A program made the position numbers and the translations under genes. A stretch of DNA of 64,000 nt from Hydrolagus colliei (taxonomy: Eukaryota), in the NCBI GenBank assembly GCA_035084275.1, contig CM068750.1, forward strand, positions 6,758,001 to 6,822,000, given 5' to 3'. The first letter of the stretch is position 1. Each line of letters begins with the position of its first letter. Shown one piece after another: positions 1-64,000 of this stretch. The notes under the pieces are model-generated. The model made no database searches. It had not been told where the DNA came from and worked only from the letters and a program-made list of their open reading frames with translations.

Positions 1-2927
1 AATCTGCACCTCAACTGATCTTTTCAATTCCAATTTCCCACTTTCTCCCCATATCCCTTAATATCCTGACCTACCAAAAATACTGTCCAATATCACGTAA
101 AACTCAGCATTTCTCCAGACAATAGTAACCAAGCTTGAAATATGCGGATACCTTTAATTATCTGACATATCTGGATGTTCTGCCCAAACAAATATTTTCT
201 CAGCTACATTCGGTATCACTACTACTAAGTAAACACTGTCACTGTATTGGGGAACAAAGCACAGCAGCATACACAGTTTGGCTAAAGGGCAGGATTGTCT
301 AATTATCTGTAAAAAAATCTTTGATTCTTAGTCAGATAACTTGATATTTACATATTTTGGAAAATAAATCACCAAGTATTCATGGCTGAGATGAATTGAC
401 ACAGAAAGAGACAATAGCTGGTGATGTCTTCGTGCCAGGGGTAAGTGGCAGTATGTTAAATTGGATAATTATCATGGATATTTATCTACGGTATCTAATA
501 TGGAAAGAAAGACCTTGTTAACTGTTATGTACTTGGCCAATACCAATGCAGGGATTAAGTGAAGACTTCCCAAGTGTGAAACACATCCCATTGTTTCAAG
601 GCTAATCATGCTTGTGATTATTTTAGTTTTTGTACATCTTTGGCAGGAAATGTTAAATCGCTTCAAATGTGGAGTGTGACCTTGTGAATTGTGATTTCTC
701 CTAATGGGTAGGAAACTCATGCTGATCTTAGTGGGTGAGAAGGAAAGCTATTTCTATTGAAAGATATCCTTCCTGTGAACACATATTGCGGAACAAATTT
801 GTCGTGAAATGAACCCAACGACTGCAATGAGCAAGAAAAAGCAGCAGCAATGTGACAGATGTGAACCAATAATATATAATGTACATGTGAGTGGCTCTCC
901 AAATAAATTTTGAGCTTGAAGGTTAAACTGTATCAAAATATTATATTGATACAAAACTGCTCTTTAAAGACTGTCAACACTGAGAGCACATAACAAATGA
1001 ACCCACAGACTTGATGCTATACTCTCTGTTAACCGCCACCCACCCCCAAGCATTTATTGATTTGCGACTGTTCCATTTAAAGCTATATTTCTGCCTGTAC
1101 ATACACAAACTTTAAGGCAAACTTCAAACAATTTGACTTAAATGTACGGAACAATTTACTATTCATTTACTAATAATGATGCAGATTTCTCTTCTGGATT
1201 TTGAGCATTTCAAACTAGTGGCTAGCGTTCTTCTTAAAACAGACTGTGTTCACTCCAATGAATGGAGGGATGAGATTGGAACATTTTAACAGATAGCAGA
1301 AAAAGATGCTTTAAATTAGCTGAACTCCTTTGCGTGTAAGTGGATTAAATTTCTCCTAGTACTGCTTGCAATTCTGCCCCCTTGTGAGAGGACATTCAAA
1401 TTGTAAGTGTACATTCAGCACAGCTTTGCAAATAGCAAAGGAGACCATTTCTAATGTAATCATCACTGCAAATCATGGGCTGACATTCCCTCTGTGGCTA
1501 CTTTTAATAACATCATCAAGGCAAATAGGCAAAATGTTATGAGATCATGCTAACAGATGTTTTTCTGATATGTCTTCTTGGAAATTGGTGTAAAATGGGG
1601 GCGAGGAGAATAGTTTATCCTTATTAAAGATTATTATGTCTTATTAAAATTGATTAAAAAGGAAGTCACTTAGGATTATACAAGGAATCTAATTACACCA
1701 CAAATGTGCCTTCTCACACCAAGAGTAGAAGAGTTGAGGTTTATATCATTTGATTTGCATTGAACGGGTCTTGCAGGTTTTTTAAAACAATCTAATAATG
1801 CTTCAATGTTGCACTCAACTATATTCATAATCCTCATATCATAATCTTTCACACAAATGTCAGAACATCTCAAAGCAAAGTAGTGTGTATAGTGTCAAGT
1901 GTAGTGATTGGGTATTTTGTAGGCAAACATTTGGGGGAATGTTGGTTAGGACACTGGGTGAAAGTTACTTCTTTTTGATATTGAAATCATGTGATTGTCA
2001 TATTGCGGGCAACTCAATCGCATAAGTCATAATAATGATTAATGCATTTGATATAACACTGCTAACAATCAAATGTTTAAAAAGGCTTCAGAAGTGACTG
2101 TGAATTTTTCTAAGCAATTGCTAAGGTCAACAGATCCATATGTGTAGTACAAGCAAGATTGGCCAAATGGCCTCCTAAATCCTGGATTTTCTATGGTTAG
2201 ATGATTCTAAGGTTATACTGTAAGTAACTGAACAAAATCACAGTGCAATTCATTGCTATTGCCACAGGAAGGCAGTATAAACACATGTTATTCGGAAATT
2301 CAATTCTGAAGGGGAGTTTGGAATCTGTGTATATAATGTGTTGTATCTATCTCTCTCGCTGTGCTTCTCTCTCCTCACAATCTTTTTCAACAGCATTCAG
2401 TGAACCTCCACTTAAAAGCTGACAGTTAATAGATGCTAGTGGAACTTGAGCATGTCATTGCTAAACTAACTTCATTATATTAAGTAACTGGATCCAGTCT
2501 GGTGCTTGACAGCTACAAGTAACATATTTATGGTGCCTTTGATACAGAAATGTGTCTTGCAGGGTTTTGTAAAATAAGATTAATTAGAAACTAATTGAAT
2601 GTCGTTATGACTGATGTTGGCATTATCAGCCTGTCGAAGCTTCCTATCATATCCGATAAAACCATTAGTGATTTTGTAAATGGCTTTAAGTTTGTCAGTA
2701 TCTAGAGAAAGTTGAAATGTTTTTCTTTTCTTTTCCCACTATAATCAATTCCTGCTGCAAGAATGGCTAACCCTTATGTGACATACTGTACTTAAACCCA
2801 TGTAGATTGCAACAACACAGATCCTGTGTCTTCAGGACAGGCATAGCTAACCGCATGGAGCTTATATTGTTCAATGTCATCAGGGTAGAGGGTATTGGAT
2901 TATTTTATTATAATTGATCTTAATATG

Positions 2928-3230
2928 GAGTCCTATAGCTCAGTGGTTAGAGCCCTCGCCATACAAGTGAGAGACCTGGATTCAATTCCAGGAAGGGCGA
3001 AACCTTAGGCAAGTTTCCTTACTCTACACGTCTAATAATAATCCGTTAAAAAAAATTGCCATTTCAATCCATGACTGTTTGTGGGACACTGCTGTGTGCA
3101 ATTGACTGTCGTATTTCACCCACAAATATACAGTCAATTCACTTTACAGTACTATATATTCCGTGACGCACTTTGAGACATCTAGAAGATGTGAAAAGTG
3201 CTATATCAAATGCAATGATTATTATTATTA
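2928..3230 (+). mobile_element. Full-length tRNA-derived SINE with L2-type tail (SINE2-1_CM-like)
   Basis: tRNA head ggagtcctatagctcagtggttagagc (A box)...gattcaattcc (B box), shared body, stem-loop tail and (ATT)n end. Confidence 0.9.
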
Positions 3231-3795
3231 TAGTGGTGTTAGTTGTAGTGCCTTGGGATGTCCTCCCAAAGTGAAGGCATTCTATAAACGTAATTTTGTT
3301 GTTGTTGTTGTATAAGTTTCATACAGAGGTGGCTGTTGTTTTTCAATGCATGCATTTTTTAATCAGTAAAAGTAGTTTTCTATTTTTTCAATTATCTCCA
3401 ACAGAAGGGAGTTACTCTCAATAAAATATTACATTTTATAGAGCCTTTCACATCAGGAGGACGTCCCAAGGCGCTGGACAGTCAGGAATTTGGATCTGAG
3501 CAATGAATTTGGGATCAAGGTTGGTTAGGTTAGGTAGGGTGGGATAGCCAAAAGCTGGTCTTGATGAGGCAAGGGAGGGAGTGAGGTGAAGGGACTGTGA
3601 GATGGAGTTCCAAAAGCTAACACTCTAATGCAGTTCTGTGTGGCATTGTCCTCCAGATAAAATGTTAAACTGAGATCTTGTCTGTCTGTTTAGGTGGATG
3701 TTAAAGATGCAAAGACTCTATTAGAAAAGTGAAAGGAGTTTCACGTATCCTAGACAGCAATGGCTATTTCTGGCTAGGATAAGAGAATCACATTT

Positions 3796-4393
3796 AACAA
3801 CAACAACAACTTAAACTTATAAAGCGCCTTTCACGTCGGGAGGACGTCCCAAGGCGCTGCACAGGAGGCGTGTGACCCGAGCTGGGAGGGGAGTGTTCGG
3901 GAAGGGGTGAAACACGTAGGGGAGGTCGAAAAATTCGGGGGGGAACAAAAGGCACGGTCGAAGAGGAAAGTCTTCAAACCGGCCTTGAAAGAGGAAAGGG
4001 AAGAAACAAGGCGGAGGGATTGGGGGATGGAATTCTACAGGGTGGGAGCGGAGAAACTGAAGGCCCGGCCTCCAATGGTGGGGCGGTTCGGGCGGGGGGC
4101 TTGGAGCAGGCCAATTCCTGCTGAACGGAGGGTTCGGGTGGGCGTATAGGGGGAAAGTAAGTCAGTTAAGTAGGGTGGGGCAAGACCGTGTAAGGCCTTG
4201 AAGGTGAGGACGAGGATCTTGAACTCGATCCTCTGGAGGATGGGGAGCCAGTGGAGACGGGCGAGGGTGGGGGTTACGTGGTCGCGGAGGCGGGTGCGGG
4301 ATAGTACATGGGCTGCAGAGTTTTGGATGACCTGCAGCCTGTGAATGGAGGAACTGGGGAGGCCGACGAGGAGAGAGTTTCCGTAGTCCAGCA
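3796..4393 (-). mobile_element. L2 LINE 3' fragment (ORF2 C-terminus + tail)
   Basis: ORF 4035..4427 'LDYGNSLLVGLP...LQVIQNSAA...LHWLP...IEFKIL', the typical L2 C-terminus; tail stem-loop + (GTT)n at 3796-3860. Confidence 0.92.
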
Positions 4394-5967
4394 CTTCGAC
4401 TGTTTCTGGAACATTGCTATGCACCAATTGGCTGCTATGTTAGTCTACAAAATATAGTTATTATAGTTTACAGTATATCCTGTGAAGTACTTTGAGACAT
4501 CATCCCGACATGCTATGTCGAATGTAAGGACCATTATAGGATTGGAAAAAGTTTAGAAAAATTCAATTTCATGACAGGAGAAGCCAGTAGCAATTGATAC
4601 AATCATTAATCACAGATTCTATGACTGTAAAAATAAAACTATCAAATGCATATCTGCTGAGTCGTCGAATCTTACGATAACATAATGTGGGGCCTCATTA
4701 TGCATGCATTTACATCCATCAAGAACACAAAATTCCTAAGAGACTCCTCAATTACCTAACAAAGGATTGCACAAAACAGTTGGCAAGAGCGTTGTGTTCT
4801 TTGGGAGTGAAAATCAATTCCTGAGGAATTGAGCAATTGAAAACATTCTAAATCTATTATATTTCTGAATTCACTGACGTTTGGTTTTTCTGTATTCTCA
4901 CTCTCCCCCAGCTACCCATACATTTCACCGGTCAAGATTTAAAAATACTGTACACTGTGTGGTGACTCACAGTTGCAAAAACTAACGTCTAATGGTTTCC
5001 CAATACAGAGCTCTTGTCGGCTGTTGAAAGACGCTAGATAAATTTAATTTGCTATTGTTGCAGTCAGGAGGAAATGTAAAATGGGCTCTCAACATATTTC
5101 ACACAGTAACACTATATTATCAATCAAATATTCCATTAGCGAACCAACACAGGAAGGACTATCCCGGGATTTTGCCTCCTTGATTCACACCTGAAATCCT
5201 CTGTCAAAGTTTTGCCTTTATGGCTATTTTGTTGGTCGAACAATAAGACTTGGAAAACTGCACATAAACATATCCACAGATTTTACATGACTGGAATGTT
5301 GGATTTCAGGATTGATATAAGAAATATATACAAATATATACAAATAGCAAATGTTACATTGATAACAACAAACAATGTTAGATCATCCAAACTACAAGCA
5401 TTATATGGTCAGCTGCAACAATGAACTTGTTTCTTCCCGTGAAGTGAACATTTTTATTAAAAATTCAGAAATCAGAAATTGTATGGAAACAGCTGACATT
5501 ATCTTGCTCTCAATACTGTATTTCACAGTTCTGTATACACTGTTCCTTAAAATGATGAGGAAGTCTTTATGGAGTATATAGTGAGAAATTATTTATGTAT
5601 ACAGTACATGCAAAGATCCACATGATCTTTAATCATGGTTTAGCCATCAGGAGAAACCCCCTTCTGCTTTTGAATAGTGTAGATAATGTGTTTTAGAAAA
5701 GCGAAGCAGTAAGTACTTATTCCATGAAAATGTATTCAGCAGCACAAGTGGAAAATGATTCTTATTCGTTGATCTTGTGCTGGAAGTGCTATATTTCACT
5801 GTGAAGGAAATAAACTAATAAAATACATTTGGCAAGCCTTATATTACAAGTAAATTGTATTAAAGTTCTCAATAAACTTTTGCTGTTTTCCTCTGCTACT
5901 GAATGGCAATAGATCATTGGTTCAAAGAAGGGTGCCTCCCTTCTTTGATCCAGGCACAGAGAGACTA

Positions 5968-6480
5968 CAACAATAGCAACAACAAAATGACATTTGTAAA
6001 GCACATTTCACGTCGGGAGGATGTCCCAAGGCACTGACCAGTTAGGCATCAGGACCCAGGTGTGGAGGGCATGGATGGGATGAGGGAGGGCAGAGATGTC
6101 GGAGGGTCGCTGAAGGCAAGGGCGAAAAGGAAGGTATTGAATCCAGCCTTGAAGGAGGCAAAATGAAGGGATTGTGACAGTACCTTGGGAGGTCCTCCCG
6201 ACATAAAGGGCGCTCTATAAATGTAATTTTATTGTTGTGGGATGGAGTTCTAAAGAGTGGTAGCAGGAGAGGCTAAAAGCCCGGCCATCGATGGTTTGGG
6301 CGGGTCGGGCAGGAGACATGGAGCAGACCAGAGCCCACTGAATGGAGGGAGTGGACAGGTTGATAGGTGGTTAACGGGTCAGAGAGGTAGGAGGGGTAAG
6401 GTGGCCTGGCTTTGAAAGTTAGGGCAAGGATTTTGAATTCTATCCACTGAAGAATGGCAGCAAGTGGAGCTGGGCATAAG
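5968..6480 (-). mobile_element. L2 LINE 3' fragment with a nested opposite-strand L2 tail (6178-6234)
   Basis: Similar to the 3796 copy; the nested tail is flanked by TTGTG on both sides. Confidence 0.8.
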
Positions 6481-6924
6481 TCTTTTCTTTCGAAAAAAAA
6501 GACATTTTGTGAAAGCAGAGCAGCTCATGGAATTCTGAAAGCAGCTGGAACAAAAAACACTAGCGTGGGGACAGGGGTAACAAAGCTGACAATTTGATGA
6601 TATCAGTAAACATCTTGAATTGCTTAAACTCTTCAACTTAAACTCACCATGATTTTGTGCATTATTCTATACTTCAGCATATATTCCAGTAAAATAGAAT
6701 GCTTGTGGGAATATGCCGGTTCTCCATTCCAGGTCTAATGAAGTTCAAAAAAGGTAGTTTAAGATCTCTGGGCAGTAACTTTGCATATTTTGTAGATGTT
6801 GCAGATTCACTTTTACAAGTAACCATTCAGTGAGCTCAACAGTACAACAGTAACACTGATAAATCATCAAATCCTGTTTATAGTTACTTGGCACTTGGCT
6901 ATCAATTGCAATTGAACACATTAA

Positions 6925-7140
6925 TAATAATAATAATCCCCCCCAAGAAAAAACAATAATAAATTGGTCATTTCATTCCACGACTGTTTGTGGGGCACTG
7001 CTGTGCGCAATTGGCTGCCACATTTCACCAACTCAAAGATACAGTCAATTCACTTTACGGTATATTCTATGAAGCGCTTTGAGACGTCTAGAATATGTGG
7101 AAAGCTCTATATCAAATGCAAGGATTATTATTATTATAAT
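6925..7140 (+). mobile_element. tRNA-SINE, 5'-truncated
   Basis: Body and tail match the other copies. Confidence 0.85.
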
Positions 7141-7407
7141 TGTCATTGAAATGTTTCTCTTTGTCCTGTCTATCTCCTGTGCAATGGTTCACACTGCCAG
7201 CCCACCACTTGAACAACTGACCTCATCCCCAACAGGACAAGCAGCTAGCCTCTGACACTTCCAGCCCAGGCCTCCCCTCCCGCGCTGCCCTCAATGAGAC
7301 AGAAGGTCTTCACTGCGCACTTTGTATGGAACATTTCAGGTTACCTCAGTCTGACCACCAGACTAGAATTGTACACAGTTATCTAACCACATCAATGCAC
7401 AACTTAA

Positions 7408-7690
7408 ATAATAATAACCCCTGCATTTGATTAAGTGCTTTCCACGCCTTCCAGGCGTCTCAAAGCGCTTCACAGAATATACTCTATATATGTGGCTGAA
7501 ACGCGGCAGCCAATTGCAGTGTCCCACAAATAGTCGTGGATTGAAATGACCAAATTATCATTGTTTTTTTTGAGGGATTATTATTAGGCATGAGGAGTAA
7601 ATAAGCTTGCCCAAAGATTCACCCTGCTTGGAATTGAACCCAGGTATCTCACTTGTAAGGCGAGTGCTCTAACCACTGAGCTACAGGACA
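7408..7690 (-). mobile_element. tRNA-SINE, near full length
   Basis: Reverse complement of the same head (ctctaaccactgagctacaggac), body and tail. Confidence 0.88.
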
Positions 7691-8847
7691 TTTCTGTGTT
7701 ATTAACTAATGGTATAACTATTGGTAGTCAGAAAATAATAAAATTGGTGTGTAATCCTGGCCAGAACTACAGTAAATAAACCAAGAAGCAACTAAAGTAC
7801 CCATTCAGGTTTGAGGTTATTAAAGCTGAAAAATAATATACTGTACATTTAAATTGAGCAAACATAAGAATTAATATTTGATCCACTTCATAGAGCTGCT
7901 TGCATTGCCATGTATGCTTATCAGTACTATTATTGATTTAAATAAATAATTTTTTATTTATTGATTCTAAAATGTGTCCAAGGACTTTAAAAAGAGAGTA
8001 CACTGTGTCAAATCTTTAGCGTTAACAATTAGTTAATAGATACCACTTAAATATAACTTTTTGGGAGGATGTCTACCCTGGTTTCTTTCATGAGCTAATG
8101 AAGGGAATCAGAGGAAAATCTACAATCTTGTTTAACTAGTGTTAATCATTATTTTCTATCCATTGAAAGTTGAAATATTTCGGCGGATAGATACAATACT
8201 AAAGGAAAACTAGTACAGTACTCTGTTAGATTCTATTCTGGGACTGAAGATCACATTAACCTACAATTTCATAGTTTCTTCAAAAGATGCGCTAAACAAT
8301 AGCGTTAATGTGAACATAGCAGGAGCTTCTGTCCTTTACATGCTTAAAGGCTTTTTGTTGTAATTTAATATGATTTATGAGCTTTAATATGATTTATGAG
8401 GATCTAAACTCAAAAATTCTGAAGTGACTTATTACTGTAGTGTCAATGTTTAAGTTTGAAATGGGAAATCTGGGAAATCAAACTAATGTCTCTTGATTGT
8501 GAGGTGAGCGTTCCACCCACTGTGATACAGGACTCCTGAACAGAAAGTGTGCCTGAATATACAACATGAACATCCTGTATCCTCCTACTTCCACGGATCA
8601 GCACAAGCACTGATTGTAAACATCTTGTTCTTTTCATCCAGTAGATAAAATATAGAAGAATCTATCAAATATGTGGCACAAGAAGCAAATGAAGCTTGTA
8701 TGAAATGAGAGCTTTTTGATTTGATAGGCTCCGATGAAGGGAGAGTGGAAATGTTAGGATAGGGTTGTGGATGCATTCGCAGAGGTGGAGAAAGCGCAAG
8801 AGAGAGATCAAAGTAAAAGAGCCAAGGGAAAATCTTGAGTTAATAGA

Positions 8848-9372
8848 TAATAATAATAATAATAATCCTTGCATTTTATGTAATGCTTTATCATGTCTTC
8901 GAAACTTCTCAAAGTGCTTCACAGAATATACTGTCAAATGAACTGACTGTATTTTGTGGATAAATTCAAAGGGTAACAACAACTTGAGCAACAAATTGCA
9001 TTTATATAATAATAATAATCCTTGCATTTGATAAGCACTTTTCACGACTTCTAGATGTCTCAAAGCACTTCACAGAGTATGCTATAAAGTGAATTGACAG
9101 TATATGTGTAGTGCCTGCTTTGAAGGACTTATAATAATGATAATGTAATTTGATATCGCTGCTTTCAAGATGGGACCATATCTTAAAAGAGTTTCACAGG
9201 ACATATAATAGTGCATTTTACTGTATATTTTGTAGGCAAATATAAACTAGAGCTTTTATATATAATAATAATCCTTGCATTTGATATAGCGCTTTTCACA
9301 TCTTATCGACGTCTCAAAGCATTTCACAGAATATACTGTAAAGTGAATTGACGGTATATTTATAGGTGAAAT
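8848..9372 (-). mobile_element. Cluster of three or four SINE 3' fragments
   Basis: Repeated 'aataatccttgcatttgat...tctcaaagc.cttcacagaatatactgt' at about 8850, 9008 and 9262. Confidence 0.85.
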
Positions 9373-11069
9373 TTATATTGTATATACAGTATATACCCAT
9401 TACAACATTGTAAAATAATTTTATTTGGGTCTAAGTAAACAAAAATCATTAAAAAAACAGAAAAGTGAATGACAATTGGATTGGTGTTTGTTCCCATTGA
9501 AGCATTTTATTCCCATTAAAGTGTCAACACCCCAATCAACTTCAACAGTAATTTCCCTTGGGCCAATGAAGGCGGTGCGATAGCTGTGTTAGTAATTTCA
9601 ATATCTGAACTCGCAGATTGAACTCCATAACCTCTGGATGCTTCAGGAAATTCCTAACGTTCCCCCCCCCCCACCTGGATTCAGCTAAAGACCTGAATTT
9701 TGGGATCACACCCCCACTGCTATCTGGTTCCAAGTTTGACCGAGGACTACAGTTCCCCCTTCCTTTGACCTGGGCTGAAGACCAGTTCTCAGTATTTCCG
9801 CCTTCACAGGGTTCCTTTCCAACCCTTCAATGGTGTAACTGCAGTGCCTATTACAAATTGGGCTAAATAAGGCTAAATTTAATGTCTAAATTTAATGTAT
9901 TTCCTTTTAATTATTAATTGTTTGAGTGTGGAAACTTTACGAAATGCATTACACAAGGCATTCACATCTCACTTCCTTCTAACAGAAAGTCAATAGCCAT
10001 TGGCAAATATGATCTGTTTCTATTCACTCGTACAGATTGCTGGGATACAATTTACCTTAATGGGATACACTGTATAATAGTGTTGAACACGAACATCGAT
10101 TTTAATCCCATTGAGCTGTTAACCTGATTAATTTTCTAAGCATTCGCGTGTGAAATGCTCCAAATTCCGAGTATTGCTCCCCAGTTAATAAATCACTCAT
10201 TGCAGGATTCAGCTTTAAATATACATATAATACATGTTGCAAGCACTGTGCCAAGTATAACAATCTGCTTTGTGAGGTCACCAGTACTAAACGCTTGAGC
10301 TGGTTTTTGACCGAGATAATAACAACAAAATTACTTTTGTATAGCGGCTTCCACATCAGGAGGAGGGAGACGTGAAAACATACATTTCGAGAGAATAGAA
10401 AGAGGCAAAACAGAGAGACAATTACCCATTGAAGGATAGGCAGAACTGTAATGAATAATGAATAAAGTCAATATCTCTTTATGTCATTTTATTCTGTGAC
10501 CTACATCCTGCTGCGTCCACTACAATAATGTGTCCTCTCAAATCATGCAGATCACAAACGCTAAGAAGCGCAGTCTCAGATTCAAAGCTAAGCGTTAGAT
10601 AGAAGTGTTACAGAGCTACTTTAGAAAATAAGCATTTCCTCGTCATATTTGAATTAAAACTCCAATGTCAGTTTGTGCACAGATGTTGTGCAGCTAACCG
10701 CCCACTGCTCGCCAAACCATTCGGTTTGTGAGATTGCTCAATGAGAATCAATAGAGTGTAGGAAGGAAGGTGGTTTGAGTTCATACTTGTTGAGGATTAA
10801 TTCCATTATGGAAATTGCATCCTGGACATCCTCTTACTGTTCACCCCTGAGGCAACACGTTTGGTAAATCGCTCTTTTGTTCTCTTACACATTGTGATGA
10901 CCAAGGAGGCAACCATAAAGAGCAAACAAAAGGCTTCCTGTCTTTGTCTACACATACACAGCAATTCTTCGTTAAGTACCTTTGTGCCATTTCAGTGCTC
11001 GGGGAGTGCATATTAAATGCAAGGGTCGTTATTAATTAATCAAATAATAATAATAATCGTTGCAATTGT

Positions 11070-11168
11070 AGGATACTGCAGATGCTGAAAATCTGAATCA
11101 AAAGCAGAAGTGGCCGGGAACACTCAGCAGGTCAGGCAGCATCTATGGAGAAAGGAAAGTGAGTCACT
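11070..11168 (-). mobile_element. Penelope-like terminus truncated before the hammerhead motif
   Basis: 'atactgcagatgctgaaaatctgaatc...cagcaggtcaggcagcatctatggagaaagg'. Confidence 0.7.
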
Positions 11169-11199
11169 CGTTGCATTTGGTATAGGGGATCTTTTATGT

Positions 11200-11570
11200 T
11201 GGGAGGAAGTCTCAAAGCACTTACTGTGAAGTGGAGTGATATTTATTTGTCGGTAAATAAGCTCACCTGAGCACAAATAGCCATGAAATGAATGATCAAT
11301 CCTTTTGGGGTGGGAGGGGGTGGGGGGACTGTTGGCTGTTGGCCAGAACACCAGGAAAGTAAAAAAAAAATTCTAGCATTGCCAATGGATCTTCTGTAGC
11401 ATTCACCTGAACAGGTAAATAGGACATTGGTTTGCTAACTCATTTGAAGGATGACACTTCTGATAATGCAACACATCCCTGCACTGCATTGGAATGTCAG
11501 GCTAACATAGACTATGTTAGTTCAAGTTCAAATGTGGAGCCAGACGTCTTAGACTAAGATACGTGATAAC
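11200..11570 (-). mobile_element. Old Deu-domain SINE (SacSINE1/AmnSINE1-like)
   Basis: 'ggatcttct...cacctgaacagg...ttggtttg...ctcatttgaaggatgacacttctgataatgcaacac.tccctgcactgcattgg' matches the reverse Deu domain. Related pieces at about 3630-3770 (+), 28050-28205, 46120-46230, 48020-48190, 60020-60280, 61050-61340 and 62850-62915 (+). Confidence 0.65.
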
Positions 11571-12019
11571 AAAGTGCTTTGCAAATGTATCCCGCTACAC
11601 ACAAAAACGTATTTCATATATTATTTTTATATAAGGATGCCAAATGCAACCAGTTCAAAATGTTTCCTGTGGTTTATACATAATTCCTCTCTGTAAGGAA
11701 AAATATATTTCACATGCTTGGTTGTGGTGAGTTGCTAAACCTAGTGTGTAATGAATCTCTTCATTGAGCAAGAGAGCCATCAAGGGACCAACAGATATTA
11801 ACCCTGATAAACCACCTCGGGGCATTTTAGAAAAGTTGAATCTACACACTGACTTCCACTTGACTATCGCAAATGCAATTACTGTTGATCCGCAAGCTAA
11901 CTGCAGGAAGCTGCCAAGCCTCATTCACCAACAAAATTACACTTGTATAGCGCCTTTCACGTCAGGAGGACGTCCCAACGTGAGACAGATGGTAACAATA
12001 AAGCATTTCACGCGATATC

Positions 12020-12350
12020 ATTATAATCCTTGTATTTGATAGAACGCTTTTCATGTCTTCTAGACATCTCACAGAATATTGTGTGAAGTGAGTTGATTGT
12101 ACAGTGTATATATAATTGTGGGCAAAATGCGGCAACCAATTCTGCACAGCAGTGTCCCGCAAACTCTCGTGGGTGGATTGAGTGACCAAATGTTTTTTTT
12201 AATTTAAGGATTATTCACCCCGGAAAAGGCGGTCTGCCAATCGACTAACAATCGGGCTATTATCTACTTCTCGGTAAATGGGCAAGTGACAGATGGAAAC
12301 TTGCCCAAACATTTCGCCGGGCAGGAATTAAAACCGGTTCTCATCCTGTC
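12020..12350 (-). mobile_element. Diverged tRNA-SINE upstream of the PTGDR promoter
   Basis: Tail and body similarity; head remnant 'ggaaacttgcccaa' at about 12295. Confidence 0.75.
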
Positions 12351-12619
12351 CCAGTGTGTGTGTTGTGGGTGAACAGAATGTATGCCTGGGTACTCCTCTA
12401 TACTGCAATACTGGAATTTTATTTTCACTGGTCTGTGTTACACTAACTAGTCAGTGCAAATTTATGAAAGTTATTGGTCATCCTCGACTGCCAAAGGGCG
12501 ACACGTTCAGTAAATCCCTCCCTTTTCTCCCTTACTCGTTGCGATGAGTGAGGAGAGAGACCAACCCACTTCTATTTTTTTTGTTGCGGGGGGGGGGGGG
12601 GGGGGCGGATAACGAATAG

Positions 12620-12835
12620 GAGCGTTCCTGACGCTCCCACACAAAACACACACACCCACAGACACACACAATACCAGTGTGCGGGATTCAACCCCTTGAA
12701 AATGTGGATCTGATTGGTAAATAAAACCAATGAGAAAGACACGTGTTTATTCCGAGGCGGAAATCTGCCTCAAAAATACACACACACCCACACCCACATT
12801 GCATAAAAAGATCTCTTGAGTTATAAGCGGCGACT
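12620..12835 (+). promoter_or_regulatory. Putative PTGDR proximal promoter
   Basis: CpG-retaining segment with an inverted CCAAT (ATTGG 12713-12717), CCAAT 12727-12731, C/EBP-like TTGCATAA about 12799-12806 and TATAA about 12822, roughly 600 bp before the ATG. TSS not determinable. Confidence 0.45.
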
Positions 12836-12852
12836 GTAGTTTGAAACGTCCC

Positions 12853-13332
12853 ATGGATGAATGGATGGATAGATGGATGGACTGTTGATGGATGGATTGA
12901 TTGATGGATGGGTGGATGGATTGATGGATTCGTTATTAGCGCAACTCCTACCTATCGAAAGCGCGGATTTTTAGTCCTTGATTTTTTTTTTCCCATTCAC
13001 GTGTTCAAGTTCAGTCTGTACCTGTACCTGCTCGGTTAAAGGGGACCGAGTTGCCCTGAGAGTTTGGACAAGTTACCAACCAGCCAACCAACCAACCAAC
13101 CAACCAACCAAACCAACCAACCAAACCAGCCGGCCAGTAGTCACCAAAACCACACTGACTTGATTCGCACAACTTCAAATAGAGAGAGAGAGAGAGAGAT
13201 TGGAGAGAGAGAGAGAGAGAGTTTAGAAAGACAGAGATTGGAAAGAGAAAGAGAGAGATTGGGGAGAGAGAGAAAGAGAGAGATTGGGGAGAGAGAGAAA
13301 GAGTGAGATTGGGGAGAGAGAGAAAGGGAGAG
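12853..13332 (+). repeat. Compound microsatellites (GGAT)n, (CCAA)n, (GA)n 5' of the PTGDR ATG
   Basis: Directly visible: GGAT/GATT 12853-12930, CCAA 13075-13125, GA-rich units 13180-13332. Confidence 0.9.
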
Positions 13333-13425
13333 ATTTTATAAAAAGTGGGTTGGTGAGGTGTGAGTGGTGGGAGTGGTGGGGGGGGGGGGGAGGAAGAGGG
13401 GAGAGAGAGAGGTGGATTGGAAGGG

Positions 13426-14217
13426 ATGAATGAAGTGGCCTCGTGTGATAACAGCACATCTGTGCAGGAGGGGAAGACGATGGTGGGCAGCGTGGTCCTG
13501 TTCGTGGCCGGGATGATTGGCAATGTCCTCGCCCTGGTCATCTTGTTCAAGCACAAGAGGAAATCCAAGCGCACGTCGGTCTTCTACGTGTTGGTGACGG
13601 GTTTGGTGGGCACCGACCTGTCGGGCAAGTGTCTGATCAGCCCCGTGGTGTTCGCCTCTTACGCCAGGAACCAGACCCTGAAAGCTCTCTCCGAGGGCCA
13701 GGTCCTGTGCTCTTACTTCTCGGTCTCCATGTCGTTCTTCGGCTTGAGCTCCACGGTGATCCTCCTGGCCATGGCGGTGGAGTGTTGGCTGTCCATCAGC
13801 CACCCGTTCTTCTACCAGGAACACATCACCAAGCGGGGGGTGTTGGTCCTGCTCCCCCTGGTCTACACCTCCTGTCTGCTGTTCTGTTTGCTGCCGCTGC
13901 TGGAGATCGGCAGCTACAAACAGTACTGTCCCGGCACCTGGTGCTTCATCAACATGACCCCGGTCGACGGCAACGATCGCGTGTACTCGGTGCTGTACGC
14001 CTCGCTGCTGGGGCTGCTGATCGCCGCCGTGCTGGTCTGTAACCTCTCGGTCGGCATCAATTTGGCCAAAATGTTCCGGAGGCAGAGGGAGCGCAGTAAC
14101 TCCACCCTCAACTTCCGAACCGGCAACAGGCGCTTCGCCCACTCGGAGGAGGTCGATCATCTCGTCCTCTTGGTGCTCATGACCGTACTGTTTGTCGTTT
14201 GCTCCGCGCCTCTCACG
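13426..14217 (+). CDS. PTGDR: Prostaglandin D2 receptor DP1-like GPCR, coding exon 1 (N-terminus to TM6, 264 aa)
   Basis: ATG at 13426 (gggATG) within ORF 13360..14268. Prostanoid-receptor motifs GNVLAL, QYCPGTWCF and EEVDHL. DP1 hallmarks: TM2 'TDLSGKCLISP' (Lys) and 'AMAVECWLS' (ECW in place of ERY). Phase-0 donor ACG|gtgagt at 14218, the conserved prostanoid TM6 intron position. Confidence 0.88.
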
Positions 14218-14282
14218 GTGAGTGATTTCTTCCTTCTACTACTATCACCTCCACCGCCGACACCGTGAACGATGGCGCCGAT

Positions 14283-14515
14283 GATAGTCCTTGAATGTTG
14301 AGATGGCCGCCGCGTCTTCCGGACGTCTCAAGGCGCTTCACAGAACATGCTGTAAAGTGAATCGACTGTAATAATTTGTGGGCGAAACGCGGTGTGTGTC
14401 AGTTGCGCACGGCGGCGACCCCACGAACAGTCGCGGGTTGAAATGACCGATTTTATTATTGGGGGGGGGGGGGGGGGGAGAGGGGGGTTGTATTTTTGGA
14501 GGGATTATTATCATA
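14283..14515 (-). mobile_element. tRNA-SINE 3' half, GC-shifted copy
   Basis: Aligns to the family body and tail with many AT-to-GC differences. Confidence 0.8.
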
Positions 14516-14639
14516 AACAATGTGATAAAGTATAAAGTTTCACCCACAATACGGTATAGACACTGGCGTAGACACTTCATGGTATGTGTTTTTTGTTCGT
14601 AAAGTGAATATACTCGCAAAACGAGTTTCAATTTCCAGG

Positions 14640-16152
14640 TTAGAGTGAAAACCTTGGGCGAGTTTCCTTCCTCCACCGGCCCGATAATAATCTGTCCCTC
14701 CCAAAAAAATTGTTCATTTTAATTCACGACTGTTTGTGGGACACAGCCGTGTACAATTGGCTGCCGCGTTTCGCCCACATATAGATATATATATATATAT
14801 GGTATAGTCAATTCACTTTACAGTATATTCTGTGAAGTGCTTCGAGACGTGTAGAAGACGTGAAAAGCACTAATATCAAATGATAGGATTATTATTATTA
14901 TTATTACGTGAAGCACTTTGAGATTCACTCATTCCATGGCTGTATGTATGTATATGTTTGTATGTATGTGGGATATTGCTCTGCGCAAATTGATTGCCAC
15001 ATTCAAAAGTATTATTACTTACAAATGAGAGACCTGGGTTCGATTCCGGTCAGGGCGGAACCTTGGGCAAATTTCCTTATTCCACATGCCTAATAATCCT
15101 TTTAAAAACCCCCCAAATAAATTGGTCATTTCAATCCACGACTGTTTGTGGGACACTGCTGTGTGCACAATTGGCTGCTGTGTTTCGCCCCACAAATATA
15201 CAGTCAATTCACTTGACGGTATATTCTGTGAAGTGTTTTGAGATGTCTGGAAGACGTGGAAAGTGCTACATCAAATGCAAGGCTTGTGATTATCATTTCA
15301 AACATACGGATTATTATTATTGTCAACGGACATACATTGCTCTTCCTATCTCACTTAAGTGACCATTCTCCAAATGCTATCTTATGCATTGAGTATCATG
15401 AGACTTATTGAGTGTGAGAAGCGGTATAGATAGTTAAATTCAATCCTGATATGCACACAGGTGCACACTCCAGCAGGGAAATCTTGACAAGCTCTAAATC
15501 CGACATGGTTTTAGCTTTAAGACGTCTTTAATCTTAGAATTTAAGATGGAGCAAAATGTTAGAAGATTCTTCAATTGAATTCTTATTTAGGAGTTATTTA
15601 TTTGTTTTGATCATTTACTTAACTTAGGACTTATCATGGGGTCTGAGACACCGTCCGGCGTGGAGGGTACTATATAAATCAAAGTTATTGTTAACAAAAC
15701 ACAAAATACTACAGATGCTGGGAATCTGAAACAAAAACAAAAGTTGCTGGGGAAACTCAGCAGGTCAAACAGCATCCGTGGAGAAAGGCAAAGGAGTCAA
15801 CGTTTCGGGTCTACAACCCTTCGTCAGGACAGTCATTGTTACTGTTGCAGTCTAGTAACCCAGTGGTTAGAGCACTCATCAAGCAAGCGAGTGACCTGGG
15901 TTTGATTCCCAGCAGGGAGAAATCTTGGGCAAGTTTCCTTGCTCCACTTGCCTGATAATCATCCCTCAAGAAAAAATAAGAAGAATTTGGTTACTCAATC
16001 CACGACTTCTTGTGGGACACTGGTGTGTGCAATTGGCTGCCACATTTCGTCCACAAATGTAAAGCCAATTCACTTTATAGTATATTCTGTGACGCGCTTT
16101 GAGACATCTGGTAGATGTGAAATGCTCTATATCAAATGCAATTATTATCAAA
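14640..16152 (+). mobile_element. Three + strand SINE copies (14640-14906, 15020-15322, 15850-16152)
   Basis: Each has 'cttgggc.a.tttcctt', the family body and an (ATT)n tail. Confidence 0.88.
15693..15832 (-). mobile_element. Penelope-like element terminus with a minimal hammerhead ribozyme motif
   Basis: Shark-type PLE end 'cagatgctgggaatctgaaacaaaaac...cagcaggtcaaacagcatc'. The - strand reads GUC-CUGACGA-A-GGGU-UGUAG-ACCC-GAAA-C-GUU-GAC. Confidence 0.7.
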
Positions 16153-16599
16153 TATTATTATCTGTTTCCCACAGTTCATAAGCACATAAGGGGTGGGGGG
16201 TGGGGGGAATAAACGACTTGCAAATAAGGTATTGAATTTGTTCCAAGTCATTGGTCATAAAGCTAAGATCATGTGAATTCTCCGTTTTCAGCAACTGTAA
16301 ACCTGGCCAGCGCATGGGTTGGTGAAACTAAATGTAGCAGTCAATGGTACGAATCGTTAATTCAATTCAGATTGTAGAATGAACTTTAGCACCTCTGTGA
16401 TCGGTTCAGTTATGTTGTGCAAAAGCCTTTGGTAAACGAGTCATTGGAGAAACTGAACACATTTCTGGAAACATAGCTAACTTTTATATTCAAAGTGAAT
16501 AATTTCATGGTTGGGAAGTGACACAATAGGCAGCTGCTATTAGTGTTCCAAACTTCCAGATGAGTGTGCTTTGCAATATAGCCAACGCAGCAGTTATCA

Positions 16600-17105
16600 A
16601 CAATGGAAACTCCTCCTTGTTGTCCGTCCTGGTTCTTCCATTCACAAGCTGCCGATCATCCAGAACTCTGCACCTCGTGTTCTCACCCGCCCCAAGCTCC
16701 GTGACCACATCACTCCTACACTTGCCCGGCTCCATTGACTCCCCATCCCCCAGAGGATTGAATTCAAGACACTCGTCCTCACCTTCAAGGCCATTCACCG
16801 CCTTGCCCCTCTACGACCTGCTGTCCCCCTACGAACCTCCCCACCCCCTCCATTCAGCAGGCTCCAGCGTGCTACATGTCCCCTGACCGACCCGTCCTAC
16901 CATCGGTGAATGGGCTTTCAGCCTCTCTACCCCCACATTCTGGAACTCCATACCACAGTCCTCTTCACTCCCTCCCTCGCCTCCTTCAAGGCCGGTCTCA
17001 AGACCCCCGGGCGCTTGACAGCAGCTGAGCACAATACTGTCAATGTCAAGCACTTTGAGACTTCCCCTAGACGTGAAAAGCACTGTATAAATATAAATTA
17101 TACAT
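16600..17105 (+). mobile_element. L2 LINE 3' fragment, degenerate
   Basis: NGNSSL...; 'ccatcccccagaggattgaattcaag'; L2 tail at about 17045-17100. Confidence 0.85.
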
Positions 17106-17257
17106 GACAGTTACTTGGCAAAAAAGAAACATTAACTGTGTGCGGAGCAGGAGAATGGGATCAGATCAAATGATTCAGATTTTGTGGGTCAAATAATTTA
17201 CTTCTGTGTGGTAGCATATTATGATTCTATGACCCAATGACATTTTAAGCAAGTTGC

Positions 17258-18388
17258 GTGTACTCCTCCCTCACCTCTCCTCCCTCCTCAACCTCTAAGG
17301 CTGTGTCCTCGAATGGTTCCAGTCTTATCTCTCCCACCGGCTTCACTTCGTCTCCTCCAACGGCTTTTCCTCCAGCCCCCGCACAGTTCCTGGGGAACCC
17401 AGGGCTCTGTCCTTGGCCCCCTGCTCTTCACTCTCTACACTCTCCCCCTGGGCGACATCATCCACAGACATGGGGTAAATTTCCACATGTATGCGGATGA
17501 CACCCAACCCTACCTCTTCACGTCCACTCTCGACTCCAGGACCACTGGCGTTCTGATGGCATGTTTGTCCGACATTAAGTCCTGGACAAGGGCAAATTTC
17601 CTACAACTCAACGTCAACAAGACGGAGGCTCTCCTGATTGGCTCACGTCAGCACCTCAGGCGCTGACAACATCAACGTTCAAGACTGCTCTCTCCACCTC
17701 TCAAAGCCAATCAGGAATCTGGGCCGAACTATTCTTCCCCGAACTATCTTTCCTCCCCCACATCCGCTCCATGACCGGCACAGCCTTCCACCACCTCCTC
17801 ACCCTCCATGCCGCCAAAATGCTGATTCATGCCTTTATCACTTCCAGGCTCAACTACGGGAACTCTCTCCTCATTGGCCTTCCCATCTCCTCCCTTCACA
17901 GGCTGCAGATCATTCAGAATTCTGCAGCTCGTGTACTCTCCCGCACCAGGCTTCACAACCATATCACTCCCACCCTTGCCTGTCTCCACTCCCCCAGAGG
18001 ATCGAATTCAAGATCCTCGCCCTCACTTTCAAGGCCATTCTCTCTGACCTGCTGTCTCCCTATCAGCCTGCCGTTCCATTCAGCAGACTCAGGCCTGCTC
18101 CGCATCCACCGTCCTAATCACCCAACCATCGGTGGCTGGGCTTTCAGCCTCTCTACCCCCCACGCTACGGAACTCCATCCCGCAGCCCCTCCGCCTTGCT
18201 TCCTCCCTTTCCTCCTTCAAGGCTGGTCGCAAGACCTTCCTCTTTGACTGCGCCTTCAACTCCCCCCCTAACTCTTCCCCCTCTACCACTCTCCTCCCCC
18301 CCCCCCCCCCCCCCCCCACCGTTCAGCGCTTTGGGATGTCCTCCCGATGTGAAAGGCGCTATATAAGTGCAATTTTTATGTTTTTTTG
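17258..18388 (+). mobile_element. L2 LINE RT fragment to 3' end, frameshifted
   Basis: RT motifs [47 protein letters not shown]; L2 tail at about 18325-18385. Confidence 0.93.
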
Positions 18389-21224
18389 TACTTTCATTAT
18401 TTGTTCTTACATTCATTTTAAAGCTCAAAATGTTCCCTTTACATGCCTTTACATAAGCGTAACCATTGTGTTCACAGAGCAGTGTAAGAATAGAATCTCC
18501 ATATTCACATATCAATCTTTAAACTATTTTGACGTCAGTAAAACTAGATGGTTTGCATTGGTCATGGCCAAAATATTTTCTGATTCTGCAAATCTTGGAA
18601 ATTAACTTCCCTCTAAAGCTTATTTTGTTGTACCATAAACCAACCTCAAAATAGCACATTTTAGACTAGTGGCAGGTTTCATCCTATTAACCATATCAAA
18701 TTTAGGTCCCAGAAGTAAATTGACAGTATATTAATGCACAGCAATACAAAGTTCATTTTCATGGTTTTAACACTTCCAGCACTTCTTCATTGAGAGTTTC
18801 TTTGGAAAAAAATGTTTTTGTCTGTGTTCCAAAATGCGAAAGCACGGAATCTAAATTCAGCAAAACGTAACTGTGACTGCTAGTAGCATTTGTTTTACGT
18901 GCATTAGCCCTCAAAATAATAAGCAAAATGGTCTGGGAAAAGCATGAACTCTACTTGACGGAGCACATTCCCAAAATGTCTGGTGAACACTCAAGTAGAT
19001 AGTTACATTTCGCTCACAAAATATGCATCAATTTTCTTTACCATATATTCTAGGAAGCACTTTTGAGACATTTCAAACACGATAAGGTGCTGTATCAAAT
19101 ACAAGTATTAGTATATTATGATTGATATTCATTCTGTTAATTTGGAAACTTTCTTCATAAGAACTGTTGTGAAACAGCTTTCCTGTTAAAACTTAAATGA
19201 ATATTTTCCGTAATTCAGGAAATGTTAAGGCAAAATGATGATACCTGCAAATACTAAATAAATGTTTGGGCTTCTAGAATATAGTCCTTTTGAAGTTCCC
19301 CCCTTTTCAATTGCTAAGAGCAATGAGGTCGATACAGCATTTCTCATGATATCCTGCCTGAGATAAGCTCACTCGGCATTGGGCAGCAATCCAAACTGGC
19401 AACTTCCTGGTCCATTTAGCTCAGTTTCACTCTAATCAGTGTCTTTAGCAGTTGAGATATCAGAGGAGCTCTGCTCTATGTAAATCTTCCATTCCGATAA
19501 TTATTTTGGATGAATTGACCAAAGATTGTAAAGTTAAGCTAACTAAAACATTATTTGTGGAATGATGTCTGATGTCCACGAAAGACACAGATTATGGTTG
19601 TAGAGGTACATTTACACAGATAAGCTTAGGTATGAAGCCAGCCAGCCAGTAGTGAACAACATTTGAGTACTGAGCAGGCAACATTATGAAGATAAGCACA
19701 TGTAGGAGATTGAAGGACAACAACAACACCAATAAAATGCATTTATATAGCGCTCCTCATGCAGGGCAGCATTCCTTTGTGCTTGGGACACTGTCTGTGA
19801 CCCCAGATACCAGGGACTGTTAGTAACAGGGAGTGTGGTTTGTCTCTGTTTGAGCTGCTAAGATTTTGCCACTTTCGCAAACAAACCCATGTGCTTCATG
19901 CAACACGTGAGTGATCTCGTGTGAAAGTGTCTGTTTGGCTCAGATGGTTGTCAGCTGTAACATCAAAGGGTTCAGGCAGTTGGAAACCATAAGATTGAAG
20001 ATCAAGTGGATTGTTAGTATCTGAAACCTAACCTCACATAAAACATTCCTATCTTATATTAGGTAACATAAAGCAAGTTGTTGTTTTGCAATGTTATTCC
20101 ATGACCTTTTGTTGCAAGATATTTTGGTTGTGTTGTTTGTTAGTACTTAATACATTAAACCGGAAAGTTCTCTATGCAAATTGAATTAATGTTCATGTTT
20201 TTCCAATTCCTTTTATCCTTAACTGTTTTCGTGCGACTATTCATTGGAACCGGTTTAATAAGTATGTTTGAAAAGGAGACTTTGCGATGGGTTTTAAGCT
20301 AGAACAAATCACATTTACTTCCACTGAATTCTCAAATAAATTATAAATGGGATCCAATAAGCAGTACCCTTATACCACAAATGTCCTTGAACTCTTTGTG
20401 GTGGGTCTTCATCCCCTCAGCTCTCAAGCTCAGCTCTGATGAGCAACCAGAATTATTAAGCGGTTTGAGATGTCTTCTTATTGTGAAAGGCACTATGTAA
20501 GTGTAAATCGAATTATACTACTATTACTAATAATCCTTAGATTTGATAAGAGTACCTTTCATGTCGGGAGGACTACAAAACAGCCACTGTGATTTAAGGT
20601 ATAGGTTTTACACAAGATTCAATGATTATTGCACCTGGAATTTGAATGTTTGTCAAGTGATTCACAGAAGTGAGCTCATTTGCATTGCAAGAAGCAAACA
20701 TTGAGATGAGATCAATAAACCACTGGAAATGTTAAGTCGTGAATATTATAACTGTAAGGAAATTATATAACCAACCCAATGTGACTGAGGTCACCATTGC
20801 CATTTCATTGTCCCAATTGTAATTATCAAGGCAGCTAATCATGGGTGAAACCATTTCTGACTAATGTGCATTTCCAACCTTTGTGGCAACAGCAGCTCTG
20901 TGTGCTATTATAGGATCTCACCTCTAGTATTACTTCATTCCAGCAGCTTTCATTACCTATCAGAAGTTATCTACCAACAATCACAATCTTATAACCTAAC
21001 GTTAATTAAATGACATTTCAGATGCCTCAGGTAAAATTCTCTCTCTATAATTACATTAGACCCCAACTGATCTTATTAATATTATACGTATGTACACTTG
21101 TATGAACAGGTTTGTTTGTTTCTCTGATTTCAATGTTTCAAATGAACTGAAATGAATAGGATTTTTATTCACAATTGCAGGAAAGAGTAGAGCACAATGC
21201 AATTCAGAATAATTGGATAAATTT

Positions 21225-21745
21225 ATCAACAACAACCACTTCAATTTATATAGCGCCCTCCATACTGGACGGCATCAGAGAATGCTTGACAATAACGAAT
21301 CCACGGCCCTAGCCATGGGCAGGGGGAAAAAAGTGACCGAAGGCGCGGTCAAAAAGAAAGGTCTTCAACTGAGACCCAAAACTAGGACGAGAGGTTCCGA
21401 GGTGAAGGGAGTGAGGAAGGGAGTTCCAGAACTTTGGGGTGTAGTGGCTGAAGGCACGGCCGCCGATGGTGGAGCGGAGGATTCGGACGACAACAAGGAG
21501 ACCAGAACCGGAGGAGTGAAGGCAACGGGTGCGTGTTGGGAAAAGAGAAGGTCAGAGAGGTAGGGGGTTGCAGAAGAGTGGAGAGTTTTGAAAACACATG
21601 AGGATCTTGAAATCAATTCTGTCCAGGATCGATTTCAAGATTATACATCAGGGAGCCAGTGAAGTCTGGCAAGGATTGGGATGATCGGGGAGTGAAGTTT
21701 GATGCGGGTGAGAATATGGGCGGCAGAGTTCTGAATTACATCAAT
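21225..21745 (-). mobile_element. L2 LINE 3' fragment of a second family (different tail)
   Basis: IQNSAAHILTR...LARLHWLP; tail reverse of 'ctctgatgccgtccagtatggagggcgctatataaattgaagtggttgttg'. Confidence 0.85.
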
Positions 21746-23561
21746 AGGAACATGTGCTGAAGTTCCATTTTTACTACTAGTGTCAAATAGCCCTATAGGG
21801 ACTGAGAATTCATACATCAGTCTAATCTCACTGGTCAACTTGGCACAGCTTTTAATTTTTTTTGTACCTTCTTTAAGACACCCACGTTCTTCTGGGAAAC
21901 ATTTGTAATTGATATGTAATGAATAGAATACACAGCACGGGAATTAATTTGCAACTAATAAATATGTTGTTTCCAAATGCATTGATCCAGTTTGGTAGTT
22001 TATTTTTCGGTCCACAATCCTGTACTTGGTGTGAACTAAAATTTCTCTATAACATCTCTATAAATGCAAGGATTATTATACAAGAGTTCACAGTTTACAT
22101 CCCCACACAGTAACTTCTTGCCAATATGGAAAGGCTGCTCAATGGAGATTGCAGGAAAGCTGTGCTCAAGGGCATTGGCAGATTAGATAGTAAATACCAG
22201 AACTAAACACCAGCAACAACTTGCACTTATATAGCGCCTTCCACGTCCGGAAGCATTTCCGTGCTTAACAGTGGTTAAAGCCTGACTCCAAGCTGGCGAA
22301 CTTAGTAAGTTTTACTTCCTCTCCCACTTCCATCATTCCCACTTTTAAGATGTTGTTCGTTGCTTTGATTCTGCTCTTTTTCCAGCAGTTATTTATTGCC
22401 AGTTTCCAGACTCTCATTGATTTGCCCTTTTCCTCATTACCTCAATGCTCCACTGTGTGTGGAGCCCTGAACCTTGGAATCAACAAAGCCATTCAGCAGT
22501 TCAGGCCAAAATCTGAGGAAGAGAGGCAGTTTGCTGTGTACAGTTCACATTCTCAATAATTGCATTGTCAATGTCGAGGGTCTTGTCATTGGACAATAAA
22601 TCTGTAACATTATCCTCAAAGGATCTAGAGACATTGGCCCTTGTGAATTGCTCAGATTGTTTGATGGCTGCCATTTCTTACCAGAAAGGGTGGTTGAGAC
22701 CAGGAAACCTCTCGATGCTGTAATTGGAGGGCAGGTATTCAGGAAGGATGAGATCACATGGGCAGAAAGACCTTCTTTAATCAAACCTCTCTTGCAATCT
22801 TGAAGAAAGCATTCTCTCCCTGTGGCCTGATATTTGCTGATTCTTAAGAGGAATAAGAGAGTTAAGCTTCATCTACAAATATAGCCATTACACTTCCCAA
22901 TAAATCCTGAGAAATCGGGGAAGCTCTGAAATAAATACAGTCAATCTAAACTCAGGTGTAACTGTTCCCCGTACATCACTAACAGCAGAGATGGACTCCA
23001 TGACCTGCTGGATGACAGCCAGAAGTGCTAAACTTGCCACAAACTTGCTAGCACGCTAGTCGGAAGATTTGAATCTTCACAGTAAATAAAATCATTCTTC
23101 TGTGGCCACACAAATAATAGTTTGATGTTCAGAGAAAAGCTGCAATAAACTATACAGGCACTGATTAAAAGCAGAGAGATGACACAAAGTGGATACGTTC
23201 TTGCTCTCCGCACTGCTCAACAAAGCTTTTGGCTAAAACAAACAAGTAAACATTTTAATACATCTCTGATTCACTTGGAACACATATCGGAAATATGATC
23301 CAGTCAGAGTTCATGAGTTCTATTTTGCAATGTTAATACGTTTTTTTAAACTGAAAATTTCTAAAGAAATACTGAAAAGCTCAATACTGAATACCTTATA
23401 CAAAAGTAATGAAAAGTAAAATATAGATAAAGGATTGTTTCACCAAGCTCATTACTTATTAATAATAATAATCCTATATTTACTAGGAGCCAGCTCCTTG
23501 GGATGTCCTCCCGATGTGAAAGGTGCTCTATAAATACAATTTTCTTGTTCTTGGTTGCTGT

Positions 23562-23830
23562 ATAATCCTTGCATTTGATAGAGCGCTTTTTAGGTCTTCT
23601 AGATGTCTCAAAGCATTTCATAGAATATACTATAAAGTGAATTGACTGTACATATGTGGGTGAAACTTAGCAGTGTCCCACATCAGCTGAGAATTGACTA
23701 ATTTTTGGGCGATTTTTTGGGGAGGGATTATTATCAGACTTGTGGAGTAAGGAAATTTGCCACGGTTTCACCCTGCCTGGAAGCGAACCCAGGTCTCTCG
23801 CTTGTACAGCAAGTGCTCTTAACGGTAGCA
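23562..23830 (-). mobile_element. tRNA-SINE about 70 bp upstream of the PTGDR exon 2 acceptor
   Basis: Tail, body and head 'gaacccaggtctctcgcttgtacagcaagtgctctt'. Confidence 0.85.
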
Positions 23831-23902
23831 ATAGATACAGCATATAGCATGTTGTCCACTCGCTATTTATCATTAAATAATTTGTATTGTTCCTTTTTAC
23901 AG

Positions 23903-24112
23903 GTTCGTGCTTATATTGGTGCATTTGCTCCCGATAACAAAGACAGTGAAGATCTAATTGCCCTGAGACTTGCATCTGTGAATTCAATTGTTAACCCATG
24001 GGTTTTCATCATATTCAGAACATCTATAGTTCGGAAATTAGCTTCCACATGTTGCAATTATTCTTCAACTGCGAACATGGACTCTTTGCCTGAATTGAAG
24101 AGCAATACGTGA
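23903..24112 (+). CDS. PTGDR: DP1-like GPCR, coding exon 2 (ECL3, TM7, C-tail; 69 aa + stop)
   Basis: Acceptor 'ttcctttttacag|GTT'. Reads [41 protein letters not shown]...[13 protein letters not shown], with the TM7 ligand-binding Arg and DP-like RAYxGAF, IIFR and NMxS tail. Intron 14218-23902 (9685 nt). Confidence 0.88.
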
Positions 24113-26371
24113 TTTGGAAGGACTATTTGTATTATTTTTCTGCTGCTTTGTTTACATCAAATATGCATGCAATTTACTGCATTTTACATTCATATCAATT
24201 GAAAGTGTGTATGATAAACTCCAGAGCAACGAGCTGCCATCCTGGTTCAGAGCAGTGGCATTGGGGTGTAGGTTCACAAGGATTTGTTTCACTTCATCTC
24301 AGCTGTAGTATCATTCAGCACTGACTGAATTATACTGAAGAAAAAGTTCCATTGCATGTTATGCAACTGATGTCTCAATATAGTAACCGCATGATACCCA
24401 TCCAATAATTAACATCTGAAAACTTCCTAACCTGTTTAACCTGAAAATTCTCGAACTGAAATCTGATTTTATACCACAAACTGATTAATGAGGTGATCAG
24501 CAAGAATTTCTGAAATATGTTCTCAGAAACCAGAATGTTTTCATTTTAATGTACTTAGAGTTTAGTTCGGGAAGAAACACTGTACTAATGCGTATCATTG
24601 ATACAACAGAGGATATTTTCCAAGTTTTTGACAGCCGCAGACGCTAGATATATTGAAATGTGGATGTATTGCATAGGTGAATATAATTTCCTGATCAATG
24701 TAAAAAATGTTTTAGGGTTTAATTCCCAAAGGCTGTCACATTCAACATTACAAAACCAATATACAGAATCAATGTATGCTTGTGCATTTAAAAAAATAAA
24801 CCTGGTTTGCATGTTAAAGAACTGTTGATGCGTGTGAATTGAAGTGCACACACTACGATAAACATGTTGTTGCTTGCCCAACCCAGCATAACTATTTTAA
24901 AATAATGCATTTGTAATAGTTTTTCTAGTTGGGGAAACAGAAGGTTTATGGGACAGCTGTGACCATAGCGTTGATGTCAGGGTGGTAGAATCAAAGTAAG
25001 TGTGGTACCATTATACTTTATGCTCTCCCACAAAACTATGCATGTTAATTACACTTTACAGTACATTGTAGTGCTTTGAGATGTCCTGAGGTGGAAGGTA
25101 TAGTATCAACTATAAGTTATTAATCGTAGTAATGATTCCAGTGAATTCCCAATTCATATAAAACCCTCCTTCGTATTACTACAAATTGTATTTCTGGACA
25201 AAAATAATCTTGTTTTGTTTCCTTATACATATCCTTATATGTGGTATTTAAAGCCTTTCCATTGTCAGCAATTTTCTATAAATATTGACATGCTTAGCAG
25301 CCAAGGGATCCGACTGTTTATAGAGCATCCTGTTCAGGTGGGCCAACAGTCTACTAAGAGTTAGCGTTAAAACAAAGTGGTTTTTTTAAAGTAGGAAAAT
25401 TATGCGCCTATGGAATTCAGGTTGTGGTGTAGTGCAAAATGGAATTAGTGTAGCAAGCGAGGAGAAAGTAGATGTATAATAATGTATCAACTAATGTAGT
25501 ATATGTTTAACTAGGGAGTGAAAATGGGAATAAATGATAGAGAACGAGAGAGGTTAGAGGCACATGGGGAAATATTGTGTTGGGAACTTCTGACTAATAC
25601 TGGCAGTTGTAAGTAAAGGTTAAAAAAAATGAAAGTTAAAGACTGTAAGGAAGAATTAAAATTAAGAAACATTATTGATCATGAGATGATTCAGAGTTCA
25701 CAATGATAGCTTCCAGATACTGTCAATTAAGGGATAGGTTCACCTGTTGGACTTCTGGGTACACCAGCATTAGGCAAATGGGCAGTGTGTTTTGCCCTCA
25801 AAACATACAGTCAATTCAGTTTACAGTATATTCTGTGAGACGTTTTGAGACCTCTCGAAGATGTGATAAAGAGCTAAATCAAATGCAAGGATTATAATTA
25901 TTATTAACAGGCGGGAAAGATATTTGATGGATGTACCAGGTTGGTGTCCCAAAGTCTGAGATACGATGAAGAAGTTTTTATGACTTAAAAGTCTCAACGC
26001 AGTGAAATTTAAGATGAACTTTTCACACTTGGCACTAGGAGCCACCAAAAATTCCTTGATTCTTTTGTGTCTCATGTTGTTATGGTTAAAACATCATAAC
26101 TTCAGGGCGTTGTGTGTGTATATAAAAAAAATTGGTTGAATTATTTGGGAATATGAAATGGCTAATCAAATTTTGTATATGAGCCTACAAAACACATTTT
26201 GAATATACTATAAGCGTCACATCGACTAAATCCAGGGAAGTGAGTAAGGTTCTGAGATGAATGGGATCGAGCACCATTCAGATTCTGAAGCCTTCCCAGA
26301 AATGTGTTTTCCAAGCAGTCTTTGTTTATTGTGGCTCAGAAGGTTTTTAAAAGTATAAGATTGTTCTGACC

Positions 26372-26498
26372 AAGTTCTGACGAAGGATTGTGGACCCGAA
26401 ACTTTCTCCATAGATGCTGTCTGACCTGCTGAGTGTTCCCAGCGATTTCTGTTTTTGTTTCAGATTTCCAGCATCTGTGGTATTTTGCGTTTTTGTTA
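26372..26498 (+). mobile_element. Penelope-like terminus with a damaged hammerhead motif
   Basis: ctgacgaaggattgtggacccgaaac followed by a deletion of the cleavage-site/helix I' segment, then the same PLE tail. Confidence 0.7.
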
Positions 26499-26727
26499 AG
26501 ATTGTTATGTTGTGTTAAAGTCTGTTCCAGCTCAGTATTTTTTTAAAAAAAGTATTTATTCTGTACTGAAGTTTTTTTTTGTTTTTGAGTCATTCTGCCT
26601 GTTGTAGATTGTTACTTGTTTGAATAAATGAGAATACTGTAGTTTTAAGATAAATAAAATCTGTTGAGTAGTTTCTGAGCTCGCTCTGACTGGGTTCATA
26701 TCTTTGACAAAAATGAGAAGTAAAGTA

Positions 26728-27040
26728 TAATAATAATCCTTGCATTTGATATAGCGCTTTTCACATCTTATCGATGTCTCAAAGTGCTTCACAGAATATA
26801 CTTGAAAGTGAATTGATTGTATATTTGTGAGTGAAACATGGCAGCTAATTGCACACAAGTGTCCCACATACAGTCATAGATTGAAATGACCAATTTTTAT
26901 TATTGTGTTTTTTTTTGACGGATTATTATTAGGCATGTGGAGTAAGGAAACTTGCCCAAGGTTTCACCCTGACCTGCCTGGATTCGAACACAGGTCTCAA
27001 GCTTGTAAGGCGAGTCCTCTAACCACTGAGCTACAGGAGC
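26728..27040 (-). mobile_element. Full-length tRNA-SINE
   Basis: Complete head-body-tail in reverse. Confidence 0.9.
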
Positions 27041-28379
27041 ACCACATTACATATTACATAGTATCATGACTTTCAGCTTGCATCTCAAAGGAATGTGTAA
27101 TTCACGCAATTACAAAGAGATAAGAATACCATGACAAGGCTATTTAAATGGCTCACAACAATGTTTAATCTCGGAGACTTCAATGAACCTGACAGCAGCA
27201 ACAGTTTATATTTATAATAGCACCTTTCATGTTAGGAGGGTGTCACAAAGTACTTCATGAAACTGGCTGCGATGCTTCAACCAGATCTGTGCTGGTTGCA
27301 TACACTTGAATATGTAACGTCTGTTTGTATTCTATTCTGGTTTGAGGAATGAGGAACAAAATTTTGTACATACTGTATGCCTGATGGAACCTTTGATCCA
27401 CCCACACTCTTGTTTGTGCAATTAATCATGTATAATCCTGAAGATCATCAAAGATAAGAGATGTGTTTTGAGGAACAATGTGAATTGTTTACCAATTCAG
27501 CAAATCCTCCAAAACTAATCAACTGATTACATTTTCACAGAATAACTTAAAATGTTATTGTACGGAAACAGACCATTTGACCCAACTGGTATTTATATGG
27601 CACAAGATTCTCCACTCCTAATACCCTCTATTCATTTCTTCCGCATTTGATCAGGCCATAGATTTTGATCCATCAGCCATTTTTTCCATCAGCCAATTGC
27701 CTGTCACGTGTGGAAACCCAGCACCAGGCTTAAGAGTTCAGAAACTAAAATACCAAGAGTTCCATACATGTACAGTACCTGTTGATCTGGAATAACTGGA
27801 TTTGATGGCATTAAACATGCAAAGAAGCATTTCAATAATAAAGAAGGGAGGGAGTGTGTTACATCAAATGTTACAAACAAACATAAAGCATTTATCACTT
27901 ACAGCATGAATAATAAAAATGCTCATTTTTGATAGAATTCCCTTCATTTTGGGAGTGGGCATCTATAAATGGTCTGCAGGAATTACTGTAATGTGTAGTG
28001 ATTCTTGCATTTGATATAACACTTTTCTTCTAGACGTCTCAAAGTGCTGATTGACCTCATCTGAAGGACAGCATCTTCAACAATGCAACATATTCCCAGC
28101 ATTGCTTTGGTGCGTCAGTCTAGACTACATGCCTTCAAAGTCCCAATGCGGATGATTTGACTTCTGATTGGACAACGAGTGTGTTACCAACTGAGTCAGG
28201 CTGACAATAGATTCAACAAGAGAAATAGAAACTCTATAGAAAAGCTGCTCAGATGATATATGAGATAAAATTAGCCAAACAAAGTGACTGGTAGAGCAAG
28301 ACTTTCTTTAGAAATGTTAGTGGCAATAGAATAATGAATGGCTGATAAGAGTTAAAACAGACGAGTCACATAGAGGAAA

Positions 28380-28615
28380 TAATAATAATCCTTCCATTTG
28401 ATATAGCACTTTTCAGGTCTTCTAGACATCTCAAAGCGCTTCACAGACTATACTGTAAAGTGAATTGAGTGTATATATGTCGGCTAAATTCGGCACCCAA
28501 TTGCGCACAGCAGTGTCCCACAAACGGTCGTGAATTGAAATGACCAATTTATTATTGGGTTTTTTGGGTGCGGGGGATTATTGTCAGGCATGTGGAGTAA
28601 GGAAACTTGCCAAAG
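28380..28615 (-). mobile_element. tRNA-SINE lacking its head
   Basis: Tail and body match. Confidence 0.85.
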
Positions 28616-30503
28616 GACCTTGGCATTATTTGAAAAGATAAATTAATTTCTCTTGGTTTCAATGGCAAGCGTACCAAATAAATACTAGTTTGATTGCCTT
28701 ATCAAGCCTGTTTCTTCTAAAGAAGACACAAAATCTACCCAGTGAAGGATTTCAGTCGGTTTCATGGGGCAAACTTAAAAAACAATAGAGAAAAAAAGCA
28801 TAATATTTATCAATCACCATTTCTCCACTGCACAAACGTGGCTCTCTTTCTTATCACTTACAGGATGAATAAAGGAAACTTCTTCCTTCAGGTCTTCCCT
28901 CACTACAGTTCCAACAACATGGAGATCATTGTGTTCCAGTATAAATATTGTTCATGAAATGTTTTGGAGGAATATTTTGTGTCATGCTTAATACTGTGTT
29001 TGGCTGCATGGTTTGGCCATATGTTGGAAACATCAGAGATAATACTTTATTTTAAGGCGGTGCTATTCACAACTGCCAAAAGTGAAAAAAAATCTCCGTT
29101 CTACAAATCAACAGCTGACATCTGTGACAAATAAAACATTTGTTTTAAAGGCAGATAATAGTGCATGTTTTTGGAAACAGCTGGCTGGCAATGACTTATT
29201 TTCTGTCTAAACACAACCATTCCCCATGACTGTGTATTCAATGAATTAAAACAGCAGAGGTTCAATCTCTTTTGTTCACAGTGAAACTTAGCAATGGGAC
29301 AAACATTAATACAGTAATATACCTTGCATTTGATATAGCTCCTTATCACATCTCTAACAGCAGGACAAATAAACCCTACATAAACATTAGCTGAAGCTGG
29401 TGACATTCCAACCACCGCAGCCCAGCATTTAATATGCTCAATGCTCATTTTATGCTGTACTTTCCATGTTCAATCACCTTGAAATGAGATGTCTGGGAAA
29501 GTAAGATTGTATAAAATTCCAAATGGGACTCGGTATTCTTCATGGTTCTCTGCACTCCTCCTTTTTGCTTTTGATCCAGGATATTCAACCGAAAGAAAAA
29601 AAACAAATTAATATCATTCTGAATATGCTCAAGAGATGAATTGAATCATTTATTTGTGCTTTGCTGCATTTGCTATACAAATGTAATTTTCTTGTTGTTA
29701 CTGTTGTGGATGCCCAGTAGAAAAATAGGATCGGGGGAGGGAGCTTTTTCCATCCATTGTCAAATTTAAATTCTCTTTTACCACAACCCTTTGTATCTCT
29801 AGTGTCCAGTTGAGCATATTTTCTCAAAATATCCTGACATTACTGTATCATGCTAGTTTCTGATGCTCAGTGTGAGTTATTTTGATAACAACGAGAGCAA
29901 TATCCTGACTTGTGGTTCGCAGGACTCTTCTTCAACTTTAACTACACATTGTGCAAGAATATTGGTTGAGGTTCTGTTGCCAGCAATAAACTAAGATAAG
30001 GTAGTCCAATCAGTGAATTACCACATTTGGCCCTTGGGAGGATTGCATTCAGACGATGAACCATTTCAGGACTCAGTACCCACATTAACTATGCTTCTAC
30101 CCCACCTCTCCCTCCACCCATTGAACCGACTGCTCGTCATCAATGCCCCTGGCCCTCAATTGGTGTACCTAGTTGTCTGATTTTAGTAACTGTGACCACA
30201 CTTGTCCAATCTGTGCCTGGCGCCTTGTCCTCTTTGCCAGGCTACCAGGACCAGTTGAATCCAGGTGGGTCCTAACACCTGAACTGTACTCCATTGTAAT
30301 TCCATAGATTTCATATGCTGAGTTGCTATTTTGTGTTTTTATTTTATGACTTAAAAATTAACCTGATGCATATATTATTTCAATTCGAGATTATGATTTA
30401 GTTCATTGTTAGCGCTATTAAATGGTATATGTTTTAATCCATTTCATTATTTAATTCTTCCACCGTTTACTCTGGATTGAATGATTATGCTTGCATATAT
30501 ATA

Positions 30504-30688
30504 CAGTAAAAGCCTGTTTATCCATGACCCGATCAACTGTAACTTCCTTATAACCGGCACCTCAAAAAAAAGTCCGCATTCGATTAATCAGAATTTATCT
30601 GCAATTTTTTTTTCGGCCAAATATCCGGCACTCGCTTTAACCGGCATAGGCCAGGTCCCAAGGGTGCCGGATAAACGGACATTTACTA
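30504..30688. mobile_element. Tc1/mariner (Tigger/pogo-type) MITE
   Basis: Imperfect TIRs CAGTAAAAGCCTGTTTATCC / GGATAAACGGACATTTACTA, 5' TA flank, internal ACCGGCA repeats, 185 bp non-coding. Confidence 0.75.
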
Positions 30689-33600
30689 CATATGTATTTA
30701 CTGATAAAAGCGTATTATTGTTTTGAAATTTGTATGAAATTTAGATAGTGAAATGAAATAACAATTCAGTTATACGATTTTAAACAGAATTTTCTATACC
30801 ATTCTTATCAGTTATGTTTCTGAAGAGCAAAACATAAAAACATTGCTTGTGCAGCCCAGGGATGTTTCAATGCCTTGGGATATCCACCTTACATGAAAGG
30901 ATCTTTACAAATGTAATTTATTGTCATTTCTCAAATCCAGCATTCCAGCCTTCAGCTACCAAAAATGGACCTCTCTGATCCATTTGTAACCATCCAAAAT
31001 GATCTTCACATATTGGACACAATGACAGATCTACTGATAAATTGTGCTCAACTTCCAGTAAAACACGTCACATTATTCACAACATGATGCCTAGTCCAAG
31101 TTTCCGAAAGTTGCTTACCCATAAAGTGAAGTATTTTCCAGGATTAGTATCGCATTGCTCAGTAAATGATCAAGACTTATTTGGATTTAAAAATTACGTT
31201 ATCTCATCCCTTGAGATGACATTTTTAAAATAGTCTAATGCTATAATACAAATTCATTTATTTTCCCTGCGTTACAAAGATTTTTGAAAATTAATTTCAT
31301 ATTTGTAAAATTAACCAATTTCATTTTTTTATAAACAAAATGCTATTATATTTACCCTTTGTGAAACCTAAATATAGTCACTTCTTTGTGAGACGTTTAA
31401 GAATAATTATCTTGGCACCCTTATGGGTCAATGAAAATTTGAATCAGCTTAACTAAGTTTTTCCCAATCCTCCCAAAGGAAAATAAGATGTTTTTCTGGA
31501 GCATTGCCCTCAAAATGAATTGGCATTGAAATTTGCCTGATTGGGAAGGTTAGAAACCTTGGGTGTGGTTGCTTATATTGAGGGAAATCCAGCAAAACCT
31601 CAACCTTGACAAGCCGAGTGTTCTGACCACTGAGCTACAGGACTCCACAAACTACAGGACTCCACAATCCAAATCAATCTTGTCATTGTGATCTGGTGTT
31701 CATATTGTTGATTTCTTAAACTTCATTCACTCCTATAGGGCAGAAAAGGAAAGGACTGCTGCAGATTTAATATTTTCAGTGTGTCTGCTTCCATGTTTTG
31801 CTTTTAGTGTTTCAACTCGTACAAGTCTTTCAAAATCCATGGGCAGAGAGAGTCCACATGGACTCCAAGAACCATATATCAGGTTCAAAGATTAGGGCTG
31901 TATTTAAGAATTTGCGAAATTCTGGAGCTCTCAATGCTGCATAAATAGAGTACATCTAGACCTGGGTGGAATTTTTTCGAAACAGTGTGGTAAGAAATAC
32001 AAATCTTTCATGAACTGAACAATTGATAGAATAAGCAAAAGCAATTGAGTGTCATGAAATAGAATAGTTAACTATAAGATGGGTTATGTACAGATTTTCT
32101 AAAGAGAAATACATCTGAATGTATCACAATCAAATGTTTCAACAATCTCATTTAATATTTCAGAAAATCAACTGTGATTGAAATAATTGCATCTGATAAC
32201 ACTTCAGTTTGTATTTGGGATTGGTAGTGTTTATTTGGGAGCATGCTTCCATTTAACGCCTTTGTAAATGTATTTGCTTGTTTTCAGTCGACAGATGGAT
32301 TAAATGTAAATATTTTAGCATGTTGGTAGAAATAGGGAGTCCCCTCTTTACCTCCTTTGGGTGTTGTTGAGGGACAATGGTACATGATGAATTGAAAAAG
32401 TAAATAGAGCTAGTTTAAGTAATTTAGGAGAGTTGTTGATTACCATCAGGATTCAAGAAGATAATTAAGCTAAAATATTGACAAGGACTCCAGAGCTATT
32501 GAGGTAGTGGTTTTTGGTTAGATTTAAAATACACATCAAAAATATGTATCTGAGGAACTAAAAAAAACATCTTCAGTTGAAGGAAATGCACAAGATCTAG
32601 TGGTTTGGCTGTTGTTTCTGCTCAAATAACATTGTGTGTACAATGAGAGCACAAGATGTGAAAGAAGTTAAAAGTTCCAGAATGGGCTAGTCAACAAAAG
32701 AGTGGTTCGACCCAGTGATAATTGAATGTGAAAAAAAGCCAGTGAGAAGGAGACAAAGGACAGATGGTTAACTGCTGTGCAAACAGATTGATTTGAGCGA
32801 TGACAAGATAGCAATAAACATAACTGTAATTAAGACAGCCAGCTGATAACTTGTTTAGATGTGCACTGGACTCGGTTATAATTTACTCAAGTAATTTTCA
32901 TCATTAGGAACCTTAAACAATAGGAAGCAGACAGTACAGTAAATTTCTTTGTCTAAAAATGTAACACTGAAGAGACTCATATCTATAAAATCTATATTCC
33001 CATCATCACAGTATAAATATGTGTTCTTGTATGTTCAGTTTGCCTTGGTGAGCTCAGACTTCTATTTTAAAAACTTAAAACTAAAAACACTTGACTATTC
33101 TTTCGCTGCAAATCACTTTTTGACTTTTTTTAAAAAGTCTTACGAAGAATGCAATGTTGATTATGGAAATAATCCAAAACATTGTTTTATTTTTCCAAGA
33201 AACAGCCAGCATTATATTTCTCGTTTTAATGGGATGTGTGTAATTGTGTTCAGATTGCCCAAGTGATATCCACAGTAAATGCTTCGTATTCAGTTATTAG
33301 CTATTATGAAAGTTGATATACAGATGAAATTTTTTGTTGTTGTTGTTGTATTAACTCCGAAAATAAAATATAGGTCAAGGTAATTGTTCATCATATCATG
33401 AGGCAGATCTGATTATATTTACAGGCTCAATAAAAATGCCATGAGAATTTTAAAATTCATTTTGATTTAAACATTCTGTTTGTAAAATATCCTGAACATA
33501 AATACCAGAAGCCAGGATTGCTGACACAGTGGATTGTGCCCTGAGACACCACCCAGCGTGGAGGGTGCTATATAAATACAAGTTGTTGTTGGATTGATAA

Positions 33601-33959
33601 GAAAGTTCCCCGAGAATACTCCACGGAATAAAATTACAACCTGCCTGGAAAATCTGTGGAAGCCCTCAGGAGAAAGTAGGAATCAACTCATTGAGTTGTT
33701 GTGCTCATCATACCTACACAGATATGGTAACTGTACCATTAGGTGGGTAGGTTTGCTATCTTTAGTAATGGAAAAAAAAGGTTGTGCTACTTGGACAGAG
33801 CTAGGCTGTGGCATGGAGGCAACAATTAGTGGCAAGGTCGTCACTACTCAGCCACACTGGCTGAATTTTGTCTTATCCATCTTAGCTTAGCCACTAGTTG
33901 TTACTCCCATCATTGTTGCCCTCATCCTTCTTGAGCCCACTCAACCTTTCTTTATTCAT

Positions 33960-34160
33960 TTAGAACAAAAATACACAACACCAACAATAGCCATTAACAC
34001 CGCCATCACCACCACGAGTTCAACAACAAACAACACATACAACCGCAACAACAACAGATTAACACAAATAAACAAACACAAATGCAACAACAGCAACAAA
34101 AACAACAACCAAACACACACCGGTAACATTGTAACAACAAACAATAACATCAACTTGCAT
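33960..34160. repeat. Degenerate (AAC)n low-complexity tract
   Basis: About 200 bp of imperfect CAA/ACA repeats ending in 'aacttgcatt', the reverse L2-tail junction; probably an expanded retroposon tail. Confidence 0.75.
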
Positions 34161-34431
34161 TGTGCTTAAAATCCTCTCATTCTGGCAAGGATCTGTTTTT
34201 CACTTGTGCAGAATTATTTTCCCATTCTGTCGACAGGGGGCAATTTCACTCCATAAAACCAGTCTTTTATTTTGTTCCATTTTTCAACCACTTGTATCGC
34301 TGTGTACAGAAGCTGCCACACATCTTTTTGACTCAGAGTATATTTGCCCAGACTTATTCTGTAAGCGGCCAGTAGGGTGTGTGTTTGAGTAACACAATTG
34401 TTCTCTTTCATGAAGTGCACATCCACAACTT

Positions 34432-35140
34432 GGGAACATCAGAAATAGGAGCAGTTGTAGGCCATTCAGCCCTTCGAGTCTGCCCCGCCATTTAATAAGA
34501 TCATGGCTTATCTTCTAACCTAATTCCATTTACCCACCCTATCCCCATATTCTCTTAATCACTCTATCCTTTGGAAATCTATCAATCTCACTCTTGAGTC
34601 TTGAATGTACACTCTGGCTGTAGAGGCGGTATGGCTCCTCACTCCTGCCACTGCTCTCTGACAGAACTACTTGATTCATACTTTAACCCCCGAGCAGCAT
34701 AAGTGGCTAAGGCAGTAAATAATACAAAAATCATGGGGTTCTGTGGTTCAGTAGTTAGAGCACTCACCTTACAAGCGTGAAACCACTATTCGAATCCAGA
34801 CAGGGTGAAACCTTGAGCAAGTTTCCTTGCTCCACATGCCTAATACTAATCTCTCAAAAAAATACCTATAATAAATCGGTCATTGCAATCCACAACTGTT
34901 TGTGGGTCACTGCTGTGAGCAATTGGCTTCCGCGTTTCGCCTATAAATATGCAGTCAATTCACTGTACAGTATATTCTGTGAAGCATTTTGAGATGTCTA
35001 GAAGACATGAAAAGCGCTATATCAAATGCAAAGATTATTATTATTATCCACAGCCTTCTGGGGTAGAGGATTCTATAAATTCGCTACCATCTGAGTGAAG
35101 AAATGTTTCCTCAACTCTGTTTGAAAAGGCTGACCCTTAA
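34432..35140 (-). mobile_element. CR1-type LINE 3' end, split by insertions
   Basis: 'agaaataggagcagttgtaggccattcagcccttcgagtctgccccgccatttaataagatcatggct' is the reverse of the shark-type CR1 3' UTR; it continues at about 35046. Similar fragments at 1-80, 17140-17235 (+) and 37500-37800. Confidence 0.8.
34735..35047 (+). mobile_element. Full-length tRNA-SINE inside a CR1 fragment
   Basis: Head ggggttctgtggttcagtagttagagcac..., tail (ATT)n; CR1-type sequence resumes at about 35046. Confidence 0.88.
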
Positions 35141-36092
35141 CATATCCATCAACAAGACTGGAAATGTCAAATGAGAGATGTTAAAGTTATAAAGCAGACT
35201 TCTCCCACTCAATGGAAAATCCATGTGCCATCAACATTTAAACTAAAATGATCCAATTATATACTCTCAACAAGGGGAGGGAAACAAAAATCCTATTTAA
35301 TCTAAGAAAAGCAAACATCATTTACCGGTGAACTTTAAAATACGAATGGGAAATGAGAAAAAAAAATCCATTCTACTCATTTTACCAGTTCCTCTCTTCT
35401 CTCTTCTTGAAGTCACATTTTTTTACATCTTACAAGACTTTTTGTCTCCCTACATAGATGCTGGCAATTCTTTACTATACCTTAAGGCTTATGCCTTGTA
35501 TCACGAATATATTAGCATGCGTGTATCCAGGAATTTTTAAATAATTTTAAATCTCCCTTAACCTCCTTCAGAAGAAACATCTCCTTTAATCATTCTGTGC
35601 CTGATCAAAGTAATGCTCCTATTTGTTTTTCCGACACACTTGTTCCAGAATAGGTACATCCTTCTGAAATTAGAGTCCAAAGTTAACTAACGTGCTGTAT
35701 TGAACCACTTTATTGTGCTCAGCCTAGAATTTTATTCAGCTTCCTTTCCAATTCACATTGAAACAGCTTCAATCATCTGGTCAATTTTCAATTCCAACTT
35801 CTTTTGTAGGAGTTAATTTTCTCTCTCTCGCTCTCCACCATCACATTCTCTCCATAACCGTTTGTACAAAGCCACCTTAAAAAGCATTTATTGTCAAAAC
35901 GATGACCATTCCTTAGTCCATTGTCCAGCACCTAACCTTTCCAGATCTTCTCACAGACTTTGCACACAAAGTACACAATGAGCCTTCCACTCAATTTAAA
36001 TATCCTATAAATCTTTTTAACTGTATCTGGCAAACTACTAATCATGAATCTAATTGTCTCTGTTCACACAGTATATTATGATTGTGGACCTA

Positions 36093-37880
36093 AGGAAATT
36101 GGAATAAAATGATGCGAGTTTTATCACTCAGTTCTCCAGAATGAAAGTTATGACATTTGTATTTAATAATTTGGCCACAGAGAGGCAGAATTTCAGACCC
36201 TTGAAAGCTATGAAAGGGAGATCTGAAACTCCTTCTAGTCTTAGCCAGCAAGATACTTTTTGTTGAAATTAAGATTTTCAAGAACTGAGGAAATTATTAC
36301 ATTCAAACCTTATTTAGAAGATAGTTTTTAGCGGTTCTTAAAAAAAAGGTCTCCAAATTTAGGCTGAATTCAAGCAATTTTCACAATTCAGTACCTGTGA
36401 TTTGAAGTAAAAATTGCTTTATAAACTATCACTGTTTTTTCAGTCCTCTGAAGTCCAAATTTATTTAAATTCTCTTCTCTATATTATTTGGCTCTTCTGT
36501 AGAAAAGGAAATTAAAACATTAATTTGGTAGGTACGATTTCAATTTATAGCTGTATGTGAATATTGAAAAGGTAATGTGTTAAGCTGACACCACAACAAC
36601 AACCTCAAAATTACATTTGTAAAAACATCTTTCATGTCACGAGGACGTCCCAAAGTGCTGCACATTTAAGGATCAGAACCCGAGCGTGGTGGGAGGGGGC
36701 ATGTTCGGGATAAGGGAGGGCAGAGGGGGTAGGAGGGCTGCTCAAAAATGAGAGTCTTGAGTCATGCCTTGAAGGAGGCAAAGATGGGAGGAAGGAGAAG
36801 GGATTGTAGGATGGAGTTCCAAAGGATGGGGGTGGAGTGGCTAAAAGATAGGACGGGGTGGACGGGAGACACAAAGCATGCCAGAGTGTGCTGAACAGAG
36901 GAAGCAGACAGGTTGATAGGGGGTTAGCAAGTCAGAGAGGTAGGAAGGTCGAAGCGCTCTGAGACGCCATCCGGCATGGAGGGCGCCATATAAATCAAAG
37001 TTGCTGTTGTTGTTGTTGAGGTGGCAAGGCTGTGGAGGGCGTTGAAAGCGAGGATTTTGAATTCTACTCTCTGAGGGATGGGGAGCCAGTGTAGCCAGGA
37101 GAGGGTGAGGGTGATGGGGTCACAGAGCCTGTTGCAGGTTAAAGTAAATTCTATGAACATGACCAATCTGGACGATCTTTTAATTTGTATTTATTTCAAC
37201 CAATGCCAGTTATTTTTGTGATTTGAAAAAAAAGTTAATCATGATGATACTATCTGATACTAGGAGTCGAGCCAATTGCAGTTCTTTCTGATTGTTATAA
37301 GTTCAATTTTTTTTAATTCAGTGACAGCAGTCGAGTTTTATTAATGTTTAGCTTTATTCACATGGGAAAGGGGAGGTAGAAAATAATGTTTTCTAAGAAA
37401 TAACAGCTGGAAACTATTGTTGTGATAATCTATATTATCTACAATGTGAAACTAAAGTACAGTACTTTGATTTCTTAACAGAGAAAGCGAATTTAGGAAT
37501 GGATATTTTAAACATAGAATATCTTTCCCACCTCAACATCAGTAATGTGTTAAAAACCTACCCAAAAAGGATCGACTTCATGTAAGCGGTTTCGTGCCCT
37601 TCAACCCATCCGATCTCATCCCTCCACGATACTAACTCTATCATCCTTGCACCATGACGAACAATAACAGTGTCCTGGCCTCAACTAGCTTTCCTGTCAG
37701 CCAGTTGCATCCATAAATTTCCCTTTTGTAAAAAAAAACTTCCTGAAATTTCCCTTTGCAACTCTATGAACCTATTTATTTCAACCTTATTCTATGATGC
37801 AAATTATTAAATACAAATGTCATAACTTTCATTCTGGAGAACTGAGTGATAAAACTCGCATCATTTTATTCCAATTTCCT
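36093..37880. repeat. Perfect 81-bp inverted repeat (36093-36173 / 37800-37880), 1626-bp spacer
   Basis: aggaaattggaataaaatgatgcgag...atttaataatttg is the exact reverse complement of 37800-37880. TAA flanks both ends when the arms are taken as 36094-36173 and 37800-37879. Confidence 0.95.
36595..37140 (-). mobile_element. L2 3' fragment with a nested second-family L2 tail (36950-37018, +)
   Basis: LHWLPIPQRVEFKIL; the insert is flanked by AGGT on both sides. Confidence 0.85.
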
Positions 37881-38599
37881 AAAGGGTTCCAGCCATCACT
37901 TCCAACAACTTAAGACTGTGTTAAGGGCATTGGGTTTTGGCTTCCACTGAACTGGCTGATTCAGAATGTTATCAGTACCAACCGAACCAGGCTGACATTT
38001 GAATGTCAGCACTGACTTGAACCATTTGTCTCTTACTGGTACCTACCACCTCCGCTGTGACCCGAACTTGATTTAGCATCAGAAGGTTGAATGAGTCAAA
38101 TCCCCCAAATGTAAATAATGAGGGGCAAAGATTAGCAGATACAGTAGAGTATCCAGTTAACACAAGCTGGAAAGTGCCATCCGGGGAAATACCAGGAAAG
38201 CATAATTCCAGAAGTAGATCGTAAATAGAGCAAAATTCCCAAAGGTCAACGGAATGCTTCCAAGGCGTGGGGAGAATCCTGCCGACATGAAAGGCGCCAC
38301 ATAAATGTAATTTATTATGGTAATAAAATACTAACGGTGACCATCCACGCAACTTTGACTCCTTACCAAAGCGTCCCATGTAATGAAATACCGCAAATTG
38401 GACCCAAGGTTAATTTCGCAAGCCAAAATTCCAGTGGTTTGACACTTGAGAGTTTGCTTTATAAAGCAGATAACATATTTTGATGTTTATTTATATATAT
38501 ATTTTTAAATTCAAGAATTTCCAATTCATGTCGGAAAAGAAACATGTTCTTGGAGCCCACCCCACCCCTCGTGGTCAAATGTGTAGCATTTAATCGGAA

Positions 38600-39100
38600 A
38601 CGCTCTCTTCGTCGCTTCCTCCCCTATAAACTCCCTCCCTCCCTCCCTTCTCCCTTCCCCCACCCATCTACCTACCTACCTAACCCACCCAATGTGGTTT
38701 ATCCAATCACAAGCTGAAGCGGTGGGAAAACCCCGATAGAGATATTTGCGAGAGTGAGAGTGAGTGAGTGTGAGTGAGTGAGAGGGGGCGGGTGGGGGAA
38801 TAAAGGGAAATCGATGAGTTGACAGATTGTGGTTGAACTTCCAGATGAAGTGACTGGAAGCTTTGAGATGTGAAACGAGAAGCTGGGGAAGGGAAACATC
38901 CTCTGTGTCGGCGCTAGGTTGAGTGACTCACTGGCTGACTGACCGCAGTGTGTCTGTACTGCACTGAGTTCCCACAGCTCTCAGTCCTGTTACTACCATC
39001 GGCTGTTGGCGAGAGTGTGAGAGGGAGCGGGTACCTCTGGAGTTGACTGGAGCAGTAAAGAGGGGCAGGTCAACCCAGGTCAACGTGGAAGGAAATCGAT
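38600..39100 (+). promoter_or_regulatory. Putative PTGER2 promoter/5' regulatory region
   Basis: CCAAT at about 38689 and 38703, NF-kB-type GGGGTTTTCC on the - strand (38725-38734) overlapping GTGGGAA, GC box 38785-38792, AP-1 TGACTCA 38924-38930, DR4 AGGTCAacccAGGTCA 39067-39082. CpG-enriched relative to flanks. Confidence 0.5.
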
Positions 39101-39458
39101 TTGTCAGCCTGAAGCGACGTCGAGGGGGGGGGGAGAGAGGAAGGGAGAGTTGATCCTGCGTTAGCAAGCTCTCCACCAACACCAAATGTTGCTCAAGTAA
39201 CTTCGAGTTCACTCACTCTGACTGTCTCTTCAAACCACATCGCACGTTCCCAGTGTCTCGATTCCCATCACATTGTTTGACTTGGAGAGGAGGAGGAGGA
39301 GGAGAAGTGGTGGGGGAGGTTGGTCGTTTGGATTATTTTGGATTTCTCTCTGGGAGAGAAAGGCAGAGAAGAAAGGACAAGGAATTTTAAGAGGCAATCG
39401 ACTGTATTTTACTCGTTTTCGTGTTTTATTATATATAGATACACATCTATATACATTT

Positions 39459-39459
<1 letters not shown>

Positions 39460-39505
<46 letters not shown>

Positions 39506-39935
39506 GTGTATATATATATATATATATATATAGTGTGTATAAATATATATGGAAGAGTTTGTATGTTGTTGAGAGGAGAGAGAGTGTGTTTGGTACAGTT
39601 TGTGTCGGCGCGTTTGTATTTCAATTCTTTTCATCTATATTTTTCGTATTGCTGAATTGTTATACACAGTATATTATATATAGAAAGGGAGGTTTTTTCA
39701 GATACATATATATGTTGAAAGAAAGATTTTTTGCAACATAAAAGGACGAAAACAACCCTTCCTCCTCTCCCCCACCCACCCACCCCTACACACACAAAAG
39801 ACAAGGGGATGAAATGAAAAAGGATGAGGTTGTGACATCTGGGATTTGCGATTGTTGATTGAAAGAGATAGAGAAACAGAGAGAGGGAGAGAGAGAGAGA
39901 GAGAGAGAGAAAGAAAGAAAGAAAGAAAGAAAGAC
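39460..39935 (+). repeat. Compound microsatellites (CT)n(TA)n and (GA)n(GAAA)n 5' of the PTGER2 ATG
   Basis: Directly visible at 39462-39550 and 39865-39935. Confidence 0.9.
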
Positions 39936-40007
39936 TCAATTTGTGTTAGTTGTGTTGTGTTATTGGTGTGTTACTGTGTGGCTGGGTGTGAGGAGAGTGA
40001 ATGAGCC

Positions 40008-40787
40008 ATGCTCAATGTGTCTTTCAAGAACAACAGTAACATCTCTGACTCTGGGGGTCCTCTGGCCAGCGCCCTCATGTTCACAGCCGGGGTGACGGGC
40101 AACCTGGTGGCTCTGGTCATATTGGGACTACACAAGAAAGACAACAGGAGCCGAGTGTCTCTCTTCCACATCTTAGTGACCGGGCTGCTGGTCACCGACC
40201 TGGTGGGGACTTTACTGATCAGCCCGCTGGTGTTGGCGGCTTATGCCCTGGACAAGAGCCTGATGAAGCTGGACTTGTGCCAGTATTGCGCCTTCACCAT
40301 GGCTTTCTTCGGACTGGCTTCCATGTTCATCCTGTTCGCCATGGCGGTGGAGCGCTGCCTGTCCATCAGCCACCCTTACCTGTACCAGAGACACGCCAGC
40401 AAACGCTGCGGTCCAGTCACCTTGTCGGTCATCTACGTCTTCTGCCTCCTCTTCTGCCTCCTGCCCCAGTTGAACTTCGGGGAGAACGAGCAATACTACC
40501 CGGGGACCTGGTGCTTTATTCGGATGAGCTCGACGGCCACCAGGCACCTGGTGTACTCGGTGCTGTACGCCACGCTGATGGAGCTCCTGATCGTCTCGAT
40601 CCTGCTGTGTAACCTCTCGGTCTTCGTGAACCTGTGTCGGATGTCCCGACGGCAAAACGCCCGCCGGGGCTCCACTCTGCCGGGAGCCCGGAGGAGAGAC
40701 CGCTTCTCCTACTCGGAGGAAACCAATCACCTGGTGCTGCTAGTCATCATGACCGTCATCTTCGTGATCTGCTCCGTGCCGCTCACG
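40008..40787 (+). CDS. PTGER2: Prostaglandin E2 receptor EP2-like GPCR, coding exon 1 (260 aa)
   Basis: gccATG at 40008. Motifs SLFHILVT, TDLVGTL, AMAVERCLS, PGTWCFIR, and 'PGARRRDRFSYSEETNHL', resembling mammalian EP2 PGARRRGERVSMAEETDHL. Phase-0 donor ACG|gtgagt at 40788. Lies in tandem downstream of PTGDR. Confidence 0.85.
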
Positions 40788-40927
40788 GTGAGTTGCCAAA
40801 GACAGACAGCCCCAGAGTTTAGGACAAGTTTCTTACACTCACTCACTCATCACTCACCCACCTGTTTGACTTAATAGTAAGCAAGTAGGGATCCTTGGTA
40901 TTTCATATATATATATATGTGTATATA

Positions 40928-41132
40928 TAATAATAATCCTTGCATTTGATGTAGCACTTTTCATGTCTTCTAGACGTCCCAAAGCGCTTCACAGACTGTA
41001 CTGTAAAGTGAATTGACTATGTACTTGTGGGCAAAACGCGGCAGTCGATTGCGCACAGCGGTGTCCCCACAAACAGCCGTGGATTGAAGTGACCAATTTT
41101 ATGATTGTGTTGTTTTTGGAGGGATTATTATT
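40928..41132 (-). mobile_element. tRNA-SINE 3' half in the PTGER2 intron
   Basis: Tail and body match with an AT-to-GC skew. Confidence 0.85.
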
Positions 41133-41989
41133 ATATATATATATACATATACACCCAGGACAGTCAATTCACTATATCCAATGTAATTTTATTCTTATTA
41201 TTCTGATTATTTATCCGGTTGTTTAGTTATTTTGGCAGATTTGTTTCCAGGAGTAATAATCGCTCTGATTTGTTGTTGCTGTTTCGCTCACGAAATGCAC
41301 AGTTTGCGGTAGATTCCTTGAAGCGGTTTAAGGCCTAGCAACAGCGTGTTGAGGCACTGCACCAAATGCAAGGATTATTATTGGTATTAAATTAAAAATG
41401 CGGTCCTCACTCAATCCACGACTGTTTCTGGGATACTGCTGTAACAAGTTAGCTGACGCATTTCGCCCACAAACCACTTTGCAGGATATTCTATGAAGTG
41501 CTTTGGGGCATTTCAACTGCATAACAAGGCCTTACATCAAATACAAGGATTAGTATTATTAAGTTAGAGGTACTGCTATGGGGAGCTGCTGTGATGGATA
41601 CCAATAGCAAGCCACACTAACTCTGTTGTTTTCAATTTAAAATAAAAAAGTGTGAGCCCCTCTTCTACCTACATGTTTACAGTGATAACAGTAATATAAA
41701 CACACTTAAGAGTAATTTTTAATAGACATAGTCTTATTTCATAGACATACTCAGCATTTAAGTGTTCTGGGCGCTACCCTGCATGCAGTTGCTGTAGTAA
41801 TAAACTGCATCAGATATACTTTCACAGCAATCAACGGCAACAGACATACATTCGCACCACATCTTCCTTAAAGACCATCTTTATTGTCGTGATAATGTGT
41901 TTTCCCCAGAAATTAAAATATTGTCACTTTCTGAAGCTCGATCTTGCCTTGCGCTAAAAACAACAACTGACCTTTCTGTCTTTTGTCAG

Positions 41990-42244
41990 GTTCGGGCGTA
42001 CATTGGGGCAATTGCTCCCGACGACAGTCACAAGAGCGACCTCATCGCTCTCAGGTGCTCGTCCTTTAATTCAATCATCGACCCGTGGATTTTCATAATT
42101 TTAAACACCTCTGTGGTGAAGAAGGGTCTGGCCAGGATATTGTGCTGTAAAATGTCTTTTAGAAAGCAGGAATTGCCGATAACGACCTCCTACATAAGGA
42201 CCGAGACCATTAAACAAGATGTCATTTGGGACAGACAGTCGTGA
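41990..42244 (+). CDS. PTGER2: EP2-like GPCR, coding exon 2 (84 aa + stop)
   Basis: Acceptor 'ctttctgtcttttgtcag|GTT'. Reads VRAYIGAIAPDDSHKSDLIALRCSSFNSIIDPWIFIILNT...RILCCKMSFRKQE, with an EP2-like LCCxxSxRxQ tail. TGA at 42242-42244. Intron 1202 nt. Confidence 0.85.
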   Translation, partial: VRAYIGAIAPDDSHKSDLIALRCSSFNSIIDPWIFIILNTSVVKKGLARILCCKMSFRKQELPITTSYIRTETIKQDVIWDRQS

Positions 42245-42974
42245 CGACAGTGACTTGGCGGGGAAAGAAAGTTGAAGTTTCCCGACGTGAAACCTGGCCC
42301 CTATTGGAAGTGCAGACTCTCCCAAGAGCCAGTGCAGAGGCCGAGGGAGAGCGAGCCTCTGGTCATGGGAACCAGATTTGCAGTTAGTGTGGGTTCAGCT
42401 CACATCCAACAGCAGATAGCCCTGTGCAGAGGAAGGGCCAAGTCAGACACATGCTCAGACACATGCTTCATTCCAGTTTTGTTTGCTAACATATTTTGTA
42501 AAGTGATTTTTAAGAAAAGGGGTAAGTTAATAATACTTATTGTCAATAGGCAATAGAGTTTATTGCTTCTGGCATATCCAGGGATCTTTCTCTTATGCAT
42601 ACACTCGCTGGTAGTACAAGCTGAAACATTACTCCTCTCGGTTTGTGTTGGAGTTCCCTTTAATGCGGTGTAGCATTTTATATAAATCCCCTTCTGAATT
42701 CTCCTTGTAATTCTGATTTGCTGAGTATATTCCTGTTGTAAGAAGGACAGCCTCATCTGTACTCAGTGGCTTTACCATACGGTACAAATCTTTGCCAAGA
42801 TAGTTTGAGGGTGTGGAAGGTATGAGGTCAAGGTTGAATACTAGATGTTATACGTCATGCCTGCGGCTGCTCTCAATGAAGAACTATACACAGGTGAAAA
42901 TTCCAAGAAACAAAAGAGGTGGAATTTGAAATGGGCGAGGCAGAGGGAGACTTTCTGAAGGACTCTACTTTTGA

Positions 42975-43427
42975 GCCCTGGATCCAATTCCCAGCAGGAT
43001 GAAACTTTGGGCAAGTTTCCTTACTCCACACGTCTGATAATAATCCCTCAAAAAAAGTTTGGTCATTTCAATCCACGACTATTTGTGGAGCACCTCTGTG
43101 TGCAATTGTATGCCATGTTTTGCCCACAAATATACTCTCAATTCACTTTACAATCTGTGAAGCGCTTTGAGACGTCTAGCCCCCTCCCTGGCCTCCTTCA
43201 AGTCCCACCTCAAAAACTCTCCTCTTCGATGTCACCATCGGCAACTCCTAATCCCCCCTTCCCTCCCCACCGTGTCCCCAGCTCGGTTCTGACATAGCAA
43301 TTGTCCAGCGCCTTGGGACGTCCTCTTGACGTGAAAGGTGCTATACAAGTGTAATTTTGTTGTTGTTGTTGTTGTTGTCTGGAAGACGTGAAAAGCACAA
43401 TATCAAATGCAAGGATTATTATTATTG
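42975..43427 (+). mobile_element. tRNA-SINE interrupted by an L2 3' fragment (43180-43376)
   Basis: SINE breaks at gacgtctag| and resumes |gtctggaagacgtgaaaagc; the insert ends in an L2 tail (GTT)n. Confidence 0.85.
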
Positions 43428-44444
43428 TATGCAAGTCCAAAAAGTGATCCTAACAATTTACGTTGCAAGTAAAACAGATCATTTTTAGTTTGCATTGGTT
43501 ATCAAAAGAATGCAAGCCCAAGCAAACAATCTTTTATGCTTCATTTTAACCGGTTTGATGGCCATTTCTAAACATGTATCAACAGGTTTCCTGATGTTGA
43601 GCAAATCAAACATTAAATGATCAACACAAGGCAACAAACTAGTTGGTAAGCAAGATTGGTTGATAAACCAGTTGGCATATTTGTCACTATGTAACAATTC
43701 ATTACAGGATCACTGAAATTGGTTTACAAACTATAAAAACAAGTAGGGCTCACAATTTTAACTTCACAATGTATAGTATATTGTTTATAGATAGATGTCA
43801 AGTTATAATAACAACAATCTTGCATTTGATGAAACTTCCCACGATTTACTACAAACTGTGTTCTTTCTATACAAACAGTTTTGGCACGTCAGAATTATAA
43901 CCTCTAAACTTGCAATGTACCATTCAGAATCCAGGCCATTATATTTCCTCCATTATATATCTCTCCCCAACCCCCTCAGTTCCCAAGTCCAGCTCAGGTG
44001 CCAAGGCAGTACAGTACTATGGAGTGCTTTGCTATGTAAATGTACATTTATAATGTATCTGACCAGGTTTGCCTTCTCTTCACTACAAATTTAATTATAT
44101 GGTAATCCAGTGTTTGAAACTAAAGCTGTGTTGTAAGAATGCTACATTTAAAGTCTCTCTGGCTGCTCTATTGCTATTAACTTCTTGGAAAAATGCAGTA
44201 TGTAATCATTGTTACATAATCAATAAATAAACCTTCTCCCTTCCCTCCTTCGAGGTCTAAGTGAAGACCCTCCTTTTCGACTGTGCCTTCAGCTGCCCTC
44301 CCTCCCTGTTCAGCGCTATGGGACATCTTCCCATGAAAGGCACTCTACAAATGTAATTTTGTTGTTGTTTCTGAATGCTGTGAAGTAAATGTGGAAATCG
44401 AATGCTATGTTGGAAGTATACTACATTTGTATAAGTGAAGTTGG

Positions 44445-44733
44445 GAGTGCTCGCCTTCCAAGCAAAAGACCTGGGTTCAATTCCAGGCAGGGCGAAACCT
44501 TGGGAAAGTTTCCTTACTCCATACACCTAATAATATAATCCCTCAAAAAAAACAATAATAAATTGGTTATTTCAATCCACGACAGTTTGCGGGACACTGC
44601 TGTAAGCAATTGGCTGCCACGTTTCACCCACAAATGTACAGTCAATTCACTTTACAGTATATTCTGTGAAGTGCTTTGAGACATCTAGAAAATGTGAAAA
44701 GCGCTATATCAAATGCAAGGATTATTATTATTA
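44445..44733 (+). mobile_element. tRNA-SINE, near full length
   Basis: B box gggttcaattcc, body and tail. Confidence 0.88.
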
Positions 44734-47700
44734 GTGTATGTCCATCGTGGGATTGTCCATTTCTGCCACATTAGTTTACATATTGGGACCAATTGAATAT
44801 CCTACTCTTTGATTTAAAACGGGTTGATAAGAGTTGTGGACTGGTTTACACTCTTGTTTAAAAATGAATACATTATCATTCTTTTTTTGCCCACTAAACA
44901 AAATATTTTGCTTTCACATAGATATCTTGTTACCAGCTGTTGTAAGTGATGGGGAGAGCCATCAAAGACTTTCTGTTCTTTCATGGTCTAAATGAATAAA
45001 TAATAACACTCATATTTAATTTAGCGCTTTCCTGTAGCGTCTCAAAGTGCTTTACTTAAGTGAGTTACTTTCAACAGTGACCACAGTTTTGAGTAACAGT
45101 CCAGCTGGTGTAGATCAGTTTCATTGTCCAATATTTTACAATAATATTTACATTTTGTAATAACACTTTACAGAGAAGCTTTTGGAATGTACGTTGTACA
45201 ATAGAAGTGATTCAGAAAGAGACAGAAATTTTAAATGAAATACTATTGCTGGCAATGCTAAAGAATGTCAGCCCATTGCTGTGTGTGTTTTGTGTGAGTG
45301 TGGGTCTCATGTAAATTTGTTACATTTGTTTTCCATGTACACAGCCAAGCAACTCTGCCCCATGCAAATTCAATAAAGTACAAGTGATGATTATTAGCTC
45401 AAATCTGCAGTTTTGTCAATATCTGGGTTTGAAAATGTAAATAAAAAATATTGTATGTATTTATAGACTTGAATGGTTAGCATATTACGCAATGGAATCT
45501 GTATGCGATATGCACAGACATCTTTCCAATAAATCGACTTGTTGTAACATGGAAATCTTGTGACTATCATCTACACAATCAAAAACCACCAGCTGAACGA
45601 GTTGATAAGATCACTTTAGAATTCTTAATGTGCATTACAGGATTTACTGTGAAAGATAAAGGCAACACATTGCATAATCGCTCAAAGCAAACCCAGAGAA
45701 TTCAATAGTTCAATCAGAAATAAATTAACAATCCTCGCATTTGATATAAGTGCCTCAACATGTTGAAACATTTAAGAGCAAATACTGTATGGGCTTTCCA
45801 GGTCAGCAACGTCCCAGAGCGCTTAACAATAGCGTAACCCAATGCTGAGCCAGGGGAAGAGGAAGGTGACTATAAGCACGGTGAAACAGGAAGGTCTTCA
45901 GACGCAACCTGAAATTGAGGAAAGGGAGCAAGGCGAAGGGATTGAGGGAGGGAGTTCCACAGCATGTTGGGGTGCACTGGCTAAGGAGAGCAGAGGGGAT
46001 GACAGATTTCCAGGAGGCTGAAGCCAGCTGAGGGAATAGGGTAGGTAGACGATTGAGTGGAAGCAATTACAGAATTACTTGCCCGTCATTCATACCATAT
46101 TTCTCCAACATCACTGAGCTCCCGCAGCACTGCATTGGGATAGCAGACACAAAATCCAAATGTGGGCCTTGAACTAATTTATCTTCAGATTGAAAAGTGA
46201 ATGCTGCTGAGTGAGCCAGGCTGGCACCCAGTAAGATGGATAGATTTATATGGGTTCCCTGCCTGATGGAGCCACAATCAGATTCTGCACTAAAATAACA
46301 TGTCGGTCATAATCTTTCACTTCCACCAATATATGCCCACAAAACAGGCACATAATTTACAGGACATCCTATGAAGCACTTTGAGACTCCTCCCAGGAGT
46401 AATTGGCGCTATATCAAATGAAAAGATTATGATTATTATACCTATTAGATGCTATTTGAATGAACATTCATTTAGCCCAACTCGTAAATACATTGATCCA
46501 ATCGGTAGATTCAGGTGGCTTTTTCACTATTAACCACAGCACATGTGCAGCCTTGAATAATCTTAATGTACAGACAGTGCACAGTGGTAAACAGCAGAAT
46601 GTAAGGTTGTGGGCGATGAACAGCACACATTAAAAGTTAAATACTGTAACAAGTTTATTGCGTTAGGAAAATTTAGTCCAGTCCTTCTAAAATTATATTT
46701 AGTCATATCAGCATTTCATTTTTAGGACGCTATATGGCCATCACCTCGCCAAAACTTCAGATTTGCCTGTAGAAGCAACAAAAAGCTATTTGTATGCAAC
46801 AACAACAAAATTACATTTGCATACATCATGTGGAAAAACACTGATGATAACTACTGAGCAGTACTGTACTTACAAGAGATGGTTATAAAATAACCATCAT
46901 GGAAGACGTTAATTAGATGGTGAGATACCGACAATCAGCAGTAAGTAACCAAGGTAGCATCCAGCATGTAAACTTTGACCAGATAGCAATCTACAGTACC
47001 CATTACATCAGCAGCAGTGTGGTGTCTCAAATGCCATCATCTGCACAGATAGATATAAATAACTTTTAAATGGGTTTTTCTGCCTTAAGGGAAAGAAAAC
47101 ATTACTCGCACATGATTAACGATTTATGATGAGATTAAATTATATTTCAAGCAAATGTCTGGCTTCTGTTTTACCTTCAAAGTACTGTACATCAAAACTC
47201 GCAATTGTCTTGCTTCCTATTATCATTATCCTGTTGTACAAACACCCATTAAAAACTCAAACAAATATGAAGATTATGCAGTCTGTCTTTGCCCTTTTTT
47301 CTATACTTATATTGTCAGACACTGAGCCAGACCATTTTTTGAAAAAAAAAGTGATTTCCTGTTGCTGTAAACCAGTTGATCTAACATTTGCTTAGATCTG
47401 TATAGCTCAGTATATAGCTCCAGTCTAGGTTGAAATCCTGCATTCCATTTCCAGTTGTGTGTGTATTGACTCGTGAGCTAGGGAGAACTTGAAGAAGCAG
47501 TGGATTGTGGCTGATATCAATCAGAGGTGGAGGGAAAATTTCCGTGTTACCCTTTTGACTTGAATGGGGCCTACAATTCACTCCAGTTAATTCTGAAGAA
47601 ATGAGGTCAATGTCTCAAAGGGCTTTTCAGCATCCTGTTTATATTATGTTGAGAACAGTTGCACTCTCTCAGTCCATAGCTCTCCTAATCCACTTAGTGT

Positions 47701-49472
47701 GAATAACCTCCAACAATTATGATTTTGTTGCATTCAATTTGATTCTTATAATTGTAGCTCAACTATAATCAAGGTTCTGAATTAAACCCAATCAGCTCAA
47801 TTTGATTAATTTTCCAGGCCCAATAATCACAGATGTATTGGTTGTCATTCAATGCAGCCAAAGCCCCACAGATACTTGTACAATATCTATACCCAGTACC
47901 TTCAAGCTTTTCTCAAGGCTAACTTGTGCTTTTGCTGTTGAGTTTTACAGGGTTGGCACATTGTGGGATTTAGAATGGAAGGTGGATGATATAACACCTT
48001 ATCATATCATCAAAATGTCTCACATTGCTTCACAGAATTCACTGTAGAGTGTAATATTAACTGTTTGTAGACACATTCAGTAGGAAATTTGCACACAGCA
48101 ACGTCTCACAAACATTCATAATGTGAATGGTCATTTTTTTCTGGGAGGAACTCCCTTCTCTTTTTTATGGAATGCTATGGGATCTTTAATATTAGAGTTA
48201 CTAGAGTTAGAAATATTACTATGCATTGTGGTAAAACGAAAAGTTAACATGATTGCATTAGTTATAGTGAAATATTAAATGTTACTATATCAAATAGGAC
48301 TCTAAAGCTTATTATTAAAGCTACTTTCAAAATGCCTTTTGCTTTGTTTAGTCAGGTTTCTCACCCATTACATTATTTAAGCGTATCCAAACCTGAAATT
48401 CATAAGTGCCAACTACATATGGAAATGTCTGTGACTGGAATAGAATGTGCACTCTCTCTCCCCTGCTCCCCTCACTAGAGACTATTGGGCAAGAGCCAAG
48501 GCTTCAGGAACCCAAAATAAGTCACAGGGTTTGCTTTTCACTAGAAGTTTCATTTCTTTTAATCTCGAGAGTTTGCAGTCTTTTAAAGCTGAACTGTCAT
48601 TTTTATTTATTTAAATAGAATCATACCTACTCGCAGTTTCCAATAACTAACCAACTAACCAACCAACGAACTAACTAACATATGGGTGAGATTTTATTGT
48701 GTCTTCCTGTCTTGAAGTTTGCCATCAAGATACAGTATGAATAACTCACTTTTGTTTATTCAAACTATATGCTTTTCTAATCCTTAGTTTAAATTAGATA
48801 TCTGTGTGATTGGCTATATGCAGTAAGCATAGACCTGATGAGTCAGTGTTTGGCTAGTTTTAAAAACCTACAAAGTAATATTGCGATGTGTGTTGATAAA
48901 AACATTGTGATTCTTTCAGTTATTTACAATTTTTTAAAGTTCTGACATTTACTTACTGGTTCTTCCTGCCTATTTTGCCAGGGTACTGTTTGACACATAA
49001 GGAAGAAATTTAAGTCAGGATGATTCATAGGCACTTCTAGGATCCTTTTATTGCAATGGCTACATACAAATCCATGAATACTGTACTACTCTTCTCTCTC
49101 TTATTGACTTTAGCGTTGAGTGTATATTATTCTTCACTTTATTACTAGTGATTGATGTCATGCGATTATAATGGGATTTCTTGCCTTTCTAACATTCAGT
49201 AAAATAATGGATCACACTGTTTTGTCTAAATTTTGCATATGTAGGATTAATATACTGTAGTAAGGACAGACATAGAGTCTAAAATATACAGAATTCACAC
49301 TGGTAATCAGCCTGAATTGAATCAGTACATTCTGTGACTGTGCGGTGAATTGGTTCCACTCAGTTTGACCTGGATTGAGTTTGAATAGCAGAAATTGAGC
49401 CAAAGAAAACTAGATTGAATTTCCTAACAAACAAAGTCACTCTGTCACAATCAATTAGTGGTACTGTATCAA

Positions 49473-49775
49473 TGGAGTCCTGTAGTTCAGTGGTTAGAGC
49501 CCTCATCCCACAAATCTGGGTTCAATTCCCCACAAGTCAGAACCTTGGGCAAGTTTTCTTACTCCATACACCTGATAACAACCCCTCAAGAAAAATGAAC
49601 AATAATAAATTCTACAATTCAATCTAGGACTGTTTGTGGGACTCCATTGGGCACAATTAGCTGCCACCCACAAAAATAGTCAATTCACTTTACAGTATAT
49701 TCTGTGAAACGCTTTGAGATGTCTAGAAGACATTATAAGATGTTGTACCAAATGCAAGGATTATTATTGTTATTA
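49473..49775 (+). mobile_element. Full-length tRNA-SINE
   Basis: ggagtcctgtagttcagtggttagagc head and tail. Confidence 0.88.
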
Positions 49776-50826
49776 CTGTATTACGAATTTTGCCTTTGAT
49801 GAAAAAACAAACTGGCGATCTAACAGCATTGCAACTGTGGCTACGCTCAAAAGAGAGATTCAAACTGGTGTGCCAACTCTGAGGATCACTCTAACAAGTG
49901 TTTAGCCAATCCCTAGGCTGTTATGTAGAGGGAATTTAAAAATATTGTTGTTTCCTCTTGTATGCCTTTTCTTCTCCATCTAGAAGCTCATAAAGTTCCA
50001 CAGTCCTCAAGTACTTTCTTTGAGAAGCCATTCTTCATGTATAATGGTCATCAGTGTGTATCAGTGGACTAATAAACAAAGGGCACATCATCACAGCTAA
50101 ATTGAATTCTGTTCTCATCTGAAAAACCACATGGACTGCATAATAATCACTAGTAAGAAGCCAAAGTCCAATTATAGCTCCCTTATTTTTTACCCAGGTC
50201 TACATTGCTCAGTACCACCCACAGAGTCATCAGTGGAGTGAACCAATGTCACAAATTGTTTTTAAACAAATAAGTGATTAGCAACAGCTGACATTGAATA
50301 TACAAATACCGGTAGTTGGTAATGGTATCTTGTTTCTGACCGAAAGGACATTGATTGGGGGTATGTCTGGCCAAAGCAAGCAAATTAGAGTTCTAAAAAC
50401 AAAATGTAGCTCTTATCTATTCATATTTATAGCTAAATTTTTCCTAGGGGTAATTAAACTTTTCAATACATCTCAGTAACTATCCCAGTGCTAGTTACAG
50501 TACAACTCCTGTAATGCATCTCCATATCTATCCAAAGAGCTTCTATGATAAAAAGCTGTCATACATTGGTAGACTGATTTAATTGTCAACGGAAATTGTT
50601 TTTCCTCCCCACACCCACCCCATGAAGAATGCATTAGTATTTTCACCAAAACCTAAAACCCAACAATAACATTAAAAGCAATGCCTGCATATTATCAAAT
50701 GCCGGCATATTGTCTACAAAACTGCTGTTTGTACAGTTTAAAACCATCTCTATGCCCACAATCTTGAAAATACCACAAGCAAGAATGATAAATGTGTCCA
50801 AGCCAGAAATAGAACGTGCAACTCAC

Positions 50827-50855
50827 GCAGCGGAAACCAAGTGTTAGCTGATTAT
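50827..50855 (-). pseudogene. Possible 29-nt micro-exon of the NWD2-like locus
   Basis: tttatttgctttcag|ATAATCAGCTAACACTTGGTTTCCGCTGC|gtgagt; peptide (D)NQLTLGFRC, weakly like NWD2 'NDQFVVSLC'. Confidence 0.3.
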
Positions 50856-51035
50856 CTGAAAGCAAATAAATGGTGACCAAAAGGTTGTGATATCCAACCT
50901 AATATCTAAAAAAAATCAGCATTTTATTAAGACGTTGAAATGGTATCAGACTTTTCAATCGCCCTGTACAAGGAAATGCAATCATTCCTGTTAAAAACAA
51001 ATCCACATATCCATTCTGCGTAACATCTGAATTCC

Positions 51036-51071
51036 ATGCTTCTCGGCTTTTGGCTGAAGGTGAGACCTAGT
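51036..51071 (+). pseudogene. U2 snRNA 5'-end fragment
   Basis: atgcttctcggcttttggctgaag...tagt versus U2 5' AUCGCUUCUCGGCCUUUUGGCUAAGAUCAAGUGUAGU. Confidence 0.45.
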
Positions 51072-51222
51072 ATTGGTGCATATCAGTTACTACTTGGGAT
51101 ACGCAACTGTCAGAATCTCCCCATAATGCATTAAGAGAGAATGAGCAGGGGCTGTGGCTGTGTCTGTAGAGGAAGCAAATATACTGCAATACAGGGCTAG
51201 CTCAACCACTTGTTTACTTGGC

Positions 51223-51406
51223 TCAAGTTCTGTTCCATATGTATGAGATAATAACCCTATACTGTACAAAGATTATCATCAGAATCAGAGCGCTGTACAA
51301 ATCTGTAACACAAGATTCTACATCATGGTTTTCCAAGATTATCACGGATTTATTAGAAGACAAGACACAGCGTTTCCATATATGTAGTTCAGGGGAACTT
51401 CCGAAA
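51223..51406 (-). pseudogene. NWD2-like exon ending in a premature stop or frameshift
   Basis: Acceptor 'ttttactttcacag|', in phase with the 54252 exon. Peptide SFGSSPELHIWKRCVLSSNKSVIILENHDVESCV...SYIWNRT* aligns with recalled NWD2 'SLDGSDCVHKWNFSSG...HEGIVEHCV...QYVWHT'. In-frame TGA at 51223-51225. Confidence 0.55.
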
Positions 51407-52009
51407 CTGTGAAAGTAAAACAAATAATGGTTCGATTGGAAGCTTGAAGTCAGGTCCTAGGATTACGAATTTCTGTCGAGAACAAACACACTCTTTTGAG
51501 TCTTGCTAATCAGGTTTTGCATCTACAGCTGTTGGAGCAGCTTTGATGCTTTTCACACACGATAATTATTACAAACATGAATGTAGGTTTCTCAATGAAT
51601 AATCTGAAGTTTATCAACCCGAGAAGCCTATGCAGAACATAGATTTCACCAAGACACCAAGACAAAGGACAATTTGAAAAGAAGCAGTCAACGATATGAT
51701 ATTCGATTACCCATAAATATACAGTATTCCCTCTGCATTCATTATAGGCAGCTGTATTGTTACAGCAGTTTGGCTTTAATCATTCTAATTAATAAGTAAG
51801 GCCAGGATGCAAAGCCGTTGCTGAAATTTCTTGCTCCAGGTTTGACATAATAACCCACAAATTTATATTTGTGGAGCATGTACAAGGGTTGGTTTAGCCA
51901 AATCAAAACCATCTCAAATATTTTGCAGCTTTCTATTTTACAAGGTGCAGTATTAGCTCCTGTTCCGAATTTGCCTGCCACTTTCTGCCCACAAACACTT
52001 GAAAGCTCG

Positions 52010-52277
52010 ACTTACATGCGAGAGACCTGGGTTCATTTCCAGGCAGGTCAAAACCTTGGGCAAGTTTCCTTACCCCACACGCCTAATAATAATCTCTCAA
52101 AAAAATCAATAATAAATTGGTCATTTCAATCCCTGACTGTTTGTGGGACAAGTGGTTGCCGAGTTTCTCCCACATATATACAGTCAATTCACTTTAAAGT
52201 ATATTTTGTGAAGCACTTTGAGACGTCTAGAAGACATGAAAAACGCGATATCAAATGCAAGGTTGATTATTATTATT
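52010..52277 (+). mobile_element. tRNA-SINE
   Basis: Partial head, body and tail. Confidence 0.85.
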
Positions 52278-54251
52278 GCACATTGAAATTGCCACAAACC
52301 AATGCTCGATGCAGTATATCAGCCTTCAAACTTCACAGGTTTCGATTTGCAGGCTTTTTGTCATACTTAACAGTGAGGAAATTATTTCTGAACCCCCGAA
52401 CAATCAGCCAACAATGATAATCCCTCCATTATTTCTTCATCTGTGATATCTGTGTTGCAGCTAGGGACAATGTAAACTGATTAACAACGTCTATATTCTC
52501 AATTCAATTGCCTTTCTTTTAAGACACACCATTTTTGCTTTTAAAAACACATGTATTTCTTTTGATCAAGGTTATGTGTGCTTCTTTTGATTAACAAAAT
52601 TATTTTTAAGGTATAAGTTTTCAAATTCAAGTTCAAGACGTGAAAAAAAATTGCTACAGAGGCATCTATAAAGAATCATCTGACAGAATCTGGGATCAAT
52701 GAATCATCTGCAGGAGGTATGATTTTAATATAGAGTCAGTTTCAGTTCTCTTTTGCAATATAACTTGCTCACAATCTGCACTATGACTCAGTCTCTTCAA
52801 CTTTAATTGGGAAATTGAAACAACTTCCAAGTCTAGAAATGTAATAGTCTGCCTTGTTGCATTGCAATAAAACAATGCTAAGTATACAACATCTTTTTCC
52901 ATGGAAACTACTTCAGAAGGTAATCGGAAAACATTTACTGATTCCATTCTCCCACTTCACTTTAAGACTTCAAAGCAACATTATATTGTTTATAGATGGG
53001 GTTTGAATGAAAAAAAGAACAAATTAGGCACATTTCTATTAGGAAATAATAAGTCAAAATAAAATATATAGTTTGGGACATGACATATCAATCGACAGCC
53101 AGGATAATAGAAGACAAATTCTTCTTTTGCCTAGCAAATTCTTATGTTCTCTTTCATTTCTTTTTTTCTCAACACAATACATACATGTGACACAATGGGC
53201 AGATTCCAAATCCATCTCTAGGTTTTGACCCTTTTAAGAAAATATCCTTGGTGCAGGTGCATCTCACAATGAAGGTAATGAGGGAATGAATGCCCAGGGT
53301 GTAAAGGTTATGCCCCTCTCAGTCTGGGATATGAGAGAAGGAGACATTCCACATCTGGTGGGGCAGGCAGAAAAGGCACTCTTGGCTTTAATAAAGTATT
53401 AAAATCACAGTCAAACTACAATAAAAAGAAAGTTATTTTAGGAACTACAGAACAAAAAACAACTTCAAAGCTAAGATTGAATTTAACAGTTTGCCAGACT
53501 GAGGATGCTCAGAAATTGCTGGGAAAATATAAATCTAGACCCAGATGGAATTTCCCCCCCATAGTTTAATAATCCCTAATCTAAAAGTTAGTCATTTTAT
53601 TGTACTTACTATTTAACAAGTGAATTAGGACAAATAGAACTATAGGTTGTTTAACATTCACATAATCACTTAAATAATGATGTCAGGCACAACTTCAAAA
53701 TCATAATTCAGCCATTTCAGATTTCCAGTTTAACTAACTGCAGAACACAATAATAATTTTTTGCTGAAGGCAGTGTTTTTGTTGTGACCTCATTTCAAAA
53801 GAATGCATTCAATATATACTGCAGGCAGCTGGAAGCCTTGTTATAGTAAACCTGTAGATACATGTCAACTGTAAGTAGGCTCTACTTAGTTATGTGAAAG
53901 AAAGAAAACATGCAGAGTTAGACATTAATATTAAAGTTAATATACTACAGTTTATAGTTAGCTAATCAGCTGCCCAACAAGCTCTACATAAAGCACTCAC
54001 TATATATTAGATAACAAATTCACACACAGTAATAGGGCTAAAAGAGAATTTTATAAATCCACATATTAATAATTACAATCATTGTGTTTGATGTGGCACC
54101 TATAACATGGAACATCCCAAAGCACTTTCTCTTGTAAAAAGCCGAAGGATTGAATTTACTGATGAAGATACCCTTCATTTATTTAATCTTTTGAAATGTA
54201 GATTTAATAGTAATTGTGCTTATGGAGTTTCTAATAGGGAGCTTGCCTGAC

Positions 54252-54368
54252 CTCCATTTCATTCCAAAAACTTCAAGTGAACTTATAGCTTTCCCAGTCT
54301 TGTCAATATCAATGTAATTCTGGTCAGCGACTTTTCGTAATTGTAGACTCTGTTCAATATCCCAAACA
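54252..54368 (-). pseudogene. NWD2-like (NACHT-WD40) exon, WD40 repeat region
   Basis: Polypyrimidine tract + cag acceptor, gt donor, 117 nt, phase 2/2. Peptide (S)VWDIEQSLQLRKVADQNYIDIDKTGKAISSLEVFGMKW resembles recalled NWD2 'SIWDID...NIDKTGKPIQSL'. Confidence 0.65.
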
Positions 54369-55479
54369 CTGAGCAGAGACAGGGAGAAAAAATCATAATC
54401 AGATTGAGCCAAACTAAATAGTTTACTGAATGAAATAAAGATGTATTGGTCTCTGCACGGTTACAATATCCAAATATAGAGCCTAAATATACCTCTGTTA
54501 CCATTTACAACAACAACAACAAAATTACATTTATATAGCACCTTTCACGTTGGGAGGACGTCCTAAAGCGCTGAACAATCAGGTCGGCACCAGGGCGGGG
54601 GCGGGAGGGATCGGGGTAGGGGGAAGGAGAGTAGGAGAATTTATGTATATGTGTGGGCGAAACGGTTACATTACAATACTACATTTTATTGTATGAAGAC
54701 ATGCCCTAATTCATTCTAACTAAATTATTTCCCTTGTCACTTCTTCCTCCGAGACACCTATCTAAGCCACTATTCCAAAAGATAAGGGTGTTCCTTGCAT
54801 TGTCCCAACCAATGCTGCAGTCCAACTGATAGTACCTTCACCATTAACGTCTCCCCACCCCACCTCCTCACCCCCTTTAGCTTCAAGACCCCTCTTAAGA
54901 ACTTTATTTCTTCAACCAAGCTTTGGACTACCTTCTCCTCCAAGGCCCTTCCAAGTTTGTGTTCCCAGGCAGCTGTGTGAAACGCTTTGGGATGTTTTCT
55001 TGACATGAAAGATCGGTCTAAATGTAATTTGTTATTATTGGAAATATACCTAATATGTCAAGGTTTTATTAGCTTTTAACAAAGTTTTCTCATCTTTAAA
55101 GGCATTTGTTCTGCCCCACAGCTAAACACTATCTTATTTACTTAGCACTGAAAAGATGTTCCTTTTTTTTGTTTATTTAGGTTATTATCTACACACCACA
55201 TCAGCAGGAACACATTCAATGCTCAAACATTCTAAAGACTCCCCATTCATTATGAAATGTGGAGTAAACTCCCAGGGAAAAATTCAATTTTGAATAAACA
55301 ACACAACCTTGCAGCATGGAAATCAGCCTAGAATGAAATTAACTTAGCCAAGGTGAAAGGAATGTGAGGTTGCTCACAAGATGCTTTGAAAAAAAACTAA
55401 GCTTTCAATTAAAATAGAAGGATGAATTGTACAGTTGTATAGTCACCAGCAGTTATTGGTAAAGCAAATGGATGAAGAC

Positions 55480-55826
55480 GTGATCTACAAAATTACCAAG
55501 GAACGGAGGATATAGAATTAAATTGAAGAAATCTTAACCCGGATAGAGAGCCCCCCTCCATCATCAAATATAGAACATTTGCAAGACATTATAAAGGAGA
55601 GCGTCCCAACAAAAGTAGTTGATGTTATATAGTACATTACAATTCCTTTGCAAAAAACAACATATCTGCTTGAAACAAATATTGGAGATTACACATTGGA
55701 GGCACAAATGAGCACAATAGGACCCTGTGATTTTTGTGATGATGGAAGGAGGTGCCAGAGGTGTCATGAGCAAAGGAAAGCTAATGCTTGACACCTCACA
55801 TGTGGAGAAGGATGACCATCTTGGAT
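55480..55826 (+). mobile_element. Decayed PIF/Harbinger transposase C-terminal relic
   Basis: One frame reads IYKITKERRI*N...PTKVVDVI...GEG*PSW, plus a shifted frame TLQFLCKK. This echoes Harbinger YRLSRARRxxEN / PxKVxxIV..C.LHNFLRK / GEGAVxW in the same order. Confidence 0.45.
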
Positions 55827-58800
55827 TTTATTTTAAACTTGATCAACTTCAGGAATAAGATGCTTGAATTTAGGAAGAATCTATTGTACACGCCAATATG
55901 TTTGAATGGGTTTGTGGCTCCATGATAGCGTGAGTTTTGCATATCTGTGGAGGCTTCTTGGCTGAAATGGTCTTTTTCATCCCTAAGTAATTAACAGAGG
56001 TTTAACTTTTGTTAACCTTAACCACATCCTGGAAAGAATTTCACAACAAACTTTTTAAAATGTAGAGGGCATTCCTCCAAATTTCATAATGGGAGTAAGT
56101 GTTCTCCACTCAAACTGTTTTCTTTGCATAACAGCTGCATGGGAAAACATGTAGAAGTAAATGCTCAGTGTACACTGCAGGTTTGGCAGTAATGGGCAAT
56201 TTTCTTGGTTTCAGAACCCTTCAAAGCAGTGTTAATAGACAACGCATTTCAAACCGCCCAAATCATTTTTAGTTCCCTTTGCTTCGGCACCAAGCCTGTA
56301 TTCCCTGACAAAAGGAACTCAATATGAAAGGAAAGAAAGGCCTGTTTCCGCCACGGCAACACAAACCTTTCTCTTCTACCTTCAGTCCAACATCTGTCAA
56401 TAACCTCTGAATGTAAGGCATACCTGCTTTCCGTAGATTTCTTCTCTTACAAGTAACTTATCCATGAAGCCGAGAATTACAATTATAAATACAACTGATG
56501 TCATTGAAATGTTACTTTTCTTACTAATGGAAAGTTTTCAATGGAATCTTGAAATGAACACTAAGTATGTACCAAGGGATACATTTAGCTAGTCTGATAC
56601 ATACTATTATTGCCTGCTGACATGATTACCCATACTAGTTTCTAAATTCTTTCCGACCTTTTGTCTTTAGTATTTTCTGGGCAACAGCAAACCATTGGAT
56701 CTGATTGAAAATGAGAAAGCCCCAAAAGTCAGACAAAAGGTCAGAAAGCCAAAAGCCAATTTGGGTAACTTTTTCCCACAATTTATTTCAGCATATTGTA
56801 ATAAATTATGATATTTCTGTTGCAGCTTCTCGTTTGTGAAAAATGCAATTTTTCACAATACCATGTGATTTTAGAACAACTCCTCCAATTATGTCATCCA
56901 TGCCCACTATTTAAACAAAACTATTTTGTACACAAGGAAGGATGTCAAACTTAATGGTGCCAAGTCTCCTTTCTCCATTGGTTGCTGACAATAAACAAGC
57001 TTGAATAAAGTGAATTTGGGTAGCCTCAATCCATTTCAGATCAAATTATAAGTGTCCTACAGGATTTCCGTAGCTTTATCTGTTTTTAATTATAAGTAAA
57101 ATAGATTATTGTGAAAGTCTAATTAGATCATCTGCCGCTACTGGTGATCAAAACTGACAAGCAGTTTGATGCTGTGGTGGGGGGGAATGGTAGATTGGTG
57201 TAGGACGAAGGTCAGAAATGTACACAGAAACAAATTCTGGAAAGATGTACGTCTTATCTCAGGTGTACCATCTCAAAGACCTTAAGGGTTCAAGAATAGA
57301 AGGACACACAAAAGACCAGAAGTCATTGTTGTTGGCATCAGGCAGTGAAGAGAAACACAGTATTGTGCTACTTTTATCGTTCACAAAATACAGTCATTAC
57401 ACTTCACAGTATATTCTGCAAAACGCTTTAAGATGTCTTGAAGACTTGATTAAGCCGCTTTCTGAACTGCAAAGATCATTATTATTAGATATATTAAGCA
57501 ACTCTATAAACTCATAAACGGCACTGGTGATGATGGAATTAATCTCTTCTCTCTATTTACCCTAACCAAAAACCTTGTTTTGTGGTGTTTGCAGCATATT
57601 AAAAAAAATTGAAACCCTCAGCGGTAGGTTCTCATAACAGTGAGTTATGTGGATTGCAAGTTAATGCAGCTGTGGGATAGTTCGGTTCACACTGCATTTT
57701 CTATTCATCTGGTTCTGGTTTCAGTTTCTTTCTGAGGAAGTGTTTGTTCTTTTCCAATTCCTTAGCATGAGAACATATTGTGTCTGGCTGGTGGAAAGTC
57801 GTTGTTATTGGCATCAGGCAGTGAAGGGACAACTGTGTTGTGCCCAGTGTTTGTTGTTGTGAAATGTAGCTGGTCAACGGGGGTGGAAAAAGGAATTCTC
57901 TTTGCTTTGGAAAGGCAAACAGTAAAATGGATTTGGCAGATATCAGTAATCTAAACAAACACATATTTTACTGAGCTTTTAATCAGATTGAAGAGAAGCC
58001 ACCATATGGTACTCATTATGTTGGAATCTTAACAAGGATTTGGAATATTAAACTGGAGCACAGAAGAGTAGAAAAGTTTGAAGGACAATATAATGCCGGG
58101 AATGAAAAGGTTCATGGATTCTGTAGAAAGGGGTTGGAAAGTGTCTCTCTATACTCTTTCCCCCCAACAAAAAGGCAACCAGCAAAACTCCAGCATACCA
58201 ATCTCACCTCACAACCTGCAGAGTTCACCCATAACCAGGTCTCTTTTTGGTGAGACATTGCCACGATTTTGATAGCTCAGAAACATTGTATTTACCGGCA
58301 TTTATCCCAACAACTCTGAATCTCTAGCCTCGTCAAATGGCCATCTAATTTGTATTTTTAACCGTGTATAAGTTGCACCAGCAGAAAGTATAGTCTGCAC
58401 ATTTATTATTTAGGAGGGGGGAAAAACTGCTTCTTTTTCTGGATATGCACTGGGATGATACCAGGGATAAGGATATCAAATGTGTGGAGCTGGTTGGGAC
58501 TGTTAGCTTTCCGAGACGTTACCTGTGAAGAGGCCATTATATGGCTGTTTTGCCCACAAATATAGTCAATTTACTGTACAGTATATTCTGTGAAGCACTT
58601 AGAGATCTCTAGAAGATGTGACAAGCGCTATATCAAATGCAAGGTTTATTATTTTATTATCGTATAAATGCAAGTTGCTGTTGTGAGACCGAGAGAGTTT
58701 CAAGTTTTTTTTTAATGCTGGCAAACAATGCAAATACTGGGAAAGAGCAAGGAGTGAGATTCTAGAATCATTGGAAACAGAGAATAGGTTGATTCACTCT

Positions 58801-58869
58801 GCAGCACTATAAAGATTGGAATTGAATTACACCTTCTCTCCCATTAGTCCCTTGAATGCCCTAAAAGGT

Positions 58870-59178
58870 TTTAGAGCATTTTACTAATGACCAGTTTTTA
58901 ATAATAATGTGAAAGGCTTGATTTCAGAATGCTTTGCTTCCTGCTTTGCATCGCTCCATTTCCAGGAAAATACACAAAACATTAGAATCAGAGAATGTCA
59001 GACCGGAGCTCAGACAATTTCAGCAAATAACTGTTCATCTCTAATGGCTTTCTTCTGTGCTGTACACCATGACCGTCTTTGTAAAGCACTCAGAGACAAT
59101 TATCCCACATGAGGGGCAATACATAAATGCATCTTGTTGTAATTGCAGAATGGAACATGTCTCTATAGTGTTTTGTAC
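58870..59178 (-). pseudogene. Disrupted NWD2-like exon (stops and an L2-tail insertion)
   Basis: Acceptor 'ctttacttctccag|' at 59178, then KHYRDMFHSAI, then an L2 tail with a TTGTAA duplication (59079-84/59137-42). Further on, VFSWKWSDAKQEAKHSEIKPFTLLLKTGH** versus recalled NWD2 'KHNERFISAV...VFFWRRDTGQCMASLQEISGSIVKLVKSSHHN'. TAG TAA at 58886-58881. Confidence 0.5.
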
Positions 59179-62064
59179 CTGGAGAAGTAAAGGTTCGGGG
59201 TGAACAAGGGGTGATAATATTTATATAGAAACAAGGAGAGACAGAGACAGTATAGTAATGCAGATGGAAAATACAGTAAATACATTTCTAAACTGAGACA
59301 GAATAAGAATAACAAATTGACATTTGTATACCTTTCATGTCGGGAGGACATAAGGTTTAATACGCAGAGATTCTAGTACATCAATCAAGCCTGGTTTTGG
59401 AAGGACATCAGCCCATTATTCAAAATAATAATAATCCTTGCATTTGATATAACACCTTATCACCTCTTTGTGATGCTTCAAAGCACTCCACAGAATACAC
59501 TGTAAAGCAGAATAACTATATTCTGTAATCAGATTACAATTCTGATTCTCATCAGGTAACAATTATGCGATTAACTTATTATTTGAGAATATTGTAAATA
59601 TGGTCTGAATAAACCAACAGAGAATAGACTTTTATTCTTTCTACTGAAGATATTTTGAAACAGCTATTATTATTATTATTTGAATACTATTTCCATCAAC
59701 ATCCCTGCCTCATTTGGCTTGTTTCATAATATATGTCACTTTCTTTTTTTTGTAACTTAATTTGTGTCCAAATTAATTTGTGTCCAAAGTTTCCATATTA
59801 ATATTATTTGCATCTATTGTGTAATCAGTTGGGTTTTAATGGAAGTTTTTTTTAACTCACTGATGTATTAAATTCTTTGCCTTCCTCAGTCACTTTGGCT
59901 TGCCGACATTTCTGTAGCATCAGTCATCGAAATGATTCAGCACCAGTTCACTATGACATTGAGGGCATTAATCATCTTCTTATTAATTCATAAAACACAA
60001 TGCTACTGTGAGGTTACAATAATAATTCTTGCATTTGGTGTATTTCACCTCAAGAGACCATCTCAAGGCCATCTTCACGGGACATACAATTTAATGACCT
60101 CATATTTTATAAGCAAAAGTGGCAGCAAATGTCACACAATAATGTCTCACAAACAAGTCATGAAGTGAATGACCAATTTTACCTGGGAGGATTGTTAACT
60201 AGCACATTGAAAGAAACTCCTTTCTCTTTTTGAATAGTGCATTTAATGCTCACATAAACAAGAGCAGGACCTCAGTTCTGCACAATGTCTTTCCTAATCC
60301 CACTTAAATTCAACTTTAATATTGTCAATGGAGTCTAATATCTTCCAACAGTATTCCTTAATATAGAAACCAGATGTGCATCACTCTTGATTCAGAAGAA
60401 CTCTGCTCCAACACAATCTACTTTCACAGTGAGGTTAGTAGGTTAGAACTCAGTATTTTTGAAGTCACCATTCAAATTCCTTATTACCCAATCAAAATGA
60501 CTGGCTACCAGAAGCTGATTGATGCCAATTTGTGAGGGGAGGAGTAAATTCCCCCAATATTTTGTACCTATTAACCAAGGTCCAACGTCTATAGCTTCAG
60601 TAACATTAGCAGAAAAAAATCTATAGTTATTAGCAGGAGAGAGATGAAACCCTTTCACCAATACTAATGGAATGTCAATTATTTTAAGCACTTGTGCTGT
60701 GAGGGCATATAGATAATGCAGTAATGTTTTTAATATTTATTATTGCAATTAACCTACATTTGCAGGCTATAGTTTGTACTGGTAGTTGGTGGAGAAGAAG
60801 CTTGTTTAGCACCACTAATGGAGTAGAGTGTCTATTACCTTTAAACCCTCATGTTCTGAGGATCACGTACTGTAAATTTTTAATAGAGCAATTAACCTGA
60901 TCATTCCTTTACAATAGGTTTTCTGACAAATTGACACATTTTAAGAACTTAATGTTCTAAAGCTTACAAGGGATTTTCTTAATTATTTATCTTCACTTGA
61001 ATTACAGTATTACAGTAATCCTTGTTTGATTTAGTGAAAAATTTCAGAGTGCTTCACGGGATTTTCTGTAAAGTGTAAAATATTTGTACATAAAAGTGGT
61101 AACATGTATGCAAAAGGTGATGTCCCACAAACAGCAATAGATAAATGGTCAATTCTATCGGGAGGATTGTTGGCCAGGGCATTATAAGAAACTTAAAAAG
61201 TGTCATTACAGATGGGAGCTCAGTTTGAAATCTCATCCAAGGGTCAGCACCTCCTAGAACTGCATTCGAGGGTCAGACTAGACTGATGTGTGGTTTGAAG
61301 CCATAACCGTTTGATTCAGAGACAAGACTTCTACCAGCTGAGAGGGGTTGCCTAAATTAAATAAGATACCCGATTATTCGGCACAGGATTTGATTTGAGA
61401 ACAGCACCAAGTTTTCAATCTTGGTAGAGTCTTTGCTTGACGTTTCCCACACTCTAAACAGTGAGGTAATTTATACACATGGAAACATTCAATTCTTTTG
61501 GAATGAATTTGGCACTTCTGATCATGTTAATAAGCCAAAATATCAGCACAACCATATGCTCAAACCGCCTGGCATGCAAAGGAGACAGAATCTGTTTTCG
61601 TAATCACACTTTAATGAATGGATACAGATTTTGTTAAAAAAAAGCAGACCTGATGGAGACTTGCAATAAACTACTGAGAAACTTTAACCATTGTGACACA
61701 TCATGGGGTATTTACTAAAATTAAGTGTTGAAAAGGTCAAAATCTCTGAGTCAATTATTAATGCCTAAGAATGGTGAGGGGTGTTAACTTTTTATCCCCT
61801 GGATAAACTATCAAGATATGAAGTGACTTCTACCCAGGTTCATTGTTCAAATCAGGAAATGACTTCAATTTGACGCCGACATTTCAATGGCAAAAATGTT
61901 AAAATGTTATTCTCCCTGAAGATCTAACCTGGGTGGGAGGGATGGAGATACAGTAAGCATCAATTTTAAAAATGTAGAATTTTAAAAGCCTGTGATTACT
62001 TCATAATGTTGTAACAAGTCTAATTTGTTAAACAGTCTTCTAGAGTAGAAAAGCATTGTCTTAC

Positions 62065-62228
62065 TTGTAGCTGCAGCTGGAACATTGCAATCGGTTGTGT
62101 CATTCACAGCTGCACAATTATTTTCAAATAAACAGTCATGGTATAAATTGCGAACATATTCTGGCTGATACATATTCCAACAAAATCCTGAACTGTTCCC
62201 CAAATCATCTATTAAACCATCTACCAGT
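62065..62228 (-). pseudogene. Putative NWD2-like exon (WD40-like)
   Basis: Acceptor 'ctccttttcttag|', donor |gtaag, single open frame LVDGLIDDLGNSSGFCWNMYQPEYVRNLYHDCLFENNCAAV... (WN...DCxxE pattern as in NWD2). Its phase-1 end fits the 59178 acceptor. Confidence 0.45.
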
Positions 62229-63544
62229 CTAAGAAAAGGAGACTTGTTCACTTTCACTGTAAGTGATTTTCCCCATAATGTAGGTATGAAAAGATATGGA
62301 AAGATAAGATAAGATAAGGAAAGATATGTCTTCTTTGAGACTTGCATTCAAATCTCTCAAAAGCAGGATGCATTATTTCTCAGTAGAATTCTCTCTTGCA
62401 CTCAATTGGTCCTTATATTACCTTTGGTTTCGTATCAAAATATCACAAAACAGTAGTCATTTGACACTGTCCCATTTAGCAAAACACAAGTCAGGTTCAG
62501 ATTTTCATGTGTGAATGCAGAAGTAGGCCAGAGCTACACAAGACCTCAAATATGCACCTTCATGCCAGAAAGGAAAATCAGGCTCGCTATCCCAGTGAAA
62601 TTATCAATGAGCCTTTTATGTAGGTTTACAGAAAGTGACAGCAATGCACTGTCATGCACGCACGCACCAGATATTAACACAGAGTTCTTAGTGAGTCGCT
62701 GTCTACAGCGACTTTGCGACAAATGTAGATGTTGTAAACAATTCCTTAAGAAACAACGGTCATAGTAGAAACAATATGTGGCATCTAAAGCAATTCTCCT
62801 TCTCATTATAACTACAATTTTTAAATATTCTGTCATGAGAGAATTGCTCTTCAGTGCACCACTGCACTTCCTTATGTTAAGACAGCCTTTGGGATGAGAG
62901 GTTGAACCCAGTTTAAACTAAGAGTTCATGTGTGCTAGTTGCCATGTGCGAGAACAGTGAAAATGTTAGAACAGTGAAAATGTTAGAAGAATCGGCAAAG
63001 ACAGCAAAGGTCATTTTCGTTACACTAAGTGTAAATTTCTTATCCGTGAACATAAGGTTGATAGTGATTTCCTCAGGTGCAGTGATGGTATAACCTTTCT
63101 TGTCTCTAACAAGACTACAAAAATCATCCAGTGAAATGCTCCAGCATTCAATAACTCAAAGCTATTATTCTTGGAATGTAGAGGTGATTAACAACCTTTC
63201 CCCTTCTTTTAAGTTTAACTTACCAAATTGACAAACCTCAAAAGGAAACCGCCTGCAAAATAATATTTTCCACTTTAGAGAAATGGGAAGCAAGACAACA
63301 ATCAGATTCAGATGTCATTCAACACACACATCACCAAAACACTTGCGTCTATTTTTATCTCGAAATAGAGGAAATCTGCCTTCTCTGATCTCAAATGCAT
63401 CAACGTACTACACTCGAGATCCAATATTGCAAAGCAATGATGCAATACCCTGAGCTGTGTCTGAAATCTAAGCAACATGTGAGTTATTTCACAAACATCA
63501 TGGAAACCACCAACAACGATTCATTTATTTACCAAATCACTGAC

Positions 63545-64000
63545 TAATGGTGGGGTGAAGCAGGTGGGAAGCATGAAGCAGGCTGCTGTTGGTAGAGCAC
63601 AGTGGATGGCCAAGACAGCAGGGGAGCAAGAGAGAGGGCGAGGCAAAGCCATAGGGGTACTTATAATGATTAGGATCCTAAAGTTGAACTACTGCAAAAT
63701 GGGGACAGAAAAAGAGAATTGTAGAGCAGTAGAGAATAACTTTGAACTAGACATAGTGAAGGATAGTCAACTGCGTTAAAGGCAGCAGAGAGATTGTGAA
63801 AGACAAGGAGCCCTAGTCACCAGCAGAGAGTACGTTGTGTTAAGATGCTGACTGGAGTCGTCGATACTGCGGGCGTGGCTGCTGCCAAATTTGAGTGACT
63901 CATACAACAACACAGGGTGTGGGGAAGGAAAGGAGCAAAGTTTGAAGGCAATGAAGCATTTCAGTACCTTGGAAAGGAAGGGCAGGTTGCAGATGTTGTG
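63545..64000 (-). mobile_element. Old L2 fragment
   Basis: Degenerate similarity to L2 C-terminal coding sequence ('aggatcctaaagttgaact'). Confidence 0.5.

What the first reader, a model, noticed from the sequence alone, without database searches (positions are those of the whole stretch)
50827..62228. Fossil intron-rich NWD2-like NACHT-WD40 (STAND) gene convergent with PTGER2
Seen: four or five - strand segments with good splice acceptors (62228-62065, 59178-58870, 54368-54252, 51406-51223, perhaps 50855-50827). Two junctions are phase-compatible. The segments encode WD40-like peptides in the same order as the NWD2 C-terminal propeller as I recall it (WN..DCxxE; KH..F.SA; VFxW[K/R]x7Ax3EI; SxWDI...IDKTGK.I.SL; GS...H.W...VE.CV...Y.W). 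Lesions: TAG TAA at 58886-58881, an L2 tail with a TTGTAA duplication inside one exon, and TGA at 51223 right after YIWN. Established: NWD1/NWD2 are NACHT+WD40 STAND NTPases, related in architecture to fungal HET-E and NLR-type sensors, and the human neighbour of PTGER2 is TXNDC16. Inference: this is a separate, multi-exon paralog (I recall the mammalian NWD2 WD region sitting in one giant exon) that was lost in this lineage and may be intact in sharks or rays. Its NACHT exons would lie beyond 64 kb.
Basis: partly seen in the sequence, partly recalled or inferred. Interest (0 to 1): 0.75.

Follow-up and report, generated by a model that had tools for sequence, protein, structure and literature searches.

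The report
Dead intron-bearing NWD2-like gene remnant
Next to a prostaglandin-receptor gene lie a few exon-like pieces, one broken by stop codons and a jumping-gene insertion, that are likely the remains of a dead, intron-containing relative of the signalling gene NWD2; the match is real but weak, and only two or three of the five pieces hold up.

Summary
Partly confirmed. All five minus-strand segments exist, with good acceptors. Pfam, PDB, Atlas and two protein searches with single segments found no relative. I fetched NWD2 and its relatives indirectly and tested the segments against them. The supported core is exon B (59178-58885) spliced to exon C from acceptor 54425. It reads 136 codons at 25-30% identity to NWD2 (BLASTP E 2e-4 to 0.5 at proteome scale). 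Exon D is a plausible continuation. A and E are unsupported. Corrections: B reads in another frame, so the A-B phase match fails; TAG TAA is probably a splice donor; the real lesions are a 58-nt repeat insertion and two TGA codons in B. An intact shark/ray NWD2-like paralog exists but is not this gene's ortholog. NACHT exons, synteny and expression could not be tested. An unguided spliced alignment is not significant proteome-wide, so chance remains possible. Verdict: likely a pseudogene of an unannotated, intron-bearing NWD2-clade paralog (0.65); modest interest.

The parts
58885..59178 (-). Exon B: supported core. Phase 0 start, phase 2 end; 78 codons once the insert is left out; matches the WD40 region of NWD2 at about 1220-1305
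   Evidence: Acceptor rank 2 of 1232. Best local match lies just upstream of C's match in 10 of 10 NWD2 proteins, scores 31-50. Ranks 1 of 519 GT-ended upstream stretches; 0 of 1500 decoys reach its gain.
59085..59142 (-). 58-nt decayed SINE/LINE tail inserted in exon B, with a 6-nt direct repeat (59142-59137 and 59084-59079); shifts the frame
   Evidence: tail profile E 1.2e-4. Spanned without gap by X1 contig 58631-59446.
59010..59012 (-).
58998..59000 (-).
58881..58886 (-). TAG TAA: probably the splice donor TA|GTAAAA at 58884, not a lesion
   Evidence: Weak donor, rank 573 of 1181. Chosen by the spliced aligner. Scores better than read-through.
54252..54425 (-). Exon C: supported core. Phase 2/2, open; carries WDI and IDKTGK. 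Second acceptor at 54368 is stronger but fits NWD2 less well
   Evidence: Donor rank 16 of 1181. Best tblastn hit of fish NWD2 in the window, E 0.094. The 20-codon extension from 54425 is matched by 37 of 3000 decoys.
51218..51406 (-). Exon D: plausible continuation. Phase 2 start, 60 open codons, TGA at 51225-51223
   Evidence: Acceptor rank 26. Adds 5-14 points per NWD2 protein, but ranks only 8 of 657 AG-started stretches; 13 of 1500 decoys reach its gain. Not significant without B and C.
50827..50855 (-). Segment E: exon-like, unsupported; would need a frameshift in the tail of D
   Evidence: Summed gain 2 over 10 proteins
62065..62228 (-). Segment A: strong splice sites and an open frame, but NWD2 similarity is not significant and its phase does not fit B
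   Evidence: Best 20 of 500 shuffles within the local NWD2 window; 34 of 1500 decoys reach its best gain.
47260..47477 (-). Candidate further exon F with short NWD2-like motifs in two frames around a T9/A6 run; unproven
   Evidence: Gain 216 after C, 0 of 1500 decoys, but not significant alone, 14-57 of 300 shuffles against three NWD2 proteins.
63326..63460 (-). Candidate exon U upstream of B, in competition with A; unproven
   Evidence: Ranks 1 of 266; 1 of 1500 decoys reaches its gain; weak donor.
40008..42244 (+). Convergent neighbour: intact two-exon EP2-like prostanoid receptor gene
   Evidence: EP2 240 bits, IP 235, DP1 184; splice sites.

Best explanation
Exons B and C, and probably D, are likely the remains of a dead, intron-containing paralog of the NACHT-WD40 gene NWD2; exon B carries a repeat insertion and two in-frame stops, so the locus would make no full protein. 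Shown: the segments, splice signals, insertion, stops and modest NWD2 similarity. Inferred: the gene drifted to about 28% identity with NWD2 while still coding, because B and C align with in-frame gaps only. Inferred: it died comparatively late, when the tail insertion and stops hit exon B. Read as it stands, B stops at codon 46; skipping B would put C out of phase. By analogy only: the living protein would have been a STAND switch whose WD40 propeller holds a NACHT ATPase shut until a ligand binds.
For: B+C+D (199 codons) scores 80-111 against 10 of 10 NWD2 proteins, 46-53 against 3 shark/ray NWD2-like proteins and 35-38 against 2 NWD1; 0 of 1000 shuffles reach it for the 4 tested. phmmer's top 10 of 25 proteins are the 10 NWD2. 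B+C alone: BLASTP E 2e-4 to 0.54 at an 11-million-residue scale, 1e-3 to 1.8 with composition adjustment. The spliced aligner picks B and its junction unaided and the chain B-C-D for arowana NWD2; 6 of 10 NWD2 segments beat all 131 real-protein decoys. Neutral decay of the fish exon to 33% identity left no frameshift and at most 2 stops in 0 of 1000 runs at each of three indel rates. AU tests accept placement in or beside NWD2 and reject sister to the shark paralog or outside both.
Against: No single segment is significant: Pfam, PDB, word search with C, word-free search with D (1 spurious repeat protein), Atlas (an RCK lead). Family profiles give about 0 bits and weaken as diversity is added. 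The generic WD40 profile is at chance. In the unguided spliced test 4 of 10 NWD2 segments fall within the decoy range; my Gumbel extrapolation gives about 3 equally good matches per vertebrate proteome for the best one. Removing the insert adds almost no score (841 against 836). The B donor and the 54425 acceptor are weak. Nothing significant lies upstream of B or downstream of C taken alone. The model was fitted to NWD2, so the tree test is partly circular. GC equals background.
Confidence: 0.65

Rival explanations
1. No gene: intergenic DNA in which one chance motif (WDI, IDKTGK) and common AG/GT signals were stitched into an NWD2-like chain.
For: Single segments are blank in every library. 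GC equals background. Best tblastn E is 0.094 in a 64-kb search. Exon-like open segments arise by chance: 6 observed, mean 1.6 and range 0-6 in 40 resamples. Rival candidates U and F score better than A and D, which shows how easily motifs appear.
Against: The first 36 codons of B land at the expected spot in 9 of 10 NWD2 proteins. The match starts at the second-best acceptor once the repeat-bracketed insert is left out.
Confidence: 0.2
2. A DNA-level copy of the intronless NWD2 giant exon that decayed neutrally and was split by kilobases of inserted DNA; the splice sites are coincidence.
For: The tree places the sequence in or beside NWD2 itself. The B-C junction signals are weak. Fish NWD2 has no intron here.
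Against: Decay to this identity should leave about 4-17 frameshifts and 5 stops; B and C show no small frameshift and 2 stops (the best-preserved part is selected, so this overstates the case). Alignment edges coincide with high-ranking sites at 59178, 54251 and 51406.
Confidence: 0.07
3. The exons are real but belong to another gene, such as a different WD40 protein or an RCK-domain potassium channel.
For: Atlas gives Slo-like RCK clusters for D at 0.90, 157 of 256 features shared. C and D align to the shark paralog in a different blade register, as generic repeats would.
Against: D has no hit in Pfam or PDB at E up to 10. The Atlas itself rates such a hit as a lead. Other WD40 proteins tested score at shuffle level.
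Confidence: 0.05
4. The gene is still expressed in a shortened form that bypasses exon B.
For: A, C and D keep open frames and fair splice sites.
Against: B is phase 0 to 2, so skipping it shifts the frame. D ends in TGA. No annotated ortholog was found.
Confidence: 0.03

Closest known systems
Vertebrate NWD2 (KIAA1239), e.g. P0002 Centroberyx, P0010 carp, P0029 coelacanth
   Same: Collinear match over about 190 residues of the WD40 region, including WDI and IDKTGK; 27-32% identity over 159 columns.
   Different: True orthologs are 66-98% identical to the fish query and the fish gene has no intron here. This locus has apparent introns, insertions of 7 and 8 residues, stops and a repeat insertion.
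Shark/ray 'NWD2-like' paralog (XP_067841646.1, XP_051882479.1, XP_060682178.1)
   Same: Same family; sister clade to NWD2 in the full-length tree. Shows that extra NWD2-clade genes exist in cartilaginous fishes.
   Different: Intact, 1629-1669 aa; 15-17% identical to the model; lacks IDKTGK; no tblastn hit on the segments; rejected as sister (p-AU 0.0007 and 0.008). Not the ortholog.
NWD1 (frog P0136, medaka P0137)
   Same: NACHT-WD40 STAND protein with many exons (19 in mouse; PMC11897295, passages).
   Different: 9-10% identity, scores at shuffle level.
DUF4062/NIR-NACHT-WD40 proteins (TEP1, NWD1, NWD2, NPHP3) with APAF-1-like layout
   Same: Architecture the living gene would have had (preprints 10.64898/2026.05.01.722283 and 10.64898/2026.09.04.749371, passages).
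   Different: Only WD40-region pieces lie in the window; no NIR or NACHT exon was seen. Those papers report no NADase activity for human NWD1 or NWD2.

Membership tests
NWD2 clade | WD40 region more similar to NWD2 than to other family members | tested here: met
   80-111 against NWD2, 35-53 against others; top 10 of 25 phmmer hits. Modest, and the model was fitted to NWD2.
NWD2 clade | WD40 repeats recognisable by profile | tested here: not met
   No WD40 or NWD family in Pfam; generic profile 0.1 bits for D, 38-63 of 300 shuffles for joined models.
NWD2 clade | NACHT ATPase and winged-helix (PF25469) upstream of the propeller | not testable with these tools
   No genome held; no significant hit inside the window.
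NWD2 clade | N-terminal DUF4062/NIR domain | not testable with these tools
   Would lie beyond 64 kb; the feature is taken from preprint passages.
NWD2 ortholog | High identity to other vertebrate NWD2 | tested here: not met
   27-32% against 66-98% among orthologs.
NWD2 ortholog | WD40 region inside one giant exon | tested here: not met
   L003 has 977 codons without an intron; here the match is split by 4.5 and 2.8 kb.
Shark/ray NWD2-like paralog | Orthologous sequence match | tested here: not met
NWD1 | Sequence match to the NWD1 WD40 region | tested here: not met
   Scores 35-38, shuffle level
Unprocessed pseudogene | Disabling lesions in a coding exon | tested here: met
   58-nt insertion and two TGA in B; present in X1 contigs
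Unprocessed pseudogene | Retained exon-intron structure | tested here: inconclusive
   Three strong sites at alignment edges, two weak ones at the B-C junction
Unprocessed pseudogene | No intact transcript | not testable with these tools
   No RNA run listed
Unitary pseudogene | Intact syntenic ortholog in another lineage | tested here: inconclusive
   None found, but 64 of 184 hits were not listed, only 8000 candidates were scored, and synteny could not be read
Slo-type RCK domain | Match to PF22614 or to solved Slo channels | tested here: not met
   0 hits for D at E up to 10; Atlas lead only

The most novel reading that the evidence does not exclude
The locus is the relic of the intron-rich parent of the NWD2 clade: NWD2 and its giant exon arose from it by intron loss or retroposition early in jawed vertebrates, and the parent survived beside the PTGDR-PTGER2 pair as a fourth, fast-evolving NWD gene until it died in this lineage.
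Probability: 0.15. Interest if true: 0.55.

Novelty: new member of a known kind. Interest (0 to 1): 0.33.

Why it matters
If real, vertebrates had at least four NWD-type STAND genes: NWD1, NWD2, the shark/ray NWD2-like gene found here, and this lost one. Its intron positions would show whether the giant NWD2 exon is derived. The family has gained attention as DUF4062/NIR-bearing, APAF-1-like proteins of mostly unknown function, so a lost member helps map its history. As it stands it is a dead, partial, weakly matching gene with no mechanism of its own, so the value is for gene-family evolution only.

Tried and rejected
Own genome: not held. RNA: no RNA holder listed; this is no evidence either way. 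Earlier findings: 4 of 5 look-ups empty, the fifth irrelevant. Pfam: 125 of the window's ORFs, of which 121 were minus-strand ORFs chosen from the 141 listed, and 8 trimmed pieces: no WD40 or NWD family. PDB with C, D and A: nothing below E 0.2. Word search with C: 2 candidates, none at E up to 10. Word-free search with D: 1 hit, a tandem-repeat artefact, rejected. Atlas: none for C; the RCK lead for D was rejected. Motif scan of metagenome contigs: 1 of 21 loci was NWD2, 20 were unrelated. Shark/ray NWD2-like as ortholog: rejected. TXNDC16 as the identity of the segments: no thioredoxin-type Pfam hit; no TXNDC16 sequence was available for a direct test. Searches for more exons upstream (5 proteins) and downstream (5, then 4 proteins) were not above shuffles. 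The segment tree did not finish; placement rests, whose free search with D included put the window beside NWD1 with support 17.6 on a long branch. Literature: no paper on such a paralog or on this synteny in 7 searches; subscription papers and all supplements were not seen. No structure prediction was run: single short exons would not be decisive.
Full report
Setting. The window is vertebrate DNA with two plus-strand prostanoid receptor genes: a DP1/EP2-like gene from 13426 (DP1 238 bits, EP2 236) and an EP2-like gene at 40008-42244 (EP2 240, IP 235). Its repeat tails look to me like those of cartilaginous fishes; this is recalled and was not tested. No genome is held, so nothing beyond 64 kb could be read.

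The observation. The five segments are present. With an approximate splice matrix their acceptors rank 8, 2, 27, 26 and 29 of 1232, and the donors of A and C rank 15 and 16 of 1181. A wider tract window ranks A only 167th. Exon-like open segments are slightly enriched: 6 against a mean of 1.6, range 0-6, in 40 resamples. GC is at background. Contigs of run X1 repeat B with one SNP and no gap, and D and E unchanged; X1 may be the source sample.

Single segments have no detectable relative. Pfam, PDB, a word search with C and the Atlas with C were blank. The word-free search with D returned one repeat artefact. The Atlas gave D an RCK lead at 0.90 that Pfam and PDB did not back.

Getting references. 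A motif scan of metagenome contigs returned 21 loci, of which one (L003) is a fish NWD2 with a 977-codon uninterrupted frame. This shows the giant exon directly. It led to 120 listed proteins, nearly all named NWD2, and to NWD1, invertebrate relatives and an intact shark/ray NWD2-like paralog, 35-38% identical to NWD2. That paralog is sister to NWD2 but gives no hit on the segments.

Joined as described, it scores 67 against teleost NWD2 (0 of 300 shuffles) but has no signal without C (27 of 300). Family profiles give about 0 bits and a generic WD40 profile is at chance. A strict spliced alignment scored 68.7 (0 of 163 shuffled proteins; 13 DNA decoys at most 52.3) but used only C reliably.

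A better model. Allowing stops, the aligner chose B in a different frame. Leaving out the 58-nt tail between the two TTACAA repeats gives 78 codons in phase 0 from the acceptor, with TGA at 59012-59010 and 59000-58998. Its best match lies just before C's match in 10 of 10 NWD2 proteins, though alone it is weak (12 of 1000 shuffles for coelacanth, 83 of 1000 for one teleost). A donor at 58884, inside the 'TAG TAA', joins in phase 2 to an acceptor at 54425 and closes a 13-residue gap. B+C+D then scores 80-111 against NWD2, 46-53 against the shark paralog and 35-38 against NWD1. Removing the insert adds little score (841 against 836); it only restores the frame to the acceptor.

What does not hold. 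A is not significant in any frame and ends in the wrong phase. E adds nothing. D ranks 8 of 657 candidates and is reached by 13 of 1500 decoys; its case rests on acceptor, phase and 60 open codons together. Two other stretches, U and F, score better than A and D at first sight, but F is not significant alone. No further exons rose above shuffles.

How sure. In an unguided test against 131 real-protein decoys (mean 44.0, maximum 64.4), 6 of 10 NWD2 segments exceed all decoys and 4 do not. My extrapolation gives about 3 equally good matches per proteome for the best segment, so score alone does not prove identity. The strong splice sites at the alignment edges, the repeat-defined insertion and the two independent stretches tip the balance. 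I put the reading at 0.65.

How it arose. Neutral decay of the fish exon to 33% identity produced on average 5 stops and 4-17 frameshifts; 0 of 1000 runs at each indel rate had none and at most 2 stops. Survivor bias softens this, but it favours long divergence as a coding gene and a late death. AU tests accept a place in or beside NWD2 and reject sister to the shark paralog (p 0.0007 and 0.008) or outside both (0.0003 and 0.04); the test is partly circular, and the free tree with D was unstable. As it stands B stops at codon 46 and skipping it shifts the frame, so a product is unlikely. The function of the living gene is inferred by analogy to APAF-1-like DUF4062-NACHT-WD40 proteins (two preprints, passages only; PMC11897295, passages).

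Novelty. Seven paper searches found no description of this paralog or its synteny (listings only, plus one passage of PMC11788884, and passages of PMC3303848). Supplements were not read. It is a new, dead member of a known family. Interest 0.33; the bolder case, a relic of NWD2's intron-rich parent, has probability 0.15.

Noticed in passing
P0128, P0130, P0131 and cluster members P0148-P0153: Sharks and rays carry an intact NWD2-like gene, 35-38% identical to NWD2 and sister to it. It appeared only in cartilaginous fishes among the 35 hits, and I found no paper on it. It may be more worth study than the pseudogene.
   Followed up: partly
window 13426-24112 (+): Intact two-exon prostanoid receptor gene scoring equally to DP1 (238 bits) and EP2 (236), in tandem with the EP2-like gene.
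   Followed up: partly
window 40008-42244 (+): The gene called PTGER2 scores EP2 240 and prostacyclin receptor 235 bits, so its name needs a tree or synteny.
   Followed up: partly
window 47260-47477 (-): Strong acceptor followed by 56 open codons, and an exact WSGSVS match to teleost NWD2 in another frame after a T9/A6 run; not significant alone.
   Followed up: yes
window 62549-62917 (-): 123-codon open frame holding an exon-like stretch 62829-62668 with strong sites (phase 1/1); no family match.
   Followed up: partly
window 54502-54626: Younger copy of the same repeat tail just upstream of exon C; the tail family has 62 hits in the window.
   Followed up: partly
window 59018 and 52841: Differences in run X1 outside repeats: 59018 appears heterozygous (depth 47.7 of 89.7; Ile to Val in exon B's frame); 52841 differs in the one covering contig.
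   Followed up: no
L003 1953-4883: A fish NWD2 giant exon sits in a record of the metagenome collection, presumably host DNA.
   Followed up: yes
window 51226-51405 (-): Exon D passes the Atlas recognition threshold (2398) with Slo-like RCK clusters at 0.90, and its start aligns to a different WD40 blade in all three shark/ray paralogs. Unexplained.
   Followed up: partly
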